From contig OZ253947.1 of assembly GCA_965267345.1 (NCBI GenBank), forward strand, positions 398,665 through 462,664: a stretch of 64,000 bases of DNA. Reading direction: 5' to 3'. Both the position numbers and the translations under genes were made by a program. This DNA is from Minisyncoccota bacterium (GTDB lineage: Bacteria; Patescibacteriota; Minisyncoccia; Phycocordibacterales; UBA2100). Below the pieces are notes generated by a model that searched no databases, was not told where the DNA came from, and saw nothing but the letters and a program-made list of their open reading frames with translations. This document shows, one piece after another, positions 1 to 64,000 of this stretch (positions are counted from its first letter, which is position 1; the number at the start of each line of letters is the position of its first letter).

Positions 1-240
1 TTTGTTTCGCTCGTCTGAATTGTTCTGGCTGAAGAGGTACTGTGCCAACCCCCAGAAAAATGCAAGTACGGCAAGTGAGAGTACGAGCGGAATCAATAAG
101 CTAATAAGGCCTGCAACGGTCGCAATAACGCCGGCGAGTCCATCCCCTGCACGCGCCGCCGTTTGCGCAAACGAAACTGCCGGCAGTGCAAACGCCACTG
201 CGCTTGAAAAAAAGAGGGCTGATACGGTTTTCATGTTCAT
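1..240 (-). CDS. VirB2/TrbC-like (T4SS-pilin-like) small membrane protein, paralog 1. Partial: 3' end runs off the window start.
   Basis: Minus-strand ATG at 238-240 gives MNMKTVSALFFSSAVAFALPAVSFAQ, a signal peptide followed by a hydrophobic helix. The same architecture recurs in the three downstream paralogs. The plus-strand ORF 2..247 is rejected. Confidence 0.5.
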   Translation of the reverse strand, partial: MNMKTVSALFFSSAVAFALPAVSFAQTAARAGDGLAGVIATVAGLISLLIPLVLSLAVLAFFWGLAQYLFSQNNSDERNK

Positions 241-340
241 GTCGTAATATTAAAAGGTTTGATAACTACGTACACTCAATGGTACCTGCACCCATCGCGG
301 GTACAAGCAACTGTACGTAAAATATGTGGATAGTGCGCGC

Positions 341-676
341 CTATGTCGCGCTCAAAAGCGTCTGCTGTAAAATCGTAATAATGCCCCACACGCTTGCCAT
401 AACAAATAAAATGGCAATGCCCCACACCAGTGTCTCTTGAAGTCGCTGCTGTTTTTCCGCGTCACCCTTTTGGGATGCCCACAGGCTTCCCACCACATTC
501 CAGAAAAATATCAGCATGGCAACGCCCACGAGCAGCAATACGCCGTCGTTAATCAGATCAACAATATAGTATGCAAGGTCGGCAAACGTACGCGGCGCGG
601 CAAGCGCCACGTGCGCCGGTATCGCAAGCGCGAGTAGCCCCGTAATTACTCCGTGTGCTGTTGCGCGTGCGTACAT
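341..676 (-). CDS. VirB2/TrbC-like small membrane protein, paralog 2
   Basis: Signal peptide, then two TM helices separated by a short charged loop (SQKGDAEKQQ). The FFW motif is shared with paralog 1. Confidence 0.55.
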   Translation of the reverse strand: MYARATAHGVITGLLALAIPAHVALAAPRTFADLAYYIVDLINDGVLLLVGVAMLIFFWNVVGSLWASQKGDAEKQQRLQETLVWGIAILFVMASVWGIITILQQTLLSAT

Positions 677-683
677 ACCAGCA

Positions 684-1037
684 TTAGCCCGTCACGGCGT
701 CGAGTGTGTTATCGATGAGTTGCGCGAGTGCCCATGCACCCAGCAGCAACGCCATGCCCACAATCGTCCACATAAAGTTGCGCTTGGCCGTCGATAGTTT
801 TTCCGGATTACCCTGTGCAAATACAAAGAGGAATCCGGAATACACGATAAATACGACCGCAATCGGAAAGAGTATAAATACGGCAGCCTCAAGCATTTCT
901 TTAATGAAATCGCCGATGCTGTCGATACGCTGACCGCCAGCAGAGAGCGGATTATTCAATTGCGCTGATGCTTGTACTGGCGCTGCAAGCAGAACGGCTG
1001 CGCAGGTAAAAAAGAGGTGCGTCATATGTCGGTACAT
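684..1037 (-). CDS. VirB2/TrbC-like small membrane protein, paralog 3. Start is uncertain; the ORF extends to 1079.
   Basis: An internal Met gives an ideal signal peptide (MYRHMTHLFFTCAAVLLAAPVQASA-Q). Two TM helices are joined by a loop AQGNPEKLS, the same pattern as paralog 4 (SAQGKGEGIAEAQK). Confidence 0.55.
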   Translation of the reverse strand: MYRHMTHLFFTCAAVLLAAPVQASAQLNNPLSAGGQRIDSIGDFIKEMLEAAVFILFPIAVVFIVYSGFLFVFAQGNPEKLSTAKRNFMWTIVGMALLLGAWALAQLIDNTLDAVTG

Positions 1038-1084
1038 AGTGTGTATGGTAGCACACTGCCGCGCGTCGATGCGTGTCATGTGTA

Positions 1085-1387
1085 TTACTTACGCCACACG
1101 AGGTACGCTAGAAATCCTGCCAAGGCGATGAGTAGTACGGTGGATGAAAACCCTGCAAGCGTGGTGCCTACTAACCGAGCCAGTGCCCAGAGACCAAGCA
1201 CGCCGACGGTAATGGCAATACTGATACCAAATGTCTTTTGTGCTTCAGCGATGCCCTCGCCCTTTCCCTGTGCGCTCACAAAACGAAATCCGCTCCACAC
1301 GAGCAATACGGCAAGAAACGGTAGGCTGATGTACACAATCGCATCAATGAATGCGCTAAATATCTGAACAATCTCGTAGGTCAGCAT
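1085..1387 (-). CDS. VirB2/TrbC-like small membrane protein, paralog 4
   Basis: Three hydrophobic helices. The SGFRFVSAQGKGEG loop is homologous to SGFLFVFAQGNPEK in paralog 3. Confidence 0.55.
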   Translation of the reverse strand: MLTYEIVQIFSAFIDAIVYISLPFLAVLLVWSGFRFVSAQGKGEGIAEAQKTFGISIAITVGVLGLWALARLVGTTLAGFSSTVLLIALAGFLAYLVWRK

Positions 1388-1393
1388 AGACCT

Positions 1394-2710
1394 CTAGGGT
1401 GCGAGTAGTTGTGCCATTTCTTGATTGGCGCGTTGAATAGTGTCAGAAATGCGCAGTGCACCCGACGTCACATCACCGACCATACGTCGAAAGATTGCCT
1501 CGGTTGCGTCAGGCGCCGGATCGTACCACGCATCGGCAATGAGCGCGGCGTTGCGGAATATGAGTGCAACTGGGTCTGTTGGTTCTGTCGCAAGCACGTC
1601 GCGGCGTGGTGACGGCAACCCACGATACTGCGCAAACAGTTTAGAATTTTCCGTACCGGTCAGTACCTGTGCAGCGGTACGCGCGCCGGTGACATTCTGA
1701 CTCGTGCGCGGTACTGCAAGGGCGTACATAGTGCCGAAGGTAACCACGCGCGTGCGGTCGCCTGATTCAATTTGCGGCAGTGGCGCAACATCAAAGTTGA
1801 GATTGCCGTTGCGCGCTTGAATACGTGTGAGGTCGCTTGCCGTACCGACGTAGAGAGCAAGGCGTTCTTGAGCAAACGCATCGATTGAGTTTGGGAGCGA
1901 TCGATTCCACGAGTACACCGACTTTACGGGGTCAGCAAATTCCGTGTAGAAGCGCAGTGCACTCTGTGTCGGCGGCAACCCTGAGCTCGTCTGTCCGACC
2001 GACGTTAAATCGGCAACGAGAGCACCGTCGGCAGTCGTGCCAACAATGGCGCCGCCCGCCTGCAAAATCAGTGTTGCGATGATGTCTTTTGCGTGCGTGA
2101 CATTTCCGTACTCACCAAAGGCAATGGTCGCACGGGTCACGGTATTTGCTTTGTCGCGCTCGGTTATGCGCTCGGCCATCCCAAACAGCTCCCCCCAGTA
2201 CTGCGGCGGTCGTGTGTATCCTGTTTGCGCAAACAGATCACGATTCCAGTAGAGCACCAGCGGGTCAACCGACCACGGCAGTGCATCAATGCCGTCGCCG
2301 GCAATAAACATATCAGCCTCGTTGATAAACGCATCGCGGAAGGCGCGCTCTCCGACAACATCAAACGGGAACGGAATAATCTTGTTTTTATGTTCCGTGA
2401 CATGTGCCTGATCGATAATAAACAAATCAGGGCCCGTGCCATTGGCGAGTGCCTCGGTGATCTCGTCGTAGTAGGTTGCGGGATCTTTCTCTTCATACGA
2501 AACACCGCTTAAGCGCTCATCGTCATTTCGGAGCACACCAAGGTAGCTTTCCACCGTTGCCTCATCAAACGTACCCCAGATGACCACCGTACCAACTTGT
2601 TGCCCACCGCCACCGGCGCTCATCGTCGCGAAAATAAGCACACCGGCAATGATAAAACCGATGAATACAAAAAAGACCACTGTTTGAAAAATGCTTCGCT
2701 TCTCTTTCAT
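1394..2710 (-). CDS. Extracellular solute-binding protein (ABC transporter SBP family 1-like), N-terminally membrane-anchored
   Basis: N-terminal TM, then VVIWGTFDEATVESYL...TGPDLFIIDQAHV, typical of a MalE-type periplasmic binding fold. 438 aa. Confidence 0.5.
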   Translation of the reverse strand: MKEKRSIFQTVVFFVFIGFIIAGVLIFATMSAGGGGQQVGTVVIWGTFDEATVESYLGVLRNDDERLSGVSYEEKDPATYYDEITEALANGTGPDLFIIDQAHVTEHKNKIIPFPFDVVGERAFRDAFINEADMFIAGDGIDALPWSVDPLVLYWNRDLFAQTGYTRPPQYWGELFGMAERITERDKANTVTRATIAFGEYGNVTHAKDIIATLILQAGGAIVGTTADGALVADLTSVGQTSSGLPPTQSALRFYTEFADPVKSVYSWNRSLPNSIDAFAQERLALYVGTASDLTRIQARNGNLNFDVAPLPQIESGDRTRVVTFGTMYALAVPRTSQNVTGARTAAQVLTGTENSKLFAQYRGLPSPRRDVLATEPTDPVALIFRNAALIADAWYDPAPDATEAIFRRMVGDVTSGALRISDTIQRANQEMAQLLAP

Positions 2711-2721
2711 GATTTACCCTA

Positions 2722-3558
2722 TCATACCAGCTCTTGCGCAATTGTGCGTTTGATAAAGTCGGTGTCATCGGCTGTCGGAGCCTGTGCGGCACGTGCCGCT
2801 GCGTCGCTCCCTGCAGCCGATTTGGTGCACACAATGCCGTAGTGGTACTCGCCTGCCGGAAAGTCGCGCTTGAGGACAAATCCGTTATCGGTACACAGCA
2901 GCACTGCTTCGGGACGTCGCACGACAACCTCCTTCGGCGGTCCCACGCCCCCGAATGAATCGCTCCAATCAATGAGTACTAGTGTGCCTGATGGCTTCAG
3001 TGTTCGATAGGCTTCTTTAATGACGGCAATGCGATCTTCAACCTGAAAAAGTGTGTTGGAAATAATGACGACGTCGAGTGTTTCGTCGGCGATTTTTGTT
3101 CCCTCAGATGCTTCGATATTGCCCCATACCACTTCGACATTTTCAAAGCCGCCCTTCACCATTTCATTTTGAATACGGGTGAGGAGCGTCTGCTGCACCT
3201 CGACGGCATACACGCGCCCAGTAGTACCGACGATACGCGCCAGTGGTGCAATGTACTCGCCCGAGCCTGCACCAAAATCAGCAACGTGCATGCCTTCGCG
3301 CACGTGGAGTTGTCGCGCAACCTGCTGTGGCTTCACAAATGTACCCTCCGAGGAGACAGCCTGCTGCATTTGCATTTCATTCGCACTCTTCACCCGCGCA
3401 AATTTTTGTGTTGCCATCCGTGTATCGCCGTCGAGTGTTGGTCCTTTGGGCGTCGCATCCTGCTGGGTACCACCAACGCGAATATCAACGTCGGTCCCCC
3501 CGACGCGAATACGCGTCTGTGCACCGTATGCTGCGTGCGAACGATCCATACCCTCCAA
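2722..3558 (-). CDS. Class I SAM-dependent methyltransferase
   Basis: Motif I VADFGAGSGEY and motif II-like VVIISNTLFQV. The N-terminus has RIRVGGTDVDIRVGGT repeats. Confidence 0.7.
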   Translation of the reverse strand: MEGMDRSHAAYGAQTRIRVGGTDVDIRVGGTQQDATPKGPTLDGDTRMATQKFARVKSANEMQMQQAVSSEGTFVKPQQVARQLHVREGMHVADFGAGSGEYIAPLARIVGTTGRVYAVEVQQTLLTRIQNEMVKGGFENVEVVWGNIEASEGTKIADETLDVVIISNTLFQVEDRIAVIKEAYRTLKPSGTLVLIDWSDSFGGVGPPKEVVVRRPEAVLLCTDNGFVLKRDFPAGEYHYGIVCTKSAAGSDAAARAAQAPTADDTDFIKRTIAQELV

Positions 3559-3618
3559 GTATAGCGCACTCCCCGCCTGTCACGCGCGTACATACATCCA
3601 CACCCAAAACGGTGCGCA

Positions 3619-6120
3619 CTACGCCTTATCTTCCTTTGTGAGTGTCACGATTGAGGCAATAGCATCGCCGGAACGGAGCTTCATAATGCGTACGCCCTGC
3701 GTCTGTCGCCCTTGTAGCTTCAAGTCATCAATCGTTGTTCTGATGACCTGCCCGCGCTTCGAGACCGCAACGAGCTCGCCGGTGTCTGCATCGATGACGC
3801 GTGCGCCAATAAGTTCTTTTGTCTTTGGGGTGATATCAACGGTCTTGATGCCCGATCCTGCACGCTTTTGGACCTTATACTCCTTCATAGCGGTCTTCTT
3901 TCCGTACCCGGTTGCCGATACGACGAGCAGTGCGGCATCTTTCGCTCCCTTTTCCACCACACCGGCACCAATGACGGTGTCATCTTTGCCGAGCTTGATA
4001 CCGCGCACACCTGCAGCGGTGCGTCCCATCTCACGTGTATCGGCTTCAGTGAATCGAACCGCCTGACCGTTTTTGGTGATCAAAACGATGTCGTCACCCT
4101 TGGCAACAAAATGTGCTGAAATGAGTCGGTCACCGCCGGTGAGCTTGATAGCAATAAGGCCACTACGACGCACATCAAAGAATTGCGGTGCCGCTGTTTT
4201 CTTCACCGTTCCCTCGCGCGTCACCATTAACAGTGAGAGCTCTTCTGCATCTTTGATATCTTTCGGCATTGGTAGCACTGACGTCACTTGCTCGTCCTGC
4301 TCAAGCTGCAGGAAATTCATAATTGATTTTCCTTTTGTTGAACGCTTGCCTTCAGGAATTTCATACATCTTCGTCTGGTAGACCTTTCCTTTATCGGTAA
4401 AGAACAGTAGATCAGAGTGTGCGCTTGCGGTGAGGAATGTGGTAACTACATCTTCCTCTTTGGTATTCATATCAATGACCCCAACACCACCACGTCGCTG
4501 CGTACGATACTCGCTCGGATTCGTGCGCTTAATGTAGCCGCCGCGGGTCAGCACGAGTGCAAATGCGTCATCAGGGATGAGGTCTTCCATGGAGAAGTTC
4601 TTGGTGCCGCGCTTCATGATTTTCGTGCGGCGATCGTCACCGTACTTCTCTGCCGCCTCTTTCAGCTCTTTCTTAATTTGATTCATCAGCTTCGTCTTAC
4701 TCTTGAGAATACTCTCGAGCTCAGCGATGAGTGTTTGGAGCTCTTTCAGCTCGTCTTCAATTTTTTGTCGCTCAAGGTTCGCCAGCTTCTGCAGGCGCAT
4801 TTCGAGAATTGCCGTGGCCTGCACGTCAGAGAATTTAAAGGTCTTCATGAGTCCGGCGTGTGCTGTCGGCACGTCCTTACTCTTCTTAATGAGCGCGATC
4901 ACCTTGTCGATATTGGCGAGTGCTTTTTTCAGACCCAGCAAGATGTGCTCACGTGCACGTGCTTTGTCGAGATCAAACTGAGTGCGGCGCGTTACCACCT
5001 CAGTGCGGTGTGCAACGTACGACTCAAGCATCGACTTAAGCGGGAGTGTTTTTGGCACACCGTCAATGAGTGCCACCATGTTGTAGTGGAATGTTTCCTC
5101 AAGTTGGGTGTGCTTGTAAAGGTAATTCAGCACCGACTGCGGGTGTGCTGTTCCCTTCAGATCAATCACCACACGAATATCGGTGGTTGATTCGTCACGA
5201 AGCCCTTTAATACCTTCGAGCTTCTTCTGCTGTACCAGGTCGGCAATTTTTGAAATGAGTGTTGCTTTGTTAACGCGGTATGGAATTGACGTAATGACAA
5301 TCTGGAACGTACCTTTTGCTCCTTCGACGATCTCTGCCTCACCACGCACCACCACACCACCGCGCCCGGTTGCGTATGCATGTGCAATGTCTTTCTGATT
5401 AAAGGCAACACATCCTGTTGGGAAATCAGGTCCCTGAATGTATTTGAGTAGATCCTCAGTCGTGCTCGATGGCGTATCAATCAGGTGCATGATGGCATCG
5501 GTCACCTCGCGCAGGTTGTGTGGCGGTATATTTGTTGCCATACCCACAGCAATACCCAGTGTGCCGTTGAGCAAGAGGTTCGGGAGTGCCGCCGGCAACA
5601 CGGTTGGTTCTTTGTGTGTGTTATCAAAGTTTGGGCGGAAGGTAACGGTATCTTTACCGATATCGCGCAGTAGCTCGACGGCAATGGCCGACATTTTCGC
5701 CTCTGTGTAACGGTACGCAGCTGCCGGGTCGCCATCGATGGAACCAAAGTTACCCTGTCCGATAATGAGCGGATAGCGCATCGAAAAATCCTGCGCGAGG
5801 TTGACCATCGAATCGTAGACGGCAGAGTCGCCGTGCGGGTGGTACTTACCGATTACGTCACCGACAACCGTTGCCGACTTGCGTGTCTTGGCATTCGGCG
5901 TCAGACCCGAGTTGTGCATGGCAAAGAGAATGCGACGATGCACCGGCTTCAGTCCGTCACGCACATCAGGAAGCGCACGTGAGGTAATGACACTCATCGC
6001 GTAGTTCAGATACGCTTCGCGCATCTCGCCACTAATGCCTTGGTTGATGACTCCTGCGCGAGTTACCGGCTGTACGTCATCCTTTTTTTTATCGTCATCT
6101 TTTTTCTTTCGTGCTGCCAT
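3619..6120 (-). CDS. gyrA: DNA gyrase subunit A
   Basis: 833 aa. The N-terminus reads ...[28 protein letters not shown], with the active-site Tyr region and a C-terminal beta-pinwheel repeat region. Confidence 0.93.
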
Positions 6121-6122
6121 AC

Positions 6123-6491
6123 CTACTCGTCGTTTTCTTCGTTGGTAATTATAACGTTCTCCACTGATACGTCACCGTCGCCTTCGGTGCTGATGCGTAC
6201 CGCACGTTTTTGCGCAGCGGTCGCCGTTGCCGACTGTAATTCGCTAAACTGCGTGCGCAGCTCACCCGTCTGCCGCTTCAGTTCTTCAGCAGCCTCGCCG
6301 AGTGACTCAAGTGCGCTTGCTTGCTGTGACTGTACTGTCGGCTGCGGTGCTGCAGTGCCCGATGATGAGAGTACCACAATGCCCCATACGACGAGAAGTA
6401 CTACGCCAACCACAACAGCAACACTCAGTGCGAATGAAAATCGCTCTGCTTCCGGTCGCTGTCGCAATTCGTCAAAAAAACGCATACGCAA
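6123..6491 (-). CDS. Small membrane-anchored coiled-coil protein, co-transcribed upstream of gyrA
   Basis: N-terminal TM ([18 protein letters not shown]) then a coiled-coil. Stop is 2 nt before the gyrA start. The start codon may be TTG at 6491 or ATG at 6485. Confidence 0.5.
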
Positions 6492-6495
6492 TGTC

Positions 6496-7128
6496 TTACG
6501 AGGCGATCAGGACGACGTTACTTGACGCCGCTTCGACATCTTTTCGCTTCACCGTCAGCTTATCAACCGGCTTCAACCCTTCGGCGCCCGCCTCCTTAAG
6601 GAACGTCGTGAGTGCTCCTTTCTCGCCCAGGGCGTCGTAGTGTATCGGAATAATAATCTTAGCTTCCAGCGATACAGCGAGTTCGTGTGCCGCATCCGGC
6701 GCCAACACGCCGTCACCGCCAATTGGCACAAAGAGCACATCGACGCTCTCCATGTCCTCAACCACTGACGCAATACCTTTTTTATCGGACAGCGCACCGA
6801 GGAAGAGTACGTTGATGTCTTCAATGCGAACTGAGTAGATGGTGTTAATCGTCGCCTCAGGAGCATATGCAGATTCGGACGGCACGCCTTTCACGAACAC
6901 ATTCTGTACCTCATACTCACCGGGACCGGTAATGGCGAAGGTTTCTGCGCCGCGCGTAGCCACTTCGGCAACACCATTAAAGTCGGGATGGTTCAGTGAG
7001 ACAAAGGCAATGTCAGCGCTAAAGCGTACCGGCGTGAGCTTTGATTTTTTCGAAATAGGATTGAATACGAGTGTCGTCCCGCCTGAGACGATTTTGATGC
7101 ACTCTCCTGTGTGATGGGTGATGATCAT
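6496..7128 (-). CDS. MBL-fold metal-dependent hydrolase (Lactamase_B_3-like)
   Basis: MIITHHTGECIKIVSGGTTLVFNPI at the N-terminus matches the beta-lactamase-fold UlaG/YtkL-like family. Confidence 0.55.
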   Translation of the reverse strand: MIITHHTGECIKIVSGGTTLVFNPISKKSKLTPVRFSADIAFVSLNHPDFNGVAEVATRGAETFAITGPGEYEVQNVFVKGVPSESAYAPEATINTIYSVRIEDINVLFLGALSDKKGIASVVEDMESVDVLFVPIGGDGVLAPDAAHELAVSLEAKIIIPIHYDALGEKGALTTFLKEAGAEGLKPVDKLTVKRKDVEAASSNVVLIAS

Positions 7129-7329
7129 ATGGCTTCAAAATGCGCGCAGGGTACGCACGCTAACGGGAGCAGTATAGCACGATTTTATTGCGTTTTAATG
7201 CAATTCCATTATAGTAGATACGCCCACGCTGGTGGGTTTTTATTAATCACACCGTACTCGTAACCCTGCGGCACACGACCCGCGGACGCACACAGGTGCA
7301 CAGACCGAGTACGCGTATGTTCAACATTT

Positions 7330-8478
7330 ATGAGTACAACACACGAAGAGGAGGTTGCTTCAGCTGGAAGCAAAAAAGACAGCCTCATGACGGCACTGAT
7401 GAACGATGTGCCGAGTGCACCCGTTGTCGGTGACGTGGTTGAAGGACCGGTTATCGATATCGACCGTGGACGCATCTATATTGATTTGCATCCGTTTGGT
7501 ACGGGTATTATTTACGGCCGTGAGTATCTCTCGGCACGTGACATTCTTAAGAACGTAAACCCTGGCGACACCATCGCCGCAAAGGTTGTTGACGTTGAAA
7601 ATGAGGACGGCTACATCGAAGTATCACTTCGCGAGGCGCGTCAGGCGCTCGTATGGGGCGAAGCTGAAGCCGCACTCAAGAACAAGACATCGCTGGAGCT
7701 TCCGGTGAAGGATGCTAACAAGGGTGGCCTTATTATTGAGTGGCAGGGCATTCAGGGATTCCTCCCTGCGTCGCAGCTTGCTGCCGAGCACTACCCGCGT
7801 GTTCCTGACGGTGACAAGGACAAAATCTACGCTGAGCTGATGCAGCTCGTCGGCGAAAAACTCTCGCTGCAAATCATTACGGCTGACGCAAAAGAGCAGA
7901 AGCTCATCTTTACCGAGAAAGGTGCTGAGGATGAAGACAAGGCAGAGCGTGTCGACAAGAAGTACCACGTTGGCGATGTGTACGAAGGTGAAGTAACCGG
8001 CGCAACTGAGTTTGGCGTCTTCGTCAAACTGGAAGACGGCCTCGAAGGCCTCGTGCACATTTCCGAAATGGACTGGGCACTCGTTGAGGATCCAAAAGCA
8101 CGCTACAAAGTGGGCGAGCATGTCCGCGTGAAAGTCATTGATGTGAAAGACGGCAAAGTCTCACTGTCGATTAAGGCGCTCATTGAAGACCCGTGGAAGG
8201 CAGCGTCTGAAACGTACAAAAAAGGTGACACGGTTGACGCTGTGGTCATCAAGTACAACAAGCACGGTGCACTGGCATCAATTGAAGAAGGCGTCGCAGG
8301 ACTCGTGCACGTGTCTGAGTTCGGCTCAAGTGATGCACTTCGCGAAACACTCAACCTTGGTGGTTCATACACCTTTGTCATCACGCTCTTTGAGCCTGAT
8401 GACCACAAAATGACGCTCTCATATACAGAAGCACACGGCGGTACACCGGCTGCTGATAAAAAAGAAGCTGACGCGTAA
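7330..8478 (+). CDS. rpsA: 30S ribosomal protein S1-like, with four S1 RNA-binding domains
   Basis: Repeated S1 OB-fold motifs (GDVVEGPV..., GDVYEGEVTG..FGVFV, GEHVRVKVIDV, GDTVDAVVIKY...GLVHVSE). The start could be 7387. Confidence 0.75.
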   Translation: MSTTHEEEVASAGSKKDSLMTALMNDVPSAPVVGDVVEGPVIDIDRGRIYIDLHPFGTGIIYGREYLSARDILKNVNPGDTIAAKVVDVENEDGYIEVSLREARQALVWGEAEAALKNKTSLELPVKDANKGGLIIEWQGIQGFLPASQLAAEHYPRVPDGDKDKIYAELMQLVGEKLSLQIITADAKEQKLIFTEKGAEDEDKAERVDKKYHVGDVYEGEVTGATEFGVFVKLEDGLEGLVHISEMDWALVEDPKARYKVGEHVRVKVIDVKDGKVSLSIKALIEDPWKAASETYKKGDTVDAVVIKYNKHGALASIEEGVAGLVHVSEFGSSDALRETLNLGGSYTFVITLFEPDDHKMTLSYTEAHGGTPAADKKEADA

Positions 8479-8497
8479 GTGCGCAGCGCCGCACGCT

Positions 8498-8532
8498 ACA
8501 ACATCGCCTGTCGTTACGACAGGCGATGTTGT
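8498..8532. terminator. Bidirectional stem-loop terminator between convergent rpsA and pth
   Basis: Perfect hairpin acaacatcgcctgtcg ttac gacaggcgatgttgt. Confidence 0.6.
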
Positions 8533-8533
8533 A

Positions 8534-9124
8534 TTAGTTAAAGGTATTCATCGCACGCTCGTGCCCGTGCGCGATAACAGCGTCGAGTGCGCGATGCGCT
8601 GCCTCAATACTCTCGCTGACAACACGTGCTTCCTTTGTCGTAAAATCGCCGAGGACGAAATCGTTGACCGCACGCTCCCCTGCGGGTTTTTTGAGGCGCC
8701 CAAACAGTGACGTTTTGCAAATACCAATGCGTACCCGTACAAAGGCTTTCGTTCCCACGCACTCAATAATTGACGCAACACCCCGATGACCGCCCGTCCC
8801 GCGTCCAAATGAAATGCGAGTCGTACCCAGTGGCAGATCGATGTCGTCATATACGACGATAAGTTGTGCTGCATCGCGTGGGTGTGTCACGTAGGCTGCG
8901 ACGGCGTCACCCGATTTGTTCATATACGTCTCAGGCAACACACAAATGGCCGCCTCTTTCTTGAGCGCCACCTCAGTCACGTACGCATTGGTGTTGCCAT
9001 CGCGTACAAACGGCGGCGCATCGTGTGCAGCTGCGTATTCGCGCACCACGCGTCGGCCGACATTGTGTCGTGTACCATCGTAGGCTTCACCAGGGTTTCC
9101 GAGGCCAACAACTGTCCACTGCAT
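8534..9124 (-). CDS. pth: Peptidyl-tRNA hydrolase
   Basis: MQWTVVGLGNPGEAYDGTRHNVG, the Pth family N-terminal signature. Confidence 0.9.
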   Translation of the reverse strand: MQWTVVGLGNPGEAYDGTRHNVGRRVVREYAAAHDAPPFVRDGNTNAYVTEVALKKEAAICVLPETYMNKSGDAVAAYVTHPRDAAQLIVVYDDIDLPLGTTRISFGRGTGGHRGVASIIECVGTKAFVRVRIGICKTSLFGRLKKPAGERAVNDFVLGDFTTKEARVVSESIEAAHRALDAVIAHGHERAMNTFN

Positions 9125-9179
9125 ATAGGCGAAGCATAGCAGGCAACATCCAAAAAGAGAAACTGTTATGTGTCAACAC

Positions 9180-9202
9180 GCGCGCGGTAGTACAATGGCG
9201 CC
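9180..9202 (+). promoter_or_regulatory. -10-like TACAAT 6 nt upstream of the lepB ATG (candidate leaderless promoter)
   Basis: ggtagTACAATggcgccATG. No Shine-Dalgarno sequence is present. Confidence 0.3.
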
Positions 9203-9862
9203 ATGCAGAACGGTTCACACCTCGACACACACGAGCGTGACGAACGTCGTGATGTTTCTCCAGTGGAAAGTGAGCAGCACGCGAATCAATCGAACTCCAT
9301 CCGTGGCATCCTTTTGTTTGCACTGATCATTCTGGTCATTGTGTTGCCGATTCGCCTGTTTGTCGCCAAGCCGTTTATCGTCAGTGGCACGTCAATGTAT
9401 CCAACCTTTGATACCTGGCACTACCTCATCATCGACCAATTAACGTATCGTTTCGACGAACCGCAACGTGGTGATGTCGTCGTGTTTCGCTTTCCGCAAA
9501 ACCCATCGCGCTTCTTTATTAAGCGCATCATCGCCCTCCCCGAAGAAACGATAACCCTCAACGGCAACGAAGTACGCATTAGCAACGAAGCACACCCAGA
9601 AGGGTTTATACTCGATGAGCCCTACCTCTCACCCGACTACCTTAAGGGCTCACAACTCACCACAACGCTTGGCGACGATGAGTACTTCGTTATGGGCGAC
9701 AACCGTAAAGCAAGTGCCGACTCGCGCTACTGGGGACCGCTTGAACTCGACCGCATTGTTGGCCGTGCATACGTACGCCTCTTCCCATTCACCACTATTG
9801 ATATTCTGCCCGGCTCCACGATGTATGCGGAGCCACTTAGTAGTACTAACGACGCATCATAG
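9203..9862 (+). CDS. lepB: Signal peptidase I
   Basis: GTSMYPTF (the catalytic Ser box), GDVVVFR and GDNRKASADSRYWGPL boxes. Confidence 0.9.
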   Translation: MQNGSHLDTHERDERRDVSPVESEQHANQSNSIRGILLFALIILVIVLPIRLFVAKPFIVSGTSMYPTFDTWHYLIIDQLTYRFDEPQRGDVVVFRFPQNPSRFFIKRIIALPEETITLNGNEVRISNEAHPEGFILDEPYLSPDYLKGSQLTTTLGDDEYFVMGDNRKASADSRYWGPLELDRIVGRAYVRLFPFTTIDILPGSTMYAEPLSSTNDAS

Positions 9863-9863
9863 T

Positions 9864-11018
9864 ATGTTATCGGTACACCACACCGCATGTGGCAGCACTG
9901 GCGAAGTGCTCGATCGTGCCTTGGACGCTATTGAATTTTACGGGTTTACACCACTCGAAACCCTGTTGAAAGAGTATAAGCCGTCGCGCAGCCCAAAACA
10001 GACCGCCTCACCGACACTCGCTCTGTCCGCTGAGCGCAAACTTGCCTCACTCACCAAAAACCTCGTCGCGCACGGCTTTGCAAAAGAGACACTCCCGCGT
10101 TTTGCATACAATATTGATGCAAACAAGCAGTCGGTGACACTCGGCATGCACACCGTCGGCAGCGACGACCCCATTGCCGAGGGCATGCTTCTTGCCACAC
10201 TGGCAACAACGCTCCGCGAAAACGGTATCAACGATTTCACCGTACACCTCAACAGCGTCGGTGATAAAGAATCAGCGGCGCGCTTTGTGCGCGATCTTAC
10301 TGCTTTCCTGCGCACGAAACTCAACGACATGCCAAGCTACGCACGCGACGATATGTCCGGCGGCAACCCCGTCCGTGCATTTCTGCGCCTTGCCGAGAAA
10401 CAGCACGAACTTATTGCTGACGCACCAAGTGCGATGGAGTACCTCAATGACGAAAGTCGCGTGCACTTACGCCATGTGCTCGAATATCTGGAAAACATGA
10501 ACGTGCCGTATGAGCTCAACAGCACTGTGGTCGGCAGCCCTGAATGCTGGCGCCATACCATTTTTGATGTACGCATCCCGACTGAAGAAGGTGACGTGAC
10601 CGTCGCGCACGGTGGCCGTCATAACGCACTCGCACAAAAAGCGTACCGTCTTGAATTGCCGGCCGTCAGCGTCCTTATCGATCACGAAACGCGCGGGCGC
10701 ACGAAACCGAAGCGCCGCAGTCAGCATCAGCCGAAATTCTTCTACGCGCACCTCGGACCACAAGCACGACTGCAGAGCTTTAACGTTTTGGAGAACCTGC
10801 GTACTGCGGGCATTCCCGTCGCACAGATGCTTGCTGCACCAACCATTGGCCTCCAGCTCGAACAGGCGGAACGCTCTGCAGTGCCCTACACGATTATCAT
10901 TGGTCACAAGGAAGCACTCGAGCACTCGGCAATCGTGCGCAATATGCACTCGCGCTCGCAGGTGGTGGTGCCGATTAATCACCTCTCAGGGTACCTTAAG
11001 CGACTCAAAGTGGTGTAG
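9864..11018 (+). CDS. Histidyl-tRNA synthetase-like class II aaRS (divergent)
   Basis: The ATG at 9864 directly follows the lepB stop. A motif-3-like segment AHGGRHNALAQKAYRLELPAVSVLID and a C-terminal HGPT-type anticodon-binding domain (PYTIIIGHKEALEHSAIVRNM) are present. The N-terminal region is atypical. Confidence 0.5.
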   Translation: MLSVHHTACGSTGEVLDRALDAIEFYGFTPLETLLKEYKPSRSPKQTASPTLALSAERKLASLTKNLVAHGFAKETLPRFAYNIDANKQSVTLGMHTVGSDDPIAEGMLLATLATTLRENGINDFTVHLNSVGDKESAARFVRDLTAFLRTKLNDMPSYARDDMSGGNPVRAFLRLAEKQHELIADAPSAMEYLNDESRVHLRHVLEYLENMNVPYELNSTVVGSPECWRHTIFDVRIPTEEGDVTVAHGGRHNALAQKAYRLELPAVSVLIDHETRGRTKPKRRSQHQPKFFYAHLGPQARLQSFNVLENLRTAGIPVAQMLAAPTIGLQLEQAERSAVPYTIIIGHKEALEHSAIVRNMHSRSQVVVPINHLSGYLKRLKVV

Positions 11019-11112
11019 CCGTTGATTCACTTGCATTATTTTTCTTTTGTGGTCTAATGCTTTTGCATCGTCGCGTGGTGCGACGTGTCACCGAGAGAAC
11101 GGAGGTTATCTC

Positions 11113-11274
11113 ATGCGTTATCCGAATCTGCACTCTCCGCCGGCGACCGCCAGCGGTACTGGGATGAAGAACGCCATGACGATCGTCGGCCCGCTGGGTG
11201 CCGGCTTGACCAGCGGCGACGCCGCGCACATCGGGCTCGACCCGGCCGCCGGCAGCCCGCCGGTCGACTGCTAA
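11113..11274 (+). CDS. GC-rich 53-aa mini-ORF (MRYPNLHSPPATASGTGMKNAMTIVGPLGAGLTSGDAAHIGLDPAAGSPPVDC); may be a small RNA instead
   Basis: GGAGG sits 7 nt upstream of the ATG. A stem-loop plus terminator follows. The region is ~70% GC against a ~58% background. Confidence 0.3.
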   Translation: MRYPNLHSPPATASGTGMKNAMTIVGPLGAGLTSGDAAHIGLDPAAGSPPVDC

Positions 11275-11329
11275 CCTAACCTCGGCGCCACTCACTTGAT
11301 GCTCTGACGAGCGTCCGGTGAGTGGAAGT

Positions 11330-11367
11330 CGCCCCCAACCTTACGAGGTTGGGGGCGCATTTCTTTT
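11330..11367 (+). terminator. Rho-independent terminator after the GC-rich mini-ORF
   Basis: cgcccccaacc ttacga ggttgggggcg followed by catttctttt. Confidence 0.55.
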
Positions 11368-11404
11368 GCACTCTCGTGGCTTCTGTGCTAGAGTTTTCCG
11401 CACT

Positions 11405-11656
11405 ATGGCAGTAAACGTAGAAGTAACCAAAGGAACAAACGAAAACACAAACGCAGTGTTGCGCAAATTCACGCAACGCATGCGCAGTTCGGGTATTGTG
11501 CAGCGTATGCGCAAAATTCGCTATCGCTCACGCAAGCCTTCGAAGCTGGTGCAGCGTCAGAGCGCACTGCGCAAACTTGACCGTCGCGAAGACATTGAGC
11601 GACAGGTAAAAGAAGGGAAGCTTGCCGCAAACCCGCGTGACCGACGCCGCCGCTAG
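11405..11656 (+). CDS. rpsU: 30S ribosomal protein S21
   Basis: MAVNVEVTKGTNENTNAVLRKFTQRMRSSGIVQRMRKIRYRSRKPSK..., the basic S21 signature. Confidence 0.85.
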   Translation: MAVNVEVTKGTNENTNAVLRKFTQRMRSSGIVQRMRKIRYRSRKPSKLVQRQSALRKLDRREDIERQVKEGKLAANPRDRRRR

Positions 11657-11658
11657 GC

Positions 11659-12048
11659 ATGGACACCCATTTTGATATTACGCAAACGACACGTGACGCT
11701 CTACCGCGCGTGTCGTTTTCTCATATCAAAGACGCAATCCTCGGATCGCGCTATGAGCTCTCACTTGTACTCATCGGCGACACACTTGCGCGACGCCTCA
11801 ATCGTGAACACAAAGGCAAAGATACGCCGACCAACATTCTCTCATTCCCTCTTTCGCCCACTGAAGGTGAGATCTTCATTAACCTCCGCCGTGCTGAGCG
11901 CGACGCAAAGCATTTCGGCCACACACCGACCCAACACATCGCCTTTCTCTTTATTCACGGCTGCCTGCATCTCAAAGGACGCGAACATGGCGCTGCGATG
12001 GAGCGTAAAGAAGAGGCACTTTTTCAAAAACTCGTACTACAGCAGTAA
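11659..12048 (+). CDS. ybeY: rRNA maturation endoribonuclease YbeY
   Basis: H-x3-H-x5-H zinc motif FIHGCLHLKGREH. The start lies 2 nt after the rpsU stop. Confidence 0.85.
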   Translation: MDTHFDITQTTRDALPRVSFSHIKDAILGSRYELSLVLIGDTLARRLNREHKGKDTPTNILSFPLSPTEGEIFINLRRAERDAKHFGHTPTQHIAFLFIHGCLHLKGREHGAAMERKEEALFQKLVLQQ

Positions 12049-12082
12049 CGTTGTCCGCACATAGCTCATTGAAACGGCGCCG

Positions 12083-13261
12083 TTGCAGGGCTACAATGGC
12101 GTTATGCGCAAAGATGTCGTAGTGGGTATTGATGTGGGCACCTACCACGTAAAAGTGGTGATCGCTGAAGTACCCAAAAACGGCAATCCCCCACACATTA
12201 TCGGCACCGGCTCAGCCGTATCACACGGCGTGCGCCACGGCTACATTGTCGCCCAGAAAGATGTGATCGAGAGTATCGGCAAAGCTGTCGCCCAGGCCGA
12301 GGAACAAGCAGGCGTTAAAGTTGAACGCGCGTACCTCTCTATTGGCGGTGTTGGTTTGGAAGACATTCACTCGCGCGGCGAAGCGATCGTTGCGCAGGCA
12401 AATTCAGAAGTGAGCGATATTGATACCGATAACGCCCTTGCCGACGCCGAATCAAAAATCGAGGGCAACCTTACGAATCGCAAAATCATTCACGCGATTC
12501 CCGTGAGCTACCAACTCGACGGCCAAGCCATCATCGGACGCCCTGTTGGCATGCGCGGCTCAAAAATTGAAGTCGACGCGCTTTTCATCACCATTATCGA
12601 ACAGCACCTCAACGACCTCGTTGCCGCAATTGAAGAAGTAGGTATCGAAGCAATCGACATCATGGCAGCACCTGTGGCCGCCAGTTTAGTGACGCTCACG
12701 AAGCAGCAAAAGATGGTGGGGTGTGTGCTCGCCAACATCGGCGCTGAGACGATCTCCGTTATTGTCTTTGAAGAGAACACGCCAATCTCACTCAAGGTCT
12801 TCCCGATCGGCTCAACTGATATCACGAACGACATTGCACTTGAATTACGCATTCCGCTTACGGAAGCCGAGCAGGTCAAGCGGGGTGTCGTCACCGGCTC
12901 GTCAGTACCTCAGCGTCGCGTCGACGACATTATGGCAAGCAAACTCAAAGAGATGTTTGCCTTCGTGCAGAATCACCTGAAGAACATCGAGCGCGCCGGT
13001 TTGCTGCCGGCCGGCATTATTCTCACCGGTGGCGGCAGTGGCATCGGCATTCTCGAAGACCATGCCCGCGGTGCACTTAAGCTCCCCGCCGAGATTGCCG
13101 GGTTGCACTTAGGGCAGCAGCGTCTCAAAGACGCCACGTGGGCTGTTGCGTACGGTCTGTGCATTTGGGGCGCATCGACGGAAACCGACACTATCGGTAT
13201 CGAGAGTGCGCGCGCGGCGGGAGCTCGTGTTCTTTCATGGTTTAAGCAGTTTTTGCCGTAA
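12083..13261 (+). CDS. ftsA: Cell division protein FtsA
   Basis: Actin-like ATPase fold (VVGIDVGTYHVKVVIAE...ILTGGGSGIGILEDHA). Sits upstream of ftsZ. Confidence 0.88.
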   Translation: MQGYNGVMRKDVVVGIDVGTYHVKVVIAEVPKNGNPPHIIGTGSAVSHGVRHGYIVAQKDVIESIGKAVAQAEEQAGVKVERAYLSIGGVGLEDIHSRGEAIVAQANSEVSDIDTDNALADAESKIEGNLTNRKIIHAIPVSYQLDGQAIIGRPVGMRGSKIEVDALFITIIEQHLNDLVAAIEEVGIEAIDIMAAPVAASLVTLTKQQKMVGCVLANIGAETISVIVFEENTPISLKVFPIGSTDITNDIALELRIPLTEAEQVKRGVVTGSSVPQRRVDDIMASKLKEMFAFVQNHLKNIERAGLLPAGIILTGGGSGIGILEDHARGALKLPAEIAGLHLGQQRLKDATWAVAYGLCIWGASTETDTIGIESARAAGARVLSWFKQFLP

Positions 13262-13388
13262 CTTCACTTTGGCAGGCGTGCCTGCTATGATACGGACATT
13301 AGTGCGTGACCGAGCGGGTCTGCGGGTGTCAATCGACACGCGCTGCGACCGCCTATTGTCAGAAAAACAGTAACAAGAAAAACACATC

Positions 13389-14657
13389 ATGAAGCAAGTA
13401 AAACCGGAAGTTGAAGCATTTGCCCGCATTCGCGTTGTCGGTGTCGGTGGCTCAGGAAAGAATGCCATAAATCACATGATCGACTCGAAAGTGCAGGGTG
13501 TCGACTTCATTGCCATCAACACCGATGCGCAGGATTTGCACTACTCGAAAGCGAAAAAGAAAATTCACATTGGTAAAAACCTGACACGCGGTCTTGGCAC
13601 CGGTATGAATCCTGAACTGGGCCGTCGTGCTGCTGAGGAGACAAAAGAAGAAATCCACGAGGCTCTGAAAGGCTCGGATATGGTCTTTGTGACGGGCGGC
13701 ATGGGTGGTGGCACCGGTACGGGTGCAGCGCCCGTGGTTGCGCAGATTGCCCGTGAATCGGGTGCACTGACGATTGGTATCGTCACCAAACCATTTTCAT
13801 TCGAAGGACAGCAGCGTGCGCGCCTCGCCGCTGACGGTATTGCGAACCTCCAGTCACAGGTAGACGCACTCATTATGATCCCGAACGACCGCCTGCTCAC
13901 GACGGTCGACAAAAACACCGGCATCAAAAATGCGTTTGCGATGTGTGACGACATTTTGAAGCAAGCCGTTGAAGGTATTTCTGACCTCATCACCACTCCG
14001 GGTATCATTAACGTCGACTTTGCCGACATCCGTGCTGTTATGGAATCTGCCGGCTCAGCACTCATGGGTATCGGCACCGCCGCCGGTGAGAGTCGCGCAA
14101 CGAAAGCCGCACAGGCTGCCATCCAGTCGCCACTGCTTGACGTTGCTATCGACGGCGCAACGGGCGTACTGTTTGCCATTGCCGGCGGTGATGACCTCTC
14201 GATGCTTGAAGTACAAGAAGCAGCAACAACCATCACCAACTCAGTTGACCCGGATGCACGCATTATCTTTGGCGCTATCAGCGACAATTCACTCAAGAAG
14301 GGCGAGATCAAGATTACCGTTATCGCGACGGGCTTCCCTGAGGACAACAAGCCGCAGATGACTACTGAAGAGCCGCGTCGTTCGCTCTTCGGTGGCCGCA
14401 CTGAGGAACCGGAACCGACACCGGTTGATGACACACCACCCGCAGTCGAAAAGACTACAGAAGCTGAGGACGAGCCCGTCATTCCAAAGATGCGTCGTCC
14501 TGAGCCAAAGACGCCGACATCACCGGCACCGCGCAAGAGCACGGCACAGCCAAAGAAAGCTGCTGAAACAAAGACGCAGGACGAACCCGATGACGACGAT
14601 GACGATAACGACTGGGGTGCGATTCCGTCGTTCCTGCGTCGCTCAAAGCTCAAATAG
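13389..14657 (+). CDS. ftsZ: Cell division GTPase FtsZ
   Basis: [14 protein letters not shown] and the tubulin signature [16 protein letters not shown]. The C-terminal acidic tail is conserved. Confidence 0.95.
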
Positions 14658-14696
14658 TGCGGTTGGTAGTTTATAGTTGGTAGTTTATAGTTACAG

Positions 14697-14725
14697 GAGT
14701 GCTTCGGCACTCCTTTCTCATTTTC
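14697..14725 (+). terminator. Terminator after ftsZ
   Basis: ggagtgc ttcg gcactcc followed by tttctcatttt. Confidence 0.55.
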
Positions 14726-14750
14726 CTATCACTACTAACCACCAAAACCT

Positions 14751-15668
14751 ATGTACGACATGATTATCATTGGCGCCGGACCGGCAGGAACCACGGCAGC
14801 CGTATACGCGGCGCGCAAGCGCCTCAAGACCGTGCTCATCACACAAGAATGGGGCGGGCAGAGTAATGTCTCAGCTGATATCCAAAACTGGATTGGCACG
14901 CCGCATATTTCAGGCGACGAGCTTGCACAAAGCTTTGAGGCGCACGTAAAGGAGTACGCAGACGACGTCGTTGACATTGTCTCCCCTGCTCGTGCCACAG
15001 GCGTGGCGCGCAGTGACAGCGGCTTTATCGTCACCACCGACAAGGGCGAAACCTACGAAGCACTGACCATCTTTCTTGCCGTCGGCTCGCAGCGACGACG
15101 CCTTCCGGCGAAGGGTGCCGACGAATTCGAGCACAAAGGACTGACCTACTGCGCGACGTGTGACGGTCCCCTCTTTAGTGGTCGCGACGTTGCCGTCATC
15201 GGCGGCGGCAACGCCGGTTTTGAAACCGCAGCACAACTGCTCGAGTACGCGAAAAGTGTGACGTTACTTGAGTACAATGAAGACTTCGTTGCCGATGAAG
15301 TGACCGTCGAGAAGCTACAAAAGAATGACAACTTCACCGGCATCACAAACGCCGAAACAACTGAAATCCTTGGTGAGCAGTTTGTCACCGGTCTCACCTA
15401 TAAAGACCGTGTGTCGGGTGAGGAGCATACGCTCGACGTCGGCGGTGTCTTCGTTGAAATTGGCATGATTCCAAATACCGACATCGTTGCCGATCTAGTT
15501 GAGCTCAATGAGCGCAAGCACATCAAAGTTGACCCGTACACGCAACAAACAACAACAGAGGGTATCTGGGCTGCCGGCGACTGCACTGATGTGCTCTACC
15601 ACCAAAACAACATCGCTGCCGGTGACGCAGTCAAAGCACTCGAAAACATGTACGGCTATCTGCGCTAA
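14751..15668 (+). CDS. trxB: Thioredoxin-disulfide reductase
   Basis: IIIGAGPAGTTAAVYAAR (FAD binding), redox-active CATCDG, and VIGGGNAGFETAAQL (NADPH binding). Confidence 0.9.
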   Translation: MYDMIIIGAGPAGTTAAVYAARKRLKTVLITQEWGGQSNVSADIQNWIGTPHISGDELAQSFEAHVKEYADDVVDIVSPARATGVARSDSGFIVTTDKGETYEALTIFLAVGSQRRRLPAKGADEFEHKGLTYCATCDGPLFSGRDVAVIGGGNAGFETAAQLLEYAKSVTLLEYNEDFVADEVTVEKLQKNDNFTGITNAETTEILGEQFVTGLTYKDRVSGEEHTLDVGGVFVEIGMIPNTDIVADLVELNERKHIKVDPYTQQTTTEGIWAAGDCTDVLYHQNNIAAGDAVKALENMYGYLR

Positions 15669-15686
15669 AGCTACCTACCCCATACG

Positions 15687-15720
15687 AAAAAACCCGCGCG
15701 GCGAACGTGCGGGTTTTTTG
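15687..15720. terminator. Bidirectional terminator between convergent trxB and the 15743..16582 gene
   Basis: aaaaaa cccgcgcg gcgaa cgtgcggg tttttt. Confidence 0.6.
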
Positions 15721-15742
15721 TTTTCGTAAATGAAGTGTCACC

Positions 15743-16582
15743 CTATGCACTGTAACGCATGCGTGTGTAGAGCATCCATGCTCCGACTACCGATGCGAGA
15801 AGTGTTGCAATCAGGACACTAACGTAGGCAGCGTCATTGGTGCCGGTGTAGGGCACTTGTGAGAGCGATACCGTGTTGTAGGTCGCCTGTGGGCCGTACC
15901 CGTACCCCGTGTTCATATATGGTGACGTGTAGTTGTACGGTGCGTAGGTGTGCATGTAGCTGGTCGGTACCACATCAGCGCTACATGTGCGTATCGTACC
16001 ATTACCCCACTCTGCAGTCATGGTGTATGTCTCAGGAACGGTACTCGCAGGGACAATGCGCGATCCCTCACGGCTCACTGTGCCAATGCCGTGGTCAATC
16101 CAGACACGGTCAGCGTTGAGCGCCTTCCATGAGAGTACTGCGGTACCACCCTGCGTGACGTAGTCAGGGCTCACTGAGAGTGAACACTGCTCATCGTAGG
16201 TGTGATTGGTGTTGTACAACCACGGCTGGGTGAGGTGTGGGTACGATGACACGGGATGTGCCACTGCAGTACAGGTGGTGCTGCCGGCGTCGCCGACTGC
16301 AGTAAGGGTGTACACCGTAAGCTGATTTGGGTACACCACAGTTGAGTCCGCGTCGCCAACAATACCGAGCGTGGTAATATGCACGCTTCGCGCATTCGTT
16401 GCCTTCCATGAAAGCGTCGTCCCGCCGTTGTTGTCAGGCTGGATGATCGTATTAAAGACACACGTTGGCGCCGGTGCTGCCTCTGATGCCGTTGGCATTG
16501 CGGTGACACCGAATGCAACAAACAATACCGCAACGACAACGCCGCGCGTGAGATGAGTAAAGCGATTCATAGTGTTGTTCAT
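15743..16582 (-). CDS. Secreted/surface protein with two tandem Ig-like beta-sandwich repeats and a C-terminal TM anchor
   Basis: N-terminal signal peptide. Two internally repeated ~85-aa modules (GGTTLSWKATNARSV... and GGTAVLSWKALNADRV...). C-terminal hydrophobic helix plus a basic tail (VLIATLLASVVGAWMLYTRMRYSA). Confidence 0.5.
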   Translation of the reverse strand: MNNTMNRFTHLTRGVVVAVLFVAFGVTAMPTASEAAPAPTCVFNTIIQPDNNGGTTLSWKATNARSVHITTLGIVGDADSTVVYPNQLTVYTLTAVGDAGSTTCTAVAHPVSSYPHLTQPWLYNTNHTYDEQCSLSVSPDYVTQGGTAVLSWKALNADRVWIDHGIGTVSREGSRIVPASTVPETYTMTAEWGNGTIRTCSADVVPTSYMHTYAPYNYTSPYMNTGYGYGPQATYNTVSLSQVPYTGTNDAAYVSVLIATLLASVVGAWMLYTRMRYSA

Positions 16583-16728
16583 ATTAATAACAAAGGCTCT
16601 TCGTCATAAAAGAGCCATATTCCTACACACTGAATGTGTACTACTCCTAAGAGCAGTGCACAACAGATTTTGTGATTATAATACACTATGAAGCAGTATG
16701 TCAATGGTTAGACCGGACACCTCATGCT

Positions 16729-16803
16729 CTGGTGCGCGATGCAAGAATTGAACTTGCGACCTCTTCGATGTCAACGAAGCGCTCTACCACTGAGCTAATC
16801 GCG
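16729..16803 (-). tRNA. tRNA-Val (anticodon GAC), CCA encoded
   Basis: Cloverleaf GCGCGAT.TA.GCTCAGTGGTAGAGC..CTTCG TTGACAT CGAAG..GGTCGCAAGTTCAATTCTTGC ATCGCGC A CCA. Confidence 0.88.
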
Positions 16804-16841
16804 CATGCGAGGGCGTATAGTAGCGTGACCCTTCCCCTACT

Positions 16842-17342
16842 TCAAGTGTGTTTTGGAGCAAAGTGTCGTCGGATGAGGTGTTGGATCCCGGCAATGACAA
16901 AGATCGCAACGATGTAGGCAATGAGGAGTGTGAGAAATGAGTACGGCGGTCGGTGCATCACACCAAGAATGGTCGCACCCCACCATGACGTAAATGACAC
17001 TGCGGCACCGAGCCACAGTGGCACCCAGCGTTTAGTAAGCGCAATGGCATTTGCCACAATAGCCACAAACATGATGTCTTTAACCTGAATTTTCGCACTG
17101 GTGATCACCCAGTCATTCCCCTGCGCCAGATGCCACCAGACGAGTGCGAGCCCTGAGAGAATGATGAGCGCCATACCCACGCGAATGGTCGTGTAGTTTG
17201 CGTGCATGAGCGCACGCTCGCTCGAGTCCACCTTGCCGTCGCGCAGTGCCTGAATAATCTGCACTTCGGCAATGGTAGCTCCTCCAACACCGAGAATAGT
17301 GCCGGCAATATGTCCGAATACCAGTAGTGTGTGTAGGTCCAT
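16842..17342 (-). CDS. Hypothetical polytopic membrane protein
   Basis: About four predicted TM helices. I chose the start at MDLHTLLVFGHIAG; the ORF extends to 17453. GC is lower than in core genes. Confidence 0.45.
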   Translation of the reverse strand: MDLHTLLVFGHIAGTILGVGGATIAEVQIIQALRDGKVDSSERALMHANYTTIRVGMALIILSGLALVWWHLAQGNDWVITSAKIQVKDIMFVAIVANAIALTKRWVPLWLGAAVSFTSWWGATILGVMHRPPYSFLTLLIAYIVAIFVIAGIQHLIRRHFAPKHT

Positions 17343-17418
17343 ACGGATATTGTACACGGTTATGACAACACCACGCGTGCCAGTGTGCATTACTGTTTTG
17401 AGTTGATATACTCGCACT

Positions 17419-18270
17419 ATGCGCGAATCATTATCGAAATCGTACGATACCATAGGTGAGAAAATCGATGAGAAACTGGCAACACTGCCTCCTGAAATTG
17501 CGGAACAATGGGAGCAGAAGCATGGCCATCTCCCCGCCCAAGAACAGCTCGACGATTTATCACTTTTTTTGCAACGGCGCCAAAATGCACTACGTCACGA
17601 ACACTCCATCAACCAGAAGCCTGAACGCATCGAAACGCTCCACCTCCAGCCTCTGGCGATCGCACAGGTACTCAAAAATATCGAGCAAGGTGACTACGCA
17701 GAACTCGGTGCTGGGCGTGCTGGGCGTGTTATCGCATCGGTGCGTCAACCTGATGTATGCTATAAAATAATGTTCCCGACGGACAGGACGCCACCGGAGA
17801 CAAACGAAATTGGAAAAGAAACCGATCTACAGGATACAATCAGTGAACTCGGTGAGATGCACGGAACTCGTGTACCGAAAGTCTTCTACTTCATCAAAGA
17901 TGGAGACACGCGCGCAATTGCAATGGAACGACTTGACGCAGTACCGCTTCAGGCAGCCCTTGACGGCACTGAAGCGTTTCCTGAGACGTTCGACCCCGAA
18001 CTATTTCTACAGGCACTCTCGCGCTACATTCGCGCACTGAATGAAAAAGGCTTTTATCATCGAGACCTACATGCAGGGAACATTATGATCGACAATGAAA
18101 CGGGTATGCCACGTGTTATTGATTTCGGCTCTGCCACGTTTACTCAGTTTCCAGACGAAGCGTATAGAAAGCGTGTCGTGAAAGGTGGACAAGAAGTAAA
18201 TATTGTGTTAAAATCCGACGTCAGAAGTCTTGAGCTTTTGCAGAACAAAATCCGTAAACGGTTTGAGTAA
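17419..18270 (+). CDS. Atypical eukaryotic-like protein kinase-fold protein
   Basis: Gly-rich loop ELGAGRAGRVIA, beta3 Lys in VCYKIMF, catalytic loop YHRDLHAGNIMID and a DFG motif (VIDFGSA). ~46% GC. Confidence 0.6.
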   Translation: MRESLSKSYDTIGEKIDEKLATLPPEIAEQWEQKHGHLPAQEQLDDLSLFLQRRQNALRHEHSINQKPERIETLHLQPLAIAQVLKNIEQGDYAELGAGRAGRVIASVRQPDVCYKIMFPTDRTPPETNEIGKETDLQDTISELGEMHGTRVPKVFYFIKDGDTRAIAMERLDAVPLQAALDGTEAFPETFDPELFLQALSRYIRALNEKGFYHRDLHAGNIMIDNETGMPRVIDFGSATFTQFPDEAYRKRVVKGGQEVNIVLKSDVRSLELLQNKIRKRFE

Positions 18271-18289
18271 CTAACAGGAGTGCGTCGTC

Positions 18290-18508
18290 ATGGAAATGAC
18301 CAAAACGTTTCTGAAAAAAGCCAAGAAAGCATGCCGCGAGCTGAGCGAAGATCGGCTCCACGTTCCTCTGGAGGACATGGGCGGCTACTTTGTTGCAAAG
18401 AAAAAGACTTCTCTTCCCGAAGGAGCGAACATCATCGCAGAGGAACATGATAATGGCGAAAGCATTGTTATTTACTACTGCGATGAGTGCCCGAACGGGA
18501 CCGACTAA
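18290..18508 (+). CDS. Small hypothetical protein (72 aa), apparently co-transcribed with the kinase-like gene
   Basis: AGGAG lies 9 nt upstream of the ATG. A strong terminator follows. Confidence 0.45.
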   Translation: MEMTKTFLKKAKKACRELSEDRLHVPLEDMGGYFVAKKKTSLPEGANIIAEEHDNGESIVIYYCDECPNGTD

Positions 18509-18512
18509 TATA

Positions 18513-18547
18513 GCGAGCAGATTCCCCCGACTCTGCTCGCTTTTTTA
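18513..18547 (+). terminator. Rho-independent terminator after the kinase/small-ORF pair
   Basis: gcgagcaga ttcccccgac tctgctcgc followed by ttttttat. Confidence 0.65.
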
Positions 18548-18767
18548 TATCTTTGCAAAACGCGTCACTTCCTCCCCATCTACCATCACCATGCGCGAAA
18601 GCGCACCGGTGCACTTACGCGCGAAGAAGTTTCTGAATGTGATGATCAACGGAAGCGACCTCGAACATCCCACCACGACACATTGATAGCACTTATCGCT
18701 GAGCAGCCCGACCATCAGGACGATGCAGAATCATCCAGTCGACGCAAATGATGATAAAGTCCTCAGC

Positions 18768-20687
18768 TTACTGAGTATTTAGTTCTTGCTGAGCGTCTGG
18801 CCAACCCATTTCCGCAAGAAATCGAGACCGCCTCTTTTGCCAACCGCGATAGTCTTTTGCCGTCGATAGAACAAGATGCTGCTTGCAGCGCGTAATGGCT
18901 ACAAAGCAATTCCGGCGCTCTTCCTCCATCTCGGGTGAAGCATCTCCCTTCTTGACGCTCTGCCAGGACGGCATTTCATCTTCCGCTAATCCAACAAGGT
19001 AGACTGTATCGAATTCGAGCCCCTTGGACGAGTGGACGGTCAAGAGGCTGACGGCATCTGGATCTTTAGGAGGTTCTTTTGAACGCAGTGCCAATCCTTG
19101 TACGACCTCCGCCAAATCGGGATTTGGCCCGATTTCCGATCGAATTTCCCGAAGACAAGCGTCCCATGCTCGCTGGTCTTCCACGACGTCGCTCACCGTA
19201 CCATCCTCGATAACCTCAGTTTTCAATAAGAACGGGATGGCCCGTTTGATCACATCGCTCCATCTGCTTCTTGAGTCGATTAACTCGTGAGTAAATTGCG
19301 CAAGATGCTGTGGCGTTGATTCCGGCTCATGTCCAACGACCTCACTCCAATGCTCCAAGAAGCTTTGGCTCGAAGCCTCAGACTCGGCAATCAAAATGGT
19401 TGGATCGAGCTCCATGTCCGCGAAGCGGTTGGCGGCATTCACTAGCGTTGTGAAGACTCTTTTGTTTCGAGGCCGAACAGCTTGATCGAGACAGGACTGA
19501 AGCCACACGAATTGAGGTGACGCAAAGCTATCGCGCCGCTGTGCTATTGCGGCCTTTACGCCTTTGGCCTTCAGCGCGGTGAGTACCGGTTCAAGCAGCG
19601 CCCGGGTTCGGCCGATTACGGCAATTTCTCCATGATCTTCGGCAGAGACTTTAGATATTTCCGTAGCAACAAATTCGCTTTCGTCAGTGCTGTTCTCAAA
19701 TTCGTGGAAGAATATTGTGTCAGGTGCGGCTTCTCGAGTCGGCACAATTTTCTTCTTGTCGGGTGTGCGCTGAGTATTGTGGGAGACAAGGCGGTTAGCG
19801 ATGGAAACAACCTCAGCTGGGCAGCGACGATTTTCCACAAGTTGAATCAGCTCCGGCTTAAAATCATCACGGAACCGCTCAATCTGACGGTAGCTCGCTC
19901 CCGCCCACTGAAAAATTATTTGATCGTCATCAGCGACACACATGACGTTGGAGAATTCCGCGCCTGTCATGTAGTGAAGAAGCCAATACTGGGCTCTCGT
20001 CGTGTCCTGAAATTCGTCAACCATCCAATAGGGATATGTACGGCGGATGCGCTTCGCCACCGCCGGCACCTGGGCAAGTAGCCGGCAGGTCTCCAAAATC
20101 AAGCCGTTAAAATCGAGTGCGTTCTCGGCGCGTAAAGCTTCCTCATACAGTTTGTAGACAGCGGGCATGCGTGGGTTTCGTATGTGTTTGGCCGCTTTAT
20201 CCGGGACTACCAACCGTGCCTTCATTTCATCGATAGCGCGAAGAAAGTGGATGTCCTCAGCGACAAAGTCGCTCCCACTCGCCGCGGCTGCCTCAAGCGC
20301 ATCAGCGAGCAGTGCCTCTCGCTCACGCTCAAGATCGAAAATCCCGAAGTCAGGTTCAATACCGATGTGGGAGCCATGTTGCCGCAAAATTTGAGTGCAA
20401 AAAGCGTGAAATGTTCCAATGAACGTGCGGTCGTCTACGGAACCTGGAACCATTTGTTCCACACGTTCGGCCATTTCGGCGGCAGCTTTCGTCGTGAACG
20501 TAAGCGCGAGGACACGAAAACGCTTTTGTGGAGATTCTTCCAGAAGGCGCGCAAGCCTGGTCGTTAATACACGCGTCTTGCCGGATCCTGGTCCAGCCAA
20601 AACGAGAGCAGCGCCATCGCGCCACATAACGGCTTCGCGCTGGATGTCGCTTAGGCTATCGATTGCATCTTGAAATTCGCTGCTCAT
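18768..20687 (-). CDS. gajB: UvrD/PcrA/Rep-like superfamily-1 DNA helicase (Gabija GajB-like)
   Basis: Motif I AGPGSGKT, motif Ia TFTTKAAAEM, motif II YWMVDEFQDTT, motif VI VHSSKGLEFDTVYLVG. The start overlaps the stop of the upstream OLD-family gene by 4 nt (ATGA). Confidence 0.7.
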   Translation of the reverse strand: MSSEFQDAIDSLSDIQREAVMWRDGAALVLAGPGSGKTRVLTTRLARLLEESPQKRFRVLALTFTTKAAAEMAERVEQMVPGSVDDRTFIGTFHAFCTQILRQHGSHIGIEPDFGIFDLEREREALLADALEAAAASGSDFVAEDIHFLRAIDEMKARLVVPDKAAKHIRNPRMPAVYKLYEEALRAENALDFNGLILETCRLLAQVPAVAKRIRRTYPYWMVDEFQDTTRAQYWLLHYMTGAEFSNVMCVADDDQIIFQWAGASYRQIERFRDDFKPELIQLVENRRCPAEVVSIANRLVSHNTQRTPDKKKIVPTREAAPDTIFFHEFENSTDESEFVATEISKVSAEDHGEIAVIGRTRALLEPVLTALKAKGVKAAIAQRRDSFASPQFVWLQSCLDQAVRPRNKRVFTTLVNAANRFADMELDPTILIAESEASSQSFLEHWSEVVGHEPESTPQHLAQFTHELIDSRSRWSDVIKRAIPFLLKTEVIEDGTVSDVVEDQRAWDACLREIRSEIGPNPDLAEVVQGLALRSKEPPKDPDAVSLLTVHSSKGLEFDTVYLVGLAEDEMPSWQSVKKGDASPEMEEERRNCFVAITRCKQHLVLSTAKDYRGWQKRRSRFLAEMGWPDAQQELNTQ

Positions 20688-22603
20688 GACCCTCTTGTTT
20701 TGAGCCGTTCGATCAAGTCCACGAAAGGCTTCGGCATTTGAGCGGCGAGCTTTGCATCCGCTGCAACCATAGGAGCGAGCTCTGTCATGTAAGCCACCTT
20801 TCTATTTTTCAGGTGGCGCTTGAGCGTATCCAAGTCACACGATTTTGCCGAAGACCCGATGAGATCACAGAGTATGTCACGGAGGAGAGCTTCATGACCG
20901 TCTGCGATGAGTTGCTCCTCCAAATTGTGTGGCGGCGTAAGTGAGGTAACTCGCTCATCGACCTCTGCTTGTGTGAAGCCCCGCTTCACTATCTGCTTAC
21001 AAAATCTCGCACCTTCATCGTCACCATCGACAATCATGTCCCAAGGAATTTCGAAAGCATCCGCGAGAGCTGCATAGATGGCCGGGCTACCGTTGTTCTG
21101 AAAATCAATGACAGCGACGCCGTGCTGATCGAGATCGTATCCCAGGGCCATACCCAATGCATGAAGAAGTAGGTAGTCAGACTGGCCCTCCGCCAATACC
21201 CAGCGACGAGCAAAAAAGATCTCTCCCCGCATACGACGCCCCAGTAAGGCAAGGTCAGCCTCATCCTCCTTCGATATAAGCAACCGACATTCATGTCGAA
21301 ATTCAGCAACAACCTTTTCCATACTGCTGGCGGATGTCGTGGATTTCCAACAGGCTGCCAAATCGGCGGCGAATTTCTCATCGAACCAAAGCGTAGCTGA
21401 CACGGTCCCTGATTTTTCGTCCTTCTTGATCCAATCCAACCGGCGACCAGCTACCAGGTTCTTTACTTCCTCCGTCCACGGAAGATCAGAAACAACGCGT
21501 CGCTTCAGCTTGCTCACTGAAGTGGAACCGTCCACAAATCGTACGTATCGAAGATTGTGTAGCGGTACATTCTGCACAAAATAGGGAGAATGCGTGGTGG
21601 CAATCGACTGTCCCGGTAGCTCACATATGCGTCTCCAGAGCGTGCGTGCTGCCTGTGGGTGCAAGTGAACCTCTGGCTCTTCAATTGCAAAAATTGGCTC
21701 GGCACCCTCAGGAAGGTCACTTGCCAACGCCTGCGCAATTGCCGCCTGAAATAGAAAAATCACCGCTAAGCTTTGGAGACCTTGTCCATGGTGATCGAGC
21801 GGCAGCCACGGATGAAGCTCTTCATTTCGGAGAACCAGACCGGCGCGAGAGAGAAGATCCCACAAATTCAGAGGTAGCATACGGAGTCGTGCCGTGCCGG
21901 GTTTGTCTCCTGATGCTATTTCCGTCGCACGGCCGATCGTCTCCGCAATCTCAGCAAATCGCTTATCAGAGCTAAGAAGCTTCTCATCAAGCTCATCAAG
22001 TTTCTCTTTGACTTCCATCTCTAGTGCTGGGGGCACATTCATCGATTTGAGCAGCCCACCCCAGTAGCGAGATCGTGCAGTGAATTCCGCATCGGCGTCC
22101 CGCAAGGCACCAAGCCAGTAGAAAAGTACGTAGTTGTAGAAGCCAGAAAGATTGATGGAGCGCCGTCTCACCCCCATCGGCTTGCCATCTGGATTCAGAA
22201 ACTCCCACGCCGGCTTGAATGCTTCGTCATCCGGATCCCAGGAGTAGGAGATTGCTATGGCTACCTGGTTCAACCCGTCGGTTGTGAGCGTCACGATGTC
22301 ATCCAGATCTGCGACCATGTCCTCAGGCCACTCATCTGGCTCGGTCTCTTCAAAGACAATTTCTATTCGGGATCCTGGGGCAGAGCGAGGGTCATGCTTC
22401 TTCGGATCCGCTATGTGAATGTCATCTTCGGTGAAGCCTGTACCGCGTTGGCCCCATCGACGAGACAACGCGATTCTGAGCGCCTCCAAAATTGCTGACT
22501 TCCCGGAGTTATTCGCCCCAATTAAAACAGTCGTATCGTCCAACTCGAGGGTGAGTTGGGCGATCGATCGGAAATTCTCAATGTGTAACCGTCGGATCTT
22601 CAT
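20684..22603 (-). CDS. gajA: OLD-family ATP-dependent endonuclease: ABC-type ATPase plus C-terminal TOPRIM (Gabija GajA-like, class 2 OLD)
   Basis: Walker A GANNSGKS, ABC-like signature IFAIEEPEVHLHP, TOPRIM Glu in VLAEGQSDY and DxD in IVDGDDEG. 639 aa. Partnered with the UvrD helicase downstream. Confidence 0.72.
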   Translation of the reverse strand: MKIRRLHIENFRSIAQLTLELDDTTVLIGANNSGKSAILEALRIALSRRWGQRGTGFTEDDIHIADPKKHDPRSAPGSRIEIVFEETEPDEWPEDMVADLDDIVTLTTDGLNQVAIAISYSWDPDDEAFKPAWEFLNPDGKPMGVRRRSINLSGFYNYVLFYWLGALRDADAEFTARSRYWGGLLKSMNVPPALEMEVKEKLDELDEKLLSSDKRFAEIAETIGRATEIASGDKPGTARLRMLPLNLWDLLSRAGLVLRNEELHPWLPLDHHGQGLQSLAVIFLFQAAIAQALASDLPEGAEPIFAIEEPEVHLHPQAARTLWRRICELPGQSIATTHSPYFVQNVPLHNLRYVRFVDGSTSVSKLKRRVVSDLPWTEEVKNLVAGRRLDWIKKDEKSGTVSATLWFDEKFAADLAACWKSTTSASSMEKVVAEFRHECRLLISKEDEADLALLGRRMRGEIFFARRWVLAEGQSDYLLLHALGMALGYDLDQHGVAVIDFQNNGSPAIYAALADAFEIPWDMIVDGDDEGARFCKQIVKRGFTQAEVDERVTSLTPPHNLEEQLIADGHEALLRDILCDLIGSSAKSCDLDTLKRHLKNRKVAYMTELAPMVAADAKLAAQMPKPFVDLIERLKTRGS

Positions 22604-22614
22604 GCGTCACGCTC

Positions 22615-22935
22615 ATGCAAAGGAGCGAGAATTCATTGTATCATGAGCATGCAGATCAAATGCGTACAAACAAATCGAAATACGATATTACGGGAGCTGC
22701 AAATAAGCGCTTGCCGGACCGCAATCCGGAGTTCCCGTTCATACGGGAGCTGTGCGCCCATCTCTCAGAGGAAGAAATCCAAGAGGCCAATGAGAGCTTC
22801 TGGCGTTACACCGAGATCGTACGGGGCATCTTTGACCGCCAGGAACGCGATCGGAAATTTGCTCAGGATGCGGCCGAAATACGGCCGGACGAGGTAGATG
22901 AAGAAGCCTCGAACCATAGTGGCGAATTTTCGTGA
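22615..22935 (+). CDS. Hypothetical small acidic protein, divergent from the Gabija-like operon. Start uncertain; possibly the internal Met at ~22660.
   Basis: The ORF track gives 106 aa. No recognisable motifs. Ends 13 nt before a perfect 10-bp stem-loop. Confidence 0.3.
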   Translation: MQRSENSLYHEHADQMRTNKSKYDITGAANKRLPDRNPEFPFIRELCAHLSEEEIQEANESFWRYTEIVRGIFDRQERDRKFAQDAAEIRPDEVDEEASNHSGEFS

Positions 22936-22948
22936 TCGCAGAACGTAA

Positions 22949-22972
22949 CAGAGCGCTCAATAGAGCGCTCTG
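22949..22972. other. Perfect 10-bp-stem palindrome cagagcgctc-aata-gagcgctctg between the small ORF and tRNA-Glu
   Basis: Read from the sequence. No T-tract follows. Candidate terminator or processing hairpin at the island edge. Confidence 0.5.
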
Positions 22973-23009
22973 GTGCGTCAAGGCACAAAAACTTGATGGA
23001 TTTAATGGC

Positions 23010-23084
23010 TGGTGACCCTACGGGGAATCGAACCCCGATTTCCACCGTGAAAGGGTGGCGTCCTAGCCGTTAGACGATAGGGCC
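23010..23084 (-). tRNA. tRNA-Glu (anticodon TTC), CCA encoded
   Basis: Revcomp GGCCCTA TC GTCTAACGGCTAGGAC GCCACC CTTTCAC GGTGG AAATC GGGGTTCGATTCCCC GTAGGGTC ACCA. Confidence 0.88.
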
Positions 23085-23150
23085 GTACGTGCGGCGCTAC
23101 TATACCGCACTTTTTGGGCATGGGCAAAAAAGTATGCTACCGTTTGTCGC

Positions 23151-23234
23151 GGAGGGTTGCCCGGAATTGGTAACGGACCGCACTCGAAATGCGGCGCGCG
23201 CAAGCGCTTGTGGGTTCGAGTCCCATGCCCTCCG
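23151..23234 (+). tRNA. tRNA-Ser (anticodon CGA), class II with a long variable arm
   Basis: GGAGGGT TG CCCGGAATTGGTAACGGAC CGCA CTCGAAA TGCG, variable arm GCGCGCGCAAGCGCTTG, T-arm TGGGTTCGAGTCCCA, acceptor GCCCTCC G. Closely resembles E. coli serU. Confidence 0.85.
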
Positions 23235-23361
23235 CTCGTTTGTACGTAACTATCTACACGTCCATACCTGCGATTCGAAAAGATGTTTTACTGCACGAGG
23301 ACCGCCCTTACGCAAACCTCTGATACAAGGTCGGTCCTTGTTCTGCTTGCAGGGTGTTTCG

Positions 23362-23387
23362 TACCTACTGAGATATCTCAGTAGGTA
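23362..23387. promoter_or_regulatory. 26-bp perfect palindrome (tacctactgagat|atctcagtaggta) just upstream of a TGTTATACT extended -10 in front of tsaD
   Basis: Perfect dyad symmetry, read from the sequence. Located 25 nt upstream of TGtTATACT at 23412-23420. Confidence 0.4.
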
Positions 23388-23458
23388 TACCAAAGTTAAT
23401 TCAAAAGTTGATGTTATACTACCCTCGCCATGACGTCTGTGCTACCGTACATCGGTAT

Positions 23459-24631
23459 ATGGCAACGATACTAGCGGTTGAGACATCGTGTGACGAGACA
23501 GGCATTGCGATTATTGACACTGAACGCACTGACGAACAAGTGCGCGTGCACGTGCGTGCCGATGCACTGCTCTCACAGGCGGTGCTGCACGCCGAATACG
23601 GCGGTGTGTATCCCACACTCGCCAAACGAGAACACGCAAAAAATCTCGGACCACTCTTCACTGACGCACTGACAAAAGCAGGCCTCTTCATTCCTGCGCA
23701 GGAGTCGATCATGTCACAAGAGAAAATTGGAGAGATTAAAGAATTACTTGAGCGCGAGCCTGAACTATTCGTACACCTTGCCGTACTCCTTGCGAAGCTC
23801 GAAAAGCCACCAATTGACGCCGTCGCGGTCACGAATGGCCCCGGGCTGGAACCAGCACTATGGGTTGGTATCAATTTTGCGCGAGCACTGGGTACCGTGT
23901 GGGATATTCCCGTCGTACCCATCAACCACATGGAAGGGCACATTATCGCGGCCGTTGCCGAGCCGGTAAACGAAACAGAATTCACCATTTCACACCCCAC
24001 CTTCCCTGCCCTAGCACTGCTTATCTCAGGCGGCCACACCGAATTGGTGCTCATGCGCTCGTGGCTTTCATATGAGCGGATTGGCAGTACACGCGATGAC
24101 GCGGCGGGTGAGGCATTTGATAAATCGGCACGACTCATCGGCTTGCCGTACCCTGGTGGTCCGGAAATATCGAAGCTCGCAGAAGCAGCGCGCGCCGAAG
24201 GTCTTGAGCAGCCATTTTCACTTCCACGGCCCATGATCGCCACCAACGACTGTGACTTCTCGTTCTCAGGACTGAAGACGGCTGTCCGTACACTGGTTAC
24301 TGAGGCTGGCACCCTTGATGAAACACAAAAGAAGCAGTTTGCACGTGAACTGGAAGATGCGATTAGCGATGTCTTGGTTGCCAAAACACGCCGTGCAATT
24401 GAAACCTACGGTGTCGCATCACTAATCGTCAGCGGTGGTGTATCGGCAAATACCCACATTCGTACGCAACTTGCCGCTCTCGCTGAAGAATATAACGCAA
24501 CGCTCTTCCTTCCCTCGCCCGACTTGGCAACTGACAATGGGCGCATGATTGCCTTTGCGGCATCAATTCACGACGCTGACTCAGCGCGCGAAAAAGATAT
24601 TCGTGCTGAGGGAAATCTACAACTAGCGTAA
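23459..24631 (+). CDS. tsaD: tRNA N6-adenosine threonylcarbamoyltransferase TsaD (Kae1/YgjD family)
   Basis: MATILAVETSCDETGIAIID, HMEGHI and GGVSANT motifs. The ORF extends upstream to 23408, but the conserved N-terminus begins at 23459. Confidence 0.85.
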   Translation: MATILAVETSCDETGIAIIDTERTDEQVRVHVRADALLSQAVLHAEYGGVYPTLAKREHAKNLGPLFTDALTKAGLFIPAQESIMSQEKIGEIKELLEREPELFVHLAVLLAKLEKPPIDAVAVTNGPGLEPALWVGINFARALGTVWDIPVVPINHMEGHIIAAVAEPVNETEFTISHPTFPALALLISGGHTELVLMRSWLSYERIGSTRDDAAGEAFDKSARLIGLPYPGGPEISKLAEAARAEGLEQPFSLPRPMIATNDCDFSFSGLKTAVRTLVTEAGTLDETQKKQFARELEDAISDVLVAKTRRAIETYGVASLIVSGGVSANTHIRTQLAALAEEYNATLFLPSPDLATDNGRMIAFAASIHDADSAREKDIRAEGNLQLA

Positions 24632-25276
24632 CGCCTGTCGCAGCACAGTGAGAGTTTCCTGCGCCGTCGTATCACGCACGGCGGCTGCAGGAATGCTGAT
24701 ATGCGCAAGTTGGCGATACTGTGCGAGACGGTCTTCCAGTAGGCGCGGGTAACACCGACGCAGTGCCTGCTCTTCCGATTCCCCCGCTTCCAGCGTGAAG
24801 TAGCCACACCACGCAACCGGTTTTGGCTTTTCAAGAAATGCTTCGACGAGCCCGTCGAGTGACTCATCCCCCACATCCAAGTGCACGATAAGGCAGTTGT
24901 CGTGAAGGATGCGCAGTGTTCGCGGCTCGAGGTGTACCACACTACCGGTCGTATCGAATACCAGATTTTTGCCGTTGGTTTGCATCGAAGCGTGACGCGT
25001 AAACTCATTTTCTAATTCTAAGTACCGCGCTTCGCGTTCTGCGTACGTCGGCGTGTCAGGGTAGCCGAGCCACGCAGAAATATCGGCCATATCGTCAAAG
25101 CCGAGCTCGTGCTGTATCTCACCATCAACGTGGTACCACAAAAAATCCTCCGCATCGCGGAGTACTTTTGAGCGAAAACTCTTACCGGCATTCGACATGC
25201 CGATGAATGAGAGCCGGAACGTACCGGCGGCAATATGTGCATCAAATTCTTCCGGTTTTAGTTGTACCGACTGCAT
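24623..25276 (-). CDS. P-loop NTPase / nucleoside(-tide) kinase-like protein (AAA_33-like)
   Basis: Walker A FIGMSNAGKS. 217 aa. Divergent from valS. Confidence 0.4.
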   Translation of the reverse strand: MQSVQLKPEEFDAHIAAGTFRLSFIGMSNAGKSFRSKVLRDAEDFLWYHVDGEIQHELGFDDMADISAWLGYPDTPTYAEREARYLELENEFTRHASMQTNGKNLVFDTTGSVVHLEPRTLRILHDNCLIVHLDVGDESLDGLVEAFLEKPKPVAWCGYFTLEAGESEEQALRRCYPRLLEDRLAQYRQLAHISIPAAAVRDTTAQETLTVLRQALR

Positions 25277-25345
25277 AGTCTTCGCGAGTATAGCATTGAG
25301 CTTTTGTGGCGTACAGTGTGGAAGAAAAAGAGCACCAGTGCTAGT

Positions 25346-27562
25346 ATGAGCGTCATGTCAGACGATGCACACCAGCCACATATTCCGGAAAAGTTTCTCT
25401 CCCCGTACAACCCGCAGGAGACTGAAGATACACTCTATGCCCTCTGGGAGCAGTCGGGGTTTTTTAATCCTGACGTGTGTATCGAAAAAGGTGTCACCGA
25501 TGCCGACGCTGAACCGTTTTCTATTGTACTACCACCCCCAAACGTAACCGGCACCCTCCACATGGGTCACGCTGCTATGCTTGCGGTTGAAGATATCCTC
25601 GTGCGCTACCATCGCATGAGCGGCAAGCGCACGCTCTGGCTTCCGGGTACTGATCATGCCGCCATTGCCACACAGGCAAAGGTGGAAAAAGAGCTGATTA
25701 AGAAAGAGAAAAAGAACCGACACGACCTCGGCCGCGAGGCCTTTCTCAAGCGCGTGGAAGCATTCGCCCAAGAGAGTCACGACACGATTGTACGGCAGGT
25801 GAAAAAAATGGGTGCGTCACTCGACTGGAGTCGCGAAGCCTACACACTGGATGAGGCGCGGGCACATGCCGTGAACACCGCTTTTACGAATATGTACAAC
25901 GCGGGTCTGATTTATCGCGGTGACCGCATTGTCAACTGGGACCCCAAGGGGCAGACCACCATCTCTGACGAAGAAATTGTATACAAGGAAGAACACGGAA
26001 AATTCTACTACTTTACCTATGGTCCTTTCACGATCGGAACAGCACGTCCGGAAACGAAGTTTGCCGACAAGTACATCGTGATGCATCCGGAGGACGAACG
26101 CTATGCACAGTATGAACACGGACAGGAACTTGAGGTGGAGTGGATTAACGGTCCGATAACCGCAACCATCATTAAAGACGAAGCGGCCGACCCTGAAATG
26201 GGTACGGGTGTCATGACCATTACGCCGTGGCACTCTGCCGTCGACTTTGACTTGGCGGAAAAATACGATTTGGCCAAAGAGCAGATTATTGACCAGTACG
26301 GCAAACTTCTCCCCATTGCCGGCGAATTTGCCGGTATGAAGATCACGCAGGCGCGCGAGGAAATTGTAAAAAAACTCGACGAGAAGGGGCTGCTTGTCGA
26401 TATCGATGAAAACTACGTGCACAATATCGCCACAGCCGAGCGCACGGGTGGTGTTGTTGAGCCGCAAATTATGCGCCAGTGGTTTGTGGATGTCACTAAA
26501 CCATTCACCCCACCAAACGCTACTGAGGCGCTCAGCTTAAAGGAGTGGATGACGCGCGTTATTCGCGACGAGGAAATCAGCATTTTGCCCGAACGGTTTG
26601 AGAAAACGTACTTTCACTGGATCGATAACTTGCGCGACTGGTGTATTAGCCGACAACTCTGGTATGGCCACCGTGTCCCCGTATGGTATCGCGGCGAGGA
26701 AATGTACGTGGGTGTCACCGCTCCTGAGGGTGACGGTTGGGAGCAGGATCCCGATACGCTTGATACATGGTTTTCGAGCGGCCTCTGGACATTTTCAACA
26801 CTCGGTTGGCCTGAGGACACCGACGACCTACGTACCTACCACCCCACCACCGTGCTGGAGACTGGCTACGACATCCTCTTCTTCTGGGTCGCGCGTATGA
26901 TTTTGATGAGTGGTTTTCACATGGGTGAGGTACCGTTCCGCTATGTCTATCTGCATGGTCTCGTACGCGACGAAAAGGGGCAGAAAATGAGCAAATCGAT
27001 CGGCAATATTATCGACCCCGTGGACATGATTGATACGTACGGTGCCGACGCGGCACGTCTCTCACTTATTATCGGTGCGGCTGTCGGTAACGACCTGAAA
27101 CTTTCAGAGCAACGGGTAAAAGGATACAAGCACTTTGCCAATAAACTCTGGAACATCACACGCTTTGTACTCACGCACACTACCGATGCTGACGTCTCGA
27201 CACCCCCCGCTCTCACGAGCATTGATGAAGCGCGCCTGTCGCGCCTCACCGAAATTGCGACTGAGGTCACGGGGCACATTGAAAGCTTCCGTCTTGACCT
27301 TGCGGGTGACACGCTCTACCAGTACGTCTGGCACGAAGTGGCAGACACCATTCTTGAGGAGAGCAAGGCGGTGCTCACCGGTGACGATGCAGCGGCACGA
27401 CGCTCGACACAGTACACGCTCGCAACTATTCTTACGACCTCGCTCAAACTACTCCACCCATTCATGCCATTTGTGACGGAGGAAATATGGCAATCACTGC
27501 CGTCGCAATTCCCTGAGCGCGACGCCGATCTCCTCATGGTTGCGTCGTGGCCAACACAATAA
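25346..27562 (+). CDS. valS: Valyl-tRNA synthetase (short form lacking the C-terminal coiled-coil)
   Basis: HIGH box TGTLHMGHA, KMSKS box, TRPET, CISRQLWYGHRVP and DTWFSSGLWTFSTLGWPE all align with E. coli ValS. 739 aa from this start. The ORF begins at 25262. Confidence 0.9.
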   Translation: MSVMSDDAHQPHIPEKFLSPYNPQETEDTLYALWEQSGFFNPDVCIEKGVTDADAEPFSIVLPPPNVTGTLHMGHAAMLAVEDILVRYHRMSGKRTLWLPGTDHAAIATQAKVEKELIKKEKKNRHDLGREAFLKRVEAFAQESHDTIVRQVKKMGASLDWSREAYTLDEARAHAVNTAFTNMYNAGLIYRGDRIVNWDPKGQTTISDEEIVYKEEHGKFYYFTYGPFTIGTARPETKFADKYIVMHPEDERYAQYEHGQELEVEWINGPITATIIKDEAADPEMGTGVMTITPWHSAVDFDLAEKYDLAKEQIIDQYGKLLPIAGEFAGMKITQAREEIVKKLDEKGLLVDIDENYVHNIATAERTGGVVEPQIMRQWFVDVTKPFTPPNATEALSLKEWMTRVIRDEEISILPERFEKTYFHWIDNLRDWCISRQLWYGHRVPVWYRGEEMYVGVTAPEGDGWEQDPDTLDTWFSSGLWTFSTLGWPEDTDDLRTYHPTTVLETGYDILFFWVARMILMSGFHMGEVPFRYVYLHGLVRDEKGQKMSKSIGNIIDPVDMIDTYGADAARLSLIIGAAVGNDLKLSEQRVKGYKHFANKLWNITRFVLTHTTDADVSTPPALTSIDEARLSRLTEIATEVTGHIESFRLDLAGDTLYQYVWHEVADTILEESKAVLTGDDAAARRSTQYTLATILTTSLKLLHPFMPFVTEEIWQSLPSQFPERDADLLMVASWPTQ

Positions 27563-27580
27563 GTGCTACAATAGCACTGT

Positions 27581-28261
27581 ATGGAGCTCTCAACGGTTAT
27601 CCTTGCGGCGCTCGGCGGCATTATCCCCGCACTCATCTGGGTGTGGTTCTGGAACCGCGAAGATGCAAAGCATCCTGAACCGCTGCCCCTTATTATTGCC
27701 GCATTCCTCATCGGTATGGTTGCGGTCGCCATCGTCATTCCCTTCCAAAAAATTGCCGCGACTATGCTCTTCGGGACACCGCTGGTGCTTGCGTGGGCTG
27801 CGATTGAGGAAGTGATAAAATTTCTGCTTGCGTACTTCACTGTCCTTGCACATAAGGCAAACGATGAACCCGTTGACGCACTCATTTACGTCATTACCAT
27901 CGCGCTCGGCTTTGCCGCCGCCGAAAACGCGCTGTTTTTGATTGAGCCGATCAGTACGAGCGGCTTTGTTGACAGCGTGCTCACCGGCAACTTCCGATTC
28001 CTCGGCGCCACCCTGCTGCACGTACTTGCCTCATCATTGGTCGGTATCGCGCTTGGTTTGTCATTCTACAAGAGCCATCTCACGAAGTTTATCTACGGTG
28101 CGATCGGCCTTATCCTCGCAATTGCTTTGCACGGACTCTTCAACTTCCTTATACTGAGGAGCACAGGAGGCGAGCTCATACAGGTATTTAGCATTGTGTG
28201 GGGCGGCCTCATTGTACTGCTGCTTGCTTTTGAAAAAGTAAAACGAATTAGAAGAACCTAA
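27581..28261 (+). CDS. PrsW-family intramembrane metalloprotease
   Basis: Polytopic membrane protein with EEVIKF, FAAAENALF and LHGLFNF, the PrsW/YpdC signature residues. Confidence 0.6.
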   Translation: MELSTVILAALGGIIPALIWVWFWNREDAKHPEPLPLIIAAFLIGMVAVAIVIPFQKIAATMLFGTPLVLAWAAIEEVIKFLLAYFTVLAHKANDEPVDALIYVITIALGFAAAENALFLIEPISTSGFVDSVLTGNFRFLGATLLHVLASSLVGIALGLSFYKSHLTKFIYGAIGLILAIALHGLFNFLILRSTGGELIQVFSIVWGGLIVLLLAFEKVKRIRRT

Positions 28262-28265
28262 CACT

Positions 28266-28799
28266 GTGTCCATGCGTAAGCCATCATTTTTCGAGCGTCT
28301 CACGGGATCAATTGCCCCGGAAGACTACGACGATTTGTTCGAGTCTGAAGATGCGAACGCACGTCGTCCGCATGCTCTTGCAGACGACGAGGAAGAGGCG
28401 CCGCGACACATTACGCCGCAGACTGACGCTGCGAGTACCCCTGAATGGCCACAGGAAGAAGAGGCGCAAGAAGGTGAGCTGGCGGTTGATGTATACCAAA
28501 CACCCGACCACATTGTGGTGAAAGCACTCGTTGCGGGCGTTAATCCGAATAATCTCGACATTTCACTCACGCGCGACATGTTGACCGTACGCGGGCACCG
28601 CGAGGAACATCAGGAAGTTGAGGGTGACAACTACTTCTATCGCGAACTCTACTGGGGCGGATTCACCCGCACCATCGTACTCCCTGAAGAAATTGATGTT
28701 GATGAAGCTGAAGCCAGTACCTCACACGGCATCCTTGTTATCCGTCTGCCGAAAATCAACAAGGATCGCCAAACAAAACTTAAAGTAAAGACTCGGTAA
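28266..28799 (+). CDS. Hsp20/alpha-crystallin family small heat-shock protein
   Basis: Alpha-crystallin domain AVDVYQTPDHIVVKALVAGVNPNNLDISLTRDMLTVRGHREE...GILVIRLPK. Confidence 0.85.
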   Translation: MSMRKPSFFERLTGSIAPEDYDDLFESEDANARRPHALADDEEEAPRHITPQTDAASTPEWPQEEEAQEGELAVDVYQTPDHIVVKALVAGVNPNNLDISLTRDMLTVRGHREEHQEVEGDNYFYRELYWGGFTRTIVLPEEIDVDEAEASTSHGILVIRLPKINKDRQTKLKVKTR

Positions 28800-28800
28800 C

Positions 28801-28829
28801 AAAAAACGCCCCGTGAGGGCGTTTTTTTT
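28801..28829. terminator. Bidirectional terminator between the hsp20 gene and the convergent 28828..29127 gene
   Basis: aaaaaacgccc cgtga gggcgtttttttt. Confidence 0.65.
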
Positions 28830-29127
28830 ATTTCTCCAGTGCTTCGCGCTGTGTTTCAATCGTCTCTTTCCATGTATCAATACTACCGGTGACAAATGCA
28901 TCCTTTTTCTTGCGATAGTTCTCGTAGAGTTTTTCAACCCATTCGGCATCACGCTCAAAAAGCGAAAGGACCGGCATCAAGGCACTTTCTTTTGTGCGAG
29001 CAAAGAGCTCGCTGAACTCACGTTTTGCGTCAAGCGAGAGCGACGACTGCTCGATGATCTCGTGCACTTTTTGAAACGTATTCTTCTCCATTACGTGTAG
29101 TTTTTCACGGCGCTCTGCATTTTGCAA
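28828..29127 (-). CDS. Hypothetical helical protein (99 aa)
   Basis: ORF with a terminator downstream. No recognisable motifs. Confidence 0.4.
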   Translation of the reverse strand: MQNAERREKLHVMEKNTFQKVHEIIEQSSLSLDAKREFSELFARTKESALMPVLSLFERDAEWVEKLYENYRKKKDAFVTGSIDTWKETIETQREALEK

Positions 29128-29138
29128 GTTACCCTATG

Positions 29139-29170
29139 CAAAACAGCCTGCTCACGAGCAGGCTGTTTTG
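29139..29170. terminator. Stem-loop terminator (caaaacagcctgctc acga gcaggctgttttg)
   Basis: Perfect hairpin flanked by A and T runs. Confidence 0.55.
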
Positions 29171-29546
29171 TAGCAGGTAACCGCGCGGTTACTCCGTTGC
29201 AAGCGATGTCATGGTGCGAAACGCAGCAGCAACGTCGCTTGTGTCACCATTGAGCACAGTCTCTTCAAGTTCTTGTGCTCGCGTTGCGTCTAGTGACATA
29301 TCTTTATGTGATGAAAACGATAATTGGAAAAGCATACGCACTCTCGTGTGTGAGATGTTCGTGGCGTATCTCACGAACAATTGCGCGCTCACCCTGCAGG
29401 CAATTATAGCATGTCAGCAGGTTCCATTAGTCCACAGTTTATGACACATGTTTGACGCGTTGTGGAAGCATGTGGCGTTGTGCTCAAAACAGCACGAGCG
29501 AGAAATAGAAAACGTCGAAGCATTGCTCCGACGTCACTATTTCTTG

Positions 29547-29620
29547 TGCTCGGGGGCGGACTCGAACCGCCGACCCTTCGCTCTTCAGGCGAATGCTCTA
29601 GCCAACTGAGCTACCCGAGC
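29547..29620 (-). tRNA. tRNA-Phe (anticodon GAA)
   Basis: Revcomp GCTCGGG TA GCTCAGTTGGCTAGAGC ATTCGC CTGAAGA GCGAA G GGTC GGCGGTTCGAGTCCGCC CCCGAGC A. Confidence 0.88.
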
Positions 29621-29717
29621 AAATGAGGAACAAAACGAGAATAGCATGCGTTCTCATTTTTTCCGAGTGTCGCTCGGGTAAGCGCAGCTTGCCCGAGCAA
29701 ATGATGCGACCCAGTTG

Positions 29718-30020
29718 CTACTGGGTTCCAGAAAAGTCTACACCAGGAATGCTGTTAAGCAAGTCAATGATGCCTTGCATCTGTCCCTGCGCTGACGCAC
29801 CGGTCGACTGCACCTGTGCGGCAACTGTGGCAAATTCGTTAATAGTCGGTGCGACAAATTGAAAATAGAGCCACACGGGAATACCGAGCAACACACCGTA
29901 GAGCACAATCTTGAAGATAAGTCCCCAGAGCGCAGCACGGCGCATTTTGCGGATCATTTTGTTATTTGCCTTGGCAAGTTCGTACGTCTTGCGCAATAGG
30001 TCGTCGTCACGCTGTGGCAT
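29718..30020 (-). CDS. Small membrane protein (about 100 aa) downstream of the NUDIX gene
   Basis: I chose the start at MPQRDDDLLRK; the ORF extends to 30248 and overlaps the NUDIX gene. One TM helix (LWGLIFKIVLYGVLLGIPVWLYF). Confidence 0.4.
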   Translation of the reverse strand: MPQRDDDLLRKTYELAKANNKMIRKMRRAALWGLIFKIVLYGVLLGIPVWLYFQFVAPTINEFATVAAQVQSTGASAQGQMQGIIDLLNSIPGVDFSGTQ

Positions 30021-30045
30021 GCACAGAGTATAGCAAACTCTCGCG

Positions 30046-30477
30046 CTAGCGCAGGCGTTCTGTGTACAGTGACAAAAATTCGGGAAATGCCGAATGCGTC
30101 GGATTCGGTATCGTATCGAGCGTACACCACTCGAGTGCGTCAAACTTATGCGGTTCCCCAATGGCAACACGCGTCGGATCAACCCGCACTTTAAAGTCGA
30201 GACCGATCCAGTGTGTTTTTGCCCCTCCATGTTCGCGGTGCACATCACGGAACCCTAAGAATTCGTAGTCGATCACTTCAGTACAGTACTCTTCTTGTAT
30301 TTCTTTCCGCAGCGTATCTTCAACCGATTCACCGTGCTCAAGTCCACCGCTGCCAATATCCCAACAGCCATGCTCATCGCGACACTGCGCACTGCGCTTT
30401 GCCATGAGAAACTTCCCGTTTCCATCGTGACAGAAAAAGACAACTGAAACCCCCGTGTAATCTTCACCCTTTTTCAC
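30046..30477 (-). CDS. NUDIX hydrolase
   Basis: Nudix box GGLEHGESVEDTLRKEIQEEY. Confidence 0.85.
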   Translation of the reverse strand: MKKGEDYTGVSVVFFCHDGNGKFLMAKRSAQCRDEHGCWDIGSGGLEHGESVEDTLRKEIQEEYCTEVIDYEFLGFRDVHREHGGAKTHWIGLDFKVRVDPTRVAIGEPHKFDALEWCTLDTIPNPTHSAFPEFLSLYTERLR

Positions 30478-30491
30478 CGAATTACTATAGC

Positions 30492-30512
30492 AGTGTCCTC
30501 GGTAGGAGTCGA
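30492..30512. repeat. 21-bp direct duplicate (agtgtcctcggtaggagtcga) of the 3' end of tRNA-Arg: attachment-site-like repeat
   Basis: Identical to 30699-30719, which is the T-loop/acceptor 3' half of the tRNA. Confidence 0.7.
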
Positions 30513-30700
30513 TATCAGCTCACTACGCATTTTTATGTCTTCGGCACGCTCAGACTTAAAAATACCAAGTGGCTCCTATCCGGACTCGCCGACCCAGCCC
30601 TTCTCGAAGGGCTGGGTGCCCCGGGTCCGTCTTTCGCCTCAACCGACGACGTGTTGCTCATGGCAGCAGATGCGTCGCATCTTCTGCGTGAGCATACAAG

Positions 30701-30772
30701 TGTCCTCGGTAGGAGTCGAACCTACATTTGCCCCTTAGGAGGGGGCCGTTCTGTCCGTTGAACTACGAGGAC
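30701..30772 (-). tRNA. tRNA-Arg (anticodon CCT)
   Basis: Revcomp GTCCTCG TA GTTCAACGGACAGAAC G GCCCC CTCCTAA GGGGC AAAT GTAGGTTCGACTCCTAC CGAGGAC A. Confidence 0.85.
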
Positions 30773-30838
30773 TCAGTGGCAAGCCTATCACAAAACGCCC
30801 CAAACGGGGCGTTTTGTAGATGCAAGGTAGGAATCACG

Positions 30839-31078
30839 CTACATCTCAAGGAGTGAGCGAATGCGTCCCTCATCGAAACCAATGACCATGTCGTCACCGA
30901 TGAAGATGACAGGAACGCCCATCTGGCCGCTGCGCGTTACCATTTCTTGCGCCTTTTCCTGATCTTCAGCGACGTTGTGTTCAGTGTACTCAACGCCATT
31001 TTCGGTGAAGAATTCCTTCGCCTGCTGGCAAAAATGGCACGTTGGGGTGCTGTAAATGACTACTGTTTTATCCGTCAT
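30839..31078 (-). CDS. Glutaredoxin/NrdH-like redoxin
   Basis: 79 aa. CHFC active site in VVIYSTPTCHFCQQAKEF, then GVPVIFIGDDMVIGFDE. Confidence 0.8.
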   Translation of the reverse strand: MTDKTVVIYSTPTCHFCQQAKEFFTENGVEYTEHNVAEDQEKAQEMVTRSGQMGVPVIFIGDDMVIGFDEGRIRSLLEM

Positions 31079-31371
31079 ATATGTTGATTACATATTTCTA
31101 ACGGATACAGTATAGCATGCATTGGAAAGATGCAGCCCCGAAAGCGGGCATCAGCTCACTAATTCGCTTACGCTCATAAGTGGCTCCTGCCCAGGCTCGT
31201 CTTCCTCGCTCCATGTACGTCGCTCGGATATGACTCCGCCGCTCGAATCGTCGCGTTGCTCCGATATATTCGCTCTTTTCGATTCCCCACGAAAGCCAAG
31301 TAGTTGGCTTTCTCATCTCCGAGCACGCACATAAAAATACCATTGCACGCAGCGGCATTTTTATGGCGTTG

Positions 31372-31442
31372 TGCGGGATGCGAGAATCGAACTCGCGACT
31401 TAAGCTTGGGAAGCTTACGTTATGCCACTTAACTAATCCCGC
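31372..31442 (-). tRNA. tRNA-Gly (anticodon CCC)
   Basis: Revcomp GCGGGAT TA GTTAAGTGGCATAAC G TAAGC TTCCCAA GCTTA AGTC GCGAGTTCGATTCTCGC ATCCCGC A. Confidence 0.85.
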
Positions 31443-31454
31443 GTGCGCTCTATG

Positions 31455-31838
31455 TTACTCGTCGAAACCAAAAAAGGAAATAACGCGCTGCCACAGGCTT
31501 TGTGATGTCTCCCGTGCCGCTGCTTCCTGTTCCGGTGCATCAACAAGAATAATGAGATGTTCGCCGTCCCGCCCGACGTCAAAACTGTGGCGAATTTCTT
31601 CTTCAAGACCGCGCTCCGTCTCCAGCCGCTGCATCTCGGTGCGCAATGATGATGCGCGCTGCTCGAGCTCGTTGAGCTCCTGCTCAGCCTGCAGGCGATT
31701 TTCTTTGGCAAACCGCGCCTTTTGGTAGACACCCCACGTGCCGCGTACAAACACCACAACCAAAACGAGCAGGAGGAGGAGGCTGATTTTTGAAAAGAGA
31801 ATACGGCGCAGTCGCTGCTTATCAGATACCCCAAGCAT
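31455..31838 (-). CDS. Septum formation initiator (FtsB/DivIC-like)
   Basis: Single N-terminal TM followed by a leucine-zipper-like coiled coil (LQAEQELNELEQRASSLRTEMQRLETE). Confidence 0.5.
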   Translation of the reverse strand: MLGVSDKQRLRRILFSKISLLLLLVLVVVFVRGTWGVYQKARFAKENRLQAEQELNELEQRASSLRTEMQRLETERGLEEEIRHSFDVGRDGEHLIILVDAPEQEAAARETSQSLWQRVISFFGFDE

Positions 31839-32024
31839 ATGCTAGTATTGTACCCTGATAGTGAATGTTCTGCCGACGCAGCCATTTCGCTACAGGGCAT
31901 AGCACCATGAGTTTCTTATTTGATGAAAAATCTAAAAAAGCGATGAAGTGGGTCTGGATTGTTCTGGGCATCCTCATTATCGCCAGTATGGTTGTTGCGT
32001 ATTCACCAGGGCTCTTCACGTAGC

Positions 32025-33806
32025 CTACTCGGAACGCATCACTTTCATGAATGCCTCGTGCGGGATGTGGACTTTCCCGCGCTCGAGCGCTTTCTTCTTT
32101 CCCTTCTTTTGCTTCTCGAGCAGCTTTTTCTTACGTGTCACGTCGCCACCGTATAGATACCCCGTCACATCTTTGCGCAGTGCAGATATTTTTTCACTGG
32201 CAATAATGCGCCCAGACGCCCGTGCCTGAATTTTGACTACAAAGAGCTGTCGTGGAAGCACGTCTTTAAGCTTCCCAACCATGTCACGGGCCTCTTCTTC
32301 GACGCGTCGGCGCGACACAATACGGCTAAATGCCGGTGCAAGCTCTTCGGCAACAAGTATATCGAGCCGTGTCACATCAGCATCACGCATACCCAATGGC
32401 TCATACGACAGCGACCCGAAGCCCGATGAAGCATTTTTAAGTTTATCGAAAAAGTTGCGCATCATCTCACGCAGCGGCATTTCTGCCACCAGCTTTGTGC
32501 GCCCGTCGGGCATGGTCTCGGTTTTCGTCACGGTTGCTTCATGCTCATGTAGTAGCTGCATGCTGCTCCCCAGATACGCGGCCGGTACAATGATGGTTGC
32601 TTCGATCCACTGCTCACGTATGTTCGTTGCCTCCCCGTCATGCGGAAACTGTGTTGGCGTGTACACGTTACGCGTGGTGCCATTTTTCCACGTCACTTCG
32701 TAGACCGTTGTCGGTAACGTCACAATCAGGTCAATATCAAATTCGCGACGAAGGCGTTCGGTAATGATCTCCATGTGCAGCATACCGAGGAAGCCGCAGC
32801 GAAACCCGCGCCCCATCACACCACTCGCCTCTTCCTCATACGAGAGCGACGAATCAACAAGACGCAGCCGCTCGAGCGCTTGACGCAGCAGCGGGAGATC
32901 ATCCTGACTCTCAGGGTACACGCTCGCCCAGATCACCGGATGTGGCTCGCGATAGCCGGAGAGCGCAGGTGTTGCGGCACGCGCTGCAACAACCGTATCA
33001 CCGACATTTACAATTCCCGGTTTTTTAATACCCGTGACAATGTAGCCAATCTCGCCGGCACTGAGCTTTTCCCGTGACTCTTCGGTCGGGTTGAAAATAC
33101 CGGTTTCGAGCGCAGTAAACTGCTCTTGTGCAATCGCAAAACGCAGTTTCTCGCCCTGTGCAATACGGCCGCCGACAACACGCACAAACAAAACGATGCC
33201 GCGATGATCGGAGTATTTAAAGTCAAATATGAGCCCGCGCTGGTCAGCGCCTTCCTCAATTGGTGCCGGCACATCGCGCACAATCCGCTCGAGCAACTCA
33301 GGAACGCCAGCACCCGTCTTTCCGGACGTGGCAATAATATCGTGCTCATCAATGTCGAGTAACAACGAGAGCTCAGCACGAATGTCGTCGACGCGTGCCA
33401 GTGGTGAGTCAACCTTCGACAAAACGGGAATAACGACAAGTCCTTGCTCGCGTGCCAATTGTAGTACCGACAGTGTCTGTGCCTGCACACCCTGTGTCGC
33501 ATCTACGAGCAACACAACACCTTCAACGGCAGACAACGCGCGCGATACTTCGTACGCAAAATCAATATGTCCGGGGGTATCAATGAGATTGATGATGTAT
33601 CGCTCGCCACCCGATGTCCACTCCATGCGCACCGGCTGCATTTTTATGGTAATCCCTCGCTCCCGCTCAAGATCCATCTGGTCAAGCACCTGATCGCGCA
33701 TCTTGCGCTCAGGAATCGTGCCGGTGACCTCGAGCATGCGGTCAGCCAACGTCGATTTACCGTGATCGATGTGGGCAATAATGCTGAAATTTCGTATCTG
33801 TTCCAT
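32025..33806 (-). CDS. lepA: Elongation factor 4 (LepA)
   Basis: G-domain motifs AHIDHGKST, DTPGHIDF and the unique LepA C-terminal domain. 593 aa. Confidence 0.95.
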   Translation of the reverse strand: MEQIRNFSIIAHIDHGKSTLADRMLEVTGTIPERKMRDQVLDQMDLERERGITIKMQPVRMEWTSGGERYIINLIDTPGHIDFAYEVSRALSAVEGVVLLVDATQGVQAQTLSVLQLAREQGLVVIPVLSKVDSPLARVDDIRAELSLLLDIDEHDIIATSGKTGAGVPELLERIVRDVPAPIEEGADQRGLIFDFKYSDHRGIVLFVRVVGGRIAQGEKLRFAIAQEQFTALETGIFNPTEESREKLSAGEIGYIVTGIKKPGIVNVGDTVVAARAATPALSGYREPHPVIWASVYPESQDDLPLLRQALERLRLVDSSLSYEEEASGVMGRGFRCGFLGMLHMEIITERLRREFDIDLIVTLPTTVYEVTWKNGTTRNVYTPTQFPHDGEATNIREQWIEATIIVPAAYLGSSMQLLHEHEATVTKTETMPDGRTKLVAEMPLREMMRNFFDKLKNASSGFGSLSYEPLGMRDADVTRLDILVAEELAPAFSRIVSRRRVEEEARDMVGKLKDVLPRQLFVVKIQARASGRIIASEKISALRKDVTGYLYGGDVTRKKKLLEKQKKGKKKALERGKVHIPHEAFMKVMRSE

Positions 33807-33851
33807 ACCGTTACTCCAAAGATGTCTTAGCTGCGGCGCACGTCCGTGGCG

Positions 33852-35534
33852 CTATACATCTGTACCACGTTCCGTGCCACTTGAGAAGATTGGGACGTAC
33901 TTCCAGAAGCGATTTCCCACGGCGCGACGCACTTCGCGTAATTCACTGTTCCCCAGTAGTGCGAGCACGCACACGCCCGCACCGATACCAACGGTGCCTG
34001 CAGTAAACCCTTGCAGGAAAATGCCGACAAACGTGTCGATATCAACAAGTCGCGCCATCCATTGGAGTACTTCGTGTGCCGCAAAGCCGGCAACAATGGC
34101 TGCGGAGAAACTTTCGAAAAATGCCCGTTCAATACGGCCTGCAATAGCAGTAAAGTCACGACGGAAGAGCCACAAGAAGATGCCTGCATTGATCAGCGCA
34201 AAGAGTGCGAAGGCTAACGGCAGCATGAGCACCTCAGTGCCCGGCAAGCCACTAACACGCAACATATCTTCGATGAAATAACGGAAAAACGGCTCTGTGC
34301 GAAACGCATGTACTAACGCCAGTGCACTCACAATGACACCAATGGCCGTCCCGATGTTTACAATGAGCGGCTTCCACGTACGGCCGGCAGCGTAGTAGCC
34401 ACGGACGAATAACAATGTGAGTGACTGGGCAACAAGCGACACCGCAAACAACGCGAGTGCTGCAGCGGTCAGGCGTGTCGCTGTCCAGTCAAATGCACCG
34501 CCACCGAGCACCACACGCACAATCTGTGCCCGCAACACAATAGTCAGCACGATCAGTGGAATCGACCAGAAAATAATGTGTCGCGCCGCGGCGATCATCT
34601 GCTCAGAAAATTGCGTCACTTTGCCGTGTGAGAAAAATCGCGCGAGCGTGGGAAATGCCGCCACGGAGTAGCTGGCACCGATAATAGCAAGCGGCGCTGA
34701 CTGCAGGTTAAAGGCAAGTGAGAACACCGATACTGATCCTGCACCCATTGTTGCGGCAAACGCAACCAGCGCAAACAGTACAAAGTGATTTGCCGTCAGT
34801 GAAATGGCGCGCGGTACAGATACGGCAGTGATCTGCCAAAGCTCGCGCATATGAATTTTAAACGATGAAAGACGCAGGTACCCAGTGCGCATCACGAATG
34901 GCACCTGTATCGCGACATGGAGAAATGCACCAATGACCACACCATAGGTGATACCCACAACACCATAGTGCGGGTAGAGTGCGACAATACCGAAGATGAT
35001 GGAAAGGTTGTAGAGTAATGGCGCAAGTGCGTACAATAGAAAGCGCCCGTGTGCCTGTGTCACACTCGCCAAGATTCCGGAGAGTCCAAGGAGCATCGGC
35101 TGCGCGAGCAATACGCGACTGAGTGTGATCAACAGTCCATCTTCAAGTGCAACGAGTGTCGGAAAGAAATGAGCTAAAAGCGCGGGAAGTGCAAACCACA
35201 GGACGCCGCTCACCAGCAGTATCAGTACGCTAAAACCCGCAACAACATTGCCGACAATGTCATACCGCTCTTGCGCCGCGTCAATCCGCGTCAGCAGTGG
35301 TACGAGAATAAAGACTGAAACCAGTGATGCAAGTGAGACGTAGACGACGTCAGGAATACGAAACGCAGCGTAGTAGATATCGAGTAAATTGCCGGCACCA
35401 AAAAGTGACGCAAGTAGCCGATCGCGCACGAGTGCAAGCAAGGTTGAGAGCAACGTGAAAAATCCCAAAAGATACGCGGCTTCGTGTAAGCCGCGCGTCT
35501 CCCCCTCCATAAACCGCAAAATACGTCGCATCAT
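33852..35534 (-). CDS. murJ: Lipid II flippase MurJ (MviN)
   Basis: 560 aa, about 14 TM helices. The N-terminal region LLGFFTLLSTLLALVRDRLLASLFGAG matches MurJ. Confidence 0.8.
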   Translation of the reverse strand: MMRRILRFMEGETRGLHEAAYLLGFFTLLSTLLALVRDRLLASLFGAGNLLDIYYAAFRIPDVVYVSLASLVSVFILVPLLTRIDAAQERYDIVGNVVAGFSVLILLVSGVLWFALPALLAHFFPTLVALEDGLLITLSRVLLAQPMLLGLSGILASVTQAHGRFLLYALAPLLYNLSIIFGIVALYPHYGVVGITYGVVIGAFLHVAIQVPFVMRTGYLRLSSFKIHMRELWQITAVSVPRAISLTANHFVLFALVAFAATMGAGSVSVFSLAFNLQSAPLAIIGASYSVAAFPTLARFFSHGKVTQFSEQMIAAARHIIFWSIPLIVLTIVLRAQIVRVVLGGGAFDWTATRLTAAALALFAVSLVAQSLTLLFVRGYYAAGRTWKPLIVNIGTAIGVIVSALALVHAFRTEPFFRYFIEDMLRVSGLPGTEVLMLPLAFALFALINAGIFLWLFRRDFTAIAGRIERAFFESFSAAIVAGFAAHEVLQWMARLVDIDTFVGIFLQGFTAGTVGIGAGVCVLALLGNSELREVRRAVGNRFWKYVPIFSSGTERGTDV

Positions 35535-35550
35535 CGTAGCCTAGCACGGA

Positions 35551-37917
35551 TTAGGATTCCTCAGAAACCGGCAGCTCATCGCGCTCAATCGGCGCTTCCT
35601 CTGCCTCTTCAAAGACACTAAAGGCTGATTCGCCCGCACGCAGTGCTTCGATAATCTGCTGCACTTCTACGTTATCAGGATTCAGTGCGCCGACACGTTC
35701 AAATGCTGCCTGCGCTCCTGCTGCATTTCCGAGTCGATCGTATGAGAGTCCGAGGAAGTACAGTGCATTTGCGTAATCTTCATTAATGCGCACTGCTTCC
35801 TCAAGTGCCTGCGCTGCGCTTTCATATTGTCCGTCGCTGTAGTAGAGCAAGCCGAGCTGGAACAGGAGTCCTGCATTGTCAGGACGCAGGAGTACTGCCG
35901 ATTCGGTCGATCGAATTGCCTCAGTGGTATTGCCTGCCTGAATTTCAATCTGCGAGAGAATAAAGAACGCGTCAGTGTAGTTTGATTTCAATGCCAGTGT
36001 GCGATCGATGTGCTCCCGTGCCAGATCAAGATTTTCTTGTTCCAGTGCAAGGCGTGCAAGGCTCACCGGAATCACCGGTGTGGTCGGGTTGCGCCGCTGA
36101 GCCTCTTCGTACGTAGTGACTGCATTTTCGTATGCGCCCTCCACACCCAACGGAACCAACTGCGCGTAAATATCAGCAAGCAATAGCCAGTGATTGTAGT
36201 TTCCCGATTCAGTATTTGCCGCAGCCTGCGCGGAGCGAATCGTTGCACTTAATTGTGTCTGAAACTCCTGACGCTGTGCAGCAACATCGTCGTCCTGTCG
36301 ATTAAGTATCTCAGAGAGCCGCGCAACGCCAACGTTTGCTTTCAGTTGCTCACTACGTGTTCCGTTACCCAACAGCGTTGCTCGATCAGCGACCGCCACC
36401 GCACGCGCGAAGTCACCTGTATTAGCGATGGCAACTGCACGATTGAGCGTCGCATTTGCGTACACGCGCTCAGCCTCAATAAGAATTGCACTGACAGACA
36501 GCACGCCGACAATTAGTACGCCAAAGGTGAGCGCGACACCATGCGCGTAACCGGCATGCGCCGTGAGTTCGCGAGTGCGTACGACACCACTGGCAGCAGC
36601 AATACCAACTGCAGCACCTGTCAGAATAAACGCACTCGCGAGCACAACGATTTGCGGCACGTAGAAAATCGCCAGTACCCACAGATACGCCGCCGCGCTG
36701 TATGACGATACGGCAATGAGCATGTGCTCACGCTGCAGTGGTCGGTGCACAAGAATTCGAAAACCGAGTACAAGAAATGCCACGAAGAATACAATGAGTG
36801 CCGCACCGACGATAATGCCGCCCGTCACAAAGAGCGTCGGAATCAGACCGATACCGAAGCCGAAATCAACGTTCCAGAATGCCGTTTCGTTGACGACGAG
36901 CGGTTTATGGATGACCCATGCGCGCGAGAATAAGTTCGGCCCAGCTCCCGCAATCCAATTGTCTTGGTAAACAGCATTTCCGACATCAATCGTTGCTTGC
37001 CACGACGGGCGTACATCAAGATACGCAATGTCAAACGTGGCAATGATGCGTTCACCGAGTGTCGTTCCCGCAACGAGAAACAACACTGCAATAAGGGCCA
37101 CAATACCGCCTGAGAGCAATCGCCGTGCGGGAAATGTATGTGCGTAGACACCACTTTCCTGAGAGTATGATGCATCTACCACTGCGTACACCATGAGCAG
37201 AAGCGTGAAGGCAAGCAGCGCACCCCATGCCGCCGCAAGATTTACGAATACCAACGCACCAAGTGCCAACACGAGTACGCTGTAAAGAAAGACGCGATAC
37301 AGTCGCGTAGTACCGACGAGCATGAGATTACTCAGTGCAAGGAGTGCTGCCAAACCGCCAAATACCGCCATGTCATTCCAACTTCCCAGCAGCGTCGCGG
37401 TCACTGTATCTGAAAATATGCTCCCGAATACCCCATCAACGCCGAACAGAATACGGGCAACGTGGAAAAGCCCGAAGAGGAAGAATGAACCCAGTATCGT
37501 CTGCTGGAGGCGTACAACTTGCAGTGGTGTACGCGCTACAAGCGCGACGGTTGCCAGTGCACTAACGCAGACAAAGAGTGCCAGTGTGGTATCACGCTCA
37601 AATCCAAACCCAATGAGTGAACGGATAACAGCATCTGAGAGAAGCGCAGCGATTAGGTGCGCGCCAACGAGACCAATGGCAGACCACAACAGTATCGTAC
37701 TGGGAAATGTGACGCGGTGTTCATTGAGCCGTGCAACTGCCCAAAGCGTGAGCGATGTCATAACGCCAAGGGTGAGTACTCCTAGCTTCGTTAACTGCAA
37801 CACCACAAGGTCTGTCGGTACAAAAACAATCGGCAATGCGAACACGGTCGCCAGTAAAATAAAAAATGCAATGCTATCAAGACGATGTGCGATTCTCATA
37901 GACACACAAAAGCGCAA
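35551..37917 (-). CDS. O-antigen ligase (Wzy_C)-like polytopic membrane protein with a C-terminal TPR-repeat domain
   Basis: More than 10 TM helices in the N-terminal 500 aa. Five or more TPR motifs in the C-terminal 250 aa. Confidence 0.5.
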   Translation of the reverse strand: MRFCVSMRIAHRLDSIAFFILLATVFALPIVFVPTDLVVLQLTKLGVLTLGVMTSLTLWAVARLNEHRVTFPSTILLWSAIGLVGAHLIAALLSDAVIRSLIGFGFERDTTLALFVCVSALATVALVARTPLQVVRLQQTILGSFFLFGLFHVARILFGVDGVFGSIFSDTVTATLLGSWNDMAVFGGLAALLALSNLMLVGTTRLYRVFLYSVLVLALGALVFVNLAAAWGALLAFTLLLMVYAVVDASYSQESGVYAHTFPARRLLSGGIVALIAVLFLVAGTTLGERIIATFDIAYLDVRPSWQATIDVGNAVYQDNWIAGAGPNLFSRAWVIHKPLVVNETAFWNVDFGFGIGLIPTLFVTGGIIVGAALIVFFVAFLVLGFRILVHRPLQREHMLIAVSSYSAAAYLWVLAIFYVPQIVVLASAFILTGAAVGIAAASGVVRTRELTAHAGYAHGVALTFGVLIVGVLSVSAILIEAERVYANATLNRAVAIANTGDFARAVAVADRATLLGNGTRSEQLKANVGVARLSEILNRQDDDVAAQRQEFQTQLSATIRSAQAAANTESGNYNHWLLLADIYAQLVPLGVEGAYENAVTTYEEAQRRNPTTPVIPVSLARLALEQENLDLAREHIDRTLALKSNYTDAFFILSQIEIQAGNTTEAIRSTESAVLLRPDNAGLLFQLGLLYYSDGQYESAAQALEEAVRINEDYANALYFLGLSYDRLGNAAGAQAAFERVGALNPDNVEVQQIIEALRAGESAFSVFEEAEEAPIERDELPVSEES

Positions 37918-37995
37918 TACGCTTTCACATTAATTGATGTAGTAATGGATACAGTATAGCAAGCTTCTCCCGCGCCACGCCATGGGTACAGTGCA

Positions 37996-38025
37996 AAAAC
38001 CCGCTGCGGTATGCAGCGGGTTTTT
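37996..38025. terminator. Stem-loop flanked by A5/T5, the terminator for rnpB
   Basis: aaaaa cccgctgc ggtat gcagcggg ttttt, directly 3' of rnpB on the minus strand. Confidence 0.7.
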
Positions 38026-38406
38026 GACCTGTGTGCCGTCCGTGTCTGTAAGCCGAATTCTGTCCTTGCTGCGCGTGCACCAGAGCGCGGCAATGTGCAA
38101 TCATTTATCTGGGACGTACGTTACCGTACGCCTCGTGCGGCACCCACTCGCGCAAAGCGCGAGAGTACGACCTTGCACGCAGGTAGGAATTTTGCCGTTT
38201 CACCCTTGCCTTGCGACAAGATTATTCCCGAAGGGAATCCGTAGCATCTCTGCTGTGGCGTCACTGTTCGCATCCCTATCCAGCCCACATGTTTGTAGGC
38301 TGGGCGACGGGCGTTACCCGCTACCCTGCTGCCCCGCACGAATGCGAGGCGCGTGTTCGGACTTTCCTCCCCCATGTTGCCATAGAGGCAATTGCCCAAC
38401 ACGGAC
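38026..38406 (-). ncRNA. rnpB: RNase P RNA (bacterial type A, M1 RNA homolog)
   Basis: Minus strand carries GGAGGAAAGTCCG (P4) at 38358-38368, GGTAACGCC, CAGTGACGCCACAGCAGAGATGC, GCAAGGGTGAAACGG, CAGATAAATGA and ACAGAATTCGGCTTACAGAC, co-linear with E. coli M1 RNA. A P1 helix joins 38399-38406 to 38038-38045. Length is about 375 nt. The ends are approximate: the 3' end may lie near 38030. Confidence 0.88.
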
Positions 38407-38412
38407 CCGCGT

Positions 38413-38440
38413 ATTATACAATGCAATACGTTTTTGTAAA
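38413..38440 (-). promoter_or_regulatory. Sigma-70-type promoter for rnpB: TTTACA-16 nt-TATAAT
   Basis: -35 at 38435-38440 and -10 at 38413-38418 on the minus strand. The predicted TSS at about 38406 coincides with the 5' strand of P1. Confidence 0.6.
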
Positions 38441-38527
38441 TAACCCCCATGCTGCACGCAAAAACCCGAGAGTCACACCCTCGAGTTTTTGTACGCACTA
38501 CTTAGAACTCTACGCTGTGAGTGAAGT

Positions 38528-40909
38528 CTATATTTCTATTTCGCAGACTCCCCCTGCACACGCGAGTTCGCGCTTCACATCAGTTTCGTCGCGCTGCTCA
38601 TACGTGAGTAATTTCGCGTAGTCGATGTTTTGCACGGTTTTGAGCATACGCTCATACGCCGCCTTATCAATTGGCTCGTACGGCGCCAGTCGGTATACGT
38701 GGTCGAATCGCGGCAAGAATGAAAGACCACCGACGATATCCCAGTTTTCATACACCCAGTTGGCAACTTGAATCCACTCATCGTTACCGACGGATACCGT
38801 CACCGATGGGTTGTGCTCAGTGTAGTTGAGCTTCACGTCTTTCCAGTGCTCGAGCTGATCGAGTGCGGTGAGGTCGTCTTTGAGGATCGCCCCGTCCGGT
38901 GCCTTAACGGGGAATTCGAGTACAAACGTGTTGGCATTTTCCATCGTCTGCCCTACTTCCGGATGATACGGCACACCTTGATCGCGTACGAGTTTAAAGA
39001 GCGAGTCAGTTGCCGAGATGCGGATGCGACGAATGTAGTACTGCGAGTGACGCGGGTGCATACCTGATGCACAATCGAATGTCTGTGAGACAGTACCTGA
39101 TGGCTTAACACAGGTTGTTGCACTCGACTGCTGAATACCAAGGCGTTTCGCGTACTTTTTATTTGTCTTATTTACTTCCTCTTTCAACTTTTTCAACACG
39201 CTTGGCTTGCGCACCATGTCGGAATCCCACTGCCCCGTCAGCGAGACACCAAGGAGTCGCTCGCTTTCGCAGTTCTTCTTCCACTCATCTGAGAGGTAAT
39301 TGAAGTTCGTCAGCGATGATTGGTACGTACCAAGAATGGTGGCAATGCGTGCTTTGCGCAGCAGTGTTTTTTCGCTATCGCCTCGGCGCGCGATAACTTC
39401 TGAGAGGTTACAGAATTGCTTCGACTGTAGAATGATTTCGCCACACGGATTAGTACCGAGGTTACCGATCTCACCTGCCCATTCAATATCCTTATACTTT
39501 TTCTTGAGGAGGTTAACACGACGCTCAGGAAGCGTATCGATGAGGTTGCCACGATTGAAGATGCCGCGCTCACCGGTTCCACTCTTCATCAGTGCGACCC
39601 ACTCATCCATGAAGGCCTCAGTGTCGGGACGCTCTTCATACACTGCTGAGTTATTTGAGATTGAGCGGTGCGGGTCAGTCATGTAGAACTGGCCTTTCTT
39701 CGCGTCACGCATTGCGTCGTCATCCAAATCAGACAGACTAATCATCGCGCTACGGCGCACGCCGCCGGCAACCACACACTCTCCAATTTTACAGATGATA
39801 TCGTGTGCATCGATATTACGCAGACGACGCCCTTGTCGGTCAAGAATACGCTCACGCGCAAATTGCATGAGGCTTCGGAGTGGCTCAGGACCCGAGCTTT
39901 TACCGCCCATTGTTTTGAGTCGCGCACCGGCCGGTCGAATCTTTGAGTAGTCGAAGTGGATGTCTTTGCCGTTGTACCACGTCTTCAAACCAAGTGTCAG
40001 TGCATCACACCACCCTTCCTTCGAGTCGCCGACAACGTGCGTTTTTACCGTCTCGCCCGTTTGCTTTTTAATTTGCGGTAACTGCTGAATGTTCTGACTC
40101 TCCACGGCAAATCCCACACCTGTACCACACATGGACAAGTACATAATTTCTGCAAAGTCCTCAATTTGTGTTGGCGCAATGAATGAACAGTTGTACGCCG
40201 CAACGTTACAACGACGCGCTGCGTGGCCGGCAAACTGCATCAAACGCATTGACGGCATCACTTCCTGTTTGAGAATTGCTTCACGCACCTCGGCGTACTC
40301 CTTGTCAGTGAGCTTTTTTCCGAGATTCTCGCGCATGAAATTGATGTAGCGATCTACCGTTTCAATCCATGTCTCGCGCCTATTTTCTTCCGGAATCCAT
40401 CGTGCATACGTGCGCAAATACACAAATTCACCAAGCGGGTTCTCTTTGAAGTACTTCTTACTCTCCTCGGTGAGCTTGCGTACGTGCTCAGGCACCTGCA
40501 CACCGTCGTCGAGCCGTCGTTTTGCGCGCTCGGCGCGGTAGAGGATGTACGCTTTTGCGGTGTCAACGTAGTCAGAGAGAATCAGTTGACGCTCCACTTC
40601 GTCTTGTGTCCCCTCAACCGTGGGAAGAAAGTCTTTGTGCTTGCGCGCAGTGCGCACCAAATCGCTCACGACGCGGTGTGCCACCATCGTCGCCTCTTCA
40701 GAAGAGCCCTCCCCCGTTACCGCCATCGCTTTGGTGATGGCCCGCTCAATTTTTTCAAAGTCGAACGGTACAATACGCCCATCGCGCTTGCGTACTTTCG
40801 GAACAAATTTGTTGTATCGCCCCTGCTGCGTTGCGGTTAATGATGAGCCTGAGCTCTTTTTAGAGCGAGTCGTCTTTTCGCTCTTCATGGATGAAGATTT
40901 CTTAGTCAT
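38528..40909 (-). CDS. nrdJ: Adenosylcobalamin-dependent (class II) ribonucleotide reductase
   Basis: 793 aa. Carries RNR class II features, including the active-site region NLSEVIARRGDS..CGEIIL...NPCGEI and a C-terminal thiol pair. N-terminal ATP-cone-like region. Confidence 0.82.
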   Translation of the reverse strand: MTKKSSSMKSEKTTRSKKSSGSSLTATQQGRYNKFVPKVRKRDGRIVPFDFEKIERAITKAMAVTGEGSSEEATMVAHRVVSDLVRTARKHKDFLPTVEGTQDEVERQLILSDYVDTAKAYILYRAERAKRRLDDGVQVPEHVRKLTEESKKYFKENPLGEFVYLRTYARWIPEENRRETWIETVDRYINFMRENLGKKLTDKEYAEVREAILKQEVMPSMRLMQFAGHAARRCNVAAYNCSFIAPTQIEDFAEIMYLSMCGTGVGFAVESQNIQQLPQIKKQTGETVKTHVVGDSKEGWCDALTLGLKTWYNGKDIHFDYSKIRPAGARLKTMGGKSSGPEPLRSLMQFARERILDRQGRRLRNIDAHDIICKIGECVVAGGVRRSAMISLSDLDDDAMRDAKKGQFYMTDPHRSISNNSAVYEERPDTEAFMDEWVALMKSGTGERGIFNRGNLIDTLPERRVNLLKKKYKDIEWAGEIGNLGTNPCGEIILQSKQFCNLSEVIARRGDSEKTLLRKARIATILGTYQSSLTNFNYLSDEWKKNCESERLLGVSLTGQWDSDMVRKPSVLKKLKEEVNKTNKKYAKRLGIQQSSATTCVKPSGTVSQTFDCASGMHPRHSQYYIRRIRISATDSLFKLVRDQGVPYHPEVGQTMENANTFVLEFPVKAPDGAILKDDLTALDQLEHWKDVKLNYTEHNPSVTVSVGNDEWIQVANWVYENWDIVGGLSFLPRFDHVYRLAPYEPIDKAAYERMLKTVQNIDYAKLLTYEQRDETDVKRELACAGGVCEIEI

Positions 40910-41045
40910 GCGCGCACATTATGTTAGTTGCTAAGCGTCGTTCAAGTAACCTTTTTCATTCTACAACTTTGCACGCCGACCCGAGCATCTCTTTCTGTGG
41001 AAAACAGACGAAAATGCGCAATAAGCTACATCCAAGCGCGTGTGT

Positions 41046-41543
41046 CTAGAGTCCGAGGCGGTCGAGACCCTCGACACGATCACCGATATCGATGTTGTAC
41101 ACCTCCGAAAAGCCCCCCACGACCTCCAAAATGTAGGTCGCGTCAGCGTCGGGCTCGAACACATCCGGATATGACTCAGGTTGTGCATTCTTCCATGCAT
41201 CAACAATCACACCCTGCTCGTTGAGCCAGTACACATCAAGTGGGAAGCGCATACCGCGCATCCAAATGGCGTAGCGTCCCGCCGCTTCAAAGACAAACAA
41301 TAGTCCCTGATCCGGCGGTAGTGTCGCCCGACCGGACAGACCTTGGACACGCTCTGCCTCACTGTCGGCAATTTCAACTCGGAGCGGTGTGCCATCGATC
41401 GTGATGGTATGCAGTCCCGTGAGTCCCGACACACCGCCGTTAGTAGTACTATCGCCGCCGAGGAACCCCAGAGAAAAGAGCCCGACGAGCCCTGCAATCA
41501 GGATAACGACACTAATGAGTATTGGCTTGTCAGCGTCGTACAT
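41046..41543 (-). CDS. DUF192-domain protein (COG1430), membrane-anchored
   Basis: N-terminal TM, then LRVEIADSEAERVQGLSGR...GLLFVF...AIWMRGMRFPLDVYWL, typical of DUF192. Confidence 0.6.
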   Translation of the reverse strand: MYDADKPILISVVILIAGLVGLFSLGFLGGDSTTNGGVSGLTGLHTITIDGTPLRVEIADSEAERVQGLSGRATLPPDQGLLFVFEAAGRYAIWMRGMRFPLDVYWLNEQGVIVDAWKNAQPESYPDVFEPDADATYILEVVGGFSEVYNIDIGDRVEGLDRLGL

Positions 41544-41590
41544 GCGCTCTTAGTATAGCAAAAGTGTCACTCGTCGTGCACAATACGCAC

Positions 41591-42301
41591 ATGGATACCA
41601 TTACCTACCCCGTACGCATTAATCGCTACCTATATCAAAAGAAGATTTGCTCGCGACGCGAAGCTGACCGCCTCATCGAGGCCGGAAAGGTATTCGTGAA
41701 CGGCACACCGGCAGTACTCGGTCAGCAGGTGCACGAGGGCGACACCGTCACCGTGTCTGGCGATGTTACATCGCGACGCTACCGCTACGTGCTGTATCAC
41801 AAACCGCGCGGCATCGTGAGCCATAACCCGCAGCGCGACGAAAAAAGTATTCATGACGTGGTACAGCTCAATGCGCGCATGGTACCCATTGGTCGCCTCG
41901 ACAAGGAGTCACGCGGATTAATGCTCCTCTCTGATGACGGCCGTATCGTACACACACTTTTGAGTCCCGAATATGAACACGAGCGCACGTATGACGTCAC
42001 TGTCGACAAATACGTCAAAGAGCAGGCGCTCAAACGCCTCGCCCGCGGCGTATCTATCGAAGGGTACGTGACCAAGCCGGCACAGGTCACACGCATTGAT
42101 GATACGCGATTTCGCCTGACACTCACCGAAGGAAAAAAGCATCAAGTTCGCCGTATGTGTGCAGCCCTTGGCTACACGGTGACCGACTTGCAGCGCGTCA
42201 GCATACTCCATCTGCCACTTGATGTACCTGAGGGAGCACTTCGTGACCTCACACCTGCCGAGGAGGCGGCATTGCTCCGCGCAGCCGGTATTACGACGTA
42301 G
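41591..42301 (+). CDS. Pseudouridine synthase, RsuA/RluB family (S4 domain plus catalytic domain)
   Basis: S4-like N-terminus (RINRYLYQKKICSRREADRLIEAGKVFVNG). Catalytic Asp motif GRLDKESRGLMLLSDDG. I chose the start at MDTITYPV; the ORF begins at 41522. Confidence 0.8.
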   Translation: MDTITYPVRINRYLYQKKICSRREADRLIEAGKVFVNGTPAVLGQQVHEGDTVTVSGDVTSRRYRYVLYHKPRGIVSHNPQRDEKSIHDVVQLNARMVPIGRLDKESRGLMLLSDDGRIVHTLLSPEYEHERTYDVTVDKYVKEQALKRLARGVSIEGYVTKPAQVTRIDDTRFRLTLTEGKKHQVRRMCAALGYTVTDLQRVSILHLPLDVPEGALRDLTPAEEAALLRAAGITT

Positions 42302-42303
42302 CG

Positions 42304-42912
42304 TTACTCGAACGCACTCTGCGGCATAAGCGCGTAGTACCAGAGCGCCACGGCTTCGCGAAATACAAAAAACAGCTCGCGTGAGTACCGCCCCTGCCGA
42401 TACTCGCTTCCCTGCAGCTCATAGTCCCGCACGTCGTAACGCTGCGCGAGCATATGAATGCGCGCTAAGTGAAAGTCATTTGATACGAGCACGTAGGAAC
42501 GGTCGGGAGTGAGATGAGCAAGTGTCTGCTGCGTATTCACACCATGGTAATCAGCTTCGATATCTTCGTCAGCAACGCCGCGCTCTCGTGCGACATCGTA
42601 CATCACGTCCACTTCGTGCCGTCCGTACACTGACGGCGCTCCTGAAAAAATGAGGCACGACACGGCACCCTCTTCGTATATATCAACCGCTTCATGGACA
42701 CGGTCAGAGAGTGCGTGCGAAGCAACACCACCGGGCCAGACTGCAGCGCCAAATACAACGGCACACGTATGTGCGCCAGATGCCTGTGCGTCGTAAAACG
42801 AGACGATATACAAAATGGTGCCGCCGATAGTAAATACACACAGGCTAATGACACCGATGAGGTATGTTCCGATTTTTTTCACGCGAGTGTTCAGTGTAGC
42901 ACTCTCACGCAC
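42304..42912 (-). CDS. DUF218/YdcF-like (SanA/ElyC family) membrane-anchored protein
   Basis: N-terminal TM. AVVFGAAVWPGGVASHALSDRVHEAV...LIFSG matches the DUF218 core. Confidence 0.55.
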   Translation of the reverse strand: MRESATLNTRVKKIGTYLIGVISLCVFTIGGTILYIVSFYDAQASGAHTCAVVFGAAVWPGGVASHALSDRVHEAVDIYEEGAVSCLIFSGAPSVYGRHEVDVMYDVARERGVADEDIEADYHGVNTQQTLAHLTPDRSYVLVSNDFHLARIHMLAQRYDVRDYELQGSEYRQGRYSRELFFVFREAVALWYYALMPQSAFE

Positions 42913-43499
42913 TACCGACGAGAGGTGTCGTCAGCGGCACGCTCGGCAACACGCGCAAGCATGCGATTCCGCGACACGTCGTCCCGTCGTTTAAACATCT
43001 CCGAGAAAATATCAAATGAGAGCAAATCAATGCCACAAAATCCGAGTACACCGTGTTTCCAGCGCTGCGCTGCGGCAAAACGGAAGAGAAAATAGACCCA
43101 CCACGCCCCGTCGGCTGTCGCAAAGATGCGTGCGACACGACCTTCAAGCAATTCGTGGCGCAATCCGCCCTTTTCGTACTTGTACGCAAATCCTGACGAA
43201 AAGTTTTGATCGAGAAAGTTTTTTAAAATTGCGGGCGGTCCGAACCACCAAATAGGAAAGACAAACACAACTTCCTGTGCCCATAATATTTTTTCCTGAA
43301 TCAGTTTGTGTGTCGCATTTGGCTCGCAGTCAGTCTTTATGTTTTCGAAAGCAAGAAATGGTTGTGCGTACTTCTTTTTGTACAAGTCCATTATGAAGAC
43401 CGTATCCCCGCACTTCTCTTTCTCCTGCTTATAGCGATTCGCAATTTTGTGCGTAAAGCCATATGAAGCGGGGTGAGCCGTCACAATGAGCACGTTCAT
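42912..43499 (-). CDS. Flavodoxin-like fold NAD(P)H-dependent oxidoreductase (NQO/MdaB/KefF-like)
   Basis: MNVLIVTAHPASYGFTHKIANRY...VVFVFPIWWFGPPAILKNFLD, the Flavodoxin_2 signature. Confidence 0.65.
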   Translation of the reverse strand: MNVLIVTAHPASYGFTHKIANRYKQEKEKCGDTVFIMDLYKKKYAQPFLAFENIKTDCEPNATHKLIQEKILWAQEVVFVFPIWWFGPPAILKNFLDQNFSSGFAYKYEKGGLRHELLEGRVARIFATADGAWWVYFLFRFAAAQRWKHGVLGFCGIDLLSFDIFSEMFKRRDDVSRNRMLARVAERAADDTSRR

Positions 43500-43553
43500 G
43501 CATGTATTGTACGGCGGATCGCACCGTCATGCGAAACGCGTATGTGGACGAAG

Positions 43554-44738
43554 CTAAAAACGTTCCAGCTCGATGCGTGCAAACATGTCACGTGTGAGTG
43601 CATTGCTGTCGTATGCACGCTCCGCGGCGTGCACATCAGCAAGATACGCACTGGTAGCCGGCTTGCGTGGCATAAAAAGTGTGCAGGTATCATCATGCCG
43701 CTGGAGTGAAATATCATGCGTTCCAATGTGCTTCGCGCGCGCAATGATTTCATTTTTATGCATACCTGCGAGCGGACGCAGTACCGGAAGTGAGGTTGCG
43801 TCTTCAATAGCGCCAATATTTTCAAGTGTTTGCGATGCGACCTGCCCCACCGACTCACCCGTTATGAGTGCGGCGGCACCGTGTGCCTGTGCCCACTTTT
43901 CCGCCACACGCATCATGGCTCGTCGGTACAGAATCACCCGCAGTTTTTCCGGTGCTGCAAAGGCAATAGCTTTTTGCGCTTCAAGAAACGGCACCATGGC
44001 AAGCGTCAGCGGACCGCACGACGTGCGCAACACATTCGCTATGCTGCGCACCTTCTCGCGCGCCGCATCGGAAGTCTGTGGGTATGCGTGAAAATGCATA
44101 AGCATCGGTGTGACGCCACGTGTCGCACACATCCACGCCGCCACCGGCGAATCGAATCCTCCCGACAGAAGTGCGACACCCGCACCAACTGACCCGACCG
44201 GCAGCCCCGATACACCGCGGTGTTTTGCGTAGAGATGCACCTCGTTATGAAAAACGTCAACGCACAGGGTGAGGTCTGAGTTGGTGAGCTGCACGCGTGC
44301 ACTGTCGCCTAGACTCAGACGCACTGCCTCCCCAAGGGCTACTTCAATATCGTGTGATGTATGCGGAAATGCTTTATCGAGCCGGCGGGCCGTAACGCGA
44401 AATGTCGTAAATGTGCCCGCAAGCTCCTGTGCATATGCCGCTGCCTGCTCCTCCATCTGCTCAAGTGTCGGCTGCACGCGATAGCCAATGCCATACACGG
44501 CGACACCCGGCGTGTGTGCAAGCACATCAGCAACTGCCGTCCGCATATCGTCCGGCCACGGAGTGGGCGCATCGTGGGGCCGAATCGTAATACGTCCCCA
44601 GCGATTCTCGACGGTCATCGGATACCCACGGAATGAGAGGTTTTCCGCAATGGCGCGTGCCAGTGCGCGCTCAAACCGGTCACGATTCGCGCCCTTCAGT
44701 GCAATGTCGTCGTAGTGTACGATGCCAATCATTTCCAT
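43554..44738 (-). CDS. thiI: tRNA 4-thiouridine synthase ThiI
   Basis: THUMP-like N-terminus. PP-loop ALLSGGFDSPVAAW. 394 aa. Confidence 0.8.
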   Translation of the reverse strand: MEMIGIVHYDDIALKGANRDRFERALARAIAENLSFRGYPMTVENRWGRITIRPHDAPTPWPDDMRTAVADVLAHTPGVAVYGIGYRVQPTLEQMEEQAAAYAQELAGTFTTFRVTARRLDKAFPHTSHDIEVALGEAVRLSLGDSARVQLTNSDLTLCVDVFHNEVHLYAKHRGVSGLPVGSVGAGVALLSGGFDSPVAAWMCATRGVTPMLMHFHAYPQTSDAAREKVRSIANVLRTSCGPLTLAMVPFLEAQKAIAFAAPEKLRVILYRRAMMRVAEKWAQAHGAAALITGESVGQVASQTLENIGAIEDATSLPVLRPLAGMHKNEIIARAKHIGTHDISLQRHDDTCTLFMPRKPATSAYLADVHAAERAYDSNALTRDMFARIELERF

Positions 44739-44773
44739 GGCGGTACTCTAGCACACTATGGTATTATCCGGCG

Positions 44774-45958
44774 ATGAGCGTCGCATTTTCAGATCGCATT
44801 CAAAAAGTACCGACATCGTTTCTCCGCGAGGTATTCAAGGTGATCGCCGATGAGCGCATCATCTCGTTTGGTGGCGGTCTGCCAAACCCGCACCTCTTCC
44901 CGACGGACGCCTTCGCGCGCGCGGCTGACGCAACACTGCGCGAGGCACCGCACGCTGCGCTTCAGTACAGCACAACCGAAGGAATCCCCGAGTTGCGCGA
45001 AATTATTGCTGCTTCGTATGCGCGTAAAGACGGTATCGGCATCCACCCCGATGAAGTCATTATCACTAATGGCTCACAACAAGGACTCGACCTGCTCGGC
45101 AAAGCACTCATCAACAAAGGTGACACCGTTATGGTTGAAGACCCGACCTACCTCGCAGCCTTACAGGCGTTTTCAATGTATCAGGCAACTTTTATACCCG
45201 TACCACTTCGCGAATCGGGTATGGACACAGAGGTACTCGCAGCAACACTGAGTGAACACGGAAACCCAAAACTGCTGTACACTATTCCGAATTTTCATAA
45301 CCCCAGCGGCATCACCTACGACGAACACACACGACAGCGCGTCGCGCAGTCCATTAATCCCGAAGAAACGCTTCTGATAGAAGACGATCCGTACGGCGAA
45401 ATACGCTTTGAGGGAGAACGCGGTACCCCGTTTGCCAAGCTCACTCCGAGTGCAGTGCTCCTCGGATCATTTTCAAAAATTGTCGCACCGGGAGTGCGAC
45501 TGGGGTGGATAGTGGTACGTGACCCGGCACTGCGCGCAAAAGTGTACACGGCAAAGCAAGCTTCGGACCTGCACTCCAGTACGCTCATACAGCACATGGT
45601 GTATCGCTACTACCGCGATAATGACAGCGATGCGCACGTGCGCGATATTGCCGCAGCCTATAAAGAACAGCGCGATGTCATGCTGAAGGCATTTGACGAA
45701 TATCTTGGCGATCGTGCGAGCTACACAACACCGCAGGGTGGCATGTTTACGTGGGTCACGCTCCCTGAGCACATTGATGCAATGCAGCTGTTTGATCTGG
45801 CAATCGACGAGGGTGTGGCATTTGTTCCAGGCGAGGCATTCTTTACGGGACCCGCACAGAAAAACACCATGCGCGTTAACTACACAAACTCAACACCTGA
45901 GGAAATTCGGGAGGGCGTACAGCGCCTTACGCGCGCCATTGACCGCTACGACGCGTAG
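44774..45958 (+). CDS. PLP-dependent aminotransferase (class I/II, AAT_I family)
   Basis: I chose the start at MSVAFSDRIQK; the ORF begins at 44633. Conserved features: NPSG, LLGSFSKIVAPGVRLGW (PLP Lys). Confidence 0.75.
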   Translation: MSVAFSDRIQKVPTSFLREVFKVIADERIISFGGGLPNPHLFPTDAFARAADATLREAPHAALQYSTTEGIPELREIIAASYARKDGIGIHPDEVIITNGSQQGLDLLGKALINKGDTVMVEDPTYLAALQAFSMYQATFIPVPLRESGMDTEVLAATLSEHGNPKLLYTIPNFHNPSGITYDEHTRQRVAQSINPEETLLIEDDPYGEIRFEGERGTPFAKLTPSAVLLGSFSKIVAPGVRLGWIVVRDPALRAKVYTAKQASDLHSSTLIQHMVYRYYRDNDSDAHVRDIAAAYKEQRDVMLKAFDEYLGDRASYTTPQGGMFTWVTLPEHIDAMQLFDLAIDEGVAFVPGEAFFTGPAQKNTMRVNYTNSTPEEIREGVQRLTRAIDRYDA

Positions 45959-46313
45959 GTACCTGCGACCACTCATTGAGCATCAGTGCAACGGCAAGTG
46001 CCGCAATGCTGATATCGCGGAAAATAATATTCATCTGCACGGTATTGAAAGCGATGATGAGTACCAAATACGCGAGTGCGATAGCACTTGGCCAAAACAC
46101 ACGCTTGCCAAAGATCAGCCACGCGGCAATCAACAGTTCAGTGATTCCAAATAGGTGCAGCACGAGCATTTCCTGACCGGCAATTGCATCAAGAAACCAT
46201 GCAGGAAAGTATCCGAGCCACGCATATGGGGTAAACCATGCCGACACGGCAGGATACACAAAGGCAAACGCGAGCCCGATGCGCAGTATCCTCTCCGTCC
46301 ATGTGCCGTACAT
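45927..46313 (-). CDS. DoxX-family membrane protein
   Basis: 128 aa. Four TM helices with the DoxX-like pattern (ILRIGLAFAFVYPAVSAW...). Confidence 0.5.
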   Translation of the reverse strand: MYGTWTERILRIGLAFAFVYPAVSAWFTPYAWLGYFPAWFLDAIAGQEMLVLHLFGITELLIAAWLIFGKRVFWPSAIALAYLVLIIAFNTVQMNIIFRDISIAALAVALMLNEWSQVPTRRSGQWRA

Positions 46314-46316
46314 ATG

Positions 46317-46814
46317 CTATTCAACGATAATTGAACCCGTGTGCGAGGCGCGTACGTGATTGTGGAATCCCCACTCACCCGCGTGTGTGAAGGTAAACTC
46401 CCAAAACTCTGCGGCCTGCAGTGGTCGACATGTATCAAATGACGTACCGAGGCAGTCATCGTCTGATGTCTCCGGATAGCGCGTATGTGTCGGATGGTCG
46501 TCACCACCAACCCACAGACCTCGTGAGCTATTGTTGACGAAACGGACCGTCTCCCCTTGTGCAATCGTCGTCACTGCAGGCTCAAATCCGTCGTCAGTGT
46601 ATGAGACCAGAGCATGAAAGACGGGATCACCTATCGGCTCTTCATCGTCTGTCGTTTCTGTCATTGTGTCAGCTGTCGTGTCGTCGTGTTCGGTTATTGC
46701 CATAGTATCGTCTGCAGTCGGTGCTTCTGCAGGTGTGTGCATAAGCATCCATACTCCAATAGCAATGACGACTGCGCCGGCAATAAGCAGTACGACTGAT
46801 AGTTTTGTTGACAT
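46317..46814 (-). CDS. Secreted cupredoxin-like domain protein
   Basis: Signal/TM at the N-terminus, an acidic linker, then TTIAQGETVRFVNNSSRGLWVGGDDHPTH...EWGFHNHVRASHTGSIIVE, a plastocyanin/EfeO-like beta-sandwich. Confidence 0.4.
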   Translation of the reverse strand: MSTKLSVVLLIAGAVVIAIGVWMLMHTPAEAPTADDTMAITEHDDTTADTMTETTDDEEPIGDPVFHALVSYTDDGFEPAVTTIAQGETVRFVNNSSRGLWVGGDDHPTHTRYPETSDDDCLGTSFDTCRPLQAAEFWEFTFTHAGEWGFHNHVRASHTGSIIVE

Positions 46815-46835
46815 AGGTGTTACGTGTATTCGCTG

Positions 46836-47885
46836 TTAATCTTTTTTCATATGCACGTCCCGTTGTGGGAATGGAATTTCAATACCCGCTTCACGGAATT
46901 TTGCATCAACAGTCATCCGCAAATCGCTCGTCGTGCCAAACACATCCAGCGCGCTCGGTACGCGACAGTAGAGCACAAAATCCAGTGATGAGTCACCAAA
47001 GTTGATGAAAAATACTGCCGGTTCAGGATCATCCACCACTGTCTCATGTTCGCGGGCTGCCTCAAGCAGGAGTGCTTTTACTTTTTCGATATCGCTGCCA
47101 TACGCAACACCGATGTTGAGCGACACGCGTCCGGTGTCGGGTCCCGTCGTCTTGTTCGTAATTGCCTCATTGGCGATCACTGCATTCGGAATGGTCACCT
47201 CCGAGTCATCAAACGTGCGAATGCGTGTACTGCGCAGTCCGACGTTCGCGACAATGCCCATTTTTCCTGAGCCGAGCTCAACAAAGTCCCCTACTGAATA
47301 CGGTTTGTCTGCGAGAATAAACACACCCGAGATGATGTTTGCCAGCGTGTCTTTTGCGGCAAATCCAACGGCAATACCAATCACACCGGCACTGGCAAGC
47401 CATGCGGTGATATTGATGTCCCACACTAAAAAGAGTGCGTAAATTGCCGCAGCAGCGACAATAATAAAGGCAATGTTGTTAAACAGCGGCAGTGTCTGAT
47501 CGTTGACCGCTTTAAAGCGCCGTGCGTGTGCAAACTCATCAAGTACAATACGCACCGCACGCGTAATCGCGAAACCAACAATGAGCACGACAAGGCTCTG
47601 AAGTGCTTGGTCAACGAGTGCATCAACTGTTGCCGAGAGTTCGAGTCTGTTGAGTGCGAGGGCGACGCCACCGAGTAAAATAATGTAAAACACCGGACGC
47701 TGAAACGCAGCAATGAGCTTGTCATCAACATCAGTACTTGTTTTACCCGTGAGGTAGCGGACGATGCCTGAGACAAATGGCAAGACAACCAGTGCCACCA
47801 GTGCAGAGGCAGCGATAATCAGCAGTGCCTGTACGTATACGTGGTAGCCGGATAATTGCGGGATTGTTTGCAGGTATTCACTCAT
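46836..47885 (-). CDS. Mechanosensitive ion channel, MscS family
   Basis: Three TM helices, then the conserved MscS pore-helix/beta-domain (GVFILADKPYSVGDFVELGSGKMGIVANVGLRSTRIRTFDDSEVTIPN). I chose the start at MSEYLQ; the ORF extends to 48056. Confidence 0.8.
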   Translation of the reverse strand: MSEYLQTIPQLSGYHVYVQALLIIAASALVALVVLPFVSGIVRYLTGKTSTDVDDKLIAAFQRPVFYIILLGGVALALNRLELSATVDALVDQALQSLVVLIVGFAITRAVRIVLDEFAHARRFKAVNDQTLPLFNNIAFIIVAAAAIYALFLVWDINITAWLASAGVIGIAVGFAAKDTLANIISGVFILADKPYSVGDFVELGSGKMGIVANVGLRSTRIRTFDDSEVTIPNAVIANEAITNKTTGPDTGRVSLNIGVAYGSDIEKVKALLLEAAREHETVVDDPEPAVFFINFGDSSLDFVLYCRVPSALDVFGTTSDLRMTVDAKFREAGIEIPFPQRDVHMKKD

Positions 47886-47936
47886 ATGCGGCCATTGTAG
47901 CACGTTCGATGCAGTGTGCATGGTATGCTTGAGGTA

Positions 47937-48317
47937 ATGAAAACGGCTGAAACAGACCCGCTCACTCCTGAAGAAGAACGCGTTATTGAACAGAAAGGTA
48001 CCGAAGCACCATTCTCTGGGGCGTTTGTAGCGCACGACGACGTGGGTACCTACCACTGCCGTAAGTGCGGCGCGGCACTATACCGCTCAGGCGATAAATT
48101 TGATGCGCACTGTGGCTGGCCGAGTTTTGACGATGAAATTGAAGGAGCGGTAGTGCGTACACTCGACGCCGATGGCGTGCGCACCGAAATCACCTGTGCT
48201 GCATGCGGCGCGCACCTCGGACACGTCTTCACCGGTGAACAACTCACTGAAAAGGATGTGCGCCATTGCGTGAATTCTATTTCGCTGACGTTTGAACCAT
48301 CTGCGCATGAAAACTGA
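47937..48317 (+). CDS. msrB: Peptide-methionine (R)-S-oxide reductase MsrB
   Basis: GAGGT lies 4 nt upstream of ATG(MKTAE). Two CxxC zinc pairs (CRKCGAAL, CAACGAHLGHVF). The start overlaps msrA by ATGA. Confidence 0.88.
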   Translation: MKTAETDPLTPEEERVIEQKGTEAPFSGAFVAHDDVGTYHCRKCGAALYRSGDKFDAHCGWPSFDDEIEGAVVRTLDADGVRTEITCAACGAHLGHVFTGEQLTEKDVRHCVNSISLTFEPSAHEN

Positions 48318-48792
48318 GAAAGCCATATTTGCCGCAGGGTGTTTCTGGGGTGTCCAGTACCACTTCGACACACACGACGGTGTCGTGTCGACCCGTGTCG
48401 GCTACACTGGCGGCTCTGTTGAGAATCCGACGTACGAACAGGTGTGTACCGGCGACACGGGACACCGCGAAGCCATTGAAGTGCTCTTCGACCCCGACGT
48501 TACTTCTTTTGAAGCACTCGCGAGGCTCTTTTTCGAAACGCACGATTTCTCGCAAGTCGGCGGCCAAGGCCCCGACATCGGCTCGCAGTACACCTCTGCG
48601 ATCTACTACACGACAGACGAGCAAAAAAAGATCGCTGAACGACTCATTGCAGAGCTTGAAACGCACGGCAAGACCGTCACGACCGACATACTCCCCGCCG
48701 AGCCGTTTTATCCGGCAGAAGACTACCACCAGAAATACTATGAAAAGACGGGTGGTGCGCCCTACTGCCACGTCTATGTTAAACAGTTTTAG
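48307..48792 (+). CDS. msrA: Peptide-methionine (S)-S-oxide reductase MsrA
   Basis: AIFAAGCFWGVQ active-site motif. The ORF begins at 48292. Confidence 0.88.
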   Translation: MKTEKAIFAAGCFWGVQYHFDTHDGVVSTRVGYTGGSVENPTYEQVCTGDTGHREAIEVLFDPDVTSFEALARLFFETHDFSQVGGQGPDIGSQYTSAIYYTTDEQKKIAERLIAELETHGKTVTTDILPAEPFYPAEDYHQKYYEKTGGAPYCHVYVKQF

Positions 48793-48793
48793 T

Positions 48794-49615
48794 ATGTACC
48801 GTGCTGCACTGCTCGTCGTTAGCATGCTCGTTCTCCCAACTACGGCACTCGCCGCATTAAATGCAGGTGTGGTCAGCGGCATCTGGTTCTCACAGCAGCC
48901 ACCGAATGCCGAGAGCGCAACGCGTATATTTACCGCCGTCCAAAACCAAAGTCAGGAAACCATCGACGGTTCCGTTGCTTTTTTAGTTGATGACGAAATT
49001 ATTGGCACCGCGGCGTTCGTTGCCGCACCGAATGAGGTGCAGTCGGTCTCAACAACCTACACATTCTCCGCCGGCACCCACCGTGTGAGTGCCTACATTA
49101 CTTCAGTCAATCAGGGCGCCGTTGCCGCTGCTGTTGTTCCTGAAGTACGCGTTGACATACCCGAACCCAGTACCAGTGACCTACCGCCGGACAATAGTGC
49201 TGCTACGCAGCCGACGCAGCGCGCTGACGCACACAATGCAATCGTGGCTGCTCGCGATACAGTGCGCGGTGTGCGTGACACCATTGCCCCACGCATGGAA
49301 TCAACCGCACAACGCGTTGAAGACTTCCGCGATACCCTACTGACACCAACGACCGCTACGAGCACCGCACCTACTGATGATACGACTACCTCGGACGAAC
49401 CCGTAAGTGCACAGCCGTTGCGGGCGCATTCGCCGCGCGAATTGGTAAATGCCTCACGCGACATTATTGCCACCGAAAATGTAGCATGGTGGCGAAAAGT
49501 ACTTGGCATCATGCTCTCTGCAGGTGCACTGCTTATTCGCTACTGGATGTGGCTCCTTATCCTCATCGTTGCCTTCGTCTTTTGGCGCATCATTCGGAAC
49601 AATAGGATTTCCTAG
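48794..49615 (+). CDS. Hypothetical secreted/membrane protein (N-terminal signal, C-terminal TM)
   Basis: ATG lies 1 nt after the msrA stop. Signal peptide MYRAALLVVSMLVLPTTALAA. C-terminal TM WLLILIVAFVFW. Thr/Ala-rich. Confidence 0.5.
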   Translation: MYRAALLVVSMLVLPTTALAALNAGVVSGIWFSQQPPNAESATRIFTAVQNQSQETIDGSVAFLVDDEIIGTAAFVAAPNEVQSVSTTYTFSAGTHRVSAYITSVNQGAVAAAVVPEVRVDIPEPSTSDLPPDNSAATQPTQRADAHNAIVAARDTVRGVRDTIAPRMESTAQRVEDFRDTLLTPTTATSTAPTDDTTTSDEPVSAQPLRAHSPRELVNASRDIIATENVAWWRKVLGIMLSAGALLIRYWMWLLILIVAFVFWRIIRNNRIS

Positions 49616-49904
49616 ACACCCTCGTGTGAATCATCACTGCAACTACACGGCTTTAGGGATTTGCTGAACTGATCACAGTCCTGTCGCTGACACACGGCAC
49701 TCTGCCCGGCAACTCCACTACACGAGCCAGTGCAGACGTAGTGCGACGCTTATGCTGCGTCAATATGTCCGTGTGCTTCTTCATTCATATAAAAACCATA
49801 GCGCGTATACGCTGATATTCAACATCACCATCCCCACCTTGCTACTGAGCTCAGTAGATACGTATTTCACCACCACACAGCAGTTTGCTATAGTGCATCT
49901 CCAC

Positions 49905-49989
49905 GGAGGAGTGGCCGAGTGGTTTAAGGCGCACGCCTGGAACGCGTGTTGGGGGCAACCCCTCGGAGGTTCGAATCCTCTCTCCTCCG
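49905..49989 (+). tRNA. tRNA-Ser (anticodon GGA), class II with a long variable arm
   Basis: GGAGGAG TG GCCGAGTGGTTTAAGGC GCACGC CTGGAAC GCGTG, variable arm TTGGGGGCAACCCCTC, T-arm GGAGGTTCGAATCCTCT, acceptor CTCCTCC G. Confidence 0.82.
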
Positions 49990-50168
49990 CATATGCAAAT
50001 AGGATGGCTTTTTAGGCCACCTATTTTGGATACTCATGCAGAAGGAAGCGGAGCTTCCGAAGGGATTCGAAAAGAGCGAGTATATCGGAGTGTAGCGACG
50101 ATTCGAGCGGCGGGGTCGCGTCGCTTAGTATTTTAAGGAACGACAGTGATGTAAAATACTTAGCAGAG

Positions 50169-50654
50169 GTGACCGAGTCCCTCCCTCTCCGCAAAGTAGA
50201 CACACGAGTCTGCTACAATACATTCGTGGCACACACTCGAAACAAAACACAGGCAACACAAACATCGGTACGCGACTATATTGCGTCGCTCCCCGATGAT
50301 GCACGTCGTGATGCAAAGACTCTTCTGAAGATTTTCAAAGATGCAACAGGTGCACAGCCTGTGGTGTGGGGCGCTATGGTCGGTTTTGGCAACTATCACT
50401 ACGTATACGACTCAGGACGTGAGGGCGACTTTTTCGCGACGGGCTTTGCCCTCCGCAAAAGCGGCCCCGTCGTCTACATCATGCCCGGATATACCGACTA
50501 CGCATCACTGCTTACAAAGCTCGGCCCGCATACGCTCGGAAAGTCGTGCCTCTACATCAAGCGTTTGGAAGCCATAGATGCTGACGTCCTTACAAAACTG
50601 ATCAAAACAGGCATACGCGACCTTGCAAAAAAGTATCCCGTAACGATGAAATAG
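50169..50654 (+). CDS. DUF1801 (YdhG/YdeI-like) domain protein
   Basis: VRDYIASLPDDARRDAKTLLKIFKDATGAQPVVWGAMVGFGNYHY matches DUF1801. The start is uncertain: GTG at 50169, no SD. Confidence 0.55.
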   Translation: MTESLPLRKVDTRVCYNTFVAHTRNKTQATQTSVRDYIASLPDDARRDAKTLLKIFKDATGAQPVVWGAMVGFGNYHYVYDSGREGDFFATGFALRKSGPVVYIMPGYTDYASLLTKLGPHTLGKSCLYIKRLEAIDADVLTKLIKTGIRDLAKKYPVTMK

Positions 50655-50655
50655 T

Positions 50656-51135
50656 ATGGCGCGCTTTCCAAAAAAAGTGTCGTGGGACGATATCGCGCAA
50701 CGCGACCTGTGGGGGCGACGCATCATTCTCGACGTTGACGGTGTCCTCATGGCCGACGGCGAAACGACGATGCCTGCGTACGTACAACGTATCCTTGCAC
50801 CGATCATTGCCCACAATGAAGTAGTCATTGTGTCGAACTCTCCGAAGCGTTCACGCTGTCGCTACGTCAGTGAGACACTCGGCATACCGTGGATTAATAC
50901 CCACTACCGCAAGCCATTTCCCAGTATTTTGAAAAAAGTGCATTTTGAAACCGACGCGCCACTTGTAGTGATCGGCGACAAAGTACTCACCGACGGGCTC
51001 TTCGCGCACTTCATTAACGCCGAGTTCCTGATGCTCGAGCGTCGTACATCAGTGAGCGACAGCTTCCTGATGCGTCTCAACTACGCTATAGAAGATGCGC
51101 TCTACGCCTGTGGGCGCTGGCTCGTGCGCGACTAG
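50656..51135 (+). CDS. HAD-superfamily phosphatase (subfamily IIIA, YqeG-like)
   Basis: Motif I ILDVDGVLM. Motif II VVIVSNSP. Motif IV VVIGDKVLTD. Confidence 0.75.
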   Translation: MARFPKKVSWDDIAQRDLWGRRIILDVDGVLMADGETTMPAYVQRILAPIIAHNEVVIVSNSPKRSRCRYVSETLGIPWINTHYRKPFPSILKKVHFETDAPLVVIGDKVLTDGLFAHFINAEFLMLERRTSVSDSFLMRLNYAIEDALYACGRWLVRD

Positions 51136-52031
51136 ACGCGTGCACGCAGACCCATCAACGCCTCAATGCGCTTTTCAACGGGCGGGTGTGTTGAGAAAAG
51201 ATTCTGCATCGTTTTACCCTTCTTTCCGCTTGGGCCAAATGGATTACTGATGAACAAGTGTGCGGTTGCGCTTGAGGCACGCTTCATTGGTGCCTCATAG
51301 CTACTAATTTTCTGCAGCGCCGAGGCAAGACCGTCGGGGTAGCGCGTCAGCAATGCACCGGAAGCGTCAGCCAAGTACTCACGTTTGCGCGACACCGCAA
51401 GTTGCATCAGCTGGGCCATAATCGGGCCGAGTATCAGCAGCGCAACACCGGCGATGAGCAGTATTGGGTTGTTATTCTCGCGATTGCTGCCACCAAAGAG
51501 TGTCATGTGCCAGATCATGTCGACAATAACTGCAATGAAGCCCACTAGCACCACAGCCACTGACATAACGAGAATATCGCGATTGCCAATGTGTGAAAGT
51601 TCGTGTGCCAACACACCTTCAAGCTCAACTTTCGAGAGCATGGCGAGCAATCCTGTCGTCACCGCCACAGCAGCGTGCTCAGGGTTACGCCCCGTTGCAA
51701 AGGCATTCGGCGCCGGATCGTCGATGACGTACACGCGCGGCTTTGGCAATCCGGCGGTAATGGCAAGATTCTCTACCGTGTTATGTAGATCACGATACTG
51801 ATCTTCAGGCGCTTCTTTTGCGCCAGCAGCAGAAATGGCAATTTTGTCGGAAAACCAGAACGAGCTCACGTTCATGATGAGCGCGAAGAGAACGGCAATG
51901 ATGAGAATAAACGGATGACCGAAGTACTCGGAGGCAAACCAGCCAATACCGATGACCAACCCAATAAACACGACCATGAGCAGCCACGTTTTGCGAATGT
52001 TTGCACTTTGATGTGTGTAGAGTGATGCCAT
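51132..52031 (-). CDS. htpX: Zinc metalloprotease HtpX
   Basis: HEXXH in LAHELSHIGNRD. Four TM helices. The M48 family C-terminal region FSTHPPVEKRIEAL. Confidence 0.88.
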   Translation of the reverse strand: MASLYTHQSANIRKTWLLMVVFIGLVIGIGWFASEYFGHPFILIIAVLFALIMNVSSFWFSDKIAISAAGAKEAPEDQYRDLHNTVENLAITAGLPKPRVYVIDDPAPNAFATGRNPEHAAVAVTTGLLAMLSKVELEGVLAHELSHIGNRDILVMSVAVVLVGFIAVIVDMIWHMTLFGGSNRENNNPILLIAGVALLILGPIMAQLMQLAVSRKREYLADASGALLTRYPDGLASALQKISSYEAPMKRASSATAHLFISNPFGPSGKKGKTMQNLFSTHPPVEKRIEALMGLRARV

Positions 52032-52041
52032 CTGATACTTT

Positions 52042-52377
52042 TTATTTCACTGACTCAAGAAATATGCGGCCGGCGAAGCCCCCGCGTTCGGCGACGCGCT
52101 CGGCGCGCACGCGCTCAATATCGTCCGCAGTGATGTCAAACTCGGCAAGTACCGCATTGAATACCTCTTGCAGGTCTGCAAGTTCGGCACGAAATTGCTC
52201 AGACGAAGGGTCATACCCTGCCTGACGCGCTTCCTCGGCCTCTTCAATTAGTTTATAGAGTAGTTCGCGCCGATACTCGTCGCTATCCATAACACGCGTG
52301 GTAGGAAGTTCCCCATTCTCACGAATAATGTCAGGAATGCCGTCGCGCACTAACTTACCGTACCGCTTGCCAACCAT
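52042..52377 (-). CDS. MazG-like nucleotide pyrophosphohydrolase domain protein
   Basis: 111 aa. EEAEE...ELADLQEVFNAV pattern, consistent with the all-alpha NTP-PPase/MazG fold. Confidence 0.45.
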   Translation of the reverse strand: MVGKRYGKLVRDGIPDIIRENGELPTTRVMDSDEYRRELLYKLIEEAEEARQAGYDPSSEQFRAELADLQEVFNAVLAEFDITADDIERVRAERVAERGGFAGRIFLESVK

Positions 52378-52380
52378 AAG

Positions 52381-52941
52381 CTAGAAGCTGACCGGTACCG
52401 GTTCGCGTGCCGCCTCTTCGCCCTCGTCGAGTTCGAAGAAGTCTCGCTGTGAGAAGCTAAAGAGTTTCGCAATGATGTTCTGTGGGAAGGACTCGATTGC
52501 CGTATTTAGGTCGCGTACGTTCGTGTTGTAAAAGCGACGTGCCGCCTGAATCTTATTTTCAGTGTCGGTCAGTTCGCGCTGCAGCTCCAAAAAGTTCTCA
52601 TTGGCCTTCAAATCAGGATAGTTTTCTGATACCGCAAACAGCGACTTAAGTGCGCCACTGAGCATGTTCTCGGCTTCCTGTTTCTCCTGCACGCCCTCTG
52701 CGTTCATCGCGCGCGTACGCATTTCAGTTACTTGGCTCAGTGTCTCCTTCTCGTGCGTTGCGTACCCTTTTACGGTCTCAATTAAATTCGGAATGAGGTC
52801 GTAGCGACGCTTCAGCTGCACGTCAATATCCGCCCATGCTTCCTGCGTGCGGTTGATGAGGCGAATAAAAGCGTTATACGCAATAATCACCCATAGTGCG
52901 AGGATGACGAAAATGGCTCCAATTACGTAAAGAATGGTCAT
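52381..52941 (-). CDS. lemA: LemA family protein
   Basis: N-terminal TM. LINRTQEAWADIDVQLKRRYDLIPNLIETVKGYATHEKETL, the LemA signature. Confidence 0.85.
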   Translation of the reverse strand: MTILYVIGAIFVILALWVIIAYNAFIRLINRTQEAWADIDVQLKRRYDLIPNLIETVKGYATHEKETLSQVTEMRTRAMNAEGVQEKQEAENMLSGALKSLFAVSENYPDLKANENFLELQRELTDTENKIQAARRFYNTNVRDLNTAIESFPQNIIAKLFSFSQRDFFELDEGEEAAREPVPVSF

Positions 52942-52958
52942 GATACGTTTCTATTCTG

Positions 52959-52978
52959 GTAACGCCGTTAGTATAGCA
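52959..52978 (-). promoter_or_regulatory. Extended -10 motif copy (TGCTATACTAACGGCGTTAC) upstream of lemA
   Basis: One of four near-identical 20-nt motifs on the minus strand. The others are at 7160-7179, 31100-31119 and 37941-37960. Confidence 0.4.
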
Positions 52979-52989
52979 TGAAACACTCT

Positions 52990-53961
52990 CTAGCGCGCTA
53001 CAACAGCATTTGGTGGCTGCTCACCATTGGCAAACGTAATAATATTTTCGGCAGCGATGCGGCTCATCGCGCCACGTGTTTCCTCGGTCGCCGAGGCAAT
53101 GTGCGGTGTCAGCACCACGTTTTCCAGCTCAGATAAACCATCAGCAAGCTGGGGTTCATTTTCAAACACATCCAGTGCTGCACCTTTAATGGTGTTAGTT
53201 CTCAGTGCATCAACCAGTGCTGCTTCGTCAATAACCGGTCCACGCGATGAGTTCACCAGATACGCTGTCGGTTTCATAAGCGCAAGCCGCTCTGCGTTGA
53301 GCAGATGGCGCGTAGAATCAAGCAGTGGCACGTGGACCGTAACAACGTCAGCCTCTTTCAGGAGCTCTTCCGGCGTTGCCTTAAACTGTGCAGCGACACT
53401 CGATTCAATCTCCGCGTTTTGTTCGATGTCGTAGTACATAATGCGCATACCTAAGCCTTTGTGGGCAATCTCGGCAACCCGAGATCCGATACGTCCCGCC
53501 CCAAGAATGCCGAGTGTCTTCCCCTTCATGTCGGTCCCAAGCAGTAACATTGGTGCCCAGCCATCGTACTTCCCTGCGCGCGTAAAGCGGTCAGCTTCGG
53601 CAATGCGATTCATTGCCGCCATCATGAGTGACACCGTGTGTTCAGCGACCGTTTCTGTGAGAACGCCGGGGGTATTGGTGATGGTGACTCCCCGCTCTTT
53701 CGCAGCATCAAGATCAATATTGTTATAGCCGACGGCGTAATTCGCAAAGATTTTTGCATTCGGTGCTGCATCAAAAACTGCTGCGTCGATCGTGTCGGTC
53801 AGCAGACACAACACGGCCTCGGGGTCATGTTCCGTGAGAGCCGCAATGAGCTCGTCATGTGTAAGCACGCCGTCTTTGTCACTCACGGTGACACTGTGCC
53901 CTGCCTCCTGCAGGAGCTTTAATCCCTCATCAGGTATGCGTCGAGTTACGAAGATTCTCAT
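52990..53961 (-). CDS. D-isomer-specific 2-hydroxyacid dehydrogenase (glyoxylate/hydroxypyruvate reductase-like)
   Basis: NAD-binding GILGAGRIGSRVA. Catalytic R/E/H triad region. 323 aa. Confidence 0.85.
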   Translation of the reverse strand: MRIFVTRRIPDEGLKLLQEAGHSVTVSDKDGVLTHDELIAALTEHDPEAVLCLLTDTIDAAVFDAAPNAKIFANYAVGYNNIDLDAAKERGVTITNTPGVLTETVAEHTVSLMMAAMNRIAEADRFTRAGKYDGWAPMLLLGTDMKGKTLGILGAGRIGSRVAEIAHKGLGMRIMYYDIEQNAEIESSVAAQFKATPEELLKEADVVTVHVPLLDSTRHLLNAERLALMKPTAYLVNSSRGPVIDEAALVDALRTNTIKGAALDVFENEPQLADGLSELENVVLTPHIASATEETRGAMSRIAAENIITFANGEQPPNAVVAR

Positions 53962-54155
53962 GATGCGTCAAGTACTAATTTCTAAATTTTAAATGCTAAA
54001 CAAATTCTACATTCAAATGTCATAATCGAGAAACAATGCTTCCAAATATCTTCATTAATTCTGTACTTTCATTCAGCAACCGTTCCTTTGTTTGAGATGA
54101 GTCTTCAAGATCGTACTGTGTGCGCCTTTCCGTCATTTCTCCCTTTGTTCATTGT

Positions 54156-55040
54156 TTAGGATTTTTCTTTTGGTATTTCGTAATTCATAAATAATGTCAG
54201 CCGCTCTTGCACCACTTCAGTGACAGCATCGCGCCCTTTGTCCAAGTAGCGGTACGGTGCAATCTCCTCCGAGTTTTCAGCGAGTGCCGTTTCGATACCC
54301 TTGCGATACGCCACACGAATTTCAGTATTGATGTGCACCATGTTCATGCCGGCAGCAATCGCTTTCACAAAGTCCTCGTCGGTAATTCCCGAGCCACCGT
54401 GCAGTACAAAGTCAGTGTCCGGCAGTGCGGCACGCAGCGCAGCTATGAGTTCAATGTTAAGCGCCGGATTTGAGCGCCCCTTGAGCATGCCGTGAAGATT
54501 GCCAACCGCCGGTGCCAGCGCACTCACTCCCGTCCGCTCCACGTACGCCATAGCATCGTCTGCCGTCGGCAGTGCTGCGGCGACCACATCATCGGGCACA
54601 TCATCCAATACTTTTGATGACGTTCCGATGTAGCCGAGCTCTCCTTCCACTATCACGTCACGTCCTGAGTCATTGGCATAGTCCACCACTTCACGTGTCT
54701 TTTCGATGTTTTCTTCAAGCGGCAGTTTCGTACCGTCGAAAATAACGGAATCGAACCCTGCATCAATTGCCCGCTTGCAGCCGTCAATGTCGTGTGTGTG
54801 ATCAGCATTCAGAAAGATTGGAATCTGAAACTCTTCGCGAGCCGCCGCAACCATGGCCACAGCCTTTTTAAGCCCAACAAACTCACGCTCACCTTCTGAA
54901 ACGCCGATAACCACAGCGACATCGAGTTCTCGCGCTGCAGCAGCAATCGCATTAAGTTGTGTTGAATCTGAGATATTAAAGTGTCCGAGCGCTACGCGCC
55001 GTGCGCGCGCATCTTCAAGTGTTTCGCGTAATGTATGCAT
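54156..55040 (-). CDS. fba: Class II fructose-bisphosphate aldolase
   Basis: GHFNISDSTQLNAIAAAARE..., DHTHDID and HGGSGI motifs. 294 aa. Confidence 0.88.
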   Translation of the reverse strand: MHTLRETLEDARARRVALGHFNISDSTQLNAIAAAARELDVAVVIGVSEGEREFVGLKKAVAMVAAAREEFQIPIFLNADHTHDIDGCKRAIDAGFDSVIFDGTKLPLEENIEKTREVVDYANDSGRDVIVEGELGYIGTSSKVLDDVPDDVVAAALPTADDAMAYVERTGVSALAPAVGNLHGMLKGRSNPALNIELIAALRAALPDTDFVLHGGSGITDEDFVKAIAAGMNMVHINTEIRVAYRKGIETALAENSEEIAPYRYLDKGRDAVTEVVQERLTLFMNYEIPKEKS

Positions 55041-55062
55041 ACCCTCAGTATAGCGAAGAGGT

Positions 55063-55135
55063 AGTTGGTAGTGAGCAGTTGGTAGTGGATAGTCTCGCTA
55101 TCCACTGCTCATCGCTCACTGCTCATCGCTCACCT
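55063..55135. repeat. Divergent-promoter spacer with two 14-bp-period tandem repeats (agttggtagtgagc/agttggtagtggat and cactgctcatcgct x2) flanking a short hairpin (ggatag tctcg ctatcc)
   Basis: Read from the sequence. Lies between divergent fba and the pfkB-family kinase gene. Both genes have TATACT 6-8 nt upstream of their ATG. Confidence 0.6.
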
Positions 55136-55152
55136 AGCTATACTGACAGTAT

Positions 55153-56145
55153 ATGACCAATCAATTGACATTCGTCGCTCTCGGCGACATCACCACTGAT
55201 GCATTTATCAAACTCCGTGAAGGCGTTCGCGTTGAAAAAGAACCAACCGGTAAAGAACTCTGCATGCGCTTCGGCGACAAACTCGAATACGACGATGTTA
55301 CTGTCGTGCCGGCCGTCGGCAATGCCGGCAATGCTGCTGTCTCAGCGTACCGCCTCGGCCTTGCCGCAGCGCTTGTGACCGACATTGGCGACGACCAGTT
55401 TGGCAAAGACAAACTCCAAGCACTCACCGATGAAGGCGTCGATACCACGTACGTCGAGGTCCACGAAGGCATGCAGAGCAACTATCACTACGTGCTTCGC
55501 TTTGGTCCTGAGCGCACCATCCTCATTAAGCACCACGAGTATCCGTATGCAATTCCCGCATTTCCGACCCCTCCAAAGTGGATCTACTTCTCAAGTGTCG
55601 GCGAACACGGCCTCCAGTACCATCACGATTTGGCAGCGTATGTGAAAGAAAACGATGTGAAGCTCGCCTTCCAACCGGGTAGTTTTCAAATCTCACTCGG
55701 CGCTGAGGCAATTGCCGATGTGTACAAGGCCACTGAGCTCTTTTTCTGCAATAAAGAAGAGGCGCAGCGTATTCTCAAAAGTGACAGTGCCGACATCACC
55801 GAGCTCCTTGCGGGCGTTCGTGAGCTTGGTCCAACCATTGCAGTTATCACCGACGGGCCCGACGGTGCGTATGCGTCTGACGGTACGGGTGTCTGGAAAA
55901 TGCCAATGTACCCTGACCCTGCACCGCCTGTCGACCGCACGGGTGCGGGCGATTCATTCTCAAGTACCGTCACCGCAATGCTCGCTGAAGGTATGGATCT
56001 GCCTGAAGCACTCCGTCGTGGACCAATTAACTCTATGTCCGTCGTACAGCACATTGGCGCCCAAAAAGGACTGCTCACCCGCGAGCAACTCGAAGACTAC
56101 CTTGCCGAAGCACCTGCTGACTACACACTCGAGCAATTGGCGTAA
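55153..56145 (+). CDS. PfkB-family carbohydrate kinase (ribokinase-like)
   Basis: N-terminal GG motif region VPAVGNAGNAAV and C-terminal DRTGAGDSFSSTV (the PfkB signature 2). Confidence 0.8.
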   Translation: MTNQLTFVALGDITTDAFIKLREGVRVEKEPTGKELCMRFGDKLEYDDVTVVPAVGNAGNAAVSAYRLGLAAALVTDIGDDQFGKDKLQALTDEGVDTTYVEVHEGMQSNYHYVLRFGPERTILIKHHEYPYAIPAFPTPPKWIYFSSVGEHGLQYHHDLAAYVKENDVKLAFQPGSFQISLGAEAIADVYKATELFFCNKEEAQRILKSDSADITELLAGVRELGPTIAVITDGPDGAYASDGTGVWKMPMYPDPAPPVDRTGAGDSFSSTVTAMLAEGMDLPEALRRGPINSMSVVQHIGAQKGLLTREQLEDYLAEAPADYTLEQLA

Positions 56146-56171
56146 GAGCGCCAAGGGCATACAATGGGTGT

Positions 56172-56630
56172 ATGCGATACGCATCCGGACAACGCGGTTT
56201 TACACTGATTGAACTACTGGTAGTGGTTGCCATTATTGGCATGCTCTCATCTGTTGTCCTTGCGTCACTCAACAGCGCACGCACCAATGCACGTGACGCA
56301 CGGCGCATGCAAGATCTTACGTCACTGACGCGTGCACTTGAACTCTACGCAACCGACAACGTCGGCACATACCCCGCTCACTCTGACGGCACCGTCTCGG
56401 GCGACCTGAGCACCCTCGTATCAAACAACTACATCCCTGCACTGCCAGCTGATCCGCGCTACAGCGGTGGTGCGAATGACTATAAATACTGTCGCGGCTC
56501 AAATAGCGGCACGTATGATCTCGCCGCATACATTGAGGGCGCCAATCAGTGGTGTCGCTTCTCACACGCTGCTGTGCCAGTCACCAGTTGCCTCAGTGAT
56601 ATCTCAAGTTTTTGTGGTGACGTTATCTAG
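56172..56630 (+). CDS. Type IV pilin / pseudopilin (prepilin-type N-terminal cleavage/methylation domain)
   Basis: QRGFTLIELLVVVAIIGMLSSVVLASL, the class III signal peptide with G-1 and E+5. C-terminal Cys pair. Confidence 0.85.
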   Translation: MRYASGQRGFTLIELLVVVAIIGMLSSVVLASLNSARTNARDARRMQDLTSLTRALELYATDNVGTYPAHSDGTVSGDLSTLVSNNYIPALPADPRYSGGANDYKYCRGSNSGTYDLAAYIEGANQWCRFSHAAVPVTSCLSDISSFCGDVI

Positions 56631-57619
56631 GCTTTTCGCTGACGTACCCGCTCGACTGCAGCCACGATGCTCGGCGCATCGAGCTTGTAGTGAGCGATGA
56701 GCTCGTCAGGTGTACCTGATTGACCAAATTCATCTTTCACGCCGACGAACTCCATTGGTACCGGCGCATGTTGTGCCAGTACTTCTGCAACGGTACTGCC
56801 AAGCCCTCCTGCTGCCTGATGCTCCTCAACCGTTACCACGGCACCTGCCTGCTTTGCAACCGTAACTACCTGTTCTTCTTCGAGCGGTTTAATGGTGTGC
56901 ACATTGAGTACGGTTGTCGACACACCTTTGTCCTCAAGTTCGCGTGCGGCGCGAAGCGCATGATGTAAGAGTGGCCCACAGCCAATAATGGCTACCTCAG
57001 GACTCTCACTCTCCCACAGCAATTGGGCTTTGCCGATTTCAAATGGTGATTCGGGTGTTGTGATAACGGGTGTTTTTTCGCGAGCAAGGCGAATGTACAC
57101 AGGCGCATCAATGTCTGCAGCCGCGAGTGTGGCTTTGCGTGCCTCATGCGCATCGCATGGAGCAATGACGACCATGCGCGGAATGACCCGCGTAATGGCG
57201 ATATCTTCAATTGCCTGATGCGTGCCGCCATCAGGGCCCACCGACACACCGGCGTGACTCCCGACAATTTTCACTGCACGATCGTTGTAGCAAATCGTTG
57301 TGCGAATCTGCTCCCAGTTCCGCCCAGGACTAAACATGGCGTATGAGGTAATAAACGGAATCTTCCCTGCAGCAGCCATACCTGATGCCACGACGGCTAA
57401 ATCCTGCTCGGCAACACCCATCTGCACAAAACGCTCAGGATACTTGTCGGCAAAGTCTTTCATGCGAGTTGAACCCGTTAAGTCAGCACATAATCCGACA
57501 ACTGCTGCATTGGCATCGGCTGCTTCGACGAGCCCGTCGCCAAAACCATTGCGCAGCGCCACCTGCTCAACATCATCATCAAATATTTTTGTATTTAGTC
57601 GTGCATTTTTAGCAAGCAT
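56627..57619 (-). CDS. tkt: Transketolase, C-terminal subunit (pyrimidine-binding and C-terminal domains)
   Basis: Conserved start at MLAKNARL...; the ORF extends to 57853, and that extension overlaps the 4HB gene so is rejected. The conserved core is FVQMGVAEQDLAVVASGMAAAGKIPF. Confidence 0.85.
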   Translation of the reverse strand: MLAKNARLNTKIFDDDVEQVALRNGFGDGLVEAADANAAVVGLCADLTGSTRMKDFADKYPERFVQMGVAEQDLAVVASGMAAAGKIPFITSYAMFSPGRNWEQIRTTICYNDRAVKIVGSHAGVSVGPDGGTHQAIEDIAITRVIPRMVVIAPCDAHEARKATLAAADIDAPVYIRLAREKTPVITTPESPFEIGKAQLLWESESPEVAIIGCGPLLHHALRAARELEDKGVSTTVLNVHTIKPLEEEQVVTVAKQAGAVVTVEEHQAAGGLGSTVAEVLAQHAPVPMEFVGVKDEFGQSGTPDELIAHYKLDAPSIVAAVERVRQRKA

Positions 57620-57638
57620 AGAGGTATGAGCTGTGAGA

Positions 57639-58001
57639 TTAGAGCTTTTTAATGAATACGTATAGCATCTTCTGTACTTCCTCAAGCAAGGATTCAGTTG
57701 TACGGTCAGTAACGTGGTAGATCTCCCTAGCAAGTAGTAATTGTGTTTCAAGCTCCGCTGCCGATCCTGCTGATATTGATAAAAATTGCCGATAGTCCTT
57801 GTCTGTTTTCCGCTGGGAACCTTCTGCGATATTCGAAGGAATTGAAACAGCACAGCGGCGCATTTGAATTGCTAAGCCGAACCGCTCATCAGTTGGGAGT
57901 TCTTTTGACAACAGATATACGTTTTTCGTAAGTGCCATTGCCTTCTCCCATACCGTTAATTTTTTGAAATCGCGTACCATATCCTTTTGCTCATTGCTCA
58001 C
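57639..58001 (-). CDS. Four-helix-bundle protein (TIGR02436 / 23S rRNA-intervening-sequence protein family) inserted between the transketolase subunit genes
   Basis: DFKKLTVWEKAMALTKNVYLLSKELPTDERFGLAIQMRRCAVSIPSNIAEGSQRKTDKDYRQFLSISAGSAAELETQLLLA matches the family consensus. ~43% GC against ~58% flanks. Confidence 0.85.
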   Translation of the reverse strand: MSNEQKDMVRDFKKLTVWEKAMALTKNVYLLSKELPTDERFGLAIQMRRCAVSIPSNIAEGSQRKTDKDYRQFLSISAGSAAELETQLLLAREIYHVTDRTTESLLEEVQKMLYVFIKKL

Positions 58002-58025
58002 GCCTCACTGCTCAGGGCTAATGCA

Positions 58026-58889
58026 CTACTCATGTTCACTCATTATTTTCCCACCAAGCGTGCGTAGTTCGTGCAACGCCGCATCGGCTTCTTCCTTATT
58101 TGGTGGCTTACCGTGCCAGTGGTAGTCACGCTCAAATTCTTTCACCCCCTTCCCAGGAATCGTGTGGGCAATAATCACCGAGGGCTTGTCATTAACCGAT
58201 TGCGCTTCCCCGATTGCGTCGTTCATGTCGGTAAAACTGTGTCCGTCAGCATCCTGCACATGCCACCCGAAACTCTCAAACTTTTCCTTGAGTGGCTCAA
58301 GTGGCATCACGTCCCACGTAAAGCCGTCAATCTGGATGCCGTTGCGATCGACAATAGCAATAAGGTTTTGGAGGCGCTCGCGACCGGCGAGCATTGCCGA
58401 CTCCCACACCACCCCGCACTCGAGTTCACCGTCGCTCATGAGTGTGTAGACGTAGTGGTGTGCCTGCCGATTCGCATCAATGCGCGCGGCAAGCGCCATC
58501 CCAACCGCCTGTCCCAGACCCGAGCCAAGCGGCCCCGAGCTCACCTCAATGCCGAGTAGCCACTCGCGATGCGGATGCCCTTGCAAACGTGAGCCAAGTT
58601 TGCGCAGTGTTTTGAGTTCCTCCACTGGAAAGTAGTCGGCACGTGCCATCGCTGCGTACTGCACAGGACAAATGTGTCCGTTGGAGAGCACAACACGATC
58701 ACGCTCTTCCCAGTCGGGATTCTGTGGGTCGTGCGTGAGTCGATGAAAATACAGCAGCGTGAAAATGTCAGCCATCCCGAGCGGTCCGGCTGTGTGCCCA
58801 CTGCCCGCTTCAAGCAGCATTTCAATAATGTCCTGACGAATCGTATTCGCCATTGCTGCGAGCTCCTGTACCTTTTCGTCGGTTAGCAT
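58026..58889 (-). CDS. tkt: Transketolase, N-terminal subunit (TPP-binding)
   Basis: GSGHTAGPLGMADIF, the TPP-binding GDGELECG and HHYVYTLMSDGE. Confidence 0.88.
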   Translation of the reverse strand: MLTDEKVQELAAMANTIRQDIIEMLLEAGSGHTAGPLGMADIFTLLYFHRLTHDPQNPDWEERDRVVLSNGHICPVQYAAMARADYFPVEELKTLRKLGSRLQGHPHREWLLGIEVSSGPLGSGLGQAVGMALAARIDANRQAHHYVYTLMSDGELECGVVWESAMLAGRERLQNLIAIVDRNGIQIDGFTWDVMPLEPLKEKFESFGWHVQDADGHSFTDMNDAIGEAQSVNDKPSVIIAHTIPGKGVKEFERDYHWHGKPPNKEEADAALHELRTLGGKIMSEHE

Positions 58890-58948
58890 ACTACCGCTAT
58901 TGTAGCATTGCCGCTGAGCAAATACGGAGGGTCCCTATCCACTTTCTG

Positions 58949-61033
58949 CTATCTCCGCCCCTGATTATAGAGTCGCTGAACTTCAGAAGCAGATAACCTG
59001 CGGTTATACAGCCGCACATTGTCGACGGAACCATTGATAATCTGTGATACTCCTCCTTGCCCTATGCCAATGCGAAGATTCCCTGACCCGGTATGCGTCG
59101 TGGTTGTGGTGAGAACAAGCTCACCATCAATGTAGAGTAATGTTCCGTTCGACACCCCCGAATCAAATACTGAAACAACGTGGTGCCACTCGCCGTCATC
59201 TAAACTGACGCCGGTACTTCTAAATGCAGGTGTGCCGTTATCATACACACCAAATATACCGCCCCATAAGTACATCCCATAGACTTGCGACTTCGTTATG
59301 ATACCGCGAAACGAGGAGCCGGGATTTGTTGTCTTTACCCACGCACTCACCGTACCGGTATTAATTTGTGCCGCAGCAGGAGCGCCCATCTCAACGTAGC
59401 TGTCATCAACATCGTTAAATGTGAGTGCTTGGCCAATCACTCCTATCGTCTTCTCTGGGCTATTTGTTAGTGTTCCATCCATACTGCTGCCACTCCTATC
59501 AATTGCGGTCGTCGTTGATACGTCAGGGCCATCAAAACTCCACAGACCGATAAGGCCATCAGCTAATGACCCCGTGCCGTTCGTGGTGGCAACTTCACTG
59601 GGGCGGTTTGCGTTGTAGATCCGTTTGAGTTCTGCTTCGGTAATTGCTCTGTTATAAAAACGTACATCATCAAGCACGAAGTCAACTGTATTTCTCGAGT
59701 CACTTCGCATGCGTATACCACCATAGCCTGTGCCCGAGGTTGCAGACTGCAATGTAACATTGTCAATCTCGATACCATTTTTGTAAATGGTAAGGTCAGT
59801 GCCGTTTTTGATACCCACGATATGTACCCATTCGTCCTGCTCGACGGTACCCGCTGGAGTATTCAAACCATCGTTTCCACTCACGTCAGTGCTTGACCGC
59901 CAGTGAAGCGCCCCGTCAGCAGAATTATTGAAGTACACGGCGGGAATCCTTCCGCCCGTTCCATCGCTTGCGGACGTGCCGTCTCCATTACCGACAATAA
60001 GATTCCAATTGTTATCAAGTGCAGTCGTTTGTCGTATCCAAAACGCGAGCGTGTAGTCAGTTATATGCAGCGCGGCGTTATCAGCAGTGGTGACACTATC
60101 CGTATCCTCAAAAAGCATACCCTGACCTGCGATCCCACGCGTAACTACAGCGCCAGTAATTGTTCCATCAATGTTGTTGCCACTGCGGTCTTCTAGTGTT
60201 GTTCCCGAAACATCCTTCCCATCAAACGCCCACCAGCCCACCAGGCCGCTAATATCTTCAAGTTGGCGGCTACGGCCGACAACTATGCGACCACGCTCAT
60301 ATAACGCTTGTATCTCACTCGCGCCCATTGCTCGATTATAGATACGCATTTCGTCAATGACTCCTGAAAAATCTTGTGGCACAGCACCATTGTTGGTTCT
60401 CCCGATTGCAAGGGACGCAGCTGTCACCGTTGGTGCAGTAACTGTTCCGCTGTTGGTAAACGAACCGTTTACATAAAAACTGAGGGTCGTTCCTGAGCGC
60501 ACGATAGTAACATGACTCCACTGATCCAAAGGCACACTGCCAGTAGTACCCGCAACCGACTTAAAAGACCCATCATACCACTGCATGTACGGGTACTGGC
60601 TGGGTGCATTATAAAAGAGCGAGTATTGAAGGTCAGATCCCTGTCCAACCCGCAGAGCGGCCTGCGCGGTATCGTAATAGGATGACGATGGCTTAATCCA
60701 AGCTGAAATGGTGACATCGCCTGAAATAGCAAGCTCTGGATTCGTCGATCCTGCAGGTACCACAACGGTCTGATTATTGTCTGTGTCACTCCCATCAAAA
60801 AATAAAGCTGTGTCTCTTTTTCCCGTCACCCAACTTGGCCCGCCTGACAAATTTCCGTGATTCGTGTTGCCACTGAAATCAGTGGCAACAGAACCCGATC
60901 CATCATCAAACGACCAATAGGCTACCAGTCCCAAGTTATTCGGCGGTGCACTTATCGACCCTGCTGCTGCCGTATGTGGGAGGGCGGTTACCAGAAAACC
61001 AATAGCAATGAGTACAAAAAAACGCTGCTGCAT
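58949..61033 (-). CDS. Large secreted protein with three LamG-like (Laminin_G_3 / concanavalin-A-like) domains
   Basis: Signal peptide. Three repeats of the W(S/A)FDG..(D/G)VS..T..D.SG....G(T/N)L... pattern characteristic of LamG_3 domains. 694 aa. Confidence 0.75.
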   Translation of the reverse strand: MQQRFFVLIAIGFLVTALPHTAAAGSISAPPNNLGLVAYWSFDDGSGSVATDFSGNTNHGNLSGGPSWVTGKRDTALFFDGSDTDNNQTVVVPAGSTNPELAISGDVTISAWIKPSSSYYDTAQAALRVGQGSDLQYSLFYNAPSQYPYMQWYDGSFKSVAGTTGSVPLDQWSHVTIVRSGTTLSFYVNGSFTNSGTVTAPTVTAASLAIGRTNNGAVPQDFSGVIDEMRIYNRAMGASEIQALYERGRIVVGRSRQLEDISGLVGWWAFDGKDVSGTTLEDRSGNNIDGTITGAVVTRGIAGQGMLFEDTDSVTTADNAALHITDYTLAFWIRQTTALDNNWNLIVGNGDGTSASDGTGGRIPAVYFNNSADGALHWRSSTDVSGNDGLNTPAGTVEQDEWVHIVGIKNGTDLTIYKNGIEIDNVTLQSATSGTGYGGIRMRSDSRNTVDFVLDDVRFYNRAITEAELKRIYNANRPSEVATTNGTGSLADGLIGLWSFDGPDVSTTTAIDRSGSSMDGTLTNSPEKTIGVIGQALTFNDVDDSYVEMGAPAAAQINTGTVSAWVKTTNPGSSFRGIITKSQVYGMYLWGGIFGVYDNGTPAFRSTGVSLDDGEWHHVVSVFDSGVSNGTLLYIDGELVLTTTTTHTGSGNLRIGIGQGGVSQIINGSVDNVRLYNRRLSASEVQRLYNQGRR

Positions 61034-61037
61034 ACTA

Positions 61038-61604
61038 CTATTCTACCGCAAATGTCGACAGCATCTCGCCCAATACTGGTGCCATACTACGACTTGACGA
61101 GACTTGGTAGAGGAAATCGCCATGCACGAACCATGCATGTGCTTCGCTCCCGTTAAAGAAGCCGACGCCCTGTATCGTGTCGCCAATCACGATCTGTGCA
61201 GGACGCTCCATCGCTAAGTCCGGCAAATCGGCACGAATACGCCCAATCGTAAGCAGCCCTACTTCATCAAATGGCGTTATAAAAAGTTGCACACCCTGTC
61301 GCGGATTGTCCCGCTTTTGAAACAGCACCGCTTCCCCTTCACCCTCAGGAAACACGCCGACCGTGAACCCTTCCGGGTGTATTACACTAAATGCAGGATA
61401 TTCGTGAATGTAGCGCCCGTCTTCAGTACGCGGAGTTGGCAGCGGCACTGCCGTATCAGCAGTATCTGTCGCAGCTGTCATGCTGCCAGATACTGACGCA
61501 GGCTGCTGTGCGTTTTCTGTCGGAGCGTACACCCCATACGCAAGCGCCCCGATACTCCCGATCGCCACAATTACCATCGCAGTATATGCAAGACGTATGC
61601 GCAT
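61038..61604 (-). CDS. Hypothetical secreted protein (188 aa)
   Basis: N-terminal TM/signal (MRIRLAYTAMVIVAIGSIGALAYGVYA). No recognisable motifs. Confidence 0.45.
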   Translation of the reverse strand: MRIRLAYTAMVIVAIGSIGALAYGVYAPTENAQQPASVSGSMTAATDTADTAVPLPTPRTEDGRYIHEYPAFSVIHPEGFTVGVFPEGEGEAVLFQKRDNPRQGVQLFITPFDEVGLLTIGRIRADLPDLAMERPAQIVIGDTIQGVGFFNGSEAHAWFVHGDFLYQVSSSRSMAPVLGEMLSTFAVE

Positions 61605-61630
61605 TCCCTGTAGTATACCAAGGTGCGCTC

Positions 61631-62326
61631 TTATACAGTAGCCGCTGCACGTGCGAGATGCTCATACGACGCTACGGGATCATTCGCCTGCATAATGGCC
61701 GAGCCGATTCCCACGCGCTGCACACCGACGCGCATGAGCTCGGGAAGTATCGTTTCAGTAATACCGCCATCAGCGGCAATAGTGAGCTGCGGATACTGCT
61801 CTGTCAGAGTCCGAATACGATCAAGGGCGCGTTCGTCAAACGCATGTCCTTGGTAGCCAATTTCGGCGATACTCATCACCTGTACACTTTCGATATGTCC
61901 GCTTTCAATAAGCGGCACAACAGACTCGATACTGGTGTCGAGCATGAGACTAACGCCAACAGCAACATCTTGCTGACGCAGTGTTGCGGCAAAATCAATC
62001 GCTTCCTCAGGTGTGGCGAAGCTTTCAACATGGAAAATGATGCGACGCGCACCCGCCGCAACAAAGTGCTCTGCAACGACTGCAGGGTTCTGCACCATAA
62101 GGTGTATTTCATAGAGCACTGTGTCGGCTGCCGGAAGTGTAGGGACGTCAGCAACAGTAAGTTCACCATCAGTCACGCGATACGGAAAGCTACACGACGG
62201 CACAAAAACACCGTCCATGACGTCAATCTGTACTGCATCGACAACCGCCGTAAGCGGCTCGAGTGCGTGCGTGAGTTCCTCCCACGTGGTAGCCATTACC
62301 GCAGGAAGTACCTGACACGTCGCCAT
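61631..62326 (-). CDS. rpe: Ribulose-phosphate 3-epimerase
   Basis: DVMDGVFVP, HLMV and the GGI motifs of the RPE family. Confidence 0.8.
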   Translation of the reverse strand: MATCQVLPAVMATTWEELTHALEPLTAVVDAVQIDVMDGVFVPSCSFPYRVTDGELTVADVPTLPAADTVLYEIHLMVQNPAVVAEHFVAAGARRIIFHVESFATPEEAIDFAATLRQQDVAVGVSLMLDTSIESVVPLIESGHIESVQVMSIAEIGYQGHAFDERALDRIRTLTEQYPQLTIAADGGITETILPELMRVGVQRVGIGSAIMQANDPVASYEHLARAAATV

Positions 62327-62328
62327 AG

Positions 62329-62589
62329 CTAAGATGTAGTAAACGCAACGGGTTGCGGCACTGGCGGCAATTCAGTGTTTTCGCGCGGCCAGAATACAAA
62401 TGCGAGAATCGCTGCCACAACGCCGATGGCAATGAGTACGAATGCTGCCTGTCGTGCATCTTTTGCCAAACCCGCACGGATCACTATTTTCGTAAGTGCT
62501 GACATGCGCGGTCCGCGTGGGCCGCGGGCATACTGCATTCCAGGTTCATCGAATTGCACATTGTTCGCCATATATCGGTATTGTATCAC
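62329..62589 (-). CDS. Small hypothetical membrane protein (86 aa)
   Basis: Single TM (AFVLIAIGVVAAILAFVFW). Sits between rpe and rpiB. Confidence 0.35.
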   Translation of the reverse strand: MIQYRYMANNVQFDEPGMQYARGPRGPRMSALTKIVIRAGLAKDARQAAFVLIAIGVVAAILAFVFWPRENTELPPVPQPVAFTTS

Positions 62590-63143
62590 TCTGCCTCTTC
62601 CGACAAACGTGGTGTGTGCACAGCATCTACCTTTGCCATACGGCGCACGTGCCGCTCATCGCCGCTAAAAGCTGTTTCCAGCCACTGCTGCACTGCTTCC
62701 TTTGCCACATCGACGGTCACAAAGCGCGCCCCGATACTCAACACATTCGCGTCATTGTGGGCGCGTGCTGACGTAATGATATTAAGCTGCTCGCCCGTCG
62801 CGTCAGTTTGTGTCGTTGCCGGCTCACCGTAAAATACGGCTGCGCGTACGCCTTTAAAGCGGTTTGCGACCATCGCCTCACCCTGCCCTGACCCGCCCAG
62901 CACGATGCCGAGATGGCCATCTCGGGTATCCGAGATGCGCTGCGCAAGCGGCACAACGTAGTCGGGATAGTCGTCCAGCTCGTTATATTCATAGGCACCG
63001 CAGTCCTCCACCGAAAACCCAAGCTCATCGCGCACAAACGCCATAAGCTCTTCTTTCAAAGAGAATCCTGCGTGATCTGAGGCAAAAAGTATGTTGCGAG
63101 CAGTTGGGAGTTGGGAGTCTGTAGTTGGGAGTTCTTGATTCAT
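62586..63143 (-). CDS. rpiB: Ribose-5-phosphate isomerase B (RpiB/LacA/LacB family). The N-terminal 17 aa are encoded by a gttgggagt repeat tract, so the start may be downstream.
   Basis: ILFASDHAGFSLKEEL...GIVLGGSGQGEAMVANRFKGVRAAVFYG, the RpiB signature. Confidence 0.8.
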   Translation of the reverse strand: MNQELPTTDSQLPTARNILFASDHAGFSLKEELMAFVRDELGFSVEDCGAYEYNELDDYPDYVVPLAQRISDTRDGHLGIVLGGSGQGEAMVANRFKGVRAAVFYGEPATTQTDATGEQLNIITSARAHNDANVLSIGARFVTVDVAKEAVQQWLETAFSGDERHVRRMAKVDAVHTPRLSEEAE

Positions 63144-63155
63144 ACATTCTCAAAA

Positions 63156-64000
63156 CTATTCGTCCGTCACGTGCTTGCTTGAGGCAAGCACGTGACGGAC
63201 GAGCGCATTCGCGTATCCCATCTCATTGTCGTACCACGCAAGTACTTTCACTAACGTGTCACCGACAACACGCGTCATGCCAAGGTCAGCAATTGACGCA
63301 TGGGTGTTGCCGATAATATCGGTTGAAACCAACGGGTCAGTGGTGACTGCAAAAAGCCCCTGCCACTTCTCCTGTTCTGCTGCCGTGCGCAACACATCAT
63401 TCACCTCTTCAGCTGTTGTTTCGCGCTTGGCAATAAAGGTCACATCGGCAATGGAGCCGGCCGGCACCGGCACGCGCAGCGCAATGCCGTCAAACTTATT
63501 ACTGAGTTGCGTGTGTGCCTGCGTTGTTGCCACTGCTGCACCGGTTGATGTCGGAATAATATTCACTGCTGCTGCCCGACCGCGTCGCGGGTCTTTTCCT
63601 GACGGACCGTCAACCGTTCGCTGTGTTGCGGTGTAGCCATGCACGGTGTTGAGCATTGCTTTTTCAATGCCAATCGCCTCGTCGAGAATACCTACCAGCG
63701 GGCTGCCCGCATTTGTGGTACATGAAGCGTTCGAGGTAATAGTGCACGTTTTAAGTGCATCATCATTCACACCCATAAGCACCGTTGCGCCGTCCACACC
63801 TGCGGCAGCTGGGTCGTCTTTGACGGGCGCGGAAATGACGATGCGCTTCGCCCCCGCAGTGAAGTGTGCCTTTGCCTTTTCGTAGCTGGTGAACACCCCC
63901 GTTGCTTCAACGACAACGTCAATATTCATAGCAGCCCACGGGAGCTGCGCTGGGTCTTTCTCCTGCACAAATTGCACACCTTCAAATGCCCGCAGTACGT
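63156..64000 (-). CDS. gap: Glyceraldehyde-3-phosphate dehydrogenase. 5'-partial: the N-terminus lies beyond the window end.
   Basis: ASCTTNAGSPLVGILDE (the active-site Cys region) and the C-terminal WYDNEMGYANALVRHV. Confidence 0.88.
   Translation of the reverse strand, partial: VLRAFEGVQFVQEKDPAQLPWAAMNIDVVVEATGVFTSYEKAKAHFTAGAKRIVISAPVKDDPAAAGVDGATVLMGVNDDALKTCTITSNASCTTNAGSPLVGILDEAIGIEKAMLNTVHGYTATQRTVDGPSGKDPRRGRAAAVNIIPTSTGAAVATTQAHTQLSNKFDGIALRVPVPAGSIADVTFIAKRETTAEEVNDVLRTAAEQEKWQGLFAVTTDPLVSTDIIGNTHASIADLGMTRVVGDTLVKVLAWYDNEMGYANALVRHVLASSKHVTDE

Follow-up and report, generated by a model that had tools for sequence, protein, structure and literature searches.

The 57-nt core found downstream of tRNA-Gly(CCC) and of tRNA-Ser(GGA) in the window (i.e., the whole stretch of 64 kb that was analysed) belongs, as one of several modules, to a family of inserts without ORFs. 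It is conserved in sequence and has no stable fold of its own, and with moderate confidence it can be regarded as an internal module of miniature, non-autonomous integrating elements that occupy tRNA and tmRNA genes at their 3' ends. The inserts are around 110 to 310 nt long and were seen in genomes of the Kaiserbacteria clade (CPR/Patescibacteria) only, each time immediately behind a tRNA or tmRNA gene. They have defined boundaries, are absent from the orthologous sites of relatives, vary in copy number, and are conserved above the neutral rate. A full copy begins behind an intact tRNA or tmRNA gene, often with a fresh terminator hairpin, and continues with a LEFT motif and hairpin, with the core (in one sub-family), and with the RIGHT hairpin; at the far end, the tRNA 3' end is repeated in part, from the T-loop onwards.

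The boundaries are clearest in the Arg insert (wArg; 187 nt, 30513..30699, minus strand), which follows tRNA-Arg(CCT) as its target gene (30700..30772, minus strand; ARAGORN and Rfam). Read from the gene outwards on the minus strand, it opens with the LEFT motif and its hairpin at 30656-30699, followed at 30633-30650 by a stretch that weakly resembles an inverted tRNA 3' end and at 30593-30616 by a GC hairpin. The RIGHT module occupies 30513-30588; covariance model R1 recognized it with 41.5 bits (E = 5e-9), this copy being outside the training set of the model. The insert passes directly into a displaced direct copy of the tRNA-Arg 3' end (30493..30512, minus strand), reaching from the T-loop TCGA to the acceptor end and found by repeat search: it matches the gene at 20/20 positions (30493-30512 against 30700-19), or at 24/26 with the flanks, and no shuffled sequence did as well (0/200 and 0/500). 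This perfect 20-nt direct repeat, overlooked in the initial annotation, turned out to be the key clue. According to a promoter scan, the displaced end doubles as the -35 box in the promoter-like site of the downstream NUDIX gene.

The Ser insert (wSer; 183 nt, 49991..50173) lies on the plus strand behind tRNA-Ser(GGA) (49905..49990, plus strand; ARAGORN and Rfam) and shares 84% identity over 120 nt with the insert behind the UBA2100 tmRNA gene; in the relative L070 the site is empty. It comprises, all on the plus strand, a terminator hairpin (49997-50026), the LEFT motif (50026-50057), a short hairpin (GGAAGCGGAGCTTCC, around 50044-50058), the core (50062-50117), and, at 50118-50173, a variant of the RIGHT module (GCGTCGCTTAG...CTTAGC). 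The LEFT motif is common to wArg and wSer at 25/32 positions (0/300 shuffles as good). A decayed direct copy of the tRNA-Ser 3' end follows at 50174..50192, plus strand (CGAGTCCCTCCCTCTCCGC vs CGAATCCTCTCTCCTCCGC; p = 0.006, by local alignment against shuffles). The 'GAGYC' near 50174, previously read as part of a module, is actually this decayed tRNA end. Equally, the GAGYC..AGGAGCCACTT stretch described as following each core does not apply to the Ser copy, which has the homologous hairpin in its variant form, whereas the ATCAGCTCACTA...AAGTGGCTCCT module was recovered by HMM and covariance model both 3' of tRNA-Arg and in the Gly trailer.

The Gly insert (wGly; around 250 nt, 31120..31370, minus strand, without a conserved ORF) is situated behind tRNA-Gly(CCC) (31371..31442, minus strand; ARAGORN; 70.5 bits for the Rfam tRNA model). 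Directly after the gene, a terminator-like A/T-rich hairpin (CCATAAAAATGCC...GGTATTTTTATG, 31330..31366) is evident in the sequence and paired in the MFE structure, followed, likewise on the minus strand, by a short hairpin (31291-31314), the core (31232-31288), and the RIGHT hairpin module CGAGCCTGGGCAGGAGCCACTTA-[GAGC GTAA GCGAA]-TTAGTGAGCTGAT (31150..31199; nhmmer E = 5.7e-10). This copy of the module was kept out of the building of model R1, which matched it at 31141-31192 (21.9 bits, E = 0.0026). The insert is a mosaic, with a Ser-type core and an Arg-type RIGHT module. Local alignment against shuffles detected no displaced tRNA-Gly fragment at this insert; its membership in the family is based on the shared modules and from the empty site in L066, the closest relative, where tRNA-Gly is followed by only around 55 nt up to the grx promoter.

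Concerning the core itself, pattern, repeat, and HMM matches place both copies where the initial annotation had placed them, 3' of the two tRNA genes and in their orientation (ARAGORN), each preceded by a short hairpin as described there. The repeat search of the window returned the pair as 65-nt arms (31232-31296 and 50053-50117) with 85% complementarity, and a 30-nt degenerate core pattern matched exactly two window sites, i.e., Gly and Ser, with 0.00 expected by chance (100 shuffles). The core is common to wGly, wSer, and the first of the elements behind the UBA2100 tmRNA gene (L017e1), with 89% identity between the Gly and UBA2100 cores. Taken alone, no copy folds better than shuffled sequence (z = +0.9, -1.1, and +0.3), and each of the three has a different MFE structure. 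A GAATCG/CGATTC-closed stem, as had been proposed for the core, can form in the Gly copy only, since the Ser copy has a T.T mismatch there. The core carries two T-loop-like (A/T)TCGA motifs.

The RIGHT module, by contrast with the core, bears the marks of a conserved structure and is common to all family members compared. A search over 184 kb with HMM and covariance model, counted as distinct loci, found it three times in the window and furthermore in L017 e1, L017 e2, L060, L061, and the L072-type tRNA-Arg array, every locus lying directly 3' of a tRNA or tmRNA gene. In the window, four of the seven tRNA genes are without the insert; the trailer of tRNA-Ser(CGA), considered as a fourth member, was rejected, as its 16-nt look-alike has no HMM or covariance-model match. 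In the RIGHT hairpin, the CTTAG/CTTAG stem is conserved and its T.T mismatch invariant; the hairpin also has a tandem G.A-type internal loop and a tip of the form GAG-[short stem, GNRA-like loop]-CGAA. In the alignment, 87.9% of the cells are paired vs 74.3% in shuffles (0/500 as high), and 11 pairs are changed on both sides (1/500 shuffles), a covariation signal drawn from only around eight distinct sequences; slid controls gave 27-41%. The covariation analysis suggested by the initial annotation thus yielded compensatory changes in the RIGHT hairpin, whereas the core, having no stable fold, showed no such signal. Whole trailers fold far better than shuffles (z = -3.4 for Gly, -4.2, and -6.3 for Arg), as do block B of L072 (z = -4.1) and the second UBA2100 element, L017e2 (z = -6.2). 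Cells compatible with G.U and A.C cells are equally frequent (5 vs 5), such that neither strand is favoured as the folded one, and an assignment of the strand from G.U pairs was dropped as uninformative.

Distal copies of the tRNA 3' end are also found in L061 (17/18 positions; 0/500 shuffles as good), L017, and L066, such that an intact gene together with a direct displaced fragment is seen for wArg, wSer, L061, L017, and L066, and not for the Gly copy. All displaced copies start at one T-loop position (CGAxTCC or TCGAxTCC), at or beside C56. The same boundary can be inferred from P0254, a predicted 168-aa 'protein' of an 11.8-kb metagenome contig, which is the antisense of a tRNA-Ser-like 3' end and two inserts: its tandem units of around 210 nt each contain the core and each restart at the T-loop. 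Empty sites exist in relatives at all four targets, i.e., at tRNA-Gly (L066), tRNA-Arg (L065 and L078-81), tRNA-Ser (L070), and tmRNA (L082). The flanking repeats vary in length from around 19 to >51 nt, and in UBA2100 two inserts stand in tandem behind the tmRNA gene. In L060 and L072, the perfect repeat is a terminator block and not a tRNA end, so homologous recombination or tandem duplication could yield part of the pattern.

Some further features of the tRNA-derived stretches were considered and given up. A tRNA-like fold of the displaced fragment was rejected, because the 5' strand of the T-stem is absent and a T-arm therefore cannot form. Not every insert contains an inverted copy of the tRNA 3' end: a perfect one is confined to UBA2100 element 2 (21-23 nt of the tmRNA 3' end, able to pair with the direct copy), and elsewhere the inverted copy is suggestive at p ~0.02 (wArg, wSer, L017e1) or not significant. 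A stretch of that same element taken for a copy of the tmRNA 5' end corresponds exactly, in reverse complement, to the tmRNA 3' end (GGAGATG), whereas the true 5' end reads GGGGATG.

The inserts are not neutral scars, being conserved well above the neutral rate with their structure preserved. Between the orthologous inserts of L060 and L073, block A is 98% and block B 91.7% identical, vs 66% at third codon positions of LepA and 75-83% in other intergenic DNA, figures that represent a single orthologous comparison. Of nine changes in block B, all either retain pairing or affect only loops, bulges, and the 3' tail; a double change from G-C to A-T is among them. Among strains with identical LepA, a 159-nt unit is present in one copy (L073, L074, L077) or in two (L072, L075); these numbers derive from short-read metagenome assemblies and may in part be artefacts, with runs of N at this place in L076. 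The high conservation of orthologous copies could instead reflect a function at the level of the host and not mobility.

According to the favoured reading, an element would integrate through conservative site-specific recombination, and the crossover would lie in the T-loop, a position typical of tyrosine integrases. The incoming element would complete the tRNA gene with a 3' end that it carries itself, displacing the original one to the far side. Encoding no protein, the element would have to rely on a recombinase supplied in trans and would be non-autonomous, a miniature counterpart of the CIMEs treated below. The flanking direct repeats (20 to >51 nt) could then permit clean loss or tandem amplification. 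Most plausibly, the RIGHT hairpin and the core would be the element's cis-acting sites for the recombinase or an accessory protein, either double-stranded or folded; a role of the modules for the tRNA is unlikely. Mobilisation in trans is what we infer, no recombinase having been identified and no circular or attP junction observed. It is awkward for a single site-specific recombinase that there are four targets, each with a matching 3'-end copy, since a crossover with a foreign T-loop would result in a chimeric tRNA. The initial annotation had listed relics of tRNA-targeting integrative elements among its three candidates, and this is the one that comes nearest to the evidence: the displaced ends, the empty sites, and the recurrence of the same modules at four genes agree with such an origin, whereas the word relic is too weak for inserts that are conserved above neutral and whose substitutions preserve structure.

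The modules are not confined to the window: the core recurs in UBA2100 and P0254, and the RIGHT module in UBA2100, L060, L061, and the L072-type array. In public genome contigs, the exact 19-mer GCGACGATTCGAGCGGCGG was found at 57 loci, one of them real (UBA2100) and 56 of them chance matches in G+C-rich genomes; a metagenome pattern scan returned the same UBA2100 sequence and one chance match, and three viral pattern scans gave chance matches inside coding regions only. None of these genome, metagenome, and viral scans found a full-length relative with an integrase and the same ends, and blastn of the Ser insert against phages and plasmids gave no match. The linkage to integrase genes that had been envisaged was not found either: Pfam detected no integrase or transposase in the 30 window proteins, and no integrase is present inside the inserts or among the genes called around L059-L082. 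A scan of the window against Rfam 15 at gathering thresholds returned tRNAs only, and permissive scans of both core regions returned nothing credible. Several known RNAs and elements were discarded individually: a hammerhead or other small ribozyme (the GAG-stem-CGAA tip recalls the stem II junction of the hammerhead, but there is no CUGANGA box and no Rfam match), SRP RNA (where GAGTCCGGATAGGAGCC resembles domain IV, but has no Rfam match), and, for absence of their defining features, C/D box or K-turn RNA, group II intron domain 5, IS110 bridge RNA, IS200/IS605-type ends, and casposon or Tn7 homing.

Much of the structural evidence would also suit a structured small RNA gene behind the tRNA genes, host-useful or selfish, and either co-transcribed or ending at the next terminator, an explanation that we regard as possible but doubtful. 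The core would then be a single-stranded seed or protein platform, the RIGHT module a scaffold, and the tRNA-end repeats a trace of arrival. The folding of whole trailers, of L072 block B, and of L017e2, the compensatory changes, GNRA-like loops, and internal loop of the RIGHT hairpin, and the conservation of orthologous copies far above synonymous sites all fit this explanation, as does the position of block B in L060 and L072 between two terminator hairpins, in the manner of an sRNA gene, and the G+C content of the UBA2100 insert (0.45-0.56), which exceeds that of its surroundings (0.28-0.44). However, a promoter scan found no promoter-like site belonging to the inserts themselves, neither strand is favoured, the core has neither a fold nor an Rfam relative, and the closest relatives manage without the insert at every site; nor is the insert a cis-regulator, because the downstream genes differ from site to site. 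The lineage-specific small RNA put forward in the initial annotation thus finds its counterpart in structured and conserved modules, but not in the unstructured core, and would need an insertion element as its carrier. Fairly unlikely is the broader proposal that the inserts represent a class of mobile elements of CPR bacteria not recognised before, miniature, site-specific, and without any protein, or carriers of a new mobile structured RNA; the CTTAG/CTTAG hairpin with its T.T mismatch and the unstructured core would here be the substrate of a trans-acting recombinase, possibly as a folded single strand like integron attC or CTX-phage attP, and the element would retarget among tRNA and tmRNA genes via the universally conserved T-loop.

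Passive scars, i.e., remnants of attL/attR arms of islands or prophages that lost their interior including the integrase and drift neutrally, are unlikely. Consistent with scars of this kind are variably decayed tRNA fragments (perfect in wArg, decayed in wSer and L017e1), the absence of any integrase found, and mosaic modules as in wGly; decayed elements and scattered partial tRNAs beside tRNA genes are known from tycheposon islands (10.1101/2020.12.28.424599), and CIMEs originate through such decay (PMC5704250). Independent deletions, however, would not leave the same 110-300 nt, with one and the same order of modules, at four genes of several lineages; wSer still shares 84% identity with L017e1 over 120 nt despite tRNA ends that are far more decayed, and neither the excess of orthologue identity (92-98% vs 66% at synonymous sites, all changes sparing the structure) nor tandem amplification in near-identical strains is expected of drifting remnants. 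A cis-acting signal in the tRNA 3' trailer, serving RNase processing, CCA maturation, or termination, as the initial annotation had also considered, is very improbable: the inserts do lie on the same strand immediately 3' of tRNA genes and do contain hairpins, and in 3/3 copies the neighbouring gene has a T-loop complementary to the first motif of the core (GGGAWTCGAA), but such a match in all three is expected by chance at around 1 in 8, a terminator-like hairpin parts tRNA or tmRNA from core in the Ser and UBA2100 copies and apparently also in the Gly copy, most tRNA genes of the window have no insert, and the orthologous tRNA-Gly, tRNA-Arg, tRNA-Ser, and tmRNA genes of the nearest relatives, with their empty sites, contradict this reading. 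Hardly credible is a small protein read as TPPLESS...SDILALF from the strand opposite to the tRNA. Its frame runs uninterrupted through the core of each of the three DNA copies and appears twice in P0254, but P0254, the sole match among 1.84 billion representative proteins, continues through an antisense tRNA gene and is therefore an artefact of gene calling; the frame lacks a start codon in the UBA2100 copy, every core substitution checked between copies is amino-acid-changing and none synonymous, and, as the RIGHT-hairpin lengths differ among members by 12, 13, and 25 nt, no frame is kept across the element. Pfam found nothing in the translated ORFs of the inserts, and the earlier judgement that protein coding is unlikely was well founded.

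If the favoured reading is correct, the inserts would be, at around 200 nt, the smallest integrating element of its kind, recurring at tRNA and tmRNA ends, structurally constrained and supplanting the functional 3' end of essential RNA genes present in one copy; they would also provide a handle on the movement of DNA between uncultured epibionts. To our knowledge, no insert of such small size and such conservation has been reported before, the tRNA-end footprint of integration itself being well known, and we know of few mobile elements from CPR/Patescibacteria; the genomes considered here are tiny (around 0.65-0.75 Mb). The inserts mislead gene callers, as P0254 was read through two inserts and a tRNA gene, and they break short-read assemblies, as at the tandem array of L076. 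If they are merely decayed islands, the finding is an ordinary one.

The attC sites of integrons and the attP site of CTX phage are folded single-strand sites, i.e., imperfect hairpins that vary in sequence and keep their structure and unpaired bases. With these, the inserts share a resemblance only, namely the invariant T.T mismatch in CTTAG/CTTAG and the pairing copies of UBA2100 element 2; unlike attC, they have no R and L boxes, no link to IntI or Xer, and no preferred strand. MITEs and REPINs are likewise small, non-coding, hairpin-forming, dependent on a protein in trans, and conserved in sequence between copies. MITEs, however, have terminal inverted repeats, fixed short target duplications, and many dispersed copies, whereas the inserts occur only behind tRNA and tmRNA genes (three in 64 kb, all behind tRNA genes, and no other in 184 kb away from tRNA/tmRNA ends), with flanking repeats of 19 to >51 nt and weak inverted repeats (8/11 in wArg, as read off the sequence).

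The organization found here is closer to that of islands and prophages at tRNA and tmRNA genes. As far as the available text of the Islander study goes, these equally have a regenerated intact gene and a direct displaced 3' fragment at the far end, a boundary in the T-loop/T-stem region (sites in the T-stem region account for 1836/3919 islands, the largest class named there), tmRNA among their targets, tandem arrays, and empty sites in relatives (PMC4383910). Despite this general similarity, the islands are described there as kilobases long with their own integrase inside (PMC4383910), whereas the inserts have 110-310 nt, no ORF, and no integrase found nearby, and concentrate their conservation in hairpin modules. 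The tycheposons of Prochlorococcus also live in a streamlined genome, with related elements at several tRNA genes and the tmRNA gene and with partial tRNA copies left by successive integrations; they carry tyrosine recombinases and cargo, and sequences like the core or the RIGHT module are not described for them (10.1101/2020.12.28.424599). CIMEs are decayed ICEs or IMEs that kept attL and attR and lost the genes for integration and transfer (PMC5704250), a condition also found in the inserts. Known CIMEs come from Firmicutes and are remnants of kilobase size that a resident ICE mobilises (PMC5704250), whereas the inserts are miniature, have structured modules in common across target genes, and would be mobilised, putatively, by a helper that was not found. 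Both have bounds of att-type repeats and no recombinase of their own, a recombinase presumed to act in trans, and tandem accretion at one target.

Two of the seven tRNA genes in the window, tRNA-Gly(CCC) (31371-31442, minus strand) and tRNA-Ser(GGA) (49905-49990, plus strand), possess trailers with a common 57-nt core (31232-31288, minus strand, and 50062-50117, plus strand, respectively). This sharing, reported in the initial annotation, is real: a repeat search of the window recovers the pair as 65-nt arms of 85% complementarity, and the degenerate core pattern proposed there matches these two sites only (shuffle expectation in the window 0.00). The Gly trailer also holds the ATCAGCTCACTA...AAGTGGCTCCT module described together with the core, a hairpin termed RIGHT in the following; this module recurs downstream of tRNA-Arg(CCT) and, in a variant form, in the Ser trailer. 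A GAATCG/CGATTC-closed stem proposed for the core exists in the Gly copy only. Taken alone, the core is no more stably folded than its shuffled versions (z = +0.9, -1.1, and +0.3), with three different optimal structures for three copies; this unstructured stretch contains two T-loop-like (A/T)TCGA motifs.

The trailers belong to a family of inserts of 110-310 nt without ORFs that adjoin tRNA and tmRNA genes at the 3' end and are bounded distally (except for the Gly copy) by a displaced tRNA 3' fragment starting in the T-loop. The last 20 nt of tRNA-Arg (TCGACTCCTACCGAGGACAC, T-loop to acceptor end) are repeated perfectly 207 nt downstream (30493-30512 and 30700-30719; as good in 0/200 and 0/500 shuffles), a clue missed in the initial annotation, and the RIGHT module is situated within the 187 nt separating the two copies. 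The 3' end of tRNA-Ser recurs in decayed form where the Ser trailer terminates (50174-50192; p = 0.006 versus shuffles), and no displaced tRNA-Gly fragment was detectable at the Gly insert in searches against shuffles. Islander (PMC4383910) delimits integrated islands by an intact tRNA gene and a displaced 3' fragment in direct orientation, T-stem-region sites being the largest class named in the passage cited.

Six copies of the RIGHT module served to train an HMM and a covariance model (R1), the window Arg and Gly copies being left out; R1 recovered both of these (41.5 bits, E = 5e-9, and 21.9 bits, E = 0.003, respectively), and neither model found a further copy in the 184 kb searched. All copies immediately follow a tRNA or tmRNA gene. 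A left-end motif is also common to the Arg and Ser inserts (25/32; as good in 0/300 shuffles). In a full-length alignment the block order is the same in all members, with insertions and deletions, and the Gly insert is a mosaic of a Ser-type core and an Arg-type RIGHT module.

Outside the window, one pattern scan of a genome collection yielded one true core relative, in Patescibacteria bacterium UBA2100 (L017, identical to L059), situated 75 nt behind the tmRNA gene. Identity amounts to 89% between this core and the Gly copy and, over 120 nt, to 84% between its insert and the Ser insert. The LepA of the window has Candidatus Kaiserbacteria as nearest named relatives and is identical to a protein on a 644-kb contig; UBA2100 falls in the same clade as the window organism, its SmpB sharing 81% identity with one from Kaiserbacteria and 73% with that of the 644-kb contig. 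Its tmRNA gene is followed by two inserts in tandem: element 1 contains core, RIGHT module, and a decayed tmRNA-end copy, and element 2 opens with a perfect inverted copy of the tmRNA 3' end (21-23 nt), includes a RIGHT module, and closes with a decayed direct copy, folding as one stem-closed structure (z = -6.2). The insert-carrying tmRNA gene ends in ...CTCCACAA (L017:3490-3500), compared to ...CTCCACCA at the empty site of a relative (L082:3925-3937), such that the regenerated 3' end no longer encodes CCA; an encoded CCA is also absent from the tRNA-Gly, tRNA-Arg, and tRNA-Ser(GGA) genes of the window.

Syntenic loci retrieved via neighbouring proteins revealed an empty-site counterpart in a close relative for each insert; whether an insert is there at all, and in how many tandem copies, differs from one close relative to another. 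In the closest relative (L066; LepA 85%), the same tRNA-Gly(CCC) is found at the same place with about 55 nt to the grx promoter. Behind tRNA-Arg, the next gene follows directly in L065 and L078-81, whereas L061 contains a 313-nt insert (a diverged core-like stretch, RIGHT, and a tRNA-end copy matching at 17/18), and in L060 and L072-77 a 51-nt repeat A holding the terminator brackets a 108-nt block B that includes RIGHT. Only a terminator is found behind tRNA-Ser(GGA) in L070 and behind the tmRNA in L082 (SmpB 89% to UBA2100). Among six contigs with identical LepA, three possess one A+B unit, two possess two tandem units, and one has N runs at the array, differences to which assembly artefacts may contribute. 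The N runs of this last contig, in the public MAG GCA_002377085.1, coincide precisely with the tandem A+B array that follows tRNA-Arg (L076:7358-7699 and 7859-8179); the repeat evidently breaks short-read assembly, such that MAG copy numbers are unreliable.

Some further trailers and flanks deserve mention. At the tRNA-Arg locus of L066 (3941-4136), two pieces of an older tRNA-Arg, its 5' part (GCTCCTGTAGTTCAATGGACA, 3941-3961) and the corresponding 3' part starting at the anticodon stem (4089-4136), enclose an entire tRNA-Arg(CCT) whose acceptor stem differs (3977-4051); the older gene appears to have been split by an insertion that brought a full replacement tRNA gene. Another inserted gene may have left the roughly 290 nt of A/T-rich sequence found behind tRNA-Arg in L063 (8846-9137), which is unrelated to the family and has an open antisense frame running up to the tRNA 3' end. 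In the window, tRNA-Ser(CGA) has a trailer of about 190 nt with two strong hairpins (23236-23430, plus strand), in which GCGATTCGAAAAGATG (23270-23285) resembles the initial 16 nt of the core; it was not reported as a member by the HMMs or the covariance model, and chance resemblance or strong decay of a true copy may account for it. The displaced tRNA-Arg fragment supplies the -35 box (TCGACT) of a promoter-like site of a NUDIX gene (30475-30512, minus strand), whose extended -10 box TGCTATAGT (30484-30492) ends 7 nt before the GTG start at 30477, such that the mRNA would have little or no leader. A 22-nt repeat occurs three times (7161-7182, 31099-31120, and 37943-37964; TAACGGATACAGTATAGCATGC on the plus strand). 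Its minus-strand reading is an extended -10 box TGCTATACT with GTATCCGTTA after it; the 9-mer TGCTATACT occurs seven times, on the minus strand only (7171, 25287, 30027, 31109, 37953, 41552, and 52970), and the repeat probably represents a strong form of promoter in this lineage plus a common 5' leader. Upstream of tRNA-Ser(GGA), the ORF at 48329-49615 (plus strand) has homologues of about 260-280 aa only (two with source names, Kaiserbacteria and Parcubacteria) and no Pfam domain; its mechanical 428-aa call overestimates the length.

The inserts are conserved under structural constraint and are not neutral scars. Between L060 and L073, identity amounts to 66% at LepA third codon positions, 75-83% in ordinary intergenic DNA, 98% in block A, and 91.7% in block B, where each of the nine changes lies in a loop, bulge, or the 3' tail or preserves pairing, including one double change from G-C to A-T and one G-C pair turned into G.U. 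Among eight distinct RIGHT sequences (a six-sequence set was also tested), 87.9% of cells pair versus 74.3% in shuffles (0/500), with 27-41% in slid controls, and 11 pairs change on both sides (1/500 shuffles). Compensatory changes, for which the initial annotation suggested a covariation check, are found in this module but not in the core. The hairpin exhibits a conserved CTTAG/CTTAG stem, an invariant T.T mismatch, a variable A/T-rich middle, and a tip of the form GAG-[2-4 bp stem, GNRA-like loop]-CGAA, whose stem varies among members (C/G, CC/GG, CAC/GTG, ACAC/GTGT, TC/GA). Since G.U-compatible and A.C cells are equal in number (5 vs 5), the folded strand cannot be told, and the structure could function at either the RNA or the DNA level. 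Identity between the Ser and UBA2100 inserts has stayed at 84% although their displaced tRNA copies decayed much further, which points to constraint on the insert.

A small protein read antisense through the core is unlikely, as the initial annotation had argued: no reading frame runs through all members, given hairpin lengths that differ by 12, 13, and 25 nt; in the open antisense frame, each of the core substitutions checked alters the amino acid, and a start codon is missing from the UBA2100 copy; and translated insert ORFs found no match in Pfam. The antisense-ORF search of 1.84 billion representative proteins gave one match, P0254, a 168-aa gene-caller product on an 11.8-kb ENA metagenome contig; it is an antisense reading of two tandem core-bearing units (about 210 nt each), both restarting at the same T-loop position, followed by a tRNA-Ser-like 3' end. 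This contig is a further independent carrier, and the public "protein" is an artefact. A trailer signal needed by these tRNAs is ruled out by the empty sites in close relatives, and a tRNA-trailer processing element is rejected on the same grounds.

Relics of tRNA-targeting integrative elements are the best of the three candidates originally offered, but "relic" understates the conservation. The 30 window proteins scanned are housekeeping, and no integrase or transposase was found among these or the genes called around the other loci, nor any match to the inserts in Rfam, phage, or plasmid collections. Such elements would enter by site-specific recombination in the T-loop, supplying a replacement tRNA 3' end and often also a terminator; as they encode nothing, the recombinase would act in trans. 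Loss and amplification would proceed via the flanking repeats, and the RIGHT hairpin and the unstructured core would constitute the element's own cis sites.

Nearest in kind are the cis-mobilizable elements (CIME), which have kept their att sites and lost their genes (PMC5704250), and the inserts also resemble the partial-tRNA remnants of the tycheposon islands of Prochlorococcus (10.1101/2020.12.28.424599). They are an order of magnitude smaller than both and possess conserved modules common to four different target genes.

Follow-up and report, generated by a model that had tools for sequence, protein, structure and literature searches.

The enzyme RNase P trims the precursors of tRNAs. In type A enzymes, a GGU motif in the RNA pairs with the 3'-CCA of the tRNA, and in solved RNase P structures, the J11/12 strand contacts the T-loop region of the tRNA. 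The P6 helix is a hallmark of the catalytic (C) domains of type A RNAs (PMC5066622). For CPR bacteria, the RNase P passages of Lui, Nielsen, and Arkin (2021, PLoS Comput Biol, PMC8172020) describe RNAs that commonly fall under the Rfam thresholds and commonly lack P13, P14, P16, and P17. According to the same passages, lowered RF00010 thresholds were needed in 10 of 35 complete CPR genomes, and the CCA-binding motif was lost in 23 of 35. The detection problem in CPR bacteria is already known from this work.

Here, we analyzed a 64,000-nt stretch of DNA (the window) in which the gap between two protein genes almost certainly holds rnpB, which encodes the catalytic RNA of RNase P. Its features are listed in Table 1. 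RNA position n lies at window coordinate 38408 - n, and the helix numbering was taken from the Escherichia coli rnpB sequence (b3123).

Table 1. Features of the rnpB locus, with coordinates in the window
Feature	Position	Strand	Basis
-35-like hexamer TTTACA	38435..38440	-	Promoter scan
-10 hexamer TATAAT	38413..38418	-	Promoter scan and position in relatives
rnpB, 375 nt	38033..38407	-	RF00010 match and structure model with all pairs standard
J3/4 and P4 5' strand GAGGAAAGUCCGAA, bulged U47, catalytic core	38356..38369	-	Pairs with 38050-38057
P5.1-like hairpin GCCUCGCA-UUCG-UGCGGGGC, between P5 and P7	38331..38350	-	Window z = -3.2 and covariation
P9, 10 bp (unusually long), AACA loop	38280..38303	-	Structure model and alignment of relatives
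J11/12 AACAGUGACG, conserved S-domain strand	38259..38268	-	Near-invariant in 29 aligned relatives
Hairpin a = P12, GAGA loop, 2x2 internal loop	38239..38258	-	Covariation
Hairpin b ("P12.1"), extra helix abutting P12	38224..38238	-	5 pairs, 97.4% paired, all with double changes
Hairpin c ("P12.2"), extra helix, GCAA tetraloop, directly 5' of GGGUGAAA	38206..38219	-	Covariation
GGGUGAAA, type A J12/13 motif, followed directly by P11' (CGGC)	38198..38205	-	Spacing comparison
P15 (3 bp), internal loop, and P16 hairpin; no P17, no P6	38139..38172	-	Covariation, unfitted alignment
P18, 8 bp, GUAA tetraloop	38113..38132	-	95.4% paired; 8/8 pairs with double changes
P19-like hairpin between P2' and P4 3' strand; 8 pairs, one C.A mismatch, 10-nt loop	38066..38093	-	Family covariation
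J2/4 and P4 3' strand ACAGAAUUCGGCUUA, pseudoknot partner	38049..38063	-	Rfam alignment, structure model, covariation
Intrinsic terminator: A5, 8-bp G+C-rich stem, 5-nt loop, T5	37995..38025	-	Folding and comparison

Identification and genomic context of rnpB

We conclude with high confidence that 38407..38033 on the minus strand encodes a bacterial RNase P RNA subunit and belongs to a Patescibacteria (CPR) genome; the gene is present as a single copy within the window. A sequence-only reading of this DNA had proposed a minus-strand RNase P RNA gene, and the proposal was borne out by a full-length RF00010 match, by the formation of the core helices, and by covariation in about 100 relatives. 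With an E-value threshold, the whole Rfam RNaseP_bact_a model (RF00010, positions 1-367) aligned at 97.3 bits and E = 2.1e-30, and this type A model outranked the other models of its Rfam clan. The default gathering threshold gave no match in the region, as the score falls 2.7 bits short of the curated cut-off of 100; among 18 relatives, 13 passed this threshold and 5 failed. The RNA departs from textbook type A, which costs enough Rfam score for the gene to miss the annotation threshold narrowly. The conserved blocks GGAGGAAAGTCCG, GGTAACGCC, AAGGGTGAAA, CAGATAAATGA, and ACAGAATTCGGCTTA that had been read from the minus strand are present and co-linear with E. coli rnpB, and closure by P1 gives an RNA of 375 nt, as had been expected. 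A blastn search of the RNA against all complete E. coli genomes returned no match. The gene is an ordinary, essential housekeeping gene with a structural variant rather than a new kind of element, and its architecture is the reduced, rearranged form typical of ultra-small Patescibacteria/CPR bacteria.

Open reading frames cover the locus, three of them exactly as listed in the sequence-only reading: 37982-38443 (+), 38121-38498 (-), and 38211-38621 (+), encoding 153, 125, and 136 aa. If one or more were real, the RNase P-like motifs would be coincidental, and the ORFs are indeed long for an intergenic region. However, they overlap each other and are spread over both strands, and none of the five ORFs overlapping rnpB had a Pfam match at E <= 1. 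About 15 helices beneath them are kept by compensatory base-pair changes, which coding does not predict and which indicate selection on the RNA, not on protein. Given also the Rfam E-value of 2e-30, a protein-coding origin of the region is effectively refuted, and its earlier description as covered by spurious ORFs fits.

Upstream, on the same strand as rnpB, lies an nrdJ-like ORF (38528..40909, -), whose product is a B12-dependent class II RNR. Because nrdJ ends upstream of rnpB, the gap is downstream of nrdJ and could never have been its leader, the position first considered in the sequence-only reading. The adjacency to a B12-dependent enzyme had first suggested a cobalamin riboswitch; a structured nrdJ 3' UTR would be another form of cis-regulatory RNA for the neighboring RNR. 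The riboswitch had already been dismissed, correctly, as a permissive Rfam scan (E <= 10) found no riboswitch or other cis-regulatory family in the region. A terminator hairpin of nrdJ's own (38459-38491, -19.4 kcal/mol) and the rnpB promoter separate the element from nrdJ, and in other relatives, the same RNA lies beside different genes, nrdJ being its neighbor in only 17 loci. Its position and the Rfam result effectively refute a cis-regulatory origin, which is left with a vanishingly small probability, below even the minute one left to protein coding.

The other neighbor had been labeled O-antigen-ligase-like, for which Pfam gave no support: the sole matches were C-terminal TPR repeats, and the N-terminal 580 aa had no Pfam match. 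The gene order DUF192-nrdJ-rnpB-TPR protein-murJ-lepA is common to the window and the Patescibacteria MAG UBA3530 and is matched in others too. Based on the RNA, nrdJ (81% amino acid identity), and gene order, the closest relatives are Patescibacteria MAGs (UBA3530 and others), which points to a host within the Patescibacteria/CPR. The 64-kb window contains one copy of rnpB. We did not find rnpA in the window, where an RNR-motif search gave a single out-of-context, out-of-frame, stop-interrupted match.

Promoter and terminator

Both the promoter and the terminator that had been assigned to this gene held up. The promoter, TTTACA-16-TATAAT at 38440..38413, agrees with the consensus at 11 of 12 positions, and the 900-nt region contains 2 such sites versus 0.7 expected. 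The distance from the start of the -10 hexamer to the first P1 pair is 12 nt, and a TATAAT-like box starts 9 to 16 nt upstream of P1 in 73% of 44 relatives, compared with 0 to 16% in control windows; the modal offset to P1 is -12/-13 in the relatives and the offset is -12 in the window. A hexamer starting at this distance would place the transcription start at or beside the mature 5' end, probably at the G at 38407/38406.

The A5-hairpin-T5 terminator at 38025..37995 has a folding energy of -26.4 kcal/mol (z = -6.8). A hairpin followed by a T-run occurs 24 to 51 nt past P1 in 66% of relatives versus 14% in the control, and that of the window lies at +38. A simple terminator scan did not list the 38025..37995 element, perhaps because extension of the stem consumed the T-tract. 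From this arrangement, rnpB would be transcribed from its own sigma-70-type promoter, and the transcript would end at the intrinsic terminator about 40 nt beyond P1, after which the tail would be trimmed.

Catalytic domain

We compared the RNA with its relatives using two piece models (R1 and R2), unfitted MAFFT alignments, and fixed-offset tests, and assessed long-range helices against offset and reversed-strand controls. In the full secondary-structure model of the window RNA, every pair is standard. The closest relative shares ~71% identity, and its differences from the window RNA preserve pairing; a metagenome scan with a lineage-specific pattern recovered only locus L122, which carries the same RNA as locus L071, and no relative closer than ~71%. 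The P1-P18 fold that had been anticipated stood in part: P1, the P4 pseudoknot, and the core helices form, but P6/P17 and P13/P14 are missing and additional helices occur.

The catalytic domain is framed by P1 (9 pairs), P2 (6 bp), and P3 (8 bp, with a GCAA loop). The P1 pairing proposed earlier forms, and relatives keep its geometry constant across 68 distinct sequences; at this fixed geometry, 7/7 pairs were found in 78 of 99 relatives (33 in the control). P2 was paired at 6/6 positions in 79 of 103 relatives versus 20 for the reversed-strand control, and P5 was fully paired in 63 of 80, with 0 to 1 in offset controls. The P4 pseudoknot also forms as claimed, with eight pairs and the bulged U47: the conserved 5' strand GAGGAAAGUCCG, carrying the bulged U, pairs with ACAGAAnnCGGCUUA. 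Its two distal pairs covary (AA/UU 58, GA/UC 29, AG/CU 6, GG/CC 3) and are Watson-Crick in 96 of 98 relatives.

Between P5 and P7, the P5.1-like hairpin sits at the position of type B P5.1, which is also that of the 5' strand of type A P6. Across 96 RNAs, 8/8 pairs of this helix changed on both sides, with a covariation score of 0.573 compared with 0.203 for shuffled and <= 0.15 for slid alignments. P17 and the P6 pseudoknot are absent, with alternative pseudoknots covered non-exhaustively: a hairpin holds the J5/7 position, the P15-P18 segment spans 60 nt versus 76 nt in E. coli, and P16 is a capped hairpin. On an unfitted alignment, P15 was 100% and P16 95.9% paired, both with double changes, and P15, P16, P18, and the P19-like helix together scored 0.878 versus 0.24. 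The 3' side of the P15/P16 loop reads UGGGU and carries the GGU motif at 38142-38144; GGU is retained in only 2 of 30 relatives. At the family level, the P19-like hairpin is stable (mean z = -4.0, n = 84), and each of its 9 pairs shows double changes. In the window, the hairpin folds no better than shuffles (z = +0.25), so its assignment there rests on positional homology.

Specificity domain

Compensatory changes support P8, P9, P10, and hairpin c on the unfitted alignment, and L8 is intact (GGUAACG). P7 gave a weak fixed-offset result (29 of 80 fully paired), partly owing to different spacing in Acidobacteriota, and is based mainly on the Rfam alignment and one compensatory variant (GAGU/ACUU). 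In the relatives, P9 has 4 to 5 bp, a GNRA loop, and 12 to 18 double changes per pair; its extension is particular to the window, being seen in that sequence only. Since the P9 loop is not GNRA, a GNRA-type L9-P1 contact is impossible. P10 shows compensatory changes (AU 24/GC 5 and GC 22/AU 7), and its first register, 132-136/218-222, was replaced by 132-135/220-223, which covariation favors. P10 and P11 are contiguous (GGGAUGCG), and there is no P10.1.

The conserved S-domain module is present: J11/12 (ACAG...) and the J12/13 motif GGGUGAAA flank P12 inside P10/P11, and both strands are near-invariant. RNAalifold placed a local GCG/CGC hairpin across J11/12, which we rejected; its pairs never vary on both sides, and it conflicts with solved structures, where J11/12 is conserved as a single strand. 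The outer and inner pairs of P12 were 96 to 98% paired with double changes, and the middle four were 60% paired, reflecting a conserved internal loop. Its loop is GNRA in 59 of 67 RNAs, and the stability of the P12 region in the window is borderline (z = -1.8, p = 0.06).

Two extra helices follow. Hairpin b is separated from P12 by 0 to 1 nt in 67 RNAs, and hairpin c, which was recovered also on an unfitted MAFFT alignment, was 97.7% paired, with double changes in all pairs and a GNRA loop in 47 of 67 RNAs. Hairpins a, b, and c together had a covariation score of 0.763 versus 0.21. P13/P14 are absent: the distance from GGGUGAAA to GCAAGG is 21 nt versus 63 nt in E. coli, leaving no room for a helix, and it is exactly 21 nt in ~50 CPR relatives and 62 nt in Acidobacteriota.

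The loss of several canonical helices and a sub-threshold Rfam score would also suit a decaying or non-functional rnpB, but the losses are clade-wide rather than confined to the window copy, and every conserved core block is intact. Activity would then have to come from another rnpB or a protein-only enzyme (HARP); the visible portion of the genome is 64 kb, and some bacteria are known to carry both enzyme types (PMC9945441). Against decay, all helices pair perfectly in the window sequence, the differences from the ~71%-identity relative preserve pairing, the promoter, terminator, and synteny are conserved, and the CCA-binding GGU has been kept here though lost in most relatives. We therefore consider a pseudogene very unlikely.

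Proposed function and significance

Pairing and covariation show a catalytic core of P1-P5, P15, and P18, held by the P4 pseudoknot, and a specificity domain of P7-P12. By homology, the RNA and the small protein RnpA, presumably encoded outside the window, would cleave 5' leaders off pre-tRNAs, with the J11/12 and GGGUGAAA module reading the T-loop of the substrate and the retained GGU in the P15/P16 loop pairing with the 3'-CCA. Compared with textbook type A, the hairpin at the P5.1 position takes the place of the P6 pseudoknot together with P17; P13 and P14 are missing, and P12 is followed by two extra hairpins. The GNRA loops of hairpin c and P12 may dock elsewhere in the fold and so take on the bracing role of P13/P14.

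We tentatively propose that, across a large part of the Patescibacteria, the RNase P RNAs, including that of the window, form an architectural type of their own rather than "type A with bits missing," a reading that we find quite possible while stopping short of calling it probable. In the catalytic domain, this type would have a helix at the P5.1 position with neither a P15.1 partner nor P6; in the specificity domain, it would have lost P13/P14 and would instead carry, 5' of GGGUGAAA, two hairpins of which one has a conserved GNRA loop. Covariation establishes these helices. If they brace the fold and arose independently, they would represent a third, independent means of bracing the S-domain, alongside the P13/P14 of type A and the P10.1 of types B and C. 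We found no formal description of such a type in the literature searched. The text of PMC8172020 has 0 occurrences each of P5.1 and P19, and its RNase P RNA passages do not describe a P5-P7 helix or two hairpins 5' of GGGUGAAA.

In practical terms, an essential RNA gene is invisible here to default Rfam/Infernal annotation, and spurious ORFs cover its locus. The same gap affects about one-quarter to one-third of related CPR genomes (5/18 here and 10/35 in the passages of PMC8172020), so completeness checks and gene calls for CPR genomes should rely on a lower cut-off or on a model specific to the clade. The comparative data add covariation support for a consistent CPR architecture that mixes type A and type B traits and in which the accessory hairpins of the S-domain have moved across the conserved J12/13 strand to its other side. 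The RNA offers a modest, concrete example of a ribozyme periphery rebuilt around a fixed core, and it leaves the understanding of what RNase P is or does unchanged.

Comparison with known RNase P RNAs

The window RNA most resembles type A (RF00010, E. coli M1 RNA), with P1-P5, P7-P12, P15, P16, and P18 in the same order, the P4 pseudoknot, L8 GGUAACG, a GNRA L18, and a P15/P16 internal loop with GGU. Its length is similar (375 versus 377 nt in E. coli), and its gene resembles type A genes in forming a transcription unit of its own that ends at a terminator shortly after P1. Unlike type A, it has no P17, P6 pseudoknot, or P13/P14; it adds a P5-P7 hairpin, two hairpins between P12 and GGGUGAAA, and a 28-nt P19-like insert; and it has a shorter P3 and a 10-bp P9 with a non-GNRA loop.

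With type B (Bacillus subtilis), it shares a helix at the P5.1 position, a P19, the absence of P6, P17, P13, and P14, and a J12/13-like motif that abuts P11' directly. The likeness at P5.1 is one of position, compatible with either homology or convergence. The J11/12 sequence ACAGUGACG presumably also resembles that of B. subtilis. The window RNA differs from type B in lacking P10.1 and P15.1, with P16 as the only helix between P15/P16 and P18, in having the type A internal loop at P15/P16 rather than the type B P15 hairpin loop, and in its host, which is not a low-G+C Gram-positive bacterium. Without P15.1, the L5.1-L15.1 contact that is a hallmark of type B has no partner (PMC5066622).

Type C (Thermomicrobium; PMC2858038) is similar in having lost P13/P14 from an otherwise A-like RNA. 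However, type C has retained P6, P16, and P17 and acquired P10.1 and P15.1, whereas the window RNA, which has P16, lacks P6, P17, P10.1, and P15.1. The CPR RNAs in the RNase P passages of Lui et al. (PMC8172020) come from the same host group, present the same sub-threshold problem, and likewise lack P13, P14, and P17. Whereas P16 is often missing from those RNAs, the window RNA keeps both P16 and the CCA-binding motif.

Identity of the RNA gene

A permissive Rfam scan of a 700-nt region returned a full-length match on the minus strand to RF00010, the family of bacterial class A RNase P RNA (model positions 1 to 367; 97.3 bits; E = 2.1e-30). At the level of sequence, this E-value leaves no doubt that the predicted element is homologous to RF00010. 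No riboswitch or other Rfam family came close in that region, in agreement with the sequence-only reading, which had preferred RNase P RNA to a cobalamin riboswitch. The proposed Rfam check held in the permissive scan but not at the default threshold, where a scan of the whole window listed seven tRNAs but not the RNase P RNA; the curated gathering score of RF00010 is 100, of which the gene falls short by 2.7 bits. The five blocks said to be common with Escherichia coli M1 RNA are present on the minus strand (38440-37995) in the right order, and two piece models located exactly one rnpB copy in the 64-kb window. We conclude that the observation is real and the RNase P RNA interpretation correct. 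The gene belongs to a known kind and has an essential housekeeping role, and default annotation is already known to miss this form of it in CPR genomes.

According to Lui, Nielsen and Arkin (2021, PMC8172020), RNase P RNA was undetectable in 10 of 35 circularized CPR genomes until RF00010 thresholds were lowered. Our detection rate agrees with that report: 13 of 18 relatives passed the gathering score (100.9 to 142.5 bits) and 5 failed. Patescibacteria species genomes with rnpB unreported at this threshold are those of loci L010, L014, L018, L020, and L029 (numbered rnpB loci in other genomes), and the Kaiserbacteria locus L018 scored only 74.9 bits.

Genomic context and relatives

The three overlapping ORFs drawn across the gap exist at the positions first given (37982-38443 +, 38121-38498 −, and 38211-38621 +), and their description as spurious is consistent with the lack of any Pfam match, even at E ≤ 1, for ORFs overlapping rnpB. 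The class II ribonucleotide reductase gene nrdJ (ATP-cone, RNR_Alpha, and RNR-II insertion domains in Pfam) is on the same strand and ends upstream of rnpB, so the gap follows nrdJ and is not its leader; nrdJ also has a terminator hairpin of its own. The downstream 788-aa neighbor had been called O-antigen-ligase-like, a label without Pfam support: it matched TPR families only and no O-antigen ligase family. The match is confined to C-terminal repeats (approximately residues 590 to 756), and the N-terminal 580 aa had no Pfam match at E ≤ 0.01. Other genes in the window include gyrA, lepA, murJ, thiI, and a class I aminoacyl-tRNA synthetase gene. Elsewhere on the minus strand lies a complete Gabija anti-phage defense pair with a 4-nt gene overlap, comprising GajA (AAA_15/OLD-type TOPRIM, 639 aa; PADLOC E = 2.4e-231 over the full length) and GajB (UvrD helicase, 639 aa; E = 2.9e-240).

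Scanning GTDB species genomes with a pattern requiring unusually long spacing from the P4 5′ strand to the P8 loop yielded at least 120 loci, at least 114 of them with both P4 anchors. Patescibacteria make up the overwhelming majority of the loci listed (Parcubacteria/Paceibacteria, Saccharibacteria, Kaiser-, Nomura-, Buchanan-, and Nealsonbacteria, and others); at least about 20 come from Acidobacteriota. The closest relative among the matches listed is L071 (Patescibacteria UBA3530), with 81% identity in the NrdJ protein and about 71% nucleotide identity in the RNA; a metagenome scan matched L122 alone, which is this same RNA. The window and L071/L122 share one gene order, DUF192-nrdJ-rnpB-TPR protein-murJ-lepA, and together with this closest relative it places the window on a Patescibacteria chromosome. 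Among the matches listed, rnpB neighbors nrdJ in 17 loci, the large TPR membrane protein in 35 (30 to 48% identity), and MurJ in 35. The order, continuing into tRNA genes (window 31000-44000), is kept in about 35 other listed loci, many in Parcubacteria-type genomes, and could guide searches by position to rnpB genes scoring below thresholds.

Transcription signals

The claim that rnpB has its own promoter and terminator is supported comparatively, since the positions of both are common among relatives. The TTTACA-16-TATAAT promoter-like site matches 11 of 12 consensus positions, and its TATAAT begins 12 nt upstream of the first P1 pair. Of the 44 relatives in which P1 could be placed confidently, 73% have a TATAAT-like box starting 9 to 16 nt upstream of P1 (modal start, −12/−13), versus 0 to 16% in control windows. 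A hairpin followed by a T-run occurs 24 to 51 nt past P1 in 66% of relatives versus 14% for a control region; in the window, the A5-hairpin-T5 element (−26.4 kcal/mol; z = −6.8) lies at +38. Transcription would start at the mature 5′ end, and the terminator would be trimmed from the 3′ end. The nrdJ and rnpB terminators, both missed by a simple terminator scan, are symmetric A5-stem-loop-T5 elements of the bidirectional form; all neighboring genes lie on one strand.

Secondary structure and covariation

Standard pairs form throughout a full secondary-structure model of the RNA. Its total length is nearly that of E. coli rnpB (375 versus 377 nt), but the distribution over segments differs.

Coordinates of features in the window and segment lengths of the RNA (RNA position n is window coordinate 38408 − n)
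Feature	Window	RNA position	Window length (nt)	E. coli length (nt)
rnpB (minus)	38407..38033
Promoter-like site	38440..38413
rnpB terminator	38025..37995
nrdJ (minus)	38528..40909
nrdJ terminator	38459-38491
788-aa TPR ORF (minus)	35551-37917
Gabija pair (minus)	18768-22603
gajA	20684-22603
gajB	18768-20687
tRNA genes	16730-16804, 23010-23084, 23151-23235, 29546-29620, 30700-30772, 31371-31442, 49905-49990
P1		2-10 / 362-370
P2		13-18 / 306-311
P3		20-27 / 32-39
P4 (pseudoknot)		44-52 / 351-358
P5		53-57 / 228-232
P5.1-like		58-65 / 70-77
P7		82-85 / 224-227
P8		87-91 / 97-101
P9		105-114 / 119-128
P10		132-135 / 220-223
P11		137-139 / 211-214
Hairpin a (P12)		150-169
Hairpin b		170-184
Hairpin c		189-202
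P15		236-238 / 267-269
P16		245-251 / 255-261
P15, internal loop, and P16	38139-38172
P18		276-283 / 288-295
P19-like		315-323 / 334-342
CUCUGG-bearing loop	38074-38084
5′ end to P4			38	60
P4 to L8			40	23
L8 to GGGUGAAA			103	70
GGGUGAAA to GCAAGG			21	63
GCAAGG to J18/2			60	76
J18/2 to P4 3′ strand			38	10

Both P1 and the P4 pseudoknot, proposed as checks, form in the window. The distal two P4 pairs, AA/UU here versus GG/CC in E. coli, covary among relatives (AA/UU in 58, GA/UC in 29, AG/CU in 6, GG/CC in 3, mismatched in 2). P1 has 7 of 7 pairs in 78 of 99 relatives (control, 33), with 68 distinct sequences and a constant geometry that includes the window; P2 has 6 of 6 pairs in 79 of 103 (reversed-strand control, 20). 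P5 is fully paired in 63 of 80 versus 0 to 1 in offset controls, its variants including CACAG/CUGUG, CACUC/GAGUG, and the window's CACGC/GCGUG.

Further helices covary as well. Double changes affect 8 of 8 pairs of the P5.1-like helix (96 structurally realigned RNAs; covariation score, 0.573 versus 0.203 shuffled and at most 0.15 slid) and 19 of 19 pairs of hairpins a, b, and c (67 RNAs; 0.763 versus 0.21 and at most 0.13), the latter with 89.4% paired cells versus 55.1% in shuffles. For P15, P16, P18, and the P19-like helix combined (unfitted alignment, 30 RNAs), paired cells were 90.7% versus 56.8% and the score was 0.878 versus 0.237 shuffled and at most 0.18 slid. RNAalifold, applied to an unfitted MAFFT alignment of 29 S-domains, recovered P8, P9, P10, and hairpin c, and these show many double changes. 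An alignment-free shuffle test agrees at the family level (mean z: P5.1, −3.05; P19, −4.04; P16, −2.96; P12 region, −2.46). For the window alone, P5.1 and P16 were each significant (z about −3.2), the P12 region was borderline (z = −1.8), and the P19-like hairpin was no better than shuffles (z = +0.25). This P19-like helix and a window-specific 10-bp P9 with an AACA loop are predicted from the window's own sequence and positional homology.

P15/P16 loop and tRNA 3′ ends

The P15/P16 loop carries UGGGU on its 3′ side; the putative CCA-binding GGU within it is kept in only 2 of 30 aligned relatives, and Lui et al. (PMC8172020) report this motif absent from 23 of 35 CPR RNAs. Two of the seven window tRNA genes (Val-GAC and Glu-UUC) encode 3′-CCA and five lack it; even so, the window rnpB keeps GGU. 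Both sides of the loop (alignment columns 8-11 and 40-44) change together: CGUA accompanies UGGGU in the window and L059 only, and CGUG accompanies GAGU, AAGU, or GAGC in the other 26 to 28 relatives. Through this change the loop may switch between CCA-reading and CCA-independent forms.

Comparison with known RNase P types

PMC8172020 describes many CPR RNase P RNAs without P13, P14, P16, and P17, many also without the CCA-binding motif, and its text makes no mention of P5.1 or P19. We found no other papers on CPR RNase P structure, which is weak evidence of novelty because most subscription journals lay outside the literature covered. The added value here is a structural description of a CPR variant, backed by covariation.

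In the published nomenclature, P5.1 is restricted to type B and P13/P14 to bacterial type A, types B and C share P10.1 and P15.1, and P19 turns up occasionally in types A and B (PMC2858038, Table 3); the hallmark of the C-domain is the L5.1-L15.1 contact in type B and the P6 pseudoknot in type A (PMC5066622). The window RNA resembles type A in its core, P15/P16 internal loop, and P18 but lacks P6/P17 and P13/P14; it has a helix at the P5.1 position and lacks P10.1 and P15.1. A P19-like helix is present. CUCUGG recurs in the P19-like loops of three RNAs whose stems are unrelated, those of the window (UCUGGUGCAC), L018 (CCUCUGG), and L072 (CCUCUGGUGG), and this motif could serve for tertiary contact or protein binding.

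Acidobacteriota rnpB genes, and some labeled Verrucomicrobiia and Dormiibacterota, keep the canonical 62-nt P13/P14 segment (L003, L009, L016, L026, L040, L049, L056, L065, L084, L070, and others). They also have very large P19-position inserts (up to 99 nt, sometimes branched) and, between P5 and P7, a hairpin that covaries, so a P5.1-position helix is not confined to CPR or type B.

The CPR specificity domain differs in topology from that of E. coli and Acidobacteriota. The order in E. coli and sampled Acidobacteriota is P12, GGGUGAAA, P13, P14, P11′, whereas about 60 CPR RNAs, the window's among them, have P12 (a), b, an ARUY linker, c, (G/A)GGUGAAA, P11′, with 0 to 1 nt between a and b and exactly 21 nt from the J12/13 motif to GCAAGG. 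GNRA loops cap a in 59 and c in 47 of 67 RNAs, a hint of tertiary docking. In some relatives, such as L018, Infernal tries to fit b and c to P13/P14, an illustration of why Rfam scores drop. The rearranged S-domain periphery, together with a P5.1-position helix lacking its P15.1 partner, may merit being formally described as an architectural type of its own.

Follow-up and report, generated by a model that had tools for sequence, protein, structure and literature searches.

A four-helix-bundle gene bounded by inverted arrays of five heptamers at the junction of split transketolase genes in a Minisyncoccota bacterium

Introduction

Proteins of the S23p family are encoded in intervening sequences (IVSs) of 23S rRNA. 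The Coxiella IVS is closed by a terminal stem of 28 bp; tandem GACAGAT heptamers precede its S23p ORF, and RNase III cuts the stem at the first of them (PMC4990558). Warrier 2016 (PMC4990558) describes the proteins of this family as toroidal homopentamers, and a pentamer is also named in the title of Lin 2006. A characterised member of the wider superfamily is Avd, which, according to the title of a PDB entry, occurs in a ribonucleoprotein with a reverse transcriptase. Crystal structures of the S23p family date back to 2006-2007, and a function has been assigned only for the Avd protein of diversity-generating retroelements (DGRs).

Tandem heptamers are also known as intergenic repeats. The short tandemly repeated repetitive (STRR) sequences of cyanobacteria were reportedly described in 1990, and their units CCCCAGT and CAACAGT both fit the pattern YAGNNNN. 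Intergenic TAACTGA heptamers of Beggiatoaceae, cyanobacteria and Bacteroidetes were reported in 2015 (PMC4679880), and the GGGAATC heptamers of Xanthomonas sometimes form convergent pairs (PMC4692102).

Here we describe a gene for a four-helix-bundle protein of the S23p family (hereafter the 4HB gene) that interrupts a transketolase operon and is bounded on both sides by heptamer arrays. The stretch of DNA analysed, referred to as the window, is 64,000 nt long, and all coordinates refer to it.

Gene content of the transketolase junction

The 4HB gene lies between the two genes of a split transketolase, all three being on the minus strand and arranged head to tail:

58026..58889, minus strand: tktN, transketolase N-terminal (thiamine diphosphate-binding) subunit, the upstream host gene (PF00456, E=1.5e-63)
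57639..57980, minus strand: 4HB gene, PF05635/TIGR02436 (S23p/Avd-like), 113 aa, identified by profile matches and by the database protein P0001
56627..57619, minus strand: tktC, transketolase C-terminal subunit, the downstream host gene (PF02779, E=2e-37; PF02780, E=1.5e-27)

The ORFs are those that a first-pass annotation had described, with a PF05635/TIGR02436 gene between the split tkt genes. tktN also matches NF004559 (E=4e-83, profile positions 12-280) and ends with the stop codon TAG at 58026-58028, while the N-terminus of tktC, MLAKNARLNTKIFDDD, aligns with MLNxxxKLNPKLFD of its relatives. The insert between the two is 406 bp and carries the only 4HB gene in the window.

There are two candidate start codons for the 4HB gene. 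The length of 120 aa and the spacing of 24 nt first proposed hold only for GTG 58001 (ORF 57639-58001, minus strand), which falls within the upstream repeat array described below. ATG 57980 is more likely to be the start, because both the orthologues and the database gene call begin there, P0001 being identical to the 113-aa product. The spacer between the tktN stop codon and the 4HB gene is therefore 45 nt. The 4HB insert does account, as had been suggested, for a spurious 78-aa N-terminal extension of tktC: an ORF of 408 aa opens at GTG 57853, as against the true 330 aa. The low GC content ascribed to the gene is also real (42.7%), but that of its surroundings was overstated at ~58% (tktN 55.4%, tktC 53.3%, window 52.8%).

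The cassette is co-directional within the gene string gap-rpiB-rpe-...-tktN-[4HB]-tktC, whose members were identified by Pfam, and no promoter-like site and no minus-strand terminator-like site was found between 56400 and 59100. The cassette has neither a sigma-70-like promoter nor an intrinsic terminator of its own and is most likely transcribed together with the host operon. Its 4HB gene has tktN, tktC, a pilin-like gene and a gene with a LamG domain as immediate neighbours, and no transposase or integrase gene adjoins the cassette. The window holds no rRNA, its Rfam matches being tRNAs only. A motif search did not find an RNase III gene (rnc) in these 64 kb, which are about 10% of the 644-kb contig on which P0001 is recorded, and none of the PADLOC models for anti-phage defence matched the 4HB protein at E<=0.1.

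The 4HB protein

The product scores 122.5 bits against PF05635 (cut-off 33.8, E=1.1e-35) and 114.4 bits against TIGR02436 (cut-off 24, E=2.8e-33). Its family is very large, with at least 8000 scored candidates, nearly all of them significant, and the protein is under purifying selection (dN/dS well below 1). An AlphaFold2 model of the monomer predicts four helices with a pLDDT of 95.9. In Foldseek comparisons the model reaches a TM score of 0.92 to 2GSC_E (Xanthomonas XCC0516) and of about 0.8 to 2RLD (Bacteroides BT_0352), and the sequence itself matches 2GSC with E=6e-22. Both structures have five chains, which, together with the literature, suggests by analogy that the 4HB protein may form a homopentameric ring.

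Heptamer arrays and terminal stem

Essentially all of the sequence in both intergenic spacers belongs to arrays, which are bordered by a further pair of complementary arms:

57986..58020, minus strand: upstream array, five heptamers TAGCCCT GAGCAGT GAGGCGT GAGCAAT GAGCAAA (lag-7 detection; AG in phase five times)
57614..57648, minus strand: downstream array, five heptamers AAAGCTC TAATCTC ACAGCTC ATACCTC TATGCTT (period-7 run of five; CT in phase five times)
58020..58030, minus strand: outer left arm AGTAGTGCATT, overlapping the tktN stop codon and pairing with 57597-57607
57597..57607, minus strand: outer right arm AATGCACGACT, located within codons 5-8 of tktC (inverted repeat I2)

On its sense strand the cassette thus reads 5′ (Y/G)AGNNNN x5 - ORF - NNNNCT(R/Y) x5 3′. 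A tandem motif GAGCAGTGAGGCGT/GAGCAATGAGCA that had been noticed just 5′ of the gene is real and makes up four of the five 7-nt upstream repeats. The upstream array stops 5 nt short of ATG 57980, and in an alignment its repeats keep register with those of the [T/G]AGCNNN x5 arrays of two related loci, L161 and L162. The downstream array covers the 3′ end of the 4HB gene, from the penultimate sense codon through the stop, as well as the first two codons of tktC, ATG included, so that the tktC start codon lies inside the array. It is the complement of the upstream array, and the two can pair. The outer arms (I2) are 11 nt long and 91% complementary, and lie in the closing stem of minimum-free-energy folds.

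The complementarity of the arms exceeds chance. Across the window, 0.13% of position pairs of the same geometry reach their local alignment score of 26 (p about 0.0013), and a construct of the arms only has a folding energy of -39.2 kcal/mol (z=-4.88), which none of 200 shuffled versions attains. The fold of the whole insert, computed for a 461-nt region, is in contrast not significant (z=-0.83), and it is only the terminal stem that is special. The arms of the window are imperfect, with 27/41 positions matched as against 25/29 and 30/35 in orthologues, and their duplex of -41.7 kcal/mol is equalled or bettered by 5 of 30 same-locus shifted controls. No target-site duplication is evident around the element or its orthologues, and no direct repeat flanks the arms.

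Arrays are also present elsewhere in the window. ORF-less inverted or solo arrays were seen at 14655-14755, 55041-55152 and 63102-63136, and several other five-repeat arrays occupy operon junctions, among them the start of rpiB and the spacer from which the aldolase and PfkB-kinase genes diverge.

Arrays at homologous loci

Generality was assessed in a sample of 80 homologous metagenome loci together with copies of the tkt locus. The flanks of 4HB genes have a lag-7 self-identity of 0.43 upstream and 0.40 downstream, compared with 0.26 in controls, and 7 is the best lag for 67/80 upstream and 55/80 downstream flanks. Matched 5′ and 3′ flanks pair with -37.3 kcal/mol and mismatched ones with -24.9 kcal/mol (p=5e-18). 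Across the 80 loci, an arm alignment score of at least 26 is found for 60% of 4HB genes and for 0.4% of same-locus controls. Duplex energy separates elements from controls less well than this DNA-level alignment, with 13.8% of elements beyond the 5th percentile of same-locus shifted controls, because GC-rich loci yield strong chance duplexes.

The consensus of the repeats is Y, A (0.89), G (0.95), NNNN, and their polarity relative to the 4HB gene is fixed: upstream, sense AG runs of at least 4 occur in 53/77 cases and CT runs in 5/77, and downstream the polarity is reversed (CT runs in 43/77, AG runs in 4/77). Runs of exactly five repeats account for 39 of 78 upstream and 29 of 84 downstream arrays, compared with 2 of 594 controls. 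The median distance from the end of the upstream array to the ATG is 7 nt. Identity in the variable NNNN positions is correlated with that of the proteins (r=0.22, permutation p<0.001), and the ORF and the arrays therefore evolve as a unit. The five-repeat, fixed-polarity architecture is common to most close homologues and to plasmid copies in cyanobacteria, where the inverted heptamer arrays give arm scores of 64 (Nostoc), 50 (Geminocystis) and 34 (Picosynechococcus). Exceptions are the roughly 20-40% of homologues that have no clear array on one or both sides, a cyanobacterial copy with direct rather than inverted arrays (L165) and another with no arrays (L167).

Most of the five-repeat arrays in related tkt loci adjoin no 4HB gene, and arrays can thus exist and persist alone. 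When viral contigs were searched with TAGNNNN x5, an adjacent 4HB gene was found in 1 of 120 loci (L191), for a pattern whose 15 specified bases may yield hundreds of chance matches. Among the arm mismatches, G:U (31) is not over-represented relative to A:C (26), and nothing therefore points to selection on the sense RNA as opposed to symmetry at the level of DNA or arms that evolve in concert. The inverted-repeat boundaries of other cargo at the tkt junction (a tRNA-binding gene, toxin-antitoxin pairs and others) scored at background, so that the array architecture is specific to 4HB cassettes.

It had been expected that members of this family are typically carried on IVSs of 23S rRNA, an expectation that these homologues do not support. 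An Rfam scan covering 40 of the 80 loci found rRNA in none of these close-homologue loci (0/40), and the genes sit instead between co-directional protein genes. The upstream neighbour is on the same strand in 59/67 loci and the downstream neighbour in 64/80, and the gap from the stop codon of the upstream neighbour to the 4HB gene is typically 10-85 nt. In the full texts searched, most of them from outside the subscription journals, the only statement linking PF05635/S23p with heptamer arrays was the remark on the Coxiella IVS.

Distribution and age

A 4HB gene is present at 7 of 83 tkt junctions (the window, L161, L162, L030, L043, L051 and L065), and in a tktN tree these are interleaved with junctions that are empty or otherwise filled. 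The insert is an insertion relative to many relatives, as initially proposed, the tktN stop and the tktC start being separated by only ~0-45 nt in L001-L003, L005, L006 and L010; comparison of the locus among relatives shows it to be polymorphic for presence or absence at the same junction. The tkt junction is a hotspot of insertion, with at least 10 types of cargo in about 40 of the 83 loci. We also observed arrays in otherwise empty tkt junctions (L005, L018, L040, L056 and L059), and CT-oriented arrays directly 5′ of host-gene start codons in relatives L064 and L078.

A search of 5.8 billion proteins gave P0002 (73% identity) and P0003 (69%) as the closest homologues, and both are located at the same tktN-tktC junction (L161 and L162), next to host tktN genes that are 80% and 77% identical. 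Between the window and these orthologues dN is 0.2-0.3 and dS is saturated. The RNAalifold consensus of the orthologues has a terminal stem of 32 pairs in which AGC/GCU triplets are invariant and about 8 pairs have changed on both sides (e.g., TAGC/GCTA to GAGC/GCTC). The argument from orthology is softened by L163, an operon with multiple paralogous 4HB copies: its copy at the gap-rpiB junction (L163a; 66-72% identity) is as similar as the same-junction copies are among themselves.

In 75 of 78 loci the 4HB gene is lower in GC than its flanks, by 8.7 points on average, and its GC tracks that of the host (r=0.82), with a regression that predicts 44% where the window has 42.7%. Because the deficit is family-wide, low GC is no sign of recent horizontal transfer. 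Hallmarks of a transposable element or MITE are missing in the window, where the 4HB gene is the only ORF of the insert, no transposase or recombinase accompanies it and no near-identical copies occur; the nearest homologue anywhere is 73% identical. The cassette spreads slowly and is patchy in its presence, and the insert of the window is a complete but ageing copy, old and shared with two relatives.

Discussion

The reading that we prefer, to which we would give a probability of roughly 55%, is that the insert is an old IVS-type PF05635 cassette, composed of an ORF and inverted five-repeat arrays, that resides in an mRNA operon. In the host transcript the arms can pair and enclose the 4HB ORF in a long stem-loop. 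By analogy with the S23p-bearing IVSs of 23S rRNA, RNase III would then cleave the stem, a step whose chances we place somewhat below even. Such cleavage would cut out the 4HB message and part the cistrons of tktN and tktC from each other undamaged, which would explain why these cassettes are tolerated within essential operons. More tentatively, the homopentameric ring would bind its own five-repeat arrays, with one YAG for each putative subunit, and in doing so would autoregulate its synthesis and/or control the stem over the start regions of 4HB and tktC. That the repeats and the putative subunits both number five is for now no more than a numerical coincidence, and a stem length with its optimum at ~35 bp may explain the number instead.

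The first-pass annotation took the insert for a foreign gene, acquired recently, possibly still mobile and marked by its low GC. That view fits the 42.7% GC against 53-55% around it, the lack of an insert in the closest tkt relatives (L001-L003, L005, L006 and L010) and the occurrence of the family at many different junctions. It is now largely refuted and improbable, because L161 and L162 carry the gene at the same junction with 73% and 69% identity and arrays in register, dS is saturated and the arms in the window are degraded, the GC deficit is found throughout the family (75/78, r=0.82) with the observed value predicted by regression, and no transposase or integrase gene is adjacent. Patchy presence and the L163 copy at another junction do speak for mobility over long timescales; a still mobile element is not supported. 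We give hardly any credence to a remnant or orphan Avd of a DGR. The model resembles Avd in fold (TM 0.75-0.77 to 4DWL/8UBE/8UB7), PF22296 bAvd is annotated for homologues, and there is a weak match to the NCBIfam Avd equivalog NF033474 (E=0.0024). That match, however, reaches 18.2 bits for a cut-off of 80, sequence identity to Avd is 13-15%, the gene is tightly placed within an operon spacer, and there is no reverse transcriptase, template or variable repeat among its immediate neighbours.

A more substantial alternative, though still an unlikely one, is that the arrays are native, slippage-prone repeats or hairpins into which the 4HB gene merely inserts by preference, or where it is retained, the protein and the repeats being functionally unconnected and the RNA unprocessed. 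Heptamer simple-sequence repeats are over-represented in many bacteria (PMC4692102, PMC4679880), ORF-less and solo arrays occur in the window and in empty tkt junctions, and the arms have no G:U bias. Slippage, however, predicts broad or geometric copy numbers rather than a peak at exactly 5, and in the tkt loci a bump at 5 is seen only for AG and CT and for none of the G/C-containing dinucleotides. It would also leave unexplained that AG is invariant within otherwise variable heptamers, that polarity to the ORF is fixed, that the proteins and the variable portions of their repeats change together, and that other cargo at the tkt junction has no such arms. Somewhat less plausible again is a domesticated regulator acting in trans on array-bearing junctions of central carbon metabolism, with the tkt position as its own autoregulated locus instead of a selfish insertion. 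Purifying selection on the protein, the further five-repeat arrays at operon junctions within the same 64 kb (rpiB, aldolase/PfkB-kinase) and the CT-oriented arrays 5′ of host start codons (L064, L078) are in keeping with such a role, as is the location of TAACTGA repeats 5′ of starts in Beggiatoaceae (PMC4679880). Against it are the patchy presence at the same junction among close relatives, the several paralogous copies in some operons (L163) and the selfish-looking distribution of the family, which is found in IVSs of rRNA and also, on plasmids, between genes such as cas and rnr, in some cases antisense to them.

The cassette reading can be extended by comparison with TRAP (trp RNA-binding attenuation protein), a ring-shaped homo-oligomer whose (G/U)AG repeats are equal in number to its subunits. 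The repeats of TRAP lie in a 5′ leader, over the ribosome-binding region, where they compete with an alternative RNA structure. We raise as a tentative possibility, one that we think doubtful as a whole, that PF05635 pentamers are TRAP-like repeat readers with one YAG per subunit, that each cassette is a self-contained intercistronic module in which binding competes with arm pairing and RNase III, and that the arrays of relatives, STRR, TAACTGA repeats and IVSs belong to the same system. An array of 5 x 7 nt would wrap its 35 nt round the ring, and binding would compete with arm pairing (and RNase III) for control of the regions in which the 4HB gene and the host gene after it begin. The ORF-less five-repeat arrays of Patescibacteria would then be trans targets or relics, and likewise the STRR of cyanobacteria, the TAACTGA repeats of Beggiatoaceae and Bacteroidetes and the S23p IVSs of rRNA. 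If this were true, one mechanism would link three puzzles dating back between 10 and 35 years. Inverted five-repeat arrays of fixed polarity in a pentameric family offer a cheap and concrete test for the protein and the repeats alike.

There are also more immediate implications. IVS-type elements are not confined to rRNA; in Patescibacteria and cyanobacteria they occur mainly in mRNA operon junctions, including junctions between cas genes. For annotation, such cassettes explain spurious N-terminal extensions and odd start regions in the genes downstream of them, and the low GC of this family should not be taken as evidence of recent horizontal transfer.

Among known systems, the cassette shares most of the features compared here with the S23p IVSs of 23S rRNA in Coxiella burnetii, Leptospira, Brucella and Haemophilus. 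Common to both are the same protein family in the loop, a long terminal stem, YAGNNNN-type heptamers upstream of the ORF and an ORF in the sense of the host without a promoter of its own (PMC4990558); the GACAGAT heptamer of Coxiella is CAGATGA in another phase, and so fits YAGNNNN. The differences are that the host of the cassette is an mRNA junction, tktN-tktC, rather than helix 25 or 45 of 23S rRNA, that excision by RNase III has been demonstrated for IVSs and is inferred for the cassette, and that two-sided five-fold arrays are not described for IVSs in the literature searched.

STRR, TAACTGA and the Xanthomonas GGGAATC repeats resemble the arrays in having a period of 7 and in being intergenic, often just 5′ of start codons. 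TAACTGA is the complement of CAGTTAT and fits YAGNNNN, whereas the G-rich heptamers of Xanthomonas and Nostoc have no AG core. The taxa with heptamer repeats overlap those rich in PF05635, and the plasmid matches are mostly from Nostocales and Riemerella. In contrast to 4HB cassettes, the papers on these three kinds of heptamers name no protein that goes with them and make no connection to PF05635. MITEs and REP/BIME elements are likewise intergenic and bounded by inverted repeats, with ORF-less hairpins beside ORF-bearing versions in one genome; the cassette differs from them in having no transposase or RAYT, no target-site duplication, and arms that are tandem heptamers instead of unique termini.

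Avd contacts the RNA of its ribonucleoprotein. Like the 4HB protein it is a four-helix bundle, and its PDB entries (4DWL, 8UBE) have several chains, but the 4HB sequence scores below the NCBIfam cut-off for Avd and has only the 13-15% identity to it given above. With TRAP the likeness would be a functional analogy only, 4HB binding being putative: TRAP, which is unrelated in fold, is an 11-mer of beta-sandwich subunits with repeats spaced by 5-6 nt, whereas the 4HB protein would be a helical pentamer facing repeats spaced by 7 nt.

The transketolase junction and its insert

Three genes lie head to tail on the minus strand in the order tktN, 4HB and tktC, of which tktN and tktC encode the N-terminal and C-terminal subunits of transketolase and 4HB encodes a four-helix-bundle protein. 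Judging by the relatives of this tktN, the organism is a Patescibacterium of Paceibacteria type.

Features of the junction
58026-58889, minus strand: tktN (PF00456, E=1.5e-63)
58030-58020 and 57607-57597, minus strand: outer inverted repeat of 11 nt, AGTAGTGCATT / AATGCACGACT, extending the pairing of the arms
58020-57986, coding (minus) strand: upstream array of five heptamers, TAGCCCT GAGCAGT GAGGCGT GAGCAAT GAGCAAA (35 nt, ending 5 nt before the ATG)
57639-57980, minus strand: 4HB gene, ATG start, 113 aa (PF05635, E=1.1e-35; TIGR02436, E=2.8e-33; both above the curated cut-offs)
57648-57614, coding (minus) strand: downstream array of five heptamers, AAAGCTC TAATCTC ACAGCTC ATACCTC TATGCTT (of complement type; five in-phase CTs)
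56627-57619, minus strand: tktC (PF02779 and PF02780)

By its profile matches, the 4HB gene is a clear member of the PF05635/TIGR02436 family. A mechanical ORF list starts it at a GTG (57639-58001) that falls within the repeat array; because the identical 113-aa database protein (P0001) and the aligned orthologues start at the ATG at 57980, the gene is taken here as 57639-57980. The spacer to the tktN stop is then 45 nt, not the 24 nt of the first-pass annotation. That annotation rightly described the gene as an insertion, the junction being empty in relatives L001-L003, L006 and L010, and it rightly dismissed as an artefact the 78-codon extension of tktC, a 408-aa ORF running across the insert. 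Its GC contrast is real but smaller than the ~58% assigned to the surroundings would imply, at 42.7% for the 4HB gene versus 55.4% for tktN, 53.3% for tktC and 52.8% for the window. There is no other 4HB gene in the window.

The operon backbone reads gapA, rpiB, rpe, an unknown ORF, a LamG gene, tktN, [4HB], tktC. Two genes between rpe and tktN (58949-61604), one for a 694-aa protein carrying a signal-peptide-like N-terminus and three Laminin_G_3 domains and the other a 188-aa ORF that matches nothing in Pfam, resemble accessory insertions into this gene string. The 4HB placement is operon-internal, with no promoter-like or minus-strand terminator-like sites in 56400-59100.

Inverted arrays of five heptamers

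The first-pass annotation mentioned a tandem motif just 5′ of the 4HB gene; the motif is real, although only four of its five heptamers had been seen. The downstream array runs from the last two 4HB sense codons through the second tktC codon, and the outer repeat covers the tktN stop codon region and tktC codons 5-8. The stem of the cassette (the ORF with its two arrays) thus reaches conserved host coding sequence; a rough calculation gives a chance expectation of ~0.02. When the whole region is folded, the minimum-free-energy structure encloses the ORF in a long stem closed by the two flanks; across all 461 nt the stability is not unusual (z=-0.83). Folded without the ORF and connected through an A-rich linker, the arms give -39.2 kcal/mol (z=-4.88), and within the window just 0.13% of position pairs with this geometry reach their DNA alignment score of 26.

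Heptamer arrays also occur elsewhere in the window.

Other heptamer arrays
55041-55152: ORF-less inverted pair of five-repeat arrays (-56.5 kcal/mol, z=-6.8), left arm GGTAGTT GGTAGTG AGCAGTT GGTAGTG GATAG, right arm ATCCACT GCTCATC GCTCACT GCTCATC GCTCACC; divergent spacer between a class II fructose-bisphosphate aldolase gene (54156-55040, minus) and a PfkB kinase gene (55153-56145, plus)
14655-14755: ORF-less inverted pair, TAGTTTA TAGTTGG TAGTTTA TAGTTAC ... CTATCAC TACTAAC CACCAA, the loop containing a stable UUCG-type hairpin (z=-3.7); between an ORF ending at 14657 and, judged by eye, a thioredoxin-reductase-type gene from 14751
63102-63136: solo array of five repeats, CT-type when read on the coding strand, right where rpiB begins
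53973-54000: AT-rich array TACTAAT TTCTAAA TTTTAAA TGCTAAA, adjoining the start of a 2-hydroxyacid dehydrogenase gene (52990-53961, minus) and bordering a low-GC stretch of ~190 nt (54000-54199, 33.5% GC)

The right arm at 55041-55152 is of the GAGC/GCTC heptamer type seen in the 4HB cassette, 2.9 kb away. The array at 63102-63136 codes for the 17 residues N-terminal to the RpiB domain of ORF 62586-63143; at the same gapA-rpiB junction, locus L163 (see below) carries a full 4HB cassette, and the solo array may be a relic arm or a 5′-leader element.

A signature of the gene family

Wrapping by arrays is a signature of the 4HB gene family and is not particular to the window locus. The analysis took in 80 metagenome loci whose 4HB proteins are close homologues (46-64% identity), along with the copies from tkt loci. 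Self-identity at lag 7 in the 70 nt on each side of the ORF is 0.43 upstream and 0.40 downstream (controls 0.26), with a further peak at lag 14 and nothing notable at other lags; lag 7 scores best in 67 of the 80 upstream flanks and in 55 of the 80 downstream ones. A 5′ flank pairs much better with its own 3′ flank than with those of other loci (-37.3 versus -24.9 kcal/mol; Mann-Whitney p=5e-18), and 60% of 4HB genes have arms that score 26 or more at the DNA level, versus 0.4% of 2062 shifted controls from the same loci.

The phased consensus is Y, A (0.89), G (0.95), NNNN, the final four positions varying between elements. Polarity relative to the ORF is fixed: on the sense strand, runs of at least four AG lie upstream in 53 of 77 loci (CT runs in 5), and CT runs lie downstream in 43 of 77 (AG runs in 4). 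Consecutive in-phase AGs number exactly five in 39 of 78 upstream arrays and 29 of 84 downstream ones; four or six is much rarer, and only 2 of 594 control segments reach five. Across 636 kb of related tkt loci, a bump at five appears for AG and CT only, and monotonic decay is seen for every G/C-containing dinucleotide. The median distance from array end to start codon is 7 nt. Proteins that are more alike also have more similar variable NNNN parts (r=0.22, permutation p<0.001), so ORF and arrays travel together.

Genomic settings

The first-pass annotation read the gene as typical of rRNA intervening sequences (IVSs). This is not borne out: no rRNA was found in 40 homologous loci scanned, the window has tRNAs only, and the genes lie instead between co-directional protein genes, the upstream neighbour being on the 4HB strand in 59/67 loci and the downstream one in 64/80. 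Between the upstream stop and the 4HB gene there are typically 10-85 nt, which is just room for an array. The pattern is clearest in L163, a locus with a close 4HB homologue, where positions 1-6339 read gap-[4HB]-rpiB-[4HB]-rpe-[GIY-YIG]-tktN-[NYN] on the same backbone as the window; this pentose-phosphate/glycolysis operon has a small accessory gene at almost every junction, and its GIY-YIG gene (5030-5329) lies between the arms of a separate, non-heptameric inverted repeat of ~33 bp.

Cyanobacterial plasmids, including those of Pseudanabaena galeata (pPg_01, L165), Picosynechococcus (L168) and Nostoc edaphicum (L164), carry 4HB genes between cas6 and cas4, between cmr2 (cas10) and cmr3, and, in antisense, between two ribonucleotide reductase genes. 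Inverted heptamer arrays occur on the plasmids of Nostoc (TAGGGAG), Geminocystis and Picosynechococcus. One exception is L165, with direct arrays of ~15 AAAGCTA copies upstream and at least nine AAAGCCA downstream; arrays are absent from a further cyanobacterial copy (L167).

The split transketolase junction is an insertion hotspot across Paceibacteria. Counting the window, 80 genome loci, L161 and L162, 83 tktN-tktC junctions were compared: about half measure under 80 nt, and about 40 contain inserts of 130 to >1600 nt (about 35 among the 80 genome loci, near locus position 4860, with unrelated cargo). Seven inserts, in at least three separate tkt clades, contain a 4HB gene, the proteins being 35-49% identical between clades. 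Other Pfam-confirmed cargo includes a tRNA-binding domain protein, Gp49/HTH toxin-antitoxin pairs, PemK, MazG, glyoxalase, HIT, HD, NUDIX, DUF1653 and membrane proteins; among these cargo types, inverted arms bound the 4HB inserts only. Of the 'empty' junctions, L005 and L056 have solo five-repeat arrays, L018 and L040 have heptamer arrays of other kinds, and L059 has an inverted pair without an ORF.

Age of the window cassette

Among 5.8 billion proteins, the closest homologues are P0002 (73% identity) and P0003 (69%), both on short contigs. Their loci, L161 and L162, read tktN-[4HB], followed in L161 by the start of tktC, and their tktN genes are 80% and 77% identical to that of the window. 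The three cassettes align over their full length, with five [T/G]AGCNNN heptamers in register, and RNAalifold gives a 32-pair terminal stem in which the AGC/GCU triplets are invariant. About eight pairs are preserved by two-sided changes, e.g., TAGC/GCTA in L161 and L162 versus GAGC/GCTC in the window, which with only three sequences is illustrative rather than statistical. Synonymous sites are saturated between the 4HB orthologues and dN is 0.2-0.3; therefore the protein has long been maintained by purifying selection. The window arms are the more decayed (27/41 matches, versus 25/29 in L161 and 30/35 in L162).

In a neighbour-joining tktN tree, the three carriers are interleaved with the empty-junction relatives L001-L003, L006 and L010; the junction of L005 keeps only its solo array and that of L004 holds something else. 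The copy at the gap-rpiB junction of L163 (L163a) is 66-72% similar, as close as the same-junction copies are to one another. The interleaving and this similarity therefore indicate ancient presence with losses, relocation, or both.

The first-pass annotation had proposed a recent acquisition, which is contradicted by the same-junction cassettes of L161 and L162 (73% and 69%), the saturated synonymous sites and the decayed arms. Nor does low GC mark a recent arrival: the 4HB gene is below its flanks in 75/78 loci, by a mean of 8.7 points, and its GC tracks that of the host (r=0.82, slope 0.72), the regression predicting 44% for the window copy, of which 42.7% is observed. The suggested comparison of tkt loci did give a patchy presence and absence, although with the same cassette in L161 and L162. 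Neither a transposase nor a target-site duplication was found for the cassette.

The protein and a possible mechanism

The 4HB protein matches 2GSC (E=6e-22) and 2RLD in phmmer searches, structures with five chains each, and its AlphaFold2 model (pLDDT 95.9) has four helices and a TM score of 0.92 to 2GSC. The family has been described as a toroidal homopentamer of unknown function (PMC4990558). The model also resembles Avd, the accessory protein of diversity-generating retroelements, with TM ~0.77 to free Avd (4DWL) and to Avd within the reverse-transcriptase ribonucleoprotein (8UBE, 8UB7). Identity with Avd was rejected, because the NCBIfam Avd model scores 18 bits against a cut-off of 80 and no reverse transcriptase adjoins the gene. 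No PADLOC model matched the protein.

The ability of the arms to pair suggests a possible mechanism by analogy with Coxiella, in which a 23S IVS carries an S23p ORF within a 28-bp terminal stem, with tandem GACAGAT heptamers just upstream of the ORF and an RNase III cut at the first repeat, mapped in vitro and by RACE (PMC4990558). Phased as CAGATGA, the Coxiella heptamer fits YAGNNNN, as do the arrays of the 4HB family. In the tkt transcript, the arms would form an RNase III substrate, and cleavage would free the 4HB message and part the tkt cistrons; because this would be harmless to them, cassettes could be tolerated in essential operons. We put the probability of such cleavage at roughly 0.4. 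TRAP reads (G/U)AG repeats, and a more doubtful second step is that the 4HB pentamer would similarly bind its own five-repeat arrays, one YAG per subunit. Since the arrays cover the start regions of 4HB and tktC, protein binding and arm pairing could then compete to set translation.

Several observations count against both cleavage and binding: mismatches in the arms show no excess of G:U (31 versus 26), many arrays have no adjoining 4HB gene, and a motif search of the 64-kb window found no RNase III gene. The number five, which binding would relate to the pentamer, might instead reflect a preferred stem length.

Comparison with known systems

The more valuable result comes from the tandem motif that the first-pass annotation mentioned in passing, since it points to a general and testable connection of a large orphan protein family with heptamer repeats that are likewise orphans. 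Intergenic heptamer repeats are on record without an associated protein, as STRR, TAACTGA and the Xanthomonas GGGAATC repeat (PMC4679880, PMC4692102); CAGTTAT, to which TAACTGA is complementary, fits YAGNNNN. Apart from the Coxiella remark, the full-text literature, at incomplete coverage, gave nothing linking PF05635 to five-fold inverted heptamer arrays. We suggest that the cassette would work like an S23p-bearing IVS, but outside the 23S rRNA location by which IVSs are defined.
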